Below are positions 1 to 32,000 of a DNA stretch of 32,000 bases, piece by piece; position 1 is the first letter of the stretch; each line of letters opens with the position of its first letter. The translations under genes were made by a program, and so were the position numbers. Origin of the DNA: Candidatus Methylomirabilis oxygeniifera (GTDB lineage: Bacteria > Methylomirabilota > Methylomirabilia > Methylomirabilales > Methylomirabilaceae); NCBI GenBank assembly GCA_000091165.1, contig FP565575.1:1500001-1532000 (forward strand), read 5' to 3'. A model generated the notes under the pieces. It did no database searches and was not told the DNA's origin. It saw only the letters and a list, made by a program, of their open reading frames with translations.

Positions 1-1022
1 TCCCTGGTGAGAACAATGTGGCCATCCAGGATGGCCCGAGCGTGATCGGCCACCGGCTCGTTCATGTCGTCTCCCTCGACAAGAATGGTGTAGAGCCCCG
101 TAATGCTCCCGCCATGATCGGCGGTACCGGCCCGCTCTAAGAGTCCAGGCAACATGGCAAATGCCGAAGGCGGATATCCGCGCGTCGTCGGAGGCTCTCC
201 CACCGACAGGCCGATTTCCCGCTGAGCCAGCGCGAACCGCGTGAGGCTGTCCATCATCAGGAGAACATGCTTGCCCTGATCCCGAAAATATTCGGCAATC
301 GCCGTCGCAACGTACGCCGCCTGTCGTCGCAGCAGGGAGGGCTCATTGGAGGTGGCCACGACCACCACCGAGCGCCTCAGCCCATCCTCTCCCAACTCCT
401 TGGTAATAAACTCCCGGACCTCCCGTCCCCGCTCTCCTACCAGAGCAATGACGTTCACATCGGCCTCGGTATAGCGGGCGATCATGCCGAGGAGGGTGCT
501 CTTCCCGACGCCGCTCCCTGCAAAGATACCGACGCGCTGTCCCTTACCGCAGGTGAGCAGTCCATCGATCACCCGAATCCCGGTCGCCAGCGGCTCGATG
601 ATAGGGGCGCGCGTCATAGGCGAAGGGGGCTGACGGTGAACAGAACAGCGGGCCTCGACCTCCACCGGAGCCTTCCCGTCGATAGGACGGCCAAGACCGT
701 TGACGACGCGGCCCAGCATCGATCGTCCCACCGGCACCTCAAACGGCCGTCCGGCCGCGACCACCTCGCTTCCCGGACGGATCCCGTGGATCTCGCCCAG
801 CGGCATTAAGAGCAGGATCTCCCCGTGAAACCCCACCACTTCAGCCCATACATCGTGCCTCCCCGCCGAACGGATTCGGCACAGCTCGCCGATGAACGCC
901 TCCTGCCCCACCGCCTCTATCACCAGACCGACCACCTTGGTCACCTTTCCAAGCGATCGAATGAGGTTCGCCTTGTCCATGCGAGCGCGCGCGCGACCCC
1001 AGTCGAATCCGGCGTCGCTCAT
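1..1022 (-). CDS. fliI: Flagellar type III export ATPase FliI; the C-terminal end runs off the window edge
   Basis: Reverse frame is open from nt 1 to the ATG at 1022. It is absent from the ORF track because there is no stop inside the window. My translation: [27 protein letters not shown]..., Walker [18 protein letters not shown] (about nt 500-550), Walker [14 protein letters not shown], and [28 protein letters not shown] at nt 1-80. ATGA start/stop overlap with fliH at 1019-1022. Confidence 0.95.
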
Positions 1023-1708
1023 GAGATCTCATCCCTTCCGAGCAGGCGAGCGGCCTCATGAAGTTGGCTCTCCACGCGCGCATCCACAAGACCGGACTCA
1101 ACCTCCACCACGCAGCCCCAGGAGGAGATCGCGGGATCGGGGATGATCCGGGCCGACTCCGGCGAGCCGAGCAGTTCTCCCCGATGCTCCATCAACAGTT
1201 CGTAATCGCCGGGATTGACCCGAATAGCCATAATCTTTCGGCTCCCGGCGACTTCCAGGGCGGCCCTGACAAACTGTACGGCCGCATCTCGGCGGGCCCC
1301 GAGTTCGGATCGGAGCACTCGCTCCGCAACGGCAACCGCCAGGCGGACCAACTCCTCCTCCGCATTCGTGATAACGGCTTGGCGAGCGGACGCAACCTGT
1401 CGACAGGTCTCCTGCAGCAACGTCTCCAACGGCTCGCACCGACGCCGCATCTCGTCCATCGCGTCCTGTCGGCCCCTGGCGCGACCCTCCCGTTCGGCCT
1501 CGCGCTCGATCTGTTGCGCCGCCTCACGAGCCGAGAGTATGATCGCCTCAGCCTCGCGCTCGGCCGCTCGGATCGACTCATACCCCGACTGTGCAGACTC
1601 GTGCTCTGTCGCCCACGCCCCGCCGGCCGATCGGCCCGCGCTATATACCAACTCTTCAAAGGAGACTCGCTCCCATCCACCAACTCCGGCCGTCACAATC
1701 TTAGACAA
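1019..1708 (-). CDS. fliH: Flagellar export apparatus protein FliH (FliI regulator)
   Basis: Lies between fliG and fliI. Charged coiled-coil stretch ([31 protein letters not shown]) and C-terminal [17 protein letters not shown] are typical of FliH. The track ORF runs to ATG 1861 but would overlap fliG by 160 nt. I prefer TTG at 1708, preceded by GGAGGA at a 5-6 nt spacing; GTG at 1696 is an alternative. Confidence 0.78.
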
Positions 1709-2717
1709 TGATCTCCTCCGCGCCGCCACCGCGCCCCTGCACAATAATCTCACCCGCCTCATCGAGACGCCGTACGATCGCAACAACCTTCTGCTGGGCC
1801 GCCTCCACATCCCGAAGCTTGACCGGTCCCAGATATTCGATCTCCTCCTTGAGCAGGGCACCCGCCCGCTCCGACATATTTCTGAAGAGTTTGTCCGCTA
1901 CCTCGGAGCCGGCTGCCTTCATCGCAAGGGCAAGTTCCTTCTGTTCCACCTCCTTGAGGACGCGCTGGATACCACGATCGTCCACCAGGACGACATCATC
2001 AAAGGTGAACATCAGTTTGCGGATCTCGTCCGCCATATACGGGTCGCTCTCCTGGATGACCTGAAATACGCCGCGTTCGCTATTTCTATCCATGGAATTC
2101 AGGATCTCCGCTACCTGCTTGACCCCGCCGCTGATAGAGACCTCCTGGTTGACGACGGAGGAAAGACGGTGATCCAGGATCCGCTCGATCTCGCCGATCA
2201 AGTCGGGGTTCGTCTTATCCATGTTGGCGATGCGCATGACGACATCCGCCCTGACCGCGTGCGGCAGACCCGCCAGGACGCCAGCGGAGGTCGTCGACTC
2301 CAGGTGGGACAGGACGACCGCAATGGTCTGTGGGTGCTCCTGTCGGACCGAGTCGAGCAAAAACCGGGGTTCTACCTTCTTGAGAGCGGTGAAAAAGTTG
2401 GCCCCCTTCAGACCCTGAAGACGCTCAATGATCGTCGATGCCTTAGCCTTGCCTACGGCCTTTTCAAGGACATCCTGCGCGTAGCGGATACCGCCGGTCG
2501 ACATAAACTCTTGCGCACGGGCCATCTGCTGAAACTCCTCGATGACCGCAGTCGACGCCTTCGCGGAAACGCTCTTCATCCTGGTAATCTCACCGGTGAT
2601 CGCCTCGATTTCCTCGTCTTCAAGCTGCTTAAAGATTTGCGCAGCCGACTCGACTCCGAGCGTCAGCAGCAGGACAGCGGCCTTTTGGGGACCGGTCAGC
2701 GTCTCAGGGGCGGTCAT
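1701..2717 (-). CDS. fliG: Flagellar motor switch protein FliG
   Basis: 338 aa. N-terminal TGPQKAAVLLLTLGVESAAQIFKQL, middle EHPQTIAVVLSHL, C-terminal torque helix region MSERAGALLKEEIEYLGPV. ATGA overlap with the fliF stop at 2714-2717. Confidence 0.95.
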   Translation of the reverse strand: MTAPETLTGPQKAAVLLLTLGVESAAQIFKQLEDEEIEAITGEITRMKSVSAKASTAVIEEFQQMARAQEFMSTGGIRYAQDVLEKAVGKAKASTIIERLQGLKGANFFTALKKVEPRFLLDSVRQEHPQTIAVVLSHLESTTSAGVLAGLPHAVRADVVMRIANMDKTNPDLIGEIERILDHRLSSVVNQEVSISGGVKQVAEILNSMDRNSERGVFQVIQESDPYMADEIRKLMFTFDDVVLVDDRGIQRVLKEVEQKELALAMKAAGSEVADKLFRNMSERAGALLKEEIEYLGPVKLRDVEAAQQKVVAIVRRLDEAGEIIVQGRGGGAEEIIV

Positions 2718-4345
2718 GACGGCCTCTTCACCATCCAGGCCCTGACGAGCTGGGCGACGACATTCGGGTTATTGCGGGCCAGTTCCATCAGCCCAGTCCT
2801 GAGCGGATCGTCCGAGGCGACATCCAGGGCCGGGGCCTGATCCGGTCCGGTTTCGATCGCGGTGGGACCTGGTTGCGACATTGAAAGCATTCCCGGCGTG
2901 TCAAAGGTCGGAAGCCGGCGCTCTTTCAGCGAACGAATCAGCGGCCGCAGGCCGAACACCAGCACAAGGAGGACACCGACACCCATCAGAACCGGCTTCA
3001 CCAGCGAGTACCAGAAGGCCTTGCGCTCTGCCTCCTCCATGAGGGCCCGCTCCTTCTCCGTGGCCGAGGTATCGAAGGGAAACTCCACCACCTCAACCTC
3101 ATCCCCGCGAGCCGCACTAAATCCCACTGCATTTTTTACGGCTACCTTGATCTTCTCGAGTTCATCGGACTTCCGAGGAACATACTCTTTCCGCTCGCCG
3201 CCCTTGCCATCCGGAACCGGCTTATAGGTCCCGTCCACCATGACCGCTACCGACACCCGCTTCAACTCACCGGGTGAAAAGACCTTCCGTTCAAGGACCT
3301 TGCTCACATCATATTGAACCGTTTCAGCCTCTTTCGTCGATTTCGCGGTGCTCTGACCAGACTGCGACGGCGTGGCGGTCTGATCCGGAACATTGGAGGC
3401 GACCCCCGCGACTGCTGCAGGGCTCGCTGTGACGCTCTGCTGGGTCTCTGTCGTCCGCTGTTCGCTCTTAATGACACCGCGCGGGTCAAACCGCTCCTCT
3501 GTCCGCTCTACACTGGTAAAGTCCATCTGAGCGGCGACCCTCACCGTCGCTTTATTCGGGCCAAGGATCTCTTCGAGCATGGTCCGGACGCGGCGCTCAA
3601 GCTCGCCCTCGACAGCCTCCTGCGCCTCGAACTGTCCGGTACTTCCTGCGCCGAGCCTACCCTCGGCCGGCCGCGCGATCAGTTTCCCTGACGTATCCAC
3701 CACCGTTATCCGATCGGCATTGAGCCCCTCTACCGAGCTCGAGACCAGGTGTACGATTCCTCGTACCTGCTCAGGCGTCAGGCGGGCACCGGGACGGAGG
3801 TTCAGGACAACTGAAGCGGTCGCGGGCTTCTCCTGCTCGGTAAATACCGATGGCTGAGGGAGGGCAAGGTGAACACGAGCCGCCGTGACCTCTTTGAGTT
3901 GCCCGATTGTCCTGGCAAGCTCACCTTGGAGGGCGCGCTGGTAATTGAGTCGCTGAACAAAGTCGGTCGTCCCCAGTGTCGTACGATCGAAGATCTCGAA
4001 GCCCACCCCTCCGCCTTGCGGCAGGCCACGGGTCGCCAGATGCAGTCGGATCTCGTGGACGACGGCCGACGGGACAAGAATCCTGGTCCCGCCGTCAACG
4101 ACCCGATAGGATACCTTGCCGCTTTTCAGTTCATCGACAATGGCACCGGCATCGGAGGGGTTCAACTGTGAGAAGAGGGTGGTCATATCAGGACGGTGCG
4201 TCGAGAAGACCATCCAGAGGAGTGCCGTAAGCGCGCCTCCTCCCACCAGTACGGTCAAGGCTCGTCCCGTCAGACCAAGCCCACCCCACACCTGCTTGAA
4301 TAATTCTACAACCTTTGTGATGGCATCAGGCATCTGTAACCCCAA
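2714..4345 (-). CDS. fliF: Flagellar MS-ring protein FliF
   Basis: 543 aa. N-terminal TM helix (ALTVLVGGGALTALLWMVF), YscJ/FliF ring region (LKSGKVSYRVVDGGTRILVP...RLNYQRALQGELARTI), second TM near the C-terminus (VLMGVGVLLVLVFGL) and a FliG-binding tail. The track start is TTG 4345; the in-frame ATG at 4333 (MPDAITKVV) is an equally plausible start. Confidence 0.93.
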   Translation of the reverse strand: MGLQMPDAITKVVELFKQVWGGLGLTGRALTVLVGGGALTALLWMVFSTHRPDMTTLFSQLNPSDAGAIVDELKSGKVSYRVVDGGTRILVPSAVVHEIRLHLATRGLPQGGGVGFEIFDRTTLGTTDFVQRLNYQRALQGELARTIGQLKEVTAARVHLALPQPSVFTEQEKPATASVVLNLRPGARLTPEQVRGIVHLVSSSVEGLNADRITVVDTSGKLIARPAEGRLGAGSTGQFEAQEAVEGELERRVRTMLEEILGPNKATVRVAAQMDFTSVERTEERFDPRGVIKSEQRTTETQQSVTASPAAVAGVASNVPDQTATPSQSGQSTAKSTKEAETVQYDVSKVLERKVFSPGELKRVSVAVMVDGTYKPVPDGKGGERKEYVPRKSDELEKIKVAVKNAVGFSAARGDEVEVVEFPFDTSATEKERALMEEAERKAFWYSLVKPVLMGVGVLLVLVFGLRPLIRSLKERRLPTFDTPGMLSMSQPGPTAIETGPDQAPALDVASDDPLRTGLMELARNNPNVVAQLVRAWMVKRPS

Positions 4346-4346
4346 T

Positions 4347-4388
4347 GAGCTGTCAGCTCTCAGCGATCAGATGTCAGCTCTCATCAGA
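4347..4388. repeat. Heptanucleotide-periodic tract in the fliF-fliE spacer (CAGCTCT CAGCGAT CAGATGT CAGCTCT CATCAGA)
   Basis: Direct reading of nt 4347-4388: CAG recurs every 7 nt. The tract overlaps the fliE stop (4384-4386). Confidence 0.6.
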
Positions 4389-4686
4389 CCGGCATCCGCA
4401 TAATCTCCTGGTACGCCTCGACGACCTTATTCCGAACCTGGAGCATGAGTTGAAATGAGATCTGGGCCTTCTCGATGGCGATCATGGTTGCGGCGAGGTC
4501 GCCGGACTGCCCTTTGGCCACCTGCTCAGCGAGGGCGTCGGCCTCGTGCTGCAACCGATCCGTCTGGCTCACGGCCTCCCGTAAGAGGCCGGCAAATGAG
4601 CCTTCGCCGCTGACGCCCGTCTTGGTCGCAGATGGGACGGACAATCCCTGGCCTAGTCTTACCGGTAAGATCGGATTGCTTGACAT
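4384..4686 (-). CDS. fliE: Flagellar hook-basal body complex protein FliE
   Basis: 100 aa. C-terminal LAATMIAIEKAQISFQLMLQVRNKVVEAYQEIMRMPV is the FliE signature. AAGGAG lies 7 nt upstream of the ATG. Position is flgC-fliE-fliF. Confidence 0.9.
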   Translation of the reverse strand: MSSNPILPVRLGQGLSVPSATKTGVSGEGSFAGLLREAVSQTDRLQHEADALAEQVAKGQSGDLAATMIAIEKAQISFQLMLQVRNKVVEAYQEIMRMPV

Positions 4687-4689
4687 GCC

Positions 4690-4800
4690 ATGGCTCCTTT
4701 AGCGATCAGCGTGCAGCGTCAAGAGCAGCCTGAAGGGGCATAGACTGTAGCCTGAAGGTGTGATAGGGCTTTCGGACTTGAGCCTTCGGACTATTCGCCT
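4690..4800. repeat. Spacer made of short periodic repeats (AGCGATC AGCGTGC AGCGTCA; GCCTGAAGG x2; CTTCGGACT x2)
   Basis: Direct reading of the fliE-flgC spacer. GCCTGAAGG copies are 21 nt apart and CTTCGGACT copies are 14 nt apart, both multiples of 7. The GAAGG and CCTTC motifs are in inverted orientation and could pair. Confidence 0.55.
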
Positions 4801-4802
4801 TT

Positions 4803-5234
4803 TCACCGCCCGATCTCCAACGTCTTTGTCATCATGCTCTTCGCAATCTGGATCGCGGAGATATTCGCTTCATAGGCGCGGGATGCCGACATCAGATCGA
4901 CCATCTCCATCACCGGGTTGATATTCGGCATCGCCACATACCCCGCGGTGTCGGCATCGGGATGCGACGGGTTATAGACCAGGTTTGGCGGCGCTTGGCT
5001 CTCAACGATCTTCAGCACCTCGACCCCGCCGGGCGCGGCGCCCGCGTTCAAGAGCCCCTCAAAGGCCGACGTCCCGCGCGTGCCGAGCACCACTCCCTTG
5101 CGGCGGTACGGTCCGCCGATCGGCGTCCGCGTGACCTCGGCGTTGGCGAGGTTTTCGGCAATAAGGTTCATCCGAACCCGCTGGGCGGCTAACGCCGTCG
5201 CGTTGATCTCCATCGACGCAAACATTGATCCCAT
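4803..5234 (-). CDS. flgC: Flagellar basal-body rod protein FlgC
   Basis: 143 aa. ALAAQRVRMNLIAENLANAEVTRTP..GGPYRRK and C-terminal VDLMSASRAYEANISAIQIAKSMMTKTLEI are rod-protein N- and C-terminal signatures. AAGGAG lies 6 nt upstream. Confidence 0.93.
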   Translation of the reverse strand: MGSMFASMEINATALAAQRVRMNLIAENLANAEVTRTPIGGPYRRKGVVLGTRGTSAFEGLLNAGAAPGGVEVLKIVESQAPPNLVYNPSHPDADTAGYVAMPNINPVMEMVDLMSASRAYEANISAIQIAKSMMTKTLEIGR

Positions 5235-5243
5235 GCCGTCTCC

Positions 5244-5606
5244 TTATCCGCCCCGAATGACGGTTCGCAGAAGATTCATCCGTGAGTTCAGGATCTGAAT
5301 CATCGTATTGTGCCATAATGCATTCTCCGCCATCTTCGCCATCTGCCGATCGAGATCGACCGCATTGCCGTCGTACCGTCCTGCGCCGACCGATCGATCG
5401 GCCGCCACGGCGGTCCTGACGACCATAGCGGGAGGCTCGCCCGCCTCGGACGCAAGTCTGAGCTCTTCACTGAAATCTACCTCCATCGGGCGATAGCCCG
5501 GGGTATCGATATTTGCGATGTTCCGCGCGAGCACCTGGTGCCGCAACGACGCGGCTCGGACCATCTCGGTGAGCAGGTCTGAGGTCTCGTCGAACAACAG
5601 TTGCAT
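5244..5606 (-). CDS. flgB: Flagellar basal-body rod protein FlgB
   Basis: 120 aa. LRHQVLARNIANIDTPGYRP and DGNAVDLDRQMAKMAENALWHNTMIQILNSRMNLLRTVIRG are typical of FlgB. First gene after the sigma-54 promoter. Confidence 0.9.
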   Translation of the reverse strand: MQLLFDETSDLLTEMVRAASLRHQVLARNIANIDTPGYRPMEVDFSEELRLASEAGEPPAMVVRTAVAADRSVGAGRYDGNAVDLDRQMAKMAENALWHNTMIQILNSRMNLLRTVIRGG

Positions 5607-5670
5607 CCGTCATCCTTCCCTAGAAAGGCGTTGAGCGGTCACCACTCAGCATTTAGGCGTTTAGACTGAA

Positions 5671-5710
5671 GACCGAAGGCTAAGAGAGACTTACCTAACA
5701 GCCTTCAGCC
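5671..5710 (-). other. Predicted RNA hairpin in the flgB leader, built from inverted CCTTCRG repeat units
   Basis: On the transcript, GGCUGAAGGC (rc of 5701-5710) can pair with GCCUUCGGUC (rc of 5671-5680): 10 bp including 2 G-U pairs, 20-nt loop. A second CCTTCAGCC copy lies at 5717-5725. Confidence 0.4.
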
Positions 5711-5734
5711 TATCAACCTTCAGCCTCTCGAAGC

Positions 5735-5750
5735 AGCAAAGGGTGTGCCA
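5735..5750 (-). promoter_or_regulatory. Sigma-54 (RpoN) promoter for flgBC-fliEFGHI
   Basis: The reverse complement of 5735-5750 is TGGCAC-ACCCT-TTGCT, a full match to the -24/-12 consensus TGGCAC-N5-TTGC with correct spacing. It lies 19 nt downstream of the activator gene stop and about 130 nt upstream of the flgB ATG. Confidence 0.78.
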
Positions 5751-5768
5751 TGCGGAACGCCCTGTTTT

Positions 5769-7154
5769 TTAAGGGCTTTCACGAACTGAAGCCAAAGAGG
5801 CGGCAAGATCCCGATTGGTCATAGGCAAAATTTTCCCGGCCTCGCGATAATCCCTCAGCTTATTTCGAATCGTCCGCACGCTCACGCCGAGAATCTCCGC
5901 CGCCTTCATCCGATTGCCGCCTACTTTCGCCAGCGTCTCCAGGATCAATTGCTTTTCCATGGCGCGGAACGAGCCGCCTGCCGCTTCCTGAATCTGATCG
6001 TTGGTTGCAGGCTCGACCAGAGTTTCCAATATCAGATCCGACGGCTCGAGACGGATTCGATCGCACAACAGGACCGACCGATGAATACAGCTCTCAAGCT
6101 CCCGCACATTGCCGGGCCACGGCCACTCCTCTAATCGCTTGACGGCAGCGGGCGAGATCTCCCGTACCACACTGCCCGACCCGCCCGCATACCGCATGAC
6201 AAAATGTTGCGCCAACAGTGAGATGTCGCCTCTCCGCTCTCGAAGCGGAGGCAGGGAGATCGGAACGACCGCCAAACGGTAGTACAGATCGGGGCGAAAA
6301 CGCCCATGACGAATCTCCTCCTTCAGATCCCGATTGGTGGTCGCAACAACGCGGATATCGATCTCGACCGGCCGCGACCCGCCGATCCGGTCGATGGTCC
6401 GCTCCTGCAGCGCCCTGAGCAGCTTGGCCTGCAAGACCGCCGGCATCTCGCTGATCTCGTCGAGCAGCAGGGTGCCGCCGTCTGCCGCCTCGAACTTCCC
6501 GACGCGACGAGTGACCGCTCCCGTAAAGGCGCCCCGCTCATAGCCGAACAGCTCGCTCTCCAGCAACGACTCGGGAATCGCCGCACAGTTGACCGCAACG
6601 AAGGGCCCACGGCGCCTCTTGCTCCAGAGATGCGCCTGACGGGCGAACAGTTCCTTACCCGTCCCGCTCTCACCCTGGATGAGGATCGACGCCGCGTCGT
6701 CCGCCACTCGCCTGATAGTGCCGAGCAGACTGAGGACCTTCGGCGCACGGCTGACAATGACGGAGGCAGGTTCATCAGCCGGATGAGGCGCCTCTGCGGC
6801 GATGGCCCGCTCCAGGATGTCTTCGACACGCTTCGCCGAGAACGGCTTCATCAGGAAGTCATAGGCCCCTTCCTTCATTGCCTGCACGGCCGTCTCCACC
6901 GATCCGTACGCCGTGATCAGGACCACGCGTGGCGGGCACCCGACCATCTTGATCTGCTTCAGGAATTCAAGCCCATCCATTCTAGGCATCCGGACATCGG
7001 CAAAGACCAGAGAGGCGGGAAATCGCTTGAACTGGAGCAGCGCATCCTCGCCGTCGCAGGCCATGACGCTTTCACACCCCTTTCTCCGGATCGTCTCTGA
7101 CAGGGCTGTTCGCACCAACGGCTCATCGTCCACCACCAGGATACGAGGCTTCAT
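5769..7154 (-). CDS. Sigma-54-dependent response regulator (NtrC family; FlrC/FleR-like: REC + AAA+ + Fis-type HTH)
   Basis: 461 aa. REC with ILVVDDE and phospho-acceptor context LVFADVRMPRMDG. Walker A GESGTGKE, ESELFGYERGAFTGA (GAFTGA sigma-54 contact loop), C-terminal HTH AAEILGVSVRTIRNKL. Confidence 0.92.
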   Translation of the reverse strand: MKPRILVVDDEPLVRTALSETIRRKGCESVMACDGEDALLQFKRFPASLVFADVRMPRMDGLEFLKQIKMVGCPPRVVLITAYGSVETAVQAMKEGAYDFLMKPFSAKRVEDILERAIAAEAPHPADEPASVIVSRAPKVLSLLGTIRRVADDAASILIQGESGTGKELFARQAHLWSKRRRGPFVAVNCAAIPESLLESELFGYERGAFTGAVTRRVGKFEAADGGTLLLDEISEMPAVLQAKLLRALQERTIDRIGGSRPVEIDIRVVATTNRDLKEEIRHGRFRPDLYYRLAVVPISLPPLRERRGDISLLAQHFVMRYAGGSGSVVREISPAAVKRLEEWPWPGNVRELESCIHRSVLLCDRIRLEPSDLILETLVEPATNDQIQEAAGGSFRAMEKQLILETLAKVGGNRMKAAEILGVSVRTIRNKLRDYREAGKILPMTNRDLAASLASVRESP

Positions 7155-7155
7155 G

Positions 7156-8493
7156 TCAGATTTCTCCTTGGGAAGACGCCGTATCCCGGCGTCGGTGTCT
7201 GAACAGAAGCGTAAAGGTCGTCCCTTGGCCTACCCGACTGTCCAGGCTGACCCTGGCTCCATGCCGCTCAAGAATCCGCTCGACAATAGCTAAGCCGAGT
7301 CCCGCACCCTTTGGCTTTGTCGTAAAGAACGGTAGGAATATCTTTTCCAGATCGGCTTCAGCAATGCCGCATCCGCTATCCGACACCCGGACCTCCACAA
7401 ACTCACCTCCACTCATGCCGCCGGCCTCCGGACGCCGGCCGGCCACAGTTTCCGAGTCTCCATTCGAAAGGCGCAACCTGCTTGCGCAGTCGCTGCTGCT
7501 GATCCTGAGTTGGCCCCCGGACGGCATTGCCTGAACAGCATTCAGGACAAGATTGAGAAACACTTGTATCACCAGCTCCCGATCGCCATCAACTTCGAGA
7601 AGGCCTGACTCATACTCTCTGATCAGATCGATCTGCCTCTCCTTGAGCGCATACCACGCCGTGCCGAGCGCCTCCTCAATGACCTCGTGCAAATCGAGGG
7701 GTCGCAAGCAGGGCTTGACAGGTCTGGTAAAGGCCAACAGATTGATCAGAATGATGTTCACGGAGGCGACACCTGCCTGGATACCTTGCGCCAGATGGGT
7801 TTGGCGAACATCGGATCCTGCCTCTTCGGAGAGGATCGTAGCCAACAGCTCTATCGAGGTCAGCGGATTCCTGATTCCGTGAGCAATCGTAACCGCCATC
7901 TGCTCCAACCCGGCCTGCGCAGTCGATCGCCGTCGTCGCTCTTCAACCCATTTCCGCTGTGAGATGTCGTCGAAGATCACAATGGTGTCCAGGACTCTTC
8001 CGCTTTCATCGTAGATCGGCGACGCGCTGATCTCGGCATCTAGAACGTATCCGTCTTTCCTCATGATCCGCCCCTCCCTGGCGCCTTCACGCCCGTCTCC
8101 GGTCACGCCATGGAGGAGGGCCGCTGCCTCCCTACCCAGTAGACGATCGGCCTGCTCCCCCGACACCTCGGCAGCCAGGAAGCCGGTCAGTCGTTCTGCC
8201 CCCCCGCTCCATAGCGTAATCCGGCCGGCGGCATCGACGACAACGATCCCCTTTTCAATACTCTTCAGAAGGTTGGACAGGTAGTGGCGGATACGGGTGT
8301 TCTCCTTCAGGCTCTGGGTCAGCCGAAGGTTCGTATCATTCAGCGCGAAATTAAGAGTCGCTACCTGCTCCCGAAGGGCGGCGTAGGCCTGCTCCAGCCG
8401 CTCAGCCGCCCCCGTAAATCCCTGAAAGGCCCCATGAATCAGGACCGGGAGCGCATCACTGGAGAGGTCGGAACCGACTGACACGTTAGACAC
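7156..8493 (-). CDS. Cytoplasmic PAS sensor histidine kinase (FlrB/FleS-like)
   Basis: 445 aa with no obvious TM segment. PAS region (IVVVDAAGRITLWSGGAERLTGF...MRKDGYVLDAEISASPIYDESG). H-box VTIAHGIRNPLTSI, N-box FLNLVLNAVQAMP, G-boxes VSDSGCGI and GAGLGLAIV. GTG start at 8493 with AGGAG 6 nt upstream. Its stop is 1 nt from the activator ATG. Confidence 0.88.
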   Translation of the reverse strand: MSNVSVGSDLSSDALPVLIHGAFQGFTGAAERLEQAYAALREQVATLNFALNDTNLRLTQSLKENTRIRHYLSNLLKSIEKGIVVVDAAGRITLWSGGAERLTGFLAAEVSGEQADRLLGREAAALLHGVTGDGREGAREGRIMRKDGYVLDAEISASPIYDESGRVLDTIVIFDDISQRKWVEERRRRSTAQAGLEQMAVTIAHGIRNPLTSIELLATILSEEAGSDVRQTHLAQGIQAGVASVNIILINLLAFTRPVKPCLRPLDLHEVIEEALGTAWYALKERQIDLIREYESGLLEVDGDRELVIQVFLNLVLNAVQAMPSGGQLRISSSDCASRLRLSNGDSETVAGRRPEAGGMSGGEFVEVRVSDSGCGIAEADLEKIFLPFFTTKPKGAGLGLAIVERILERHGARVSLDSRVGQGTTFTLLFRHRRRDTASSQGEI

Positions 8494-8531
8494 GGGCGTC
8501 TCCTGTTGCAGCGATAGGGCAAGCGCGGCTC

Positions 8532-8900
8532 TTACGCAGTCGCCAGAATCTGCTCCAGCTTCTTCTTGAGAGTCTCAGCGTCAAACGGTTTGACGATATA
8601 ATTGCTGACCCCTGCCGAGAGGGCGACCATAATATTCTCTCGCTCTGCCACCGTCGTAATCATCAGAACCGGCAACTGCTTGAGCTGATCGTTCGAGCGG
8701 ATGGCCTTCACGAACTCGATGCCGTTCATCTCCGGCATGTTCCAGTCGGTGATGACCAGATCAATCTGGTTACCCGTGAGACAGGCCAAGCCTTCCACTC
8801 CATTGCCGGCCTCAACGGCATCGTCGTGTCCGGCGAACTTGAGGTTATTCCGAATGATCCGCCGCATCGTCGCCGAGTCGTCTACGATCAATACTCGCAT
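8532..8900 (-). CDS. cheY: Single-domain CheY-like response regulator
   Basis: 122 aa. VLIVDDSATMRRI, DLVITDWNMPEMNG (acceptor Asp), LMITT, YIVKPF: the full CheY residue set with no output domain. Confidence 0.85.
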   Translation of the reverse strand: MRVLIVDDSATMRRIIRNNLKFAGHDDAVEAGNGVEGLACLTGNQIDLVITDWNMPEMNGIEFVKAIRSNDQLKQLPVLMITTVAERENIMVALSAGVSNYIVKPFDAETLKKKLEQILATA

Positions 8901-8983
8901 CTTCTGATTTCCTCCCCGTTCTGGCCAGTTGTCAGCTCAGAGCAATATCTATAGCTCATACTCCAGAACCCGGTACACGATAA

Positions 8984-8999
8984 AGCAAGCGGAGTGCCA
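8984..8999 (-). promoter_or_regulatory. Sigma-54 (RpoN) promoter for the cheY-like / PAS-HK / sigma-54 activator operon
   Basis: The reverse complement of 8984-8999 is TGGCAC-TCCGC-TTGCT, a full -24/-12 consensus with correct spacing, about 85 nt upstream of the cheY-like ATG (8900). Confidence 0.75.
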
Positions 9000-9235
9000 A
9001 GCCAAAAATACGCCGAAAACCCTTATTCGGGCCTTAATCAGTGTCCAACAGCAACGATTTACGCGTCATAAAAGGGTAGCCAGAGCGCTTCGAATGGACG
9101 CCGGCGGCTAGGATTTGGCCACAGCGGGTGCAACGAAGCGGGAAGTTGGCGAAAGCAAGGTAAGAACAGAAACGGAACAGGTGAGACATAAATTTGGCCG
9201 CGGTGGAAAAAAGCTTACCAGTACAAAGGGCACGT

Positions 9236-9345
9236 CATTGCGAGCAACTGAAAGGAGCACGACAATCTCACCGTTCTTGCCGACCCAACGTCATGGCTCC
9301 AAATACTGTGGGATTGCCGCGGTCGGTCCGCTCCCTCGCAATGAC
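9236..9345. repeat. MITE/REP-like long imperfect hairpin element with 11-bp perfect terminal inverted repeats GTCATTGCGAG ... CTCGCAATGAC
   Basis: GTCATTGCGAG at 9236-9246 and its exact reverse complement at 9335-9345. Inner arms also match (CAATCTCAC versus CAATCCCAC). The element sits in the 570-bp non-coding region between the divergent cheY-like and motA promoters. Confidence 0.55.
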
Positions 9346-9394
9346 CCATGGCGAGACTTTCTACCCTTTGGATGGATCACCGCGCTAATCCTAT

Positions 9395-9421
9395 TAAGTT
9401 TTGCGGACGGTGTGCCGATAA
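9395..9421 (+). promoter_or_regulatory. Sigma-28 (FliA) promoter for motAB
   Basis: TAAG(TTTT)-N15-GCCGATAA: the -10 at 9414-9421 matches GCCGATAA 8/8, and the -35 TAAG at 9395-9398 matches TAAA 3/4 with the canonical 15-nt spacer. It lies about 50 nt upstream of the motA GTG. Confidence 0.78.
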
Positions 9422-9471
9422 TCTAAGAGGGTTATGCAGTCCCTACGCTGACCATACTAGAAAGGAGACGC

Positions 9472-10338
9472 GTGCTAGCACTCATCGGAGTCGTTGTCGT
9501 CTTTGGGGCGGTGGTCGGTGGTTTCGCCATCGAGGGCGGGCCCATCCCGGTCCTTATCCAGCCGGTGGAGTTCTTGATTATCGGCGGCGCGTCGATCGGC
9601 GGCCTGTTGATCGCCGTCCCGCTGAAAGTTCTCAAGATTCTTATCAGCCAAGTCATGGGCATACTTGGGTCAGGTCTGGACAAGCAGGCATACCTGGAAG
9701 TCCTACAGGTGATGCACGATCTCTTTACAAAAGCCAAGAGAGAAGGGTTTACCGCCATCGATTCGGATCTCGCAAGTCCTGATAAGAGTCCGATCTTCTC
9801 CAAGTACAACACATTCACGAAACAACACCACGCGATGAACTTTCTCTGTGATTCACTGCGCCTGGTGGTTGACGGAGCGGTCGATCCCGAGGAACTTGAT
9901 GCCATCATGGATATCGAGTTAGACACGCATCATGAAGAGGGTGGTCAGGTTCCATCGATTCTGGCCAAGGTCGGCGACAGTCTGCCGGGTCTCGGCATCG
10001 TCGCCGCCGTCCTCGGTATCGTCATCACGATGCAGGCAATTGACGGGCCGCCGGAGGAAATCGGGCATAAGGTCGCCGTCGCGCTGGTCGGCACGTTTGT
10101 CGGCATCCTAGCGTCGTACGGCGTTGTTCAGCCGCTGTCCCAGAGCCTGGAGCACCAGGCACAATGCGAGGGGAAATACCTCGCCTGCATCAAGACCTGC
10201 TTGGTCGCATTTGCGCGTGGCGCGCCGCCGATCATTGCTGTCGAGTTCGGTCGGCGTGTCATCTTCAGCTACGATCGGCCATCGAATCAGGAAATGGAGT
10301 CGGCCTGCAAAGGGACACCCCTCAAGAGGGCGGCATGA
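9472..10338 (+). CDS. motA: Flagellar stator protein MotA
   Basis: 288 aa. N-terminal TM pair (LIGVVVVFGAVVGGFAIEGG, FLIIGGASIGGLLIAV), cytoplasmic loop, C-terminal TM pair with LPGLGIVAAVLGIVITM and ALVGTFVGILASYG. GTG start with AAGGAG 5 nt upstream. Confidence 0.93.
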   Translation: MLALIGVVVVFGAVVGGFAIEGGPIPVLIQPVEFLIIGGASIGGLLIAVPLKVLKILISQVMGILGSGLDKQAYLEVLQVMHDLFTKAKREGFTAIDSDLASPDKSPIFSKYNTFTKQHHAMNFLCDSLRLVVDGAVDPEELDAIMDIELDTHHEEGGQVPSILAKVGDSLPGLGIVAAVLGIVITMQAIDGPPEEIGHKVAVALVGTFVGILASYGVVQPLSQSLEHQAQCEGKYLACIKTCLVAFARGAPPIIAVEFGRRVIFSYDRPSNQEMESACKGTPLKRAA

Positions 10339-11261
10339 GCGAAGAGACAGAGAAGAACGACAACAGGCCACGTAAGATCGTCAAGAAAAAGGGCGGCCAC
10401 GGCGGCCATCACGGGGGCGCATGGAAGGTGGCCTATGCCGACTTCGTGACCGCGATGATGGCCCTGTTTATCGTGCTCTGGATCGTCGGCCAGAGTAAGT
10501 CGACAAAGGAGGCGATAGCCGGTTACTTCAAAGACCCATCCAACTTCTCAAAAGGCGGCTCGCCTGGCGGCCTCCAGTCCAAGGGGAGCATCGGGGTCCT
10601 GTCTAAAGGAGGCGATCCCGTCGTCGTCGCTCAGCAGGCGAGTCAAACGATGTCTCCTGAGGGATCGGAAGACACCCAAAAATCGCCCGAGGATAAGGAG
10701 CAAGATCGGATACACCTCGAGGAGGCGGCGGAACAGTTCAGACAGGTCATCCAGCGCGTCCCAACGCTGCAAGCGCTTCAAGGACAGATCCGGATCGAGA
10801 TTACCAGCGAGGGGCTTCGCGTCCAACTGATCGAAGGCAATCGGGACAGTTTTTTCGATCTCGGCTCGTCCAGACTGAAGCCGGTAACCCGTCAACTGTT
10901 GGCGGCTATCGCGCATGAGGTAGCTAAGCTTCCCAACCAGGTGGTCGTCGAAGGGCATACTGATGCCCGCCCGTACAGTGGGAATACCGGACGGGACTAC
11001 TCGAACTGGGAGCTTTCGACAGACCGAGCCAATAGCGCCAGACGCACGATGGAGGAGGTGGGGCTCAGGCGTAACCAGGTCTCCAGGGTGATCGGATATG
11101 CGGACCAACACCTGTTTAATCCAACAGACCCGCTCGATACGGCCAATCGCCGGATCAGTATCCTGGTGCGGTACCTGGCCGCACCGACTGAAGCTCCCGC
11201 TCCTTCGGTAGGGCTCAGAACAGACTTACCAGCCAATCCGGCCACCAAGGGAAAGAGCTAG
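10335..11261 (+). CDS. motB: Flagellar stator protein MotB (OmpA-like peptidoglycan-binding C-terminus)
   Basis: The ATG at 10335 overlaps the motA stop (ATGA). HGGAWKVAYADFVTAMMALFIVLW (plug/TM with the conserved Asp). C-terminal OmpA-like VVVEGHTDARP...NWELSTDRANSARR...NRRISILV. The longer track ORF from 10164 overlaps motA and is not preferred. Confidence 0.9.
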   Translation: MSEETEKNDNRPRKIVKKKGGHGGHHGGAWKVAYADFVTAMMALFIVLWIVGQSKSTKEAIAGYFKDPSNFSKGGSPGGLQSKGSIGVLSKGGDPVVVAQQASQTMSPEGSEDTQKSPEDKEQDRIHLEEAAEQFRQVIQRVPTLQALQGQIRIEITSEGLRVQLIEGNRDSFFDLGSSRLKPVTRQLLAAIAHEVAKLPNQVVVEGHTDARPYSGNTGRDYSNWELSTDRANSARRTMEEVGLRRNQVSRVIGYADQHLFNPTDPLDTANRRISILVRYLAAPTEAPAPSVGLRTDLPANPATKGKS

Positions 11262-11289
11262 GGGAAGAAAGGATGGGGAAACCCGGCCG

Positions 11290-12753
11290 TCAGTCAGCGT
11301 CGGGTGTGATGGTTTTCCCGAGGCTTCCGGAATTGTATTGAGAATCATGGGTGAGCTTGGTTCGCAGTGTCTGCCGTGAGATCCCCAGTACCTTGGCCGC
11401 CTCTGTCTTGTTCCCGCCGACTTCCTTAAGGATCCGGCCGATATAAGCCCGTTCCACCTCAGCCAGACTGTGCAGCGAACTGCCTTTGACGCTATCGACC
11501 GGTCTATCCCAGGCCTGGTCGAAGGAACAGGGCATCAGGGAAGCGGCAGGCACATCGATGATCGGGGCCTCTCGGGTGACTCCGACTTCGGTAATCTCCG
11601 ACGGCAGATGAATCGGGTGGATGTACTCTTCCGTCTCCATCATCACCAGATAATCGACAACATTCCTGAGGTGCCGGACATTCCCAGGCCAATCATACCG
11701 CTCGAATCGTCGCTCGACATCCGGCGTCAACCCTCGAATCTTCTTCCCAAAAACGGCATTGCTCGACTGGAGGAAAAATTCCGCCAGCGGCAAGATGTCG
11801 GCCCGACGCTCACGCAGAGGGGGAATGGCGATCTGTATCGCGTTCAGTCGGTAGAAGAGATCCTCCCGAAACCTCCCTTTTGCGACCAACTCCTTGAGGT
11901 CGCGGTTACTTGCCGCCACGACCCGCACATCGACATGCAGATCATGCACCCCCCCAACCCGACGAAACTTCCAGTCCTCGAGGAAGCGAAGGAACTTCGC
12001 CTGAAGTCCCAGCGCCATCTCGCCGATCTCATCCAGAAAGAGCGTCCCATGGTGGCTTACCTCCGCCAGACCTCGCTTGGCGCCTTTCGCGTCTGTAAAG
12101 GCGCCGCGTTCATGCCCGAACAGCTCGCTCTCGAACAGGTTCTCGGCGATGGCGGCACAGTTGACATCGACAAAGGGATGCGCGCGCCGCTGCGATTCGT
12201 AGTGCAGGGCTTTCGCCACCAGCTCCTTTCCGGTCCCGGTCTCGCCGCTGAGTAACACGATACGGGTCGAACTGGCAGCGACTCGCTTCACCACCTGCCA
12301 CAACGCGTCGGCCGCCTCGGATTTCCTGACGAATACCCCGCATCGGTACGCCCCCTCGCCGATCCCGTGCAGGCGTTCCACCTCCTGGCGGGTCCGCACC
12401 TCTTCCAGTACACGATGCAAAATCAGCCTCAGCTCATCCAGATCAAACGGCTTACAGATATAATCGTAGGCGTGGTGTTTCATCGCCTCTACGGCGCTCC
12501 GGACCTCGCCATAGGCGGTCATGATGATGATCGGTGGGCCGCCGGCCCTCCAGATCCGCTTCAAAAGCTGAATACCGTTCACGTCCGGCAGAATGAGGTC
12601 GAGCAGAATCAGATCCGGAGAAAGTCGTTGGCAAATGTCAATCGTCTCGGCGCCATCCGCAGCCGTGAGCACGGTGTGTCCTTCCCGCTGCAAGGCATCG
12701 GTCAGCGTCAGTCTCAGATTCTTCTCATCATCCGCTACAAGGATAAGGGCCAT
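11290..12753 (-). CDS. Sigma-54-dependent response regulator (NtrC family; candidate top-tier flagellar activator)
   Basis: 487 aa. REC with LILVADDE and LILLDLILPDVNG (acceptor Asp retained). Walker A GETGTGKE, ESELFGHERGAFTDA (GAFTGA variant), C-terminal HTH AAKVLGISRQTLRTKL. Start overlaps the upstream kinase stop (TGATG). Confidence 0.9.
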   Translation of the reverse strand: MALILVADDEKNLRLTLTDALQREGHTVLTAADGAETIDICQRLSPDLILLDLILPDVNGIQLLKRIWRAGGPPIIIMTAYGEVRSAVEAMKHHAYDYICKPFDLDELRLILHRVLEEVRTRQEVERLHGIGEGAYRCGVFVRKSEAADALWQVVKRVAASSTRIVLLSGETGTGKELVAKALHYESQRRAHPFVDVNCAAIAENLFESELFGHERGAFTDAKGAKRGLAEVSHHGTLFLDEIGEMALGLQAKFLRFLEDWKFRRVGGVHDLHVDVRVVAASNRDLKELVAKGRFREDLFYRLNAIQIAIPPLRERRADILPLAEFFLQSSNAVFGKKIRGLTPDVERRFERYDWPGNVRHLRNVVDYLVMMETEEYIHPIHLPSEITEVGVTREAPIIDVPAASLMPCSFDQAWDRPVDSVKGSSLHSLAEVERAYIGRILKEVGGNKTEAAKVLGISRQTLRTKLTHDSQYNSGSLGKTITPDAD

Positions 12754-13808
12754 CAGGGTCGTCCTGACCGCCCATTAAGAGGCAGCCGCGCCACGATACT
12801 GCACCCCTGACCAGGCAGGATGCGGAGCAGCATGTCGCCCCCGTGGTCGACGAAGGTCTGCAGCGCCGCGACCAACCCCAATCCGGCTTCCTTGAGTCCG
12901 GACGAATCACGCAAACCGGAAAGCTGCCGCTCCCGCTCCAGACCGGTCTCACAATCGGTGTCGGTCACCTCCAAATCGATCGCCTGCTCATCGGGTCGAT
13001 GACGAGTGAAGACCGTCATCACACCGCCGCCCGGCATCGCTGTGGCAGCATTGGCAATCAGACGAGAGACGGCGGTCTCCATCTGCGTGATGTCGATCAG
13101 GACCTCCGGCATTCGCGGGTCGAGATCTCGTCTCAGTTGAATCCTCTGTCGCTGAAGTTGCGGCTCAGCGCGGGCCAGCACCTGCTCCACTACCGCGTTC
13201 AGAGAGGTCGAAAGGGGCCGTCCCCGATGGGTCCGTCCAAACTCCGTCATGCGTCTCAAGAACTGCTCCAGACGATGTCCCTCTTCAATGATGATCCCCA
13301 GGCGACGCCGGACAAGAGCTGAAGAGGCGGACTCTTCATGCAGCAACTGGGCACTGTTCAGAATCCCGGCAAGCGGATTCCTTACTTCGTGAGCAAACCA
13401 ACTCGAGAACTGTGAGAAGATCCCCAGGTGGCGCAGCACCGTCTTCTGCCGGTAAAGGCGCGTCCTGACCAGGAGATTCCTGACAACTTCTGCAGTCGAA
13501 GGAAGGACCAGCACATCAAATGCCCCGAGCCGAATCGCCGCAAGTGCTATGTCGAGGCGTAGCGTGAACACGGCCGGTACGATCGGCGTGTCTGGGGAGG
13601 CGGCAACCAGGCGGGAAACGCCCTTCAGCTCTATACTCTCCATCCTCTCCAGGCAAAAGATTATAAGGAGATAGGGCTTGTTCGCAAGAGTTGCCACAAC
13701 GTCGGATTGGCGACCAATTCTACTGACTTCTACGCCCTGGTATTCGAAAGCAGTGGCCACCAAGTCTACCGTGGATCTCTGCTCCCCCAGTACCGCAACC
13801 CGATCCAT
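12753..13808 (-). CDS. Soluble histidine kinase with an N-terminal pseudo-receiver domain
   Basis: 351 aa, no TM. The N-terminal ~120 aa have a REC-like alternating pattern but lack the acidic pocket (VAVLGEQ instead of DD; LLIIFCLERMES where the acceptor Asp is expected). H-box FAHEVRNPLAGI, ATP-lid region LIANAATAMPGGG, GLGLVAALQ. Confidence 0.8.
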   Translation of the reverse strand: MDRVAVLGEQRSTVDLVATAFEYQGVEVSRIGRQSDVVATLANKPYLLIIFCLERMESIELKGVSRLVAASPDTPIVPAVFTLRLDIALAAIRLGAFDVLVLPSTAEVVRNLLVRTRLYRQKTVLRHLGIFSQFSSWFAHEVRNPLAGILNSAQLLHEESASSALVRRRLGIIIEEGHRLEQFLRRMTEFGRTHRGRPLSTSLNAVVEQVLARAEPQLQRQRIQLRRDLDPRMPEVLIDITQMETAVSRLIANAATAMPGGGVMTVFTRHRPDEQAIDLEVTDTDCETGLERERQLSGLRDSSGLKEAGLGLVAALQTFVDHGGDMLLRILPGQGCSIVARLPLNGRSGRP

Positions 13809-13833
13809 AAGCCGGAAGCTCTACCTCATGTAT

Positions 13834-13859
13834 CTCCTCTCTTCGTCGTACGAGAGGAG
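13834..13859 (-). other. Leader hairpin (8-bp stem CTCCTCTC/GAGAGGAG) that sequesters an SD-like GGAG ahead of a 2-codon mini-ORF
   Basis: Direct reading: the arms at 13834-13841 and 13852-13859 are exact complements with a 10-nt loop. On the - strand the 3' arm GAGAGGAG is followed by ATG AGG TAG (13829-13821), 12 nt before the kinase ATG (13808). The kinase ATG has no good SD of its own. Confidence 0.4.
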
Positions 13860-13927
13860 GCAGTGACGGATCTGCCCGCTGTCTGGACTCAGATATGATG
13901 CTACACGGTCTCCCAAATAATCGTAGC

Positions 13928-13956
13928 ATATTATGACGTGTTTTCCAGGTCGTCAA
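13928..13956 (-). promoter_or_regulatory. Candidate sigma-70-type promoter for the pseudo-receiver HK / sigma-54 activator operon
   Basis: Reverse complement: TTGACG (13956-13951), exactly 17 nt spacer, TAATAT (13933-13928), in the most AT-rich part of a 307-bp intergenic region. A 7-bp inverted repeat ATGCTAC/GTAGCAT (13898-13904 and 13923-13929) overlaps the -10 and start region. Confidence 0.5.
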
Positions 13957-14115
13957 GCACTAAGTGTTATTTGCTAACCGAATCAGCTATTATTTACCAG
14001 GTTCTCCGGCATCTGGCGAATATCGGCGGGAATTGAGGAGATGGGTAAGAGGAGCACTTTTCCCCCTCGTGGAGACCCTGCCGGCACGCTGGGGATTGCT
14101 GTCTTTACTTGGGCA

Positions 14116-15603
14116 CTACCGGGAAAGATCGCGTGGGTCCGGGTGATACGGAAAAGGAGAGAGTGCGGCTAAGGCTTCGACGACATCGCTGTCGAACTGA
14201 AAGCCTGCACAACGACGAAGTTCTTCAACGGCCTGCTCAGGCGCTCGTGGCGTCCGATATGGGCGTGTGGTGGTCATGGCATCGTAGGCATCGGCTGCGG
14301 CCAGGATTCTAGACGCCAGCGGGAGCGCCGACCCGGAAAGTCCGTCAGGATAGCCATTACCGTTGATCCACTCGTGGTGATGTCGAACAATTATCGCCTC
14401 TTCCTGAAGGAAACTGAACGGCAGTAGGATCTTCCAGCTTAGTACGGGGTGTTCTTTCATTCGCTCGTATTCCTCAGGCGTAAGCCGTCCGGGTTTCCTG
14501 AGAATGGCATCAGGGATCCCGACCTTGCCGATGTCGTGGAGAGCCCCCGCGTATCGGACCAGATTTTCGACGTGGCTTCCCAGCTCCATCTGCCGACAGA
14601 TCGCCACAGCAACCCTGGCCAATCGCAACGAGTGTCCCTCGGTATACGGATCCTTGGCCTCAAGCGTTGCAACCAGGGCGCGCATCCCCTCAAAGACGCT
14701 CGATTCGACCGCCGTGTAGAGGGATACATTCTCGATCGCCATGGAAGCTTGTTGGGCGAGAATATCCAGCATCTCGCGGTCCGCCGCTAAGAATGAACCG
14801 GAACTGTGCCGGCTGGCCAGCGCCATTCCGCCGACGTGCCGCCCCTTCACGATCAGCGGAACCACGGTTGACGCACTCCCTGGCGGAAGACCCGCGACAA
14901 CCCACAGTTCGTCCATACTCTCTACCTCATCGCCAGGCTTCACGGTATCGCCGAAGCCCTTACTCGCGGTCACCCTCAGTCTCTCTTCAGCCTCCGACAT
15001 GACTAAGAGCGCTCCCAGTTCTGCTCCGGTGCCCCGCATGGCCAGTTCCAGAATTGTTGCCATGAGTCGTCCGAGGTCGTGGGTTCCACCCAGCACCCTA
15101 CCGGACTGCGCAATCAACTGAAGGGCGCGATTCTTCCTGATCAGGATCTCTTGAGGTCGATGACCGTTCGGTTTCGACGCTCTGGCCATTGGCTCCCCGG
15201 CCCCGTTCTCCGTCAGACCGCGCAGTTGCTGGACGCGCCGAACGAGATCCCGGATATCGTCCAGGTGAAACGGCTTGAGCAGACAGTCGAAGGCGCCGCG
15301 CCGGAGCGCAAAAAGCGCGACCTCCAGATCGACGTTCCCCGAGATCAGAACAACCGGAATGCCGACGGCCATGGCGCTCGATCGGTCGAGAATCTCAAGG
15401 CCGGAGGCGCCAGGCATCGTGATATCGCTCAGAATGAGGTGAAACGGCTCCGCGGCAATCTGCGTCAGGGCTGACGCTCCATCCGGGCACAGAGTCACCC
15501 GGCACTGTTCCGCCTCCAGGAGTTCTCCAAGGAGCTCCAGGATATCCGGATTGTCCTCAGCAACCAACACCCGCAACTCCTCTGCCATAGCGAATCCTCG
15601 CAT
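14116..15603 (-). CDS. Response regulator with GAF and HD-GYP domains (RpfG-type c-di-GMP phosphodiesterase)
   Basis: 495 aa. REC (RVLVAEDNPDILE, LILSDITMPGASG). Central GAF-like region (GAELGALLVMSEAEERLRVTASKGFG...VVPLIVKGRHVGGMALAS). HD-GYP motifs: TEGHSLRLA, AGALHDIGKVGIPD, HHEWINGNGYPDGL, AADAYDAMTTTRPYR. The in-frame ATG at 15588 (MAEELRVLV) has the better SD (GAGGA, 7 nt) and may be the true start. Confidence 0.9.
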   Translation of the reverse strand: MRGFAMAEELRVLVAEDNPDILELLGELLEAEQCRVTLCPDGASALTQIAAEPFHLILSDITMPGASGLEILDRSSAMAVGIPVVLISGNVDLEVALFALRRGAFDCLLKPFHLDDIRDLVRRVQQLRGLTENGAGEPMARASKPNGHRPQEILIRKNRALQLIAQSGRVLGGTHDLGRLMATILELAMRGTGAELGALLVMSEAEERLRVTASKGFGDTVKPGDEVESMDELWVVAGLPPGSASTVVPLIVKGRHVGGMALASRHSSGSFLAADREMLDILAQQASMAIENVSLYTAVESSVFEGMRALVATLEAKDPYTEGHSLRLARVAVAICRQMELGSHVENLVRYAGALHDIGKVGIPDAILRKPGRLTPEEYERMKEHPVLSWKILLPFSFLQEEAIIVRHHHEWINGNGYPDGLSGSALPLASRILAAADAYDAMTTTRPYRTPRAPEQAVEELRRCAGFQFDSDVVEALAALSPFPYHPDPRDLSR

Positions 15604-15607
15604 GAGG

Positions 15608-16291
15608 TTAGGTCCGGCCGAACAACTTGCTTTTGCTCAGCACGAACTCCTCCTTCGTCAAGAGGCCCATCTGATAGAGCTTCCCCAGTCGTTCCAATTG
15701 GTTCAGCATCTGCTCGTCCTTCCGCGTCCCCTTAGCGGCGAAAGACAGGTTGGGAGGGAAAAGACTGATCTCCGCAATAGCCTCTGACGGTGTCATTCGC
15801 TGAGCATCTCGCGTGGTCGTCCGCATCGCCTGTTCCAACTCACGTCGACAGCGGCGGTTTTCTCGTACCAGCCGGATTCGTTCGCAGGCGTTCCGAACCC
15901 TGACGCAGACCTCTCCAATGTTCAGCGGCTTGAGCATCAGATCGTACGCACCGGCCTCCGTTGCCTCAGCAGCCGCGTCAGGCCACACGAATCCTGTAAC
16001 CAGAATTCCGATCAGATCGGGTTGTAGGCGCGTCGCTTCGCGAATGAGGTCGAGTCCCGTCATCCCGGGCATGCGGTAGTCGGTAATGAGCAGATCGAAC
16101 GGCTCATTCCGTAACAGCTCCAAGGCCGTTCGCGGATCGGCGGCAGTGGAGATGTGATGCCACGCCTCGCGCGCCAGAAGATCGGAGAGAACCGACAGGA
16201 CCAGTTCATCATCATCGACGATGAGCAGCGAGTACGGCCCAGCCGTCACGTCCGGCTCTGTCATGGAACTGTGAACAGATCGCTCCATCAC
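15608..16291 (-). CDS. Response regulator receiver fused to a C-terminal SHOCT-like short oligomerisation motif
   Basis: 227 aa. REC (LLIVDDDELV, LLITDYRMPGMTG, GILVTG, LMLKPL). The last ~30 aa, LERLGKLYQMGLLTKEEFVLSKSKLFG, match the SHOCT pattern (L..L...G.IT.EEF...K..LL). GTGATG start/stop overlap with the upstream ORF. Confidence 0.8.
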   Translation of the reverse strand: MMERSVHSSMTEPDVTAGPYSLLIVDDDELVLSVLSDLLAREAWHHISTAADPRTALELLRNEPFDLLITDYRMPGMTGLDLIREATRLQPDLIGILVTGFVWPDAAAEATEAGAYDLMLKPLNIGEVCVRVRNACERIRLVRENRRCRRELEQAMRTTTRDAQRMTPSEAIAEISLFPPNLSFAAKGTRKDEQMLNQLERLGKLYQMGLLTKEEFVLSKSKLFGRT

Positions 16292-16635
16292 CGCAAAGCC
16301 CTCGCCCTGCGAAGGTCGGCAAGGCCCGTCTCACGGAGATGCGCCTTCTCCTCTGGGTCCAGCGGCGCTCGCCCGATATCCTGAGCCGCCTCCTCGAGGA
16401 CCGCGTCGATGTCCGGAAGACGGATCTCCGACGGCGGAAGACTCTTTAGGCGCTCGACCACCTGTCCCAAGACTCGATCCAGGATCTGCCGTCGCTTCGC
16501 TTCGGTGGAAATGAGGACCTCGTCGCGAACGGCCGGGTAGGTATCGGCATCCTGCTCCTGACGCCTGCCGACGCCCGCACGGCTCTTCTCGTACGCCCTC
16601 ACCACCTCGAGTATCCGGACCTGATCGATTCGCAT
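16288..16635 (-). CDS. Hypothetical 115-aa protein in the late flagellar block (weak FlgM-like DxVxIS.EA motif)
   Basis: ORF with AAGGAG 7 nt upstream of the ATG, tightly packed between neighbouring genes. Only DEVLISTEAKRRQIL resembles the start of anti-sigma-28 FlgM domains. No firm family assignment. Confidence 0.5.
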   Translation of the reverse strand: MRIDQVRILEVVRAYEKSRAGVGRRQEQDADTYPAVRDEVLISTEAKRRQILDRVLGQVVERLKSLPPSEIRLPDIDAVLEEAAQDIGRAPLDPEEKAHLRETGLADLRRARALR

Positions 16636-16646
16636 GGCGGTCTCCT

Positions 16647-17006
16647 TCAGGAGATCCGATCGATGAATGCGTTCTCGGCCGGAGCGCAGGCCCGATAGCC
16701 TCCAAGTCCGGTCCGTCCGCGCCGGATTGAGGCCAGTTCAACCGCCGCCTGCTCGCGCCAGGCAAGCAGGGCGGCCTCATTTGCGCTATCCAACTCCGCA
16801 ATCTGCCGCCGCCACGTCTGGCACCTTACTCCGTCCTGCGCAGCCAAAGACGCCAGAAGAGTCTCCCGACGAGCGAGGAGCGCGAGCAGCCCCTCCAGAT
16901 CGCCGCTCCCAATGGCCTCACGCTGTTGCAGCGTCAGCTCAAGGATCTCGTCATGCTGTCGCGTCGTCTCTTCAGCGTTCACGTATCTCTCTGCCCTTTC
17001 ATACAT
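16647..17006 (-). CDS. Small helical protein, possible FlgN/FliT-like flagellar export chaperone
   Basis: 119 aa. HDEILELTLQQREAIGSGDLEGLLALLARRETLLASL fits the FlgN-family heptad pattern. Located directly after flaG-fliD-fliS. The assignment is tentative. Confidence 0.45.
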   Translation of the reverse strand: MYERAERYVNAEETTRQHDEILELTLQQREAIGSGDLEGLLALLARRETLLASLAAQDGVRCQTWRRQIAELDSANEAALLAWREQAAVELASIRRGRTGLGGYRACAPAENAFIDRIS

Positions 17007-17024
17007 CGGGCGTGTCCTAACACC

Positions 17025-17390
17025 CTATGCCTCGGCCTTGAACAGTAATCCGAAGAGACCCCTCATCACGGCTCTCAGTTTCGTCATCTCTTCCGAAGGG
17101 ACCTGCCGTATCACCTCGTTCGTATCGCGGTCGATCACCTTGATAATCACGCTGTGGCTCTCCCGGTCGATGACGTAGGCGAGCCCGACATTCTGGTGCG
17201 GGCTGAGGTTCTCTAAGACCTTTTTCAGATCGGGCATGGCGACCTCCAGCGTTGCGAGAGAAGACGCTCCCGATCCGGCCGCCTTGTGGCTTCCCCTCTC
17301 CGGCGGTAACGGTGCGCTGATCTCGCCTCCGGATGATCTGACCCCCATCATCGGCTCGATCGGCTTGCTCTCGTGACCTATATTTGCCAT
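17025..17390 (-). CDS. flaG: Flagellar protein FlaG
   Basis: 121 aa. C-terminal LAYVIDRESHSVIIKVIDRDTNEVIRQVPSEEMTKL is the FlaG family core. Adjacent to fliD. Confidence 0.82.
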   Translation of the reverse strand: MANIGHESKPIEPMMGVRSSGGEISAPLPPERGSHKAAGSGASSLATLEVAMPDLKKVLENLSPHQNVGLAYVIDRESHSVIIKVIDRDTNEVIRQVPSEEMTKLRAVMRGLFGLLFKAEA

Positions 17391-17397
17391 CGCCTCC

Positions 17398-17413
17398 CCC
17401 CTCTGTCGAGGGG
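17398..17413. other. Short G/C-run hairpin (CCCCTC TGTC GAGGGG) between fliD and flaG, overlapping the flaG SD
   Basis: Direct reading: 6-bp stem, 4-nt loop. On the - strand the 3' arm continues into GGGGGGAGG just before the flaG ATG (17390). Confidence 0.35.
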
Positions 17414-17417
17414 CCTC

Positions 17418-18881
17418 CTACTCTAAAATAAATCGTTGAGCACTCAGTACGCTCAGCGCCTTTTGCAAACCCAACAGTTGTTTGCGCAGGGCCACTTCCC
17501 GCTTGTCCAGTCGCTCTTGCAGCCGGGTAATCTGCTGGTTGATATTGTTCGTCTTCGACGTGACTGAGGAGAGGCCACCATCGATCAGCGCCCCGGCGTT
17601 GACAAACCCATCCAGACGGGCGATCAGCCGTGTGGAGACGCCGCCCCCCAAAGCAAAGAGGTCGATCAGCCCACTGAGTTTCGTCGCAATCGCACTCTCG
17701 AATTTGCTGGTATCGCTGATGGACAGGGTTCCGTTCGAGGCCGCCGTGATCCCGACCTCGGCCAAGAGAGCCGGATTGCCTGTCTGTACACCGCTCACCG
17801 AGCTGCCGACGTCGGACCTAAGATTCGACACCAAAGAGACATACGTCGTCTCACTTGCCAACGCGCCCCTGATGACCGAATTCACCTCTGTGGAACTGGT
17901 CCCGGAGGTCGTCGTGCTGACCGTCACTGCGATCCGCTCCCGTAAGAAGGTCAACGCCTTGTTGTACGCGTCCAGAAACTCCTGAACACTCGCCTTTATC
18001 GCGCTCTTATCCTGGCTGACCGTGAGCGTCACATCAGAGGCCGAGAGCCCGAGCAGGTTGATCGTCACCCCCGTCAGAACGTCGCTGACGCTGTTGCTGC
18101 TCCGCGTCATATCCAGGCCATCCAGCTTGAACTTGGCGTCAAGCGTTGCATCGGCAAAGAGATAGCCGCCTGCCGTCCCCGACGAGGCGATCTCACTGTT
18201 GAGCTCAATCGCGCTGAGCAGGGTGCCGGTTGCGTCGGCCGTTCGAACCTTGTTGGCCAAGCCGGTTTGTTTGCTGGTCAGGACCAGTCGACTCGTGCCG
18301 GAGGTGTCGTTGACTACCGAGGCACTGACTTTGGCGCCGAGCGTCGCATCGTTGTTGATTGCTGTAGCAAGGTTGGTGAGGATCGTGCTATTGGTATCTC
18401 CGGCGTTCAGCGTGACATTGACCGTGACAGCCGTACCGCTCGTCGCCGGATCGGTGCCGTCATAGGTCACCTTCAGACTCTTCTCGCCGGCCCCCTCCGC
18501 CGCCGCCACATCGGTTCCTGTAGAGGTAAGCTGCTTTGACACGACCGTGCTCGACTTGGCAAGTTGCGAGACAGACAGGGCATGAACGGCAGCCAGCGCC
18601 GAAGTCGAGGCGGTTGCCGTCGCGACGGACGTATTGCTCGAGCTGACCGCCTTGACTTGAAAGGGCGACAGCGTTCCCACCTGGGCCAGGGCCTGAGCCT
18701 TGGTTCGCAGCGCGCTCAGCGCACTCTTGAGGTCGCTGAGCGTCGCAGACCGGCGTGAGAGCGTCATCTGATCGGACTGCAATCCGGCCAGCGGTCGCCG
18801 CTCAACGGTCATGACACTCGATACGAGCGCTTCGATGTTAAGTTGGAAAGCCGACGCCGACAGGATCTCCGTGATCGCCAT
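17418..18881 (-). CDS. fliD: Flagellar filament cap protein FliD (HAP2)
   Basis: 487 aa. N-terminal LVSSVMTVERRPLAGLQSDQMTLSRRSATLSDLKSAL, Ser/Thr-rich centre, C-terminal NINQQITRLQERLDKREVALRKQLLGLQKALSVLSAQ are typical of FliD. AAGGAG lies 6 nt upstream. Confidence 0.9.
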   Translation of the reverse strand: MAITEILSASAFQLNIEALVSSVMTVERRPLAGLQSDQMTLSRRSATLSDLKSALSALRTKAQALAQVGTLSPFQVKAVSSSNTSVATATASTSALAAVHALSVSQLAKSSTVVSKQLTSTGTDVAAAEGAGEKSLKVTYDGTDPATSGTAVTVNVTLNAGDTNSTILTNLATAINNDATLGAKVSASVVNDTSGTSRLVLTSKQTGLANKVRTADATGTLLSAIELNSEIASSGTAGGYLFADATLDAKFKLDGLDMTRSSNSVSDVLTGVTINLLGLSASDVTLTVSQDKSAIKASVQEFLDAYNKALTFLRERIAVTVSTTTSGTSSTEVNSVIRGALASETTYVSLVSNLRSDVGSSVSGVQTGNPALLAEVGITAASNGTLSISDTSKFESAIATKLSGLIDLFALGGGVSTRLIARLDGFVNAGALIDGGLSSVTSKTNNINQQITRLQERLDKREVALRKQLLGLQKALSVLSAQRFILE

Positions 18882-18898
18882 GGTCTACTCCTTACGTC

Positions 18899-19306
18899 TC
18901 ACACACCCCGTACGTCATACTTCAGATGCTGTTCGACCGGAGCCTGGCGCAACGCCGTCTCCCAGGCCTCCTTCAATTGCCTCAAAATCTTTGACGCCTC
19001 ATGAAATGACCCTGAACCGATCGCATTGAGGCAGTATTCGTACAGACGAAACAAGGGAACGGCGATCTCCTCATAGTCAAAGTTCAGGGCCGCAATCAGC
19101 TCGGTGACGGCGCGTCGCGCACGTACGGCATCGCGGCGGCCGCAGGCAGCGAGCGCCACGTCGTATACGATGAGAATGAGTTGCATCGGGGAAGCCCCGA
19201 GAACCTGGGCGCTCTGGTACGCGGCCATTGGGCTCCCGGTGAGGGGGGCCGCCCGCAACGAATCGGATCGAACCACTACAGAACCCGCACCGACATGTGA
19301 TGGCAT
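18899..19306 (-). CDS. fliS: Flagellin-specific export chaperone FliS
   Basis: 135 aa. AAYQSAQVLGASPMQLILIVYDVALAAC...ELIAALNFDYEEIAVPLFRLYEYC fits the FliS four-helix pattern. AGGAGG lies 5 nt upstream of ATG 19306, which gives a 26-aa N-terminal extension relative to the internal M at 19228. Confidence 0.88.
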   Translation of the reverse strand: MPSHVGAGSVVVRSDSLRAAPLTGSPMAAYQSAQVLGASPMQLILIVYDVALAACGRRDAVRARRAVTELIAALNFDYEEIAVPLFRLYEYCLNAIGSGSFHEASKILRQLKEAWETALRQAPVEQHLKYDVRGV

Positions 19307-19351
19307 TGACTCCTCCTGGAATCAGTATTCAGCCGCCGACCGTCAGCCTCA

Positions 19352-19379
19352 CCCCCTCCCCTCTTTAGAGGGGAGGGGG
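19352..19379 (-). terminator. Strong G/C-run hairpin between flagellin and fliS (possible partial terminator or mRNA 3' stabiliser)
   Basis: CCCCCTCCCCTCT-TT-AGAGGGGAGGGGG: a 13-bp perfect palindrome, 40 nt downstream of the flagellin stop. There is no U-tract after it, so it is not a canonical intrinsic terminator. Heptamer-periodic GCTGAGT GCTGATA CCTGATA GCTACCT flanks it (19385-19412). Confidence 0.45.
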
Positions 19380-19418
19380 CTACAAGCTGAGTGCTGATAC
19401 CTGATAGCTACCTACTTA

Positions 19419-20258
19419 CTACCTGAAGAGCGCCAGGACCTGCTGTGGCCCCGAATTCGCCTGGGTAAGCTGGGCCGTCGCCAACTGCTGCAAGATCTGC
19501 AACCTCACGGCGTTGACCTGTTCGGCCGCCACATCGGCATCCATCACTCTGGACTTTGCCGCCTGCGTGTTGGTGACAGCAACGGACAGGTTATCCGAAA
19601 TACTCCGCAGTCGGCTGCTCACCGATCCGATGTTCTGAATCTCCAACCTGACCGACGTGAGCGCGGCGTCTACGTAAGTCAGCGACAGGGATGCGTTCGC
19701 CACAGTGTCGACGGCCATACTGGCATCCGACAGGCCGAGGCTGGCCAGCGAGAAATCCTGACTGATGCTGGCGAGGATGGTATCGCTCGCCTCGGCGCCC
19801 GTCAGAATCCGTCTTCCGGTGAAGGTCCCATCGATCAACGAGACCCCGTTGAACGTGGTCGAGTCGCGCAAGCGGGTAATCTCGGCCGACAGATCGTCGA
19901 TCTGTTGCTCGATGGCGCCGCGCTCGCTGGTCCCCAGGTTGCTTGATGTCGTCTGCCGAATCAGATCCTGGATGTTCATGAGGTTGTCGTGGATCGACTG
20001 CGCAGCCCCTTCAGCGATCGAGAGCAGGTTCATCGATGTGCCGACAGAATCGAGGGCAGTGGCCAAACCGCGAGCCCGCGAGGTCAGTTTGCTGGCGATC
20101 GAGAAGCCGGCCGGATCGTCGGCCGATTCGTTGATCCGCTTACCGCTCTGGAGCCGAAGCTGGCTGACGCCCAGTTGATTGCCGATATTCTTCAAGCTGT
20201 TTAATGCATTGAAGGCTGCGATGTTCGTGTTAATACGGGTCAGATCACCAATGGCCAT
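19419..20258 (-). CDS. fliC: Flagellin (short, 279 aa)
   Basis: N-terminal RINTNIAAFNALNSLKNIGNQLGVSQLRLQSGKRINESADDPAGFSIASKL and C-terminal AKSRVMDADVAAEQVNAVRLQILQQLATAQLTQANSGPQQVLALF are the flagellin D0/D1 signatures. GGAGGT SD upstream. Confidence 0.96.
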   Translation of the reverse strand: MAIGDLTRINTNIAAFNALNSLKNIGNQLGVSQLRLQSGKRINESADDPAGFSIASKLTSRARGLATALDSVGTSMNLLSIAEGAAQSIHDNLMNIQDLIRQTTSSNLGTSERGAIEQQIDDLSAEITRLRDSTTFNGVSLIDGTFTGRRILTGAEASDTILASISQDFSLASLGLSDASMAVDTVANASLSLTYVDAALTSVRLEIQNIGSVSSRLRSISDNLSVAVTNTQAAKSRVMDADVAAEQVNAVRLQILQQLATAQLTQANSGPQQVLALFR

Positions 20259-20309
20259 TGTGGCTACCTCCGTGTAGCGGCAACACGACTTCGCGTTGCC
20301 TGGTATATA

Positions 20310-20331
20310 GGCCGGACATCCTTGCCCGGCC
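20310..20331 (-). terminator. Hairpin GGCCGG-N10-CCGGCC downstream of the GT2-TPR stop and upstream of flagellin
   Basis: Direct reading: 6-bp GC stem followed on the - strand by TATATACC, which is only a weak U-tract. Its function as terminator or operator is unresolved. Confidence 0.3.
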
Positions 20332-20357
20332 TGAGATACGATTCGTAAACGATAGTG

Positions 20358-22328
20358 TTAAGCGATTGTGAGCCGTGAGGCGCCGTTCAGAGGAGGCGGA
20401 GCACGGCCATCCTCGGCCATAGAAAATAGGGTGTGGGGTGTGGGGTGTGGGGTGTGTAGGGGCACTGCTTGCAGCCCCCGATAAGGCGCAAGCTGTGATG
20501 ATCGGGATACTTCGCACCCTGCGCCTCGTACAATACATTCCTCCGCATCAAATCCCCCCGCATCCCCCCTTTTATAAAGGGGGGACTGGGGGGATTTCTG
20601 GAGGGTGGGGGGGGTTCCCACCTCGTGGCGCTCCCGTTGTACAAAGCGAGCGAGGAGTCGCAAGCGGCGCTCGATCTCCGGCGTACCCGGCGCAAGGCGC
20701 TCAGCCTCGAGGAGGGCGTCCAATGCTTCACGGTACTCGCCGGCCTCGATCAGACAGCAGCCCAACAGAAACGGAATACGGGCATCGCTTCGTTCGAGTT
20801 CCCATGCCTTCCGACAGAATCTGGCCGCTTCCTTACGGTTGCTCTTGCCATCCGCAAGACAGGCCAACGCAAAGTAGGCCATAGCCGATGGCGCCTCGGT
20901 CACAAGACGTCGATAGGTCACCTCTGCCTCTGTAAGGCGATTCAGCTTCAGCAGGGCCTGGGCTTGCAGCTCCAGTCCACCCTTGTCGTCCGGACAGGCC
21001 TGCAAGAACTGCTCGCAGGCTGCGAGTACCTCTGTCCACTTTCCCAATTCGGCGTAGCATTCGGCAAGGGTGAGACGCCCGTGCGGAATTCGTTCGAATA
21101 GTGTGGCAGCCTTTTCCAGTGAGGCTGCGGCATCCTGCGCTTGCCCCCGAAGCTTATGGACCTTCCCCATACCAAGGTGCGCCTCCGGCGAGTCCGGATC
21201 GTCGGCCAGCGCGGCCGTGTAGCAGTCGGCCGCGCGATCGACCTGCCCCAGCGCAAAGAGGTAGTTACCCTTAAGCGACCGGGCATAGGCCGGATTCGAT
21301 ATATGACCCAGGACGCCGTGGATGCCGCGGCCCTGTCGGCTTACCTTGTCCAGGTAGAGGTCGATCTGCCGAATGGCGGCCTCGTATCGACCCAGTCGCC
21401 CCAGCGCGAGCGCTCCGGTCAGGTGCGGCATCGCATAGCCCTGGTCCTCCTCCAGCGCGGCAACGCACTCCTGCCACGCCTCTTCAAACCGTCCCCTGTT
21501 GAGTAGGCAGGCGGCCAGACTTCTCCGGGCCACCGATCGGTTGGCGGGCGGCAGACCGCGAAGTGACAGCGCCGTCCGGTAGCAGGCAATCGCCTCGCCG
21601 ACCTTCCCCTCAAGCGCATAGACCTCACCCAGATGGAATTGGGCCGATGGATCTTCGGGATGGTCGGTGAGTTGCCGCTTCAGCAGGCGGATGTTGCGCT
21701 GTCGCTTGGCCGGCAGATCAACCCAGGCACCATGGTAGCCCGTATGGTGAACCCGTATCTCCGATGGGCCGATGCTCCCGCCCATCCGCGCGATCGACGG
21801 CGAGACCTGCTCATGGACTCGCCCTTCAAACCGGATCTCAGGCTGGCTCCTGAACAGGCGTGGGAAGGCGTTAATGACAGCGTGACGTGAGCGGCTGTCG
21901 TCCACAGGGCTCGCGATGTTCAGCAGATAGGCGGTCGGGCCGTCCGGACGCAACAGGGCGCACAGGCGACCCTTATCCTCCTCAGCCAAAGCCTCATCTG
22001 CGTCCAAGACCAGGATCCAGTCTGAGGTGGCGTGCGACAATGAGACGTTTCGCGCAGCCGCGAAGTCGTCGTTCCACCTGTGCAATGCGACCTTGGCCCC
22101 GTACTGCCTCGCAATGTCGAGTGTTCGATCGGTTGAGCCGGTATCGACGATGATAATTTCGTCGGTGACGCCTTTGACGCTCTCCAAACAGCGGCTGAGG
22201 TGAGCCTCCTCATTCTTCACGATCATGCAGAGGGAAAGGGTCTGCCGATTTATGGGTCGTACTGGGGCATCCTTCACGGTGTCTCGCACCTTACGCCTCG
22301 CACATCGTACTCGTTGAGCCTGTTTCAT
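20358..22328 (-). CDS. Family-2 glycosyltransferase fused to C-terminal TPR repeats (candidate flagellin glycosyltransferase)
   Basis: 656 aa. GT2 core LSLCMIVKNEEAHLSRCLESV...IIIVDTGSTDRT...DDFAAARNVSL...WILVLDADEAL (DxD), then many TPR-like A/L/Y repeats. The last ~95 aa (nt 20358 to about 20640) are translated repeat DNA (see repeats and findings). Confidence 0.85.
   Translation of the reverse strand: MKQAQRVRCARRKVRDTVKDAPVRPINRQTLSLCMIVKNEEAHLSRCLESVKGVTDEIIIVDTGSTDRTLDIARQYGAKVALHRWNDDFAAARNVSLSHATSDWILVLDADEALAEEDKGRLCALLRPDGPTAYLLNIASPVDDSRSRHAVINAFPRLFRSQPEIRFEGRVHEQVSPSIARMGGSIGPSEIRVHHTGYHGAWVDLPAKRQRNIRLLKRQLTDHPEDPSAQFHLGEVYALEGKVGEAIACYRTALSLRGLPPANRSVARRSLAACLLNRGRFEEAWQECVAALEEDQGYAMPHLTGALALGRLGRYEAAIRQIDLYLDKVSRQGRGIHGVLGHISNPAYARSLKGNYLFALGQVDRAADCYTAALADDPDSPEAHLGMGKVHKLRGQAQDAAASLEKAATLFERIPHGRLTLAECYAELGKWTEVLAACEQFLQACPDDKGGLELQAQALLKLNRLTEAEVTYRRLVTEAPSAMAYFALACLADGKSNRKEAARFCRKAWELERSDARIPFLLGCCLIEAGEYREALDALLEAERLAPGTPEIERRLRLLARFVQRERHEVGTPPTLQKSPQSPLYKRGDAGGFDAEECIVRGAGCEVSRSSQLAPYRGLQAVPLHTPHPTPHTLFSMAEDGRAPPPLNGASRLTIA
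20429..20456. repeat. Tandem heptanucleotide repeat (GGGTGTG)x4
   Basis: Direct reading: four exact head-to-tail copies, inside the C-terminal tail of the GT2-TPR ORF (translated HTPHPTPHT). Confidence 0.85.
20550..20597. repeat. Composite G/C-run palindromic element (copy B): AAATCCCCCC-GCAT-CCCCCCTTT-TAT-AAAGGGGGG-ACT-GGGGGGATTT
   Basis: Direct reading. Inner 9-bp and outer 10-bp stems. About 80% identical, in the same orientation, to the element at 25288-25333, including the ATTTCTG flank. Confidence 0.7.
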
Positions 22329-22546
22329 TGTGGTTCTACTCTTTGCGATCAGCTTCCATGGAACCGCTAACTACTCTTCCTCTTGGTAGTGCTATCGGCA
22401 CCACAGCTAGGAAGCATGAGCGGTTTTTTCTCACGGGTAAGCATGACACAGTGATTGCAGCGCGAGGTGGAAGCAGAGGCAGGGGTACAAGACAACGTAC
22501 AGGGTGTGGGGTATGCGATGCGGAGCTTGGAAATGCAGGAGCGAGA

Positions 22547-24892
22547 TCAGACTACGTCTTCGCCCTCATCCTGATGATGGAGAGCTTTCGCGATCACCTC
22601 TGAAAGCTCGTTGATCAGGTACGGTTTCTGGAGGAAGCCCACCATTCCTTCATCAAGAAGCTGCTGGGCGACCTCGTTGAGGCTAAAACCCGTAGTCAGG
22701 ATAGCCTTGACATTCGGCTCGAACGCTTTCAGCGCCCGGAAGCAGTCAGCACCTGAAAGCCGCGGCATCACCATGTCAATGATGATGAGATCGATCTGGC
22801 GACCGAACTGCCGGTAGTAATCGACGGCCTCTTGACCATCCGAAGCAGTGACCACTTCATAGCCCATGTGGCGCAGCAACTCCGCTGATGAGGTGCGTAC
22901 AACCTCCTCATCATCCACGACGAGGATGCGGCCATGGCCGAGAATCGGTTGCGTCGGTTCGACGCTGACAGGCGCAGGGACGACACCCGTCGCAAGAGGC
23001 CAATAGACCTTGAACGAGGTGCCGGATCCCTCCTCGCTGTAGACGCGGATGGTGCCACCGTGGTTCTTGACAATACCGTAGACCATGGCCAGCCCCATTC
23101 CTGATCCCTTGCCTGGCTCCTTGGTCGTAAAGAACGGCTCGAACACGCGCCCTTGAATCTCTTGAGGAATGCCCATGCCGGTGTCTGTGACCGACAGCAT
23201 GACGTAGTCCCCTACGGTCGCCCCGAGGTTGCGGCGACAGTAGTCGTTATCGAGTGTGACGACATCCGTCTCGAAGTGCAGGTTGCCCCCGTGCGGCATG
23301 GCGTCCCGGGCATTCACGGCAAGATTCAGGATCACCTGCTGGATCTGACTGGGATCGCCAAGCGCAACAGCCTGCTCGACGCACAGACGCTGCGTGATGG
23401 TGATCCGCTTGTCGATCGTCCGGCTCAACAGATCGACCACCTCCCGCGCTGCGGTGTGCAGGTCTACGGGCATCTCCTGATGCTTGCCGCCACGAGCGAA
23501 TCCCAGGAGCCGATTCGCCAGTTGCGCGCAGCGCTCCCCCGCTCCCTCGATCACCTGCGCCGCCTGATACACGTCCTCACCGGGCTGCCCGCGCAGCTTC
23601 AGCAGCCTGGAATAACCTAAGATCGGGGTTAACAGGTTGTTAAAATCGTGCGCGACGCCGCCCGCCAGCGTGCCTATCGCCTCCATCTTTTGTGCTTGTC
23701 GGAGCTGCGCCTCCAGACGCTTCTGCTCGCTTACGTCTCTGGCGATTCCCTGCACCCCGACCACCTCCCCGTTCCGGTAGATCGGCCCGCTGCTCACTTC
23801 GAGCGGCACGCGATGCCCGCCCCTGGTGACAATCTCCAGCTCACAGACGTCCCTCGATATCTCACCGCGCACATTCTGCGCTGTGATTTCGTGATGGAGC
23901 CCCAGGTACTCCGGGGCAATGACCTGAGCGACATGCATGGTGAGTGCTTCACTGCGTGTGTAGCCCGTAATCTGTTCGGCCATCCGGTTGAACGCGGTAA
24001 AGCGGCCGCTCAGGTCGTGCGTATAGATGACGTCGTTGGCGTTCTCGAATAACTGGGCGTACTGCCGCTCCCGCTCGCGCAGTTGCCGGGTCCGCTCCTC
24101 CAACAGATCTTCAACCGCCAGGAGAGACCGTTCGCGCCACGCCTTCTCGCAGAGGTCGATCAGGTGCTCAGGATCGAACGGCTTGCGCACATGCCCATCC
24201 GCCCCCATCCGCATGAACTGCAGGGCCAACTCCGGACTCGGATTGGCGGTGATCATGATCGCCACCATCCGTACGGCTGCCTGCTTAAACTCCTCGAGCA
24301 GTCGATCGGCCGTTATATCGGGTAGATGGTAGTCGAGAATCGCTATCTGCGGAGAATGGTCGCGGAAGAGACGCCGGGCCTCTTCGCCGGTGGACGCCGT
24401 GAAGACCGTGTAGCCATGCGCCGCAAAGGCGCGGCTGAGGATCTTGGACTGCATCGGGCTATCTTCGACGATCAGCGTACGCATCGACAGTTGGGGCCTG
24501 CGCCCTTCCAGCAGGGCTTGCACGCTGGCCCGCAACTCGGAGGGTTCATAGGGGGCCGACAAAAAAGCATTCGCGCCAAGGTTGGCAGCAATCTGCTCGG
24601 CGTCGGCGCCGGAGAACGTCCAGGAGACGACCAGAATCGGGATCCGGTTGAAGGCCGTATATTCCGGGGACCGCAGCAGTCGGCAGAAACGCCAGCCATC
24701 GACCCCAGGCATATACAGATCCGTCACGATGACGTCGGGCGGCCCCTGTTCACACATAACAGCAAGCGCCTCTTCGGCGCCCCTGCAAGGGCGGACGTGC
24801 AGTCCGTCCTTCTCCAGAAGCTTCGACGTGAGCAGTAATTGCGACAGATCATCATTGACAACGACGGCGGTGGGACGTTCACCGGTGGTCAT
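22547..24892 (-). CDS. Hybrid sensor kinase: REC-REC-PAS-HisKA-HATPase-REC
   Basis: 781 aa. REC1 ([22 protein letters not shown]), REC2 ([19 protein letters not shown]), PAS ([26 protein letters not shown]). H-box [14 protein letters not shown] boxes ([29 protein letters not shown]). C-terminal REC ([28 protein letters not shown]). No TM. Confidence 0.9.
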
Positions 24893-26940
24893 GCCTCTCC
24901 CTCCTTCATGAATTGGGCGAGCGCCGGGGTCAGTCGCGCAAGTGCGGCCTCCATGGTCGCGAACGTCTGCCCGGCGTGAGTCACATCTCCGTCACGACCC
25001 ATCGCCTCCAACCGCCCGAGCGCCTCAACGGCAATCCGCGCGCCGAACATGCCGGCTGCGCCCTTCAAGCTATGCGCGACCTGCATAAGCGCCGCGCCAT
25101 CACCACGTCTGACAGCATCGCGAATCTCCTGAAGCCGCTTCGGACAGTCATCGAGGAACAGACGTATCAGCCTCCGAAGCAGGCCCACGTCACCATCGAC
25201 GAGAACCAGGACAGCCTCCCGGTCGAAGCCTGACACGAGCGAGGTCGACGCGTCCGCCCCTGCCGTCGACGATCGGCCGACTGTCTCAAAACCCCCCGTT
25301 CCCCCCTTTGACAAAGGGGGGCGAGAGGAGATTTCTGAGCTTGGTGGGGATTGTGTGCTGGGCGTGACAACTGTCATAGCCATGGGCGTGCCGCCAACGC
25401 ATGAAGTATCAGTAAGACTCTCATTATGGTCGAGACCGGAAGCCCTCGCGCACAGACGCGCAATAGCCTCGTAGAGCGCCTTGGCCTGGATCGGCTTTGA
25501 GAGGTAATCGTCCATCCCTGCCGCCAGGCAGCGCTCCCGGTCACCATTCATGGCATGAGCCGTGAGCGCGAGAATCGGCAGATGGGCGCCGCTTCCTCGC
25601 TCACGCTCGCGGATGGCGGCAGTGGCTGAGATGCCATCCATTTCCGGCATCTGTACGTCCATCATCACCAGGTCGAACTGCTCCCGCTCCAGGGTAACCA
25701 GCACCTCGCGACCGGTACCGGCCACAGCCACGGTGTGCCCTGCCTTCTCCAGCAGCCGAACCGCCAGTATCCGGTTGACCGGGTTGTCCTCTGCCAGTAG
25801 GATGCGAAGACGGCGACATACGGCCGGGGTCTGGACTACCTGATCCCGGATCACGCCGGCCGCCACGCCACTGTTCGAAGCATTGGCTGAAGGCGACTGC
25901 ACGCCGAATCGTGCGGTAAAATGGAATGTGCTCCCCAACCCTGGCTCACTCTCAACCCATATCCGGCCGCCCATCATTGTGACCAGGTGGGCCGTAATGG
26001 TCAGACCCAAACCGGTCCCGCCGTACTGGCGTGTCGTCGAACCGTCCACCTGGATGAAAGGATCGAAGATGACGTGCCGTTTCTCAGGCGGGATGCCGAT
26101 CCCTGTATCGGTCACCGAGCAGTACAGCACACATTGTCTAAGATCAGCTTCTACGATGGCCTGTGCGCGGACTGCTATTCCGCCTCGTTCGGTAAACTTG
26201 ATGGCGTTGCTGACCAGGTTGACCACAATCTGGCGCAAGCGCGTCGGATCGCCCACCAGCGTATCCAGTACGTCAGGTAGAATCTCCCACGTCAGCGTCA
26301 GATCCTTTCGGCCGGCCTGCAGCGTGAGCGGCCGGAGCGTCGCATGAAGGATCTCGCCCAGACTGAACGGGATAGCCTCCAGGTTGAGCTTGCCCGCCTC
26401 GATCTTTGAACAATCAAGAATGTCGTTCAACAGACCGAGAAGTGACTCGGCGGAACTCTTCACCAGGTCAAGGTACTCCCGCTGCTCCGTGCTCAGATGC
26501 GTATCCAGCACGAGCTCCGTCATCCCGATAATGCCGTTCATCGGCGTCCGGATCTCATGGGACATATTCGCGAGGAACTCCGATTTGAGACGGGCAGCGA
26601 TTTCCGACTGGGCTCTGGCCTGTTCGAGCGCCTTATTGGCGGTCTCGAGCGTCACTGCGTAATCACGCACCTCTCGGGTGCGATCCTGGACCTCTTGTTC
26701 AAGGCGCTCCAGGTAGGTTCGTTGCTCCGCCAAACGAGCGTCGCGCTCTCCCAGCATCGCAGCCATGAGTTGCTCATGCTCAAGCTGGAAGACCTGATAC
26801 TGTTGCGTCTGTTGCCGGAGGCGTGTCTCGATATAGGCTATGGCATCGGCGCAATCGCTCATCGCGATACCGTCGGTCGATTGGTCTTGGCTCACCTCCT
26901 GACCAAAGATGCTGTCAAGTTGCGTTTCGGAAATAGCCAC
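24889..26940 (-). CDS. Hybrid sensor kinase: coiled-coil-HisKA-HATPase-REC-Hpt
   Basis: 683 aa, no TM or recognisable sensor domain. N-terminal coiled coil. H-box [46 protein letters not shown] ([30 protein letters not shown]). C-terminal Hpt ([14 protein letters not shown]). GTG start at 26940. The stop region overlaps the next kinase start by 4 nt. Confidence 0.9.
25288..25333. repeat. Composite G/C-run palindromic element (copy C), in frame within the REC-Hpt linker
   Basis: AAAACCCCCC-GTT-CCCCCCTTT-GAC-AAAGGGGGG-CGA-GAGGAGATTT. Same architecture and orientation as 20550-20597. Translated within the kinase as [21 protein letters not shown]. Confidence 0.7.
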
Positions 26941-26949
26941 GGTGCATTC

Positions 26950-27828
26950 TCAGATATTGATCAGGGCGTGAGCCTTAGCCATCTCGCCGTCCATATCGTC
27001 ATATAAGACCTTTAAGCCCATCCGGTCGATCGACAACGCGGCCAGAGTTGAGGCACTCGGAGGCGCAATATGAGAAGCGCCCATCGAACGGATCCCTTTC
27101 GATGCGCAGATAAAGTTGGCGACCTCTACTGCCTGCACGATAAACCGGGATTCATCGCTGCAACGCTCAGATGCATGGTGATGGCGGATCGCAGTCAGGA
27201 TGACCGGTGAAAAACGCCATTGCTCGGCCACTCGTGCCCCCAACTGCGCGTGATCGAAGCCAAGATGCTCACGCTCGGTCTGACAAAGGGATATGCCGGG
27301 CTTGAGGACCGTGACGATCCCGGCAAATGGCTGATGGAGATACTGATCCAGCAGGACAATGCCCACATCGTGAAGGAGACCTGCCAGAAAGGCTTCGCTG
27401 AATGTTCGTAACCCGGCACGCGAGGCGACCAGACGCGACGCCAAGGCCACACAGACCATATGTCGCCACAACCCCCTGCGAGTATACGATCCGACCACTG
27501 TGTCTTTCTTAAAGCGCTCGGCGACCAACGCGGTCATGGCCAGGTTTCTGACCTCGTTGGTGCCCAAAATATTGATGGCCCATGTAACGGTCTGAACCGG
27601 GCGACGAAGACCGTAGGCTGCCGAGTTCGCCGTACGCAGGATTCGAACCGCCAGGGAGGGATCGCTTCCGACCGCCGTCTCGAGAGCGGCGGCGGAAGAT
27701 CGCGGGTTATTCATCACCTCAATGATCTGAAGGGCGATATGCGGGATTGTGGAGATCTCGCGGATCTGCGCGATCATCTCCTCTAACGATGGTGTGGACG
27801 TGTCGACCGATACTCCATAAACGTTCAA
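26950..27828 (-). CDS. HDOD domain protein (HD-related output domain, signalling accessory)
   Basis: 292 aa. IPHIALQIIEVMNNPRSSAAALETAVGSDPSLAVRILRTANSAAYG and AFLAGLLHDVGIVLLDQYL match the HDOD pattern. TTG start at 27828; an internal ATG about 17 codons downstream is also possible. Its stop lies 9 nt upstream of the next kinase start. Confidence 0.85.
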   Translation of the reverse strand: MNVYGVSVDTSTPSLEEMIAQIREISTIPHIALQIIEVMNNPRSSAAALETAVGSDPSLAVRILRTANSAAYGLRRPVQTVTWAINILGTNEVRNLAMTALVAERFKKDTVVGSYTRRGLWRHMVCVALASRLVASRAGLRTFSEAFLAGLLHDVGIVLLDQYLHQPFAGIVTVLKPGISLCQTEREHLGFDHAQLGARVAEQWRFSPVILTAIRHHHASERCSDESRFIVQAVEVANFICASKGIRSMGASHIAPPSASTLAALSIDRMGLKVLYDDMDGEMAKAHALINI

Positions 27829-28048
27829 TGTGGCCGCTCCCTCTCCTGAATCTGCATTCTGATGTCGCCCCGACCACCCCGCACCCCTCGGCGTTCTCCA
27901 GATAAGTGAGATGAACCTCCGGGTAAGGGGTGATCAGGACTATGACCCGACGAATATGTTATCGTACCGACAGGCCGATTTCTTGAGGGGAATCTACCCG
28001 ATTGGCCCCATCCCCACCTATAGCCGGAGAAGGAGTGGGCTTCGCCGC

Positions 28049-29740
28049 TTATGGCCTATACACGCACACGAGATCCTGGCGGAGCGCCTCTCGGGCCTCT
28101 ACGACGACGGCCTGAAGGAGCGACTGAAGTTCTGTTGGAGGGTTGAGTCCAAGCGCGTGTTCGGCGGTCTGCAGTGCCTTGAGCGGTTCTCCGGCGCCGA
28201 GCGCGGCGATCGCCAGGCCGCTCCAGTCGGAGGGCGTCGGATTCGCAAGGGCGCACAGCGCCTCGTATACGGGAACCGCCGCCGTCCACGCCTCCAGACT
28301 CCATAATGCCTTGCCGATGAGGCGATAGAGTGCGGGTTCAACCACCCCTTGCTGGAGAAGCGTATGACCCTCCTCTACCAACTCCGACCATCGCCCCAGT
28401 TGCGCATATGCCTGACAGAGGCCAAGGCGGGCGTTCTGCAACTCAGGCTCTCCGGCCAGGGCCTCTCGAAATGCTTGCATGGCTTTTTCGGAATCGCCAA
28501 GCTGGTTGTGCGCAGCCCCGATGTTGACGAAAAGCGAGGGAGTGGTATCCCCCAATCGGTGGGCGGTCTCGAACGCCTCAAGGGCAGCATCCGGCCGACC
28601 CATGGCAAGGTGAATCACACCCAAGAGCGTATGCGTACCAGGAAAATCCGCATTCACACGAATCGCCTGGCACACGGAGTTCCGCGCTGCCTCGTACTGC
28701 TGGAGTTTGTATTGGACGGTCCCCATCAGCAACCATGGCGCCCACGGCACAAGTCGGACGGGATGCCCGGGCTGCTCTGGGCGATGCGCGAATTCGACCG
28801 CCTTGCGGAACTGTTCGAGCGCGGTCTCCGGCTCCTGCTTGTGATCGTAGGCCTGGCCCAGGTAGAGATAGGCTGACGCGAGCGCGGGCCACAGGGCGAT
28901 CGCCTGCCGGAGGGCCGCAATGGCTTCGTCAGGCGCCTCCTGCAGCAGGTGCAGCACGCCGAGTTGCTGACAGGCCAACGCAGCGGTGGCATCGCCGATC
29001 GTCTGTTGCCCCCGTGTCCGTTCGCAATCAAACAGTGCAAGCGCCCGCCGATAGCTCGCAATGGCCTGATCCTGCTGCGACAGCGTCATATGCGTCTCAG
29101 CCAACTGGATCCAGGTCAAGCTGTCCTCCGGCGTGCGGCTAACTTGGTCCTCGAGCAGCCGAAGATTTCGCATCGCTTTAGCCTGCATGACCTCATGGGT
29201 TTGAAGATAGCCAAGGTGCTCCAGCGTCATCTCCGAGTAGATGATCTTGCCTTTGCCCCTCAGAGAAGGTAAGAGACATTCATGTATGACTCCCTCGTAC
29301 CTCGCCCCGATCCTGCTTCGAAACAGCCGCGGCAACCATCTGAGTGGAATCGTCCCCAACGCACTGCCGCCATGAGTCGGACACTGAAGCTTCACGAGAT
29401 AGGCGGCCACATCGGGGACCTCGACCAGGTCACGCATCAGGGGTCCGCTGTTGCCGACAAGCCGTTCATCGGCATCCAAGACGAGAATCCAATCGCCGAC
29501 CGCACGGCGAAGGGACTGGTTCCGGGCGGCGGCAAAGTCGTCGCGCCATTCCTCACGGAAGACCCGTGCCCCGGCCGCAGTGGCGATCTCGACCGTCCGA
29601 TCTGTCGATCCCGTATCGACAACGACGATCTCATCCACAAACGGGCCGGCGTTCGCGAGGCAGTCCGGTAAATACCGCTCCTCATTCTTCACGATCATGC
29701 AGAGGCTTACGATCTCCCGCCTCTTGACCCGCTTGCCCAT
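28049..29740 (-). CDS. Family-2 glycosyltransferase fused to C-terminal TPR repeats (paralog of 20358-22328)
   Basis: 563 aa. VSLCMIVKNEERYLPDCL...IVVVDTGSTDRT...DDFAAARNQSL...WILVLDADERL is nearly colinear with the other GT2-TPR, followed by TPR-like repeats. Its start lies 2 nt after the upstream GT stop. Confidence 0.87.
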   Translation of the reverse strand: MGKRVKRREIVSLCMIVKNEERYLPDCLANAGPFVDEIVVVDTGSTDRTVEIATAAGARVFREEWRDDFAAARNQSLRRAVGDWILVLDADERLVGNSGPLMRDLVEVPDVAAYLVKLQCPTHGGSALGTIPLRWLPRLFRSRIGARYEGVIHECLLPSLRGKGKIIYSEMTLEHLGYLQTHEVMQAKAMRNLRLLEDQVSRTPEDSLTWIQLAETHMTLSQQDQAIASYRRALALFDCERTRGQQTIGDATAALACQQLGVLHLLQEAPDEAIAALRQAIALWPALASAYLYLGQAYDHKQEPETALEQFRKAVEFAHRPEQPGHPVRLVPWAPWLLMGTVQYKLQQYEAARNSVCQAIRVNADFPGTHTLLGVIHLAMGRPDAALEAFETAHRLGDTTPSLFVNIGAAHNQLGDSEKAMQAFREALAGEPELQNARLGLCQAYAQLGRWSELVEEGHTLLQQGVVEPALYRLIGKALWSLEAWTAAVPVYEALCALANPTPSDWSGLAIAALGAGEPLKALQTAEHALGLNPPTELQSLLQAVVVEAREALRQDLVCVYRP

Positions 29741-29742
29741 CC

Positions 29743-32000
29743 TCAGCTACGACAGGCGGCAGCAGGTTGATCGCAGTGTACGTACGTGTCAAGGGCCGTA
29801 GCCACCGTCCGGCCGGCCTCCCGAACCCGTACACCGAAATCGGCCAGCGACGCAGCAAGATCCAGGTCCTCACGAAGCGGCCCGATCGTGCGACACACCG
29901 CCGGATTAAACACGATGCAGGATGGGACAAGGTGATCCGTCACCGCAAGCTGTTTCCCATAGCGATGAGCCCGGCGCAGGACGAACTGGCGGAGCGCTTT
30001 GCCGGTCCCTTTGTAGTCAGCCTTGACCTGTTGCGGGGCCAGACCATCGTTCATCGCGGGACCGACCATGGCAAGGTGTGGGTCGCGATCACAGGCAGTC
30101 AGCAGGCGCTTCAACCACCCTGGCGTAACGACCACGTCACCCGACAGCAGGATCACCGGCTCGTCACCCGACGATTGGAGCAACCGGTTGAGCAGTTGTA
30201 CGGCAGGTACGTCAGCGGTTCCGATCTGCCACCCATCCGGACACGATGGCTGAGGCGGTGGAGCGCATCCGTTCCCGTTGCCGGTCGAAGGACTGATCGT
30301 AATAGCTAACGGCTGGTTCGTGTGTTGGACCAGCGACGACCACAACGGGGTAATTCCATGACCGTTGGGAATAATGATGGCGCTGAACGGGGTCTCTCCC
30401 ATGACGGCGGGCTCGCACCGGCCGGGATCCTCGCTAATCTCCCGCCACCACCGGCCGTCACTGTCACACCGGTGGTCAGCACCGACGTCAGGAAGCGGAA
30501 CCGACAACGGCGCGCTCGGAGCCGACTGTGGCGGAAAGCGATACCCTTTTTCGTATAGCGCATCGTCGGGGATACCCCACTTCGCCTTGAACAACCCCCA
30601 GTTGCGCATGAGGCTCTGACGGTAGTCGATCTTCGCAGTCTTGAACGTTTGGCTCCCAGTATGGTGGACAAAGACATCCAGCGCGATCCGCGCCCGAAAA
30701 CCGACCTGGAATGCCCGGATACAGAAGTCGTCATCCTCGAAGTTGCCGCTGCCGAACTGCTCATCCAGCCCCCCGATACGCGCAATGACCGCTTTGCGCG
30801 CAAGCAGGCAGAAGCCGACAACCCTGGTCGCCTCTCGACTTTGCCCGTCCTGGCTTTGAGCCCACCCCGCCGCAAATACGGCAAGCCCCTCACGTCCCTG
30901 ATATGAGGTCTCCCGCACCAGTTGGGGACCCGACACATAATTGGACATCGGTCCAACGATACCGACATCGGGATGCGCGTTGAAAACCCGGAGCATCCGC
31001 GTGAGCCACCCTTCGGTGACAACGGTGTCGTTGTTGAGCAACAGCACATACTCGCCTTTGGCCAGCGCAAGCCCCTGATTGTTGCCGGCGGCAAACCCTC
31101 GATTCGTCGCATTTGCAACGATCCGGACATTGTCGTGAGCGGCCATGTACTCACGCAAGTAGGCGAGCGTACCGTCGGAAGAGGCGTTGTCCACAATGAT
31201 GAGCTCATGCGGCTCTGGAGTGTGCGCCTGGATACTCGCTAGGCATGGCCGCGTATGCTCAAGCCCATTGTGGGTGAGGATGATGATCGACGTGAGGCGT
31301 GAGGCGTGAGGCGTGAGAGGCGATTCGGTCTTCGGCATTCGGCCTTCCGCCTGCTGTGTCGTTACTTCAGCCTTCAGCCTTCGGCCTTCGGCCTTCATTG
31401 TTGGCTTAAACCAGTTGATACCCCACAACTCCACCGGGCTGGGAACGTTGCCGACGCCATAGTGGACTTCGAGTTTCGCGTACAGTTTGTCCGTACTCTC
31501 CTGAACAAGCCGCGACGTCTTCGTCTCCGCCTCCGACTTGAAACTGACCTGACCTTCGTGGTGAACGAAGGTGTCGGTGGCCACAAGCAATGTATAGCCC
31601 TTCAGCCGCAATCGCCACGACAGATCAAGGTCGTCGTTTCCCAGGAACAGCTCCTCATCCAGCAGACCGACCTCATTCAACGCCCGACGTGGCAACATCA
31701 GGCAGAAACCAATAAGGAGTTTAGTCTCTACGGCGCATCCTCGATTCACCCGCGCCATCTGTTCGGCGATCTCCGCGACGGTACGGCCGTTCTTCAGTTC
31801 AGGTTTATAGAGTTGATATTTTTGCAGCCCCGCCACGTAATCTGAAACCGGTCCGACCGCTCCTACCCCTGGTCCGAAATGGCCGATTAATCGATCCACC
31901 CACCCAGGCGTCACAACGGTATCGGGGTTGAGCAAAACTACGTATTCGCCGGATGACGCGCGGATCCCTTGATTGCAGGCGGCTGAAAACCCGACATTGT
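29743..32000 (-). CDS. Multi-domain glycosyltransferase (GT2 - repeat linker - GT2 - degenerate GT2-like); the N-terminus lies beyond the window edge
   Basis: The frame stays open to nt 32000: my translation of 31998-31936 gives NVGFSAACNQGIRASSGEYVVLLNPDTVV, a GT2 core, so the track start at 31935 is not the real start. Domain 2: SIIILTHNGLEHTRPCL...IIVDNASSDGT...NRGFAAGNNQG...LLLNNDTVVTEGW...EDDDFC. Domain 3: FSAIIIPNGHG...VILLSGDVVVTPGW. Confidence 0.85.
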   Translation of the reverse strand, partial: NVGFSAACNQGIRASSGEYVVLLNPDTVVTPGWVDRLIGHFGPGVGAVGPVSDYVAGLQKYQLYKPELKNGRTVAEIAEQMARVNRGCAVETKLLIGFCLMLPRRALNEVGLLDEELFLGNDDLDLSWRLRLKGYTLLVATDTFVHHEGQVSFKSEAETKTSRLVQESTDKLYAKLEVHYGVGNVPSPVELWGINWFKPTMKAEGRRLKAEVTTQQAEGRMPKTESPLTPHASRLTSIIILTHNGLEHTRPCLASIQAHTPEPHELIIVDNASSDGTLAYLREYMAAHDNVRIVANATNRGFAAGNNQGLALAKGEYVLLLNNDTVVTEGWLTRMLRVFNAHPDVGIVGPMSNYVSGPQLVRETSYQGREGLAVFAAGWAQSQDGQSREATRVVGFCLLARKAVIARIGGLDEQFGSGNFEDDDFCIRAFQVGFRARIALDVFVHHTGSQTFKTAKIDYRQSLMRNWGLFKAKWGIPDDALYEKGYRFPPQSAPSAPLSVPLPDVGADHRCDSDGRWWREISEDPGRCEPAVMGETPFSAIIIPNGHGITPLWSSLVQHTNQPLAITISPSTGNGNGCAPPPQPSCPDGWQIGTADVPAVQLLNRLLQSSGDEPVILLSGDVVVTPGWLKRLLTACDRDPHLAMVGPAMNDGLAPQQVKADYKGTGKALRQFVLRRAHRYGKQLAVTDHLVPSCIVFNPAVCRTIGPLREDLDLAASLADFGVRVREAGRTVATALDTYVHCDQPAAACRS
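31291..31399. repeat. Block of heptanucleotide tandem repeats inside the multi-GT ORF: (CGTGAGG)x4, (MTTCSGY)x4, (CTTCRGC)x5
   Basis: Direct reading. CGTGAGG x3 plus CGTGAGA at 31291-31318. ATTCGGT CTTCGGC ATTCGGC CTTCCGC at 31323-31350. CTTCAGC x2, CTTCGGC x2 and CTTCATT at 31365-31399. Translated as KAEGRRLKAE...ESPLTPHASRLTS between two GT2 domains. Confidence 0.85.

Follow-up and report, generated by a model that had tools for sequence, protein, structure and literature searches.

Why are an HDOD protein and two hybrid histidine kinases encoded amid sugar-transferase genes directly upstream of a flagellin gene, and do they control flagellin glycosylation? The locus lies in a 32,000-nt stretch of DNA (the window) from a bacterium of the NC10/Methylomirabilis group. 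These organisms have no pure culture and matter ecologically through their part in methane and nitrogen cycling. Its six genes occupy the minus strand in the order giant multi-GT2 glycosyltransferase (C-terminal part), GT2-TPR_A, HDOD, HK1, HK2 and GT2-TPR_B, followed by fliC (Table 1). The coordinates give, in that order, a gap of 2 nt, a 220-nt spacer, 9 nt from the HDOD stop to the HK1 start, a 4-nt overlap of HK2 with HK1, a 218-nt spacer and 99 nt to fliC, and every architecture is supported by Pfam. An initial annotation, made from the sequence alone, had given the same order, strand, coordinates, spacings and domains, all borne out by the ORF coordinates and Pfam; it was also right that the block holds no DNA-binding response regulator and that neither kinase has a transmembrane (TM) segment, no hydrophobic segment being found in HDOD, HK1 or HK2 (maximum Kyte-Doolittle score over 19 residues <1.6). 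The neighbourhood conservation on which its proposal depended is found as well: four further NC10 assemblies or contigs share the order HDOD-HK1-HK2-GT2-TPR-fliC-fliS-fliD-flaG, and 75–81% identity in HDOD, so that by this comparison the arrangement is not due to chance. Most likely, the block comprises two separable things, side by side in the sigma-54/sigma-28 flagellar regulon of an NC10 bacterium.

Table 1. Features of the locus, with positions in the window
Feature	Position	Strand	Basis
Giant multi-domain glycosyltransferase, C-terminal ~750 aa (gene extends beyond the window)	29743..32000	-	
GT2-TPR_A, 563 aa: N-terminal GT2 (DxD motif 'LDADE'), then TPR	28049..29740	-	Pfam
Putative sigma-28-type promoter of the HDOD-HK1-HK2 operon (CTCAAGAAATCGGCCTGTCGGTACGATAA)	27959..27987	-	Conserved elements
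Stand-alone HDOD protein, 292 aa, TTG start, di-iron ligand set kept	26950..27828	-	Pfam HDOD, 184 bits
HK1, soluble: coiled-coil N-terminus, HisKA-HATPase-REC-Hpt	24889..26940	-	Pfam
HK2: REC-REC-PAS-HisKA-HATPase-REC hybrid kinase, CckA-like core (H-box AHDFNNLL)	22547..24892	-	Pfam
Sigma-28-like promoter before GT2-TPR_B (CTCATG-N17-CGATAG)	22392..22420	-	Conserved
GT2-TPR_B, 656 aa: GmaR-like candidate flagellin glycosyltransferase	20358..22328	-	Pfam, PDB match
fliC leader: two conserved hairpins, GGA-containing loop	20259..20357	-	Folding and comparison
Flagellin (fliC), 279 aa	19419..20258	-	Pfam Flagellin_N, Flagellin_C
fliS, fliD, flaG, fliT/flgN-like gene, conserved 115-aa unknown	16288..19306	-	Pfam
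Orphan response regulator REC-SHOCT, D71 present, candidate relay output	15608..16291	-	Pfam
Orphan response regulator REC-GAF-HD-GYP, predicted c-di-GMP phosphodiesterase, preferred candidate output	14116..15603	-	Pfam
Reference sigma-28 promoter of motAB (TTAAGTTT-N12-GCCGATAA)	9384..9421	+	Conserved in L091

The HDOD protein and the two kinases

The HDOD protein scores 184 bits against a gathering score of 22.9 for its family (PF08668). Its AF2 model (pLDDT 88.8) has PDB 3HC1 as best fold match, the other top matches being 3M1T, SadB and MmoQ. Five His and one Asp (H123, H153, D154, H193, H217 and H218) do not vary among 45 homologues. They align with His and Asp residues of 3HC1, where five His and one Asp coordinate two Fe (PMC12075610), and all six are missing from 3M1T. 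By its ligands the protein falls in the metal-binding (di-iron) HDOD subclass, with a predicted site. The HDOD pocket of SadB, by comparison, needs no ligand (PMC12075610). The description of the relay as 'sensor-less' in the initial annotation is doubtful, since the three-gene signalling cassette HDOD-HK1-HK2 probably has its input module in the HDOD protein.

HK1 combines an H-box, N-box, G1 and G2 boxes, a receiver Asp and an Hpt domain in one chain, as unorthodox kinases do, and its phospho-acceptors H128, D428 and Hpt H623 (in 'AHSLKG') are present. It resembles BarA, TorS and ArcB, yet scores below the NCBIfam cut-offs (BarA, 429 bits versus 890; TorS, 425 versus 676) and has no TM segment, and is not a true equivalog of any of them; a match to the NahK/ErcS family is also below cut-off. 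The N-terminal 115 aa match kinases that follow HDOD genes in L004/L005 and, weakly, those in L006, L009, L013 and L031. HK2 retains D58, D187, H415 and D706, and its first receiver lacks the conserved Lys. Common ground with CckA is confined to the H-box type (AHDFNNLL) and the PAS-HK-REC core: HK2 reaches 372 bits against a CckA cut-off of 1000 in NCBIfam, carries two N-terminal receivers where CckA has TM helices, and is not a CckA member.

Promoters of the cassette and of the flagellin unit

The candidate promoter ahead of HDOD, CTAAAGAAA-N12-TACGATAA, fits the sigma-28 pattern TAAAG(TTT)-N11/12-GCCGATAA at the sequence level, and its spacing and geometry are those of the textbook motA promoter. 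Its elements occur in the window and four related loci. In L001/L002, L086 and L087 the -35 (CTAAAG) and -10 (ACGATAA) elements are kept around a variable spacer, reading CTAAAG-N17-CGATAA, and in the window the -35 reads CTCAAG. Ahead of GT2-TPR_B, CTCAYG-N17-(GC)CGATAR, with an atypical -35 element, is kept in L002, L086, L087 and L092. No fliC-specific promoter was found, and the GT2-TPR_B promoter probably drives fliC too, as a co-transcribed unit. The cassette promoter is, as far as these motifs indicate, separate from that of the GT2-TPR/fliC unit. Motif and footprint underlie the predicted sigma-28 assignment; the window contains no fliA gene.

The fliC leader folds with a minimum free energy of -42.1 kcal/mol (z = -4.56). 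Across 5 genomes its loop CAAGGATG and Shine-Dalgarno region ACAnGGAGGTA do not change, and compensatory changes occur in hairpin 2; the leader appears to be of the CsrA type. The flagellin itself, the only one encoded in the window, consists essentially of just the conserved N- and C-terminal helical regions.

Candidate outputs and a proposed cascade

The genes from fliS to that for the 115-aa protein are separated by 11–27 nt, in an order kept in L091 and L092. Both orphan receivers are conserved in the same two loci and are packed at the end of the fliC-to-fliT string by 4 nt, REC-SHOCT overlapping the preceding gene by that length. REC-GAF-HD-GYP (HD_5, 131 bits; REC, 84 bits) has D60, 'HDIGK' and 'HHEWINGNGYPDGL', with HD, HHE and GYP motifs intact and activity predicted; its closest NCBIfam family, below cut-off, is the NosR-type REC c-di-GMP phosphodiesterase. 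The window contains one Hpt domain, two kinases that have no adjacent cognate regulator, and two receivers that have no adjacent kinase.

These features suggest a late-flagellar kinase cascade with an HDOD input and the orphan receivers as outputs, beside a separable flagellin-glycosylation set, a reading to which we give an even chance of being correct. It builds on gene order, domains, catalytic residues, promoter motifs, the independence of cassette and glycosyltransferases (GTs), HDOD-kinase adjacency or fusion, and metal-ligand conservation. HDOD-HK1-HK2 would constitute a self-contained late-flagellar operon under its own sigma-28-type promoter, in which the cytoplasmic HDOD protein, with its di-iron ligand set, would be the input that binds and modulates the otherwise sensor-less HK1. 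Phosphate would pass within HK1 from His to Asp to the His of Hpt, and from Hpt to the N-terminal receiver(s) of HK2 in a kinase cascade and/or to the two orphan receivers that end the filament operon. The likeliest output would be activation of the REC-GAF-HD-GYP phosphodiesterase and REC-SHOCT, tuning c-di-GMP and adjusting motor or lifestyle behaviour once the flagellum is complete. We infer the regulation of HK1 by HDOD, the phosphotransfer route, the identity of the output and the signal, with adjacency as the guide to the routes. That the output might fall on the downstream HD-GYP or REC-SHOCT proteins had been suggested initially, and is consistent with the evidence here. The orphan receivers need not depend on the cassette, since L092 has both with no cassette nearby.

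Alternatively, the relay could feed flagellar expression or the motor, with Hpt~P passing to REC122, a CheY-like single-domain receiver (8532-8900), or to a sigma-54 activator, and feeding back on gene classes (hook-basal-body, filament) or on rotation. Besides this stand-alone receiver, the cluster encodes two REC-sigma54-HTH regulators, and TGGCAC-N5-TTGCT promoters lie upstream of the REC122 operon and of flgB. HDOD-kinase pairs are found within a che/flg cluster with several single RECs and CheX (L004) and adjoining motAB with a separate REC and Hpt (L084), and the Pseudomonas HptB pathway, which acts on flagellar sigma-28 control, provides a precedent. However, both sigma-54 regulators have their own neighbouring kinases (12753-13808 and 7156-8493), REC122 has a more obvious partner because it is the first gene of a PAS-HK/sigma-54 operon, and a late sigma-28 operon would be an odd site for a regulator of earlier classes. 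We consider this route unlikely.

HDOD-kinase units in other phyla

HDOD-kinase cassettes, paired or fused, are widespread in Planctomycetota, Desulfobacterota, NC10 and other phyla. In the tier of HDOD proteins with at least 38% identity (Planctomycetota), 15 of 23 evaluable loci have a hybrid kinase gene directly after HDOD; among the 52 loci of the distant tier, a kinase is adjacent in 4 and fused to HDOD in 8, several of these eight being in Desulfobacterota. Pfam resolves the fusions in L060, L057 and L064 as HDOD-linker-HisKA-HATPase. The next gene encodes a REC-(PAS)-HK-REC protein in 5 of the 8 fusion loci; four of these proteins score E 1e-116 to 1e-130 against HK2, and the one compared pairwise, the REC-PAS-HK-REC protein of L060, is 37% identical to it over 650 aa. 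Lacking its own receiver, the fused kinase would have its natural acceptor in the REC at the N-terminus of the second kinase. Enzymes of c-di-GMP metabolism often adjoin the cassettes: REC-HD-GYP in L018, L019, L029 and L036, REC-PAS-GGDEF-EAL in L064, and HDOD-REC-GGDEF after the closest non-NC10 HK1 homologue in L032. REC-HD-GYP follows the HDOD-kinase pair in only ~4 of ~17 Planctomycetota loci.

In the loci from other phyla HDOD and kinase are a unit of their own, and in L089 and L090, likewise L058 and L060, HDOD and hybrid kinase stand as an isolated two-gene unit amid metabolic or unrelated genes, as they might if the cassette were a general cytoplasmic redox, metal or stress signalling unit with no specific flagellar role and irrelevant neighbours, which had come to rest at a variable site of the flagellar region. 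The site upstream of the cassette is also variable, with GTs in some genomes and toxin-antitoxin genes in L086. Against such a general role, the sigma-28-type promoter with motA geometry is conserved before HDOD in the window and four related loci, the cassette holds its position amid filament genes throughout the NC10 genomes in which it occurs, HDOD relatives recur beside mot, flg or che genes (L004, L068, L071, L082 and L084), and HDOD proteins have motility phenotypes in Pseudomonas (PMC11813219) and Xanthomonas (PMC6543031). A unit unconnected with the flagellum seems improbable.

A more specific assignment, that HDOD acts through a di-iron site as a sensor of gas or redox state (O2, NO or Fe) and is the input to a soluble two-kinase cascade, is tentative, and we give it little probability. 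HDOD is a very common bacterial signalling domain for which we know of no established mechanism. Its position directly upstream of a sensor-less kinase gene, or fused to the N-terminus of such a kinase, the conserved di-iron ligands and the frequent proximity of c-di-GMP enzymes make HDOD as the input of cytoplasmic kinases a testable hypothesis. If the protein were such a sensor, the 'HD-related output domain', long uncharacterized, would gain a role as an input domain, and intracellular NO or O2 would be connected to c-di-GMP and swimming in an NC10 methanotroph through the late flagellar regulon.

Glycosyltransferases and their independence from the cassette

Both GT2-TPR proteins have an N-terminal GT2/GT-A domain (Glycos_transf_2, 90 and 73 bits in Pfam) with the DxD motif in 'LVLDADE', followed by TPR repeats of several families above cut-off; the TPR region also matches the TPRs of OGT. 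They are distant paralogues (31% identity over 526 aa, E 8e-59). GT2-TPR_B has GmaR (22ao, E 8.5e-34) as its best PDB match, with SunS next, so the likeness to flagellin-modifying enzymes recognized in the initial annotation holds; the match to GmaR was confined to its 204-aa GT fragment, and none of the 79 PDB matches was to the GmaR TPR-linker-antirepressor chains. GT2-TPR_B adjoins fliC in L002, L086, L087 and L092, an adjacency kept in 5 genomes. It appears to be a GmaR-like protein glycosyltransferase that always accompanies fliC, a candidate flagellin modifier, and flagellin glycosylation at the locus is probable.

Further upstream, the giant multi-GT and GT2-TPR_A are a variable accessory pair. 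The former had been described as a 'triple-GT2' ORF (29743-31935); the 751 aa that can be seen do include three GT2 segments homologous to one another (41, 33 and 33% identity), of which Pfam finds one clear GT2 domain, but the ORF is not complete, its frame being open to the window edge. Orthologues are 2454–2515 aa or 3364 aa long, with methyltransferase, GT2, GT1 and TPR domains. GT2-TPR_A was not found at the L086 or L092 loci.

Cassette and sugar-transferase genes come and go independently. In L086, HDOD-HK1-HK2-GT2-TPR-fliC is preceded by toxin-antitoxin genes where the window has the upstream GTs, and L092 has the giant GT, GT2-TPR and fliC through REC and REC-HD-GYP with no cassette in between; their FliC proteins are about equally diverged from that of the window (69 and 67%). 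Because each occurs without the other, a role of the cassette in motility signalling is more probable than control of flagellin glycosylation. In the window, and likewise in three relatives of this locus (L001, L002/L003 and L087), the cassette does have GT genes on both sides, an arrangement that could reflect function; these genomes are close relatives.

According to the initial annotation, the HDOD-phosphorelay would be a dedicated part of the glycosylation island and gate GT2-TPR activity or filament type by protein contact; such contact could run, for example, through the TPR domains. Besides the nested position, every NC10 genome with the cassette has it immediately before GT2-TPR_B and fliC, both units have sigma-28-like promoters and would be co-expressed, and GmaR is a precedent for a GT2-TPR flagellin transferase that doubles as a regulator (PMC9638930). 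The proposal is nonetheless unsupported and very improbable, given the loci in which the island lacks the cassette (L092) or the cassette lacks the upstream GTs (L086), the absence from the GTs of a receiver or other phospho-acceptor domain (Pfam), the coupling of homologous cassettes to c-di-GMP enzymes or a second kinase rather than to GTs, the single flagellin gene, which leaves no filament-type choice visible in the window, and a neighbourhood search in which none of 80 HDOD loci from other phyla had a GT2-TPR or flagellin gene beside HDOD and kinase. That a 'relay inside a glycosylation island' dissolves with slightly more distant genomes cautions against reading function from nesting alone.

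Relation to known systems

GmaR of Listeria monocytogenes is both a flagellin O-GlcNAc transferase and the anti-repressor of MogR. Like GmaR, GT2-TPR_B has an N-terminal GT2/GT-A domain followed by TPRs and is encoded beside a flagellin gene; unlike GmaR, it has no detectable match to the linker or antirepressor, and the window has two GT2-TPR paralogues plus a giant multi-GT. FlmG also pairs a TPR with a GT domain, in the opposite domain order to the window proteins and with a different GT fold. GmaR runs GT-TPR-linker-antirepressor (PMC9638930), and Caulobacter FlmG, a flagellin glycosyltransferase, is described as modular (PMC7591256).

Like H-NOX/HnoK and NosP/NahK, the cassette has a small separate gene for a metallo-sensor, a putative one here, immediately before that of a cytoplasmic sensor-less hybrid kinase and, as proposed for the window, a multi-step relay to REC-EAL or REC-HD-GYP that sets the balance of motility and biofilm. 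In those systems (with HnoB and HnoD, and with HptB, respectively) an accessory sensor and a soluble hybrid kinase control c-di-GMP. The below-cut-off matches of HD-GYP to the NosR-type family and of HK1 to NahK/ErcS point the same way. In contrast, the candidate sensor is an HDOD protein, not H-NOX or NosP/FIST, and the operon adds a second kinase with N-terminal receivers and has a flagellar sigma-28-type promoter. The cassette is not a member of either system, the upstream protein matching only HDOD in Pfam, and may work similarly. In E. coli, pdeH and ycgR are late (sigma-28) flagellar signalling genes; as with the Pseudomonas HptB relay, c-di-GMP or phosphorelay genes of the flagellar regulon act after assembly, but the proteins are different, and E. 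coli has no kinase cascade and no HDOD there.

An HDOD gene also adjoins a sensor kinase gene in Methylococcus capsulatus, where MmoQ, encoded beside MmoS, is thought to act with it as a pair (PMC7994243); PDB entries 3P3Q and 3LJX identify MmoQ as an HDOD protein, and both match the window HDOD, to which MmoQ is ~24% identical. MmoQ, however, is regarded as the output regulator of MmoS in a system that controls methane monooxygenase by copper, one with neither a flagellar context nor a second kinase. Swimming is altered by PSPTO_4229, a stand-alone HDOD protein (PMC11813219), and SadB and Xanthomonas GsmR are HDOD proteins genetically linked to flagellar motility or gene expression (PMC12075610; PMC6543031). 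Unlike the window HDOD as proposed here, none of the three is described as a kinase partner; SadB, a proteolysis adaptor, has no metal ligands whereas the window HDOD keeps all six di-iron ligands, and GsmR is a REC-HDOD protein whereas the window HDOD stands alone.

The locus also outlines a motility plan for NC10, in which sigma-54 promoters would serve the basal body and sigma-28 promoters motAB, the cassette and GT/fliC, with a CsrA-type flagellin leader and probable flagellin glycosylation.

Gene content of the flagellar region

The window is a single large flagellar region with a G+C content of about 0.54-0.64, and every gene of the block running from the multi-GT2 protein at the window edge (the giant GT) to fliC lies on the minus strand. 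The named closest relatives of the HDOD and HD-GYP proteins come from MAGs labelled 'Candidatus Methylomirabilota', 'candidate division NC10' and 'Candidatus Methylomirabilis sp.' (74-81% identity), and the source is most probably a bacterium of the NC10 phylum (Methylomirabilota).

Predicted genes of the flagellar region, in window coordinates
Feature	Position	Strand	Basis
Large GT2 protein (giant GT)	32000-29743	-	Pfam
GT2-TPR_A	29740-28049	-	Pfam
HDOD	27828-26950	-	Pfam
HK1 (HisKA-HATPase-REC-Hpt)	26940-24889	-	Pfam
HK2 (REC-REC-PAS-HisKA-HATPase-REC)	24892-22547	-	Pfam
GT2-TPR_B	22328-20358	-	Pfam
fliC	20258-19419	-	Pfam
fliS, fliD, flaG, fliT/flgN-like gene, 115-aa unknown	19306-16288	-	Pfam
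REC-SHOCT	16291-15608	-	Pfam
REC-GAF-HD-GYP	15603-14116	-	Pfam
Kinase (351 aa) and sigma-54 regulator	13808-11290		Pfam
motAB	9472-11261	+	Pfam
Single REC (REC122), PAS kinase, second sigma-54 regulator	8900-5769		Pfam
flgB, flgC, fliE, fliF, fliG, fliH	from 5606		Pfam

The coordinates, domain architectures and spacings that the initial annotation had given for the glycosyltransferase, HDOD and kinase genes were confirmed. Its description of the first protein as a triple GT2 also holds, in that the visible part contains three mutually homologous GT2 segments; the frame is open up to the window edge, and counterparts in relatives measure 2454-2515 aa or 3364 aa. Transmembrane segments are absent from HK1 and HK2, as had been claimed, and also from HDOD. 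Every phospho-acceptor and catalytic residue is present except the conserved Lys in the first receiver of HK2 (22547-24892, minus strand; residues 1-130), where the acceptor Asp D58 is kept and 'SAPY' stands in place of 'KP'. The REC-PAS-HK-REC homologues that come after HDOD-kinase fusions do not have this first receiver, which may be atypical and specific to the lineage.

The longest motB ORF (10164-11261, plus strand) is 365 aa long, with a 175-nt overlap with motA; as the gene call for its orthologue in the NC10 relative L091 gives 312 aa, translation probably begins near 10323. The FliS-like ORF (18899-19306, minus strand) aligns with residues 60-118 of the 135-residue FliS profile, its C-terminal half alone. 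The gene comes before fliD rather than after it, with fliC on its other side, and its counterparts in relatives are called at 132-135 aa. The 115-aa protein (16288-16635, minus strand), which has no family match, lies between the fliT-like gene and REC-SHOCT, with a 4-nt overlap with the latter, and is conserved in L001/L002, L091 and L092, all NC10 relatives. A FlgM-like identity, prompted by its 'DEVLISTEA' stretch, was unsupported by Pfam even at E = 10. At gathering thresholds, Rfam matched nothing anywhere in the window.

The HDOD-kinase cassette and the glycosyltransferases are separable

The initial annotation had proposed that the relay and HDOD protein are dedicated to gating flagellin glycosylation or filament type, a view that comparison with other genomes does not bear out. 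At L086 (GCA_003105305.1, an NC10 MAG), where HDOD and FliC are 81% and 69% identical to their window counterparts, the order is toxin-antitoxin genes, HDOD, HK1, HK2, GT2-TPR and fliC, and the upstream glycosyltransferases are absent. At L092, a JGI metagenome contig (FliC 67%, GT2-TPR_B 66% identity), the order is giant GT, GT2-TPR, fliC, fliS, fliD, flaG, fliT, an unknown gene, REC and REC-HD-GYP, and HDOD, HK1 and HK2 are not present at the locus. Since one locus carries the cassette without the upstream glycosyltransferases and the other the glycosyltransferases without the cassette, the two are separable. Scanning one genome per species with an HDOD profile gave at least 80 loci outside NC10, mainly in Planctomycetota, and domain mapping found no GT2-TPR or flagellin gene beside HDOD among the matches listed; these included no NC10 genome, NC10 synteny being taken from contigs encoding homologues. 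We therefore consider it likely that the relay is not dedicated to glycosylation.

Genes for a PhdYeFM antitoxin, PIN, Uma2 and FitA-like proteins (L086, 1-2000) occupy the place of the upstream glycosyltransferases. By this replacement, the site upstream of the cassette is variable or insertion-prone.

HDOD-kinase units in other genomes

Among the matches listed, a hybrid kinase gene directly follows HDOD in 15 of the 23 evaluable loci with an HDOD identity of at least 38%; at identities of 25-36%, the kinase is adjacent in 4/52 loci and fused in 8/52. Pfam mapping shows HDOD-linker-HisKA-HATPase fusions in L060, L057 and L064. Five of the eight fusion loci among these matches have a REC-(PAS)-HK-REC gene directly after the fusion, and four of those five match HK2 at E values of 1e-116 to 1e-130; the L060 protein is 37% identical to HK2 (650 aa), and in L064 the following gene encodes REC-PAS-GGDEF-EAL. 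Because the fused kinase lacks a receiver, the obvious acceptor is the one at the N-terminus of the second protein; this argues for a kinase-to-kinase cascade with HDOD in the position of a sensor domain. The N-terminal 115 aa of HK1 are recognisable in the post-HDOD kinases of L004/L005 (E 1e-17 to 1e-18) and weakly matched in four Planctomycetota loci. Scores fell far under curated cut-offs for HK2 as CckA and for HK1 as BarA, TorS or NahK.

REC-HD-GYP genes neighbour HDOD-kinase cassettes in L018, L019, L029 and L036. After the closest listed non-NC10 homologue of HK1, an HK-REC-Hpt protein (E 1.5e-139), comes HDOD-REC-GGDEF (L032, 1-3668), and REC/HDOD/HD-GYP fusions of ~660 aa are frequent among the non-NC10 proteins nearest to the window's HD-GYP protein; HDOD thus recurs fused to regulators that make and degrade c-di-GMP.

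Placing a multi-step relay inside a flagellar regulon is not new in kind. Three features appear to be undescribed in the literature searched: the use of HDOD, paired with or fused to a kinase, as an input module, the sigma-28-type control of the window's cassette, and the conserved di-iron ligand set. The nearest precedent is MmoQ, an HDOD protein encoded beside the kinase MmoS.

The HDOD protein and its predicted metal site

Assignment to the HDOD family is confident (Pfam, 184 bits), and the AF2 model (pLDDT 88.8) has 3HC1, 3M1T, SadB and MmoQ as its top fold matches. Residues H123, H153, D154, H193, H217 and H218 show no variation in 45 homologues; they align with His/Asp residues of 3HC1 and are missing in 3M1T. 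Two iron ions are held in 3HC1 by five His and one Asp, and SadB is missing most of these residues and works with no ligand (PMC12075610). Given the invariant 3HC1-type residues and the irons of 3HC1, the subfamily to which the window protein belongs is probably a metalloprotein.

Promoters and transcription units

The 220-nt spacer ahead of HDOD holds CTCAAGAAATCGGCCTGTCGGTACGATAA; in the NC10 relatives L001/L002, L086 and L087 the -35 (CTAAAG) and -10 (ACGATAA; at 27959 in the window) elements of this predicted sigma-28-type promoter are kept, and the 17 bases between them vary. The motA promoter, TTAAGTTT-N12-GCCGATAA, has the same geometry and is kept in L091. Ahead of GT2-TPR_B, a 218-nt spacer carries CTCAYG-N17-CGATAR, kept in five genomes including L092, with GCCGATAG at 22392 as an element of this sigma-28-like motif. 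Perfect TGGCAC-N5-TTGCT sigma-54 motifs precede the operon of REC122, the PAS kinase and the sigma-54 regulator (8984-8999, minus strand; conserved in L091) and flgB (5735-5750, minus strand). Together, the two kinds of motif suggest that NC10 has a hierarchy from sigma-54 to sigma-28 like that of Vibrio or Pseudomonas. Generic sigma-70 promoters and terminators, sought across 16-32 kb, were no more frequent than in shuffled sequence, and none fell in the spacers.

With its conserved sigma-28-type promoter, the cassette looks like a separate late flagellar operon. A second late unit beside it would comprise GT2-TPR_B through fliC and possibly extend to REC-GAF-HD-GYP, as the gaps are 4-27 nt save for one of 112 nt. 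No fliC-specific sigma-28 or sigma-54 promoter was found in the 99-nt leader or the 3′ end of GT2-TPR_B, and the sigma-28-like motif nearest to fliC (19419-20357, minus strand) is the one 2.1 kb upstream, ahead of GT2-TPR_B; fliC would thus be either co-transcribed with the glycosyltransferase or served by a promoter of unrecognised type. A GG-N9-GC near 20370 was rejected as a fliC promoter, since its spacing is wrong and the motif is not conserved. The 307-nt spacer between REC-GAF-HD-GYP and the kinase/sigma-54-regulator pair (13809-14115) has, at 14020-14057 on the minus strand, a CCGCCGATAT motif that lacks any recognisable -35 element.

Proposed mechanism and alternatives

In the model that we favour, HDOD would be the input and modulate HK1, which would pass phosphate via its own REC and then its Hpt. 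This Hpt, the only one in the window, would serve the N-terminal receiver(s) of HK2 and/or the two orphan receivers that end the filament operon, REC-SHOCT and REC-GAF-HD-GYP, the latter, a predicted phosphodiesterase, being the preferred physiological output. REC-GAF-HD-GYP has all motifs intact and, among named families, comes closest to the NosR-type REC c-di-GMP phosphodiesterase, under cut-off. Judged from sequence, the whole model, from HDOD input through the HK1 relay and HK2/orphan receivers to a c-di-GMP output, has about an even chance of being right; counting against it, L092 retains the orphan receivers with no cassette nearby, and REC-HD-GYP adjoins the cassette in only a minority of foreign loci. 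H-NOX/HnoK and NosP/NahK are sensor-kinase systems, and enteric bacteria have late-class c-di-GMP genes; the cassette, as modelled here, would work like both but is a member of neither group of families.

Action on REC122, the sigma-54 regulators or the motor is an unlikely alternative reading of the relay; che, mot or flg genes do neighbour cassettes, in L004 and L084. Equally improbable is a general signalling unit unrelated to flagella. HDOD-kinase pairs standing alone amid unrelated genes in L089, L090, L058 and L060 speak for it, and the sigma-28-type promoter of the window's cassette speaks against it. Gating of glycosylation or filament type is, given the separability of cassette and glycosyltransferases, the least probable and very unlikely.

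Glycosyltransferases and the fliC leader

GT2-TPR_A and GT2-TPR_B are distant paralogues (31% identity, E 8e-59). GT2-TPR_B accompanies fliC in all related loci examined (L002, L086, L087, L092), and giant GT and GT2-TPR_A are variable among relatives. The nearest solved structure to the GT domain of GT2-TPR_B is that of Listeria GmaR (E 8.5e-34), with SunS second, and its TPR part resembles OGT-type TPRs. GmaR, a GT-TPR-linker-antirepressor protein, O-GlcNAcylates flagellin (PMC9638930); the similarity of GT2-TPR_B lies in the GT domain, and structure-sequence matches revealed none to the antirepressor part. The GT2-TPR proteins were also considered as SunS-type peptide S-glycosyltransferases; this reading was rejected because the score is 96 bits where the cut-off is 350, the match to GmaR is stronger and a glycocin context is absent. 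Flagellin glycosylation by the predicted glycosyltransferases is a reasonable inference, and GT2-TPR genes adjoining fliC are an already known arrangement.

Two conserved hairpins are predicted for the fliC leader (20259-20357, minus strand), with an MFE of -42.1 kcal/mol and a z-score of -4.56. Five genomes share without change both the loop of hairpin 1, CAAGGATG, and the ACAnGGAGGTA Shine-Dalgarno region, and hairpin 2 shows compensatory changes. The leader has no Rfam match, and there is no csrA or fliW gene in the 32-kb window. The Bacillus hag leader has two CsrA binding sites, a layout that the two-hairpin fliC leader resembles.
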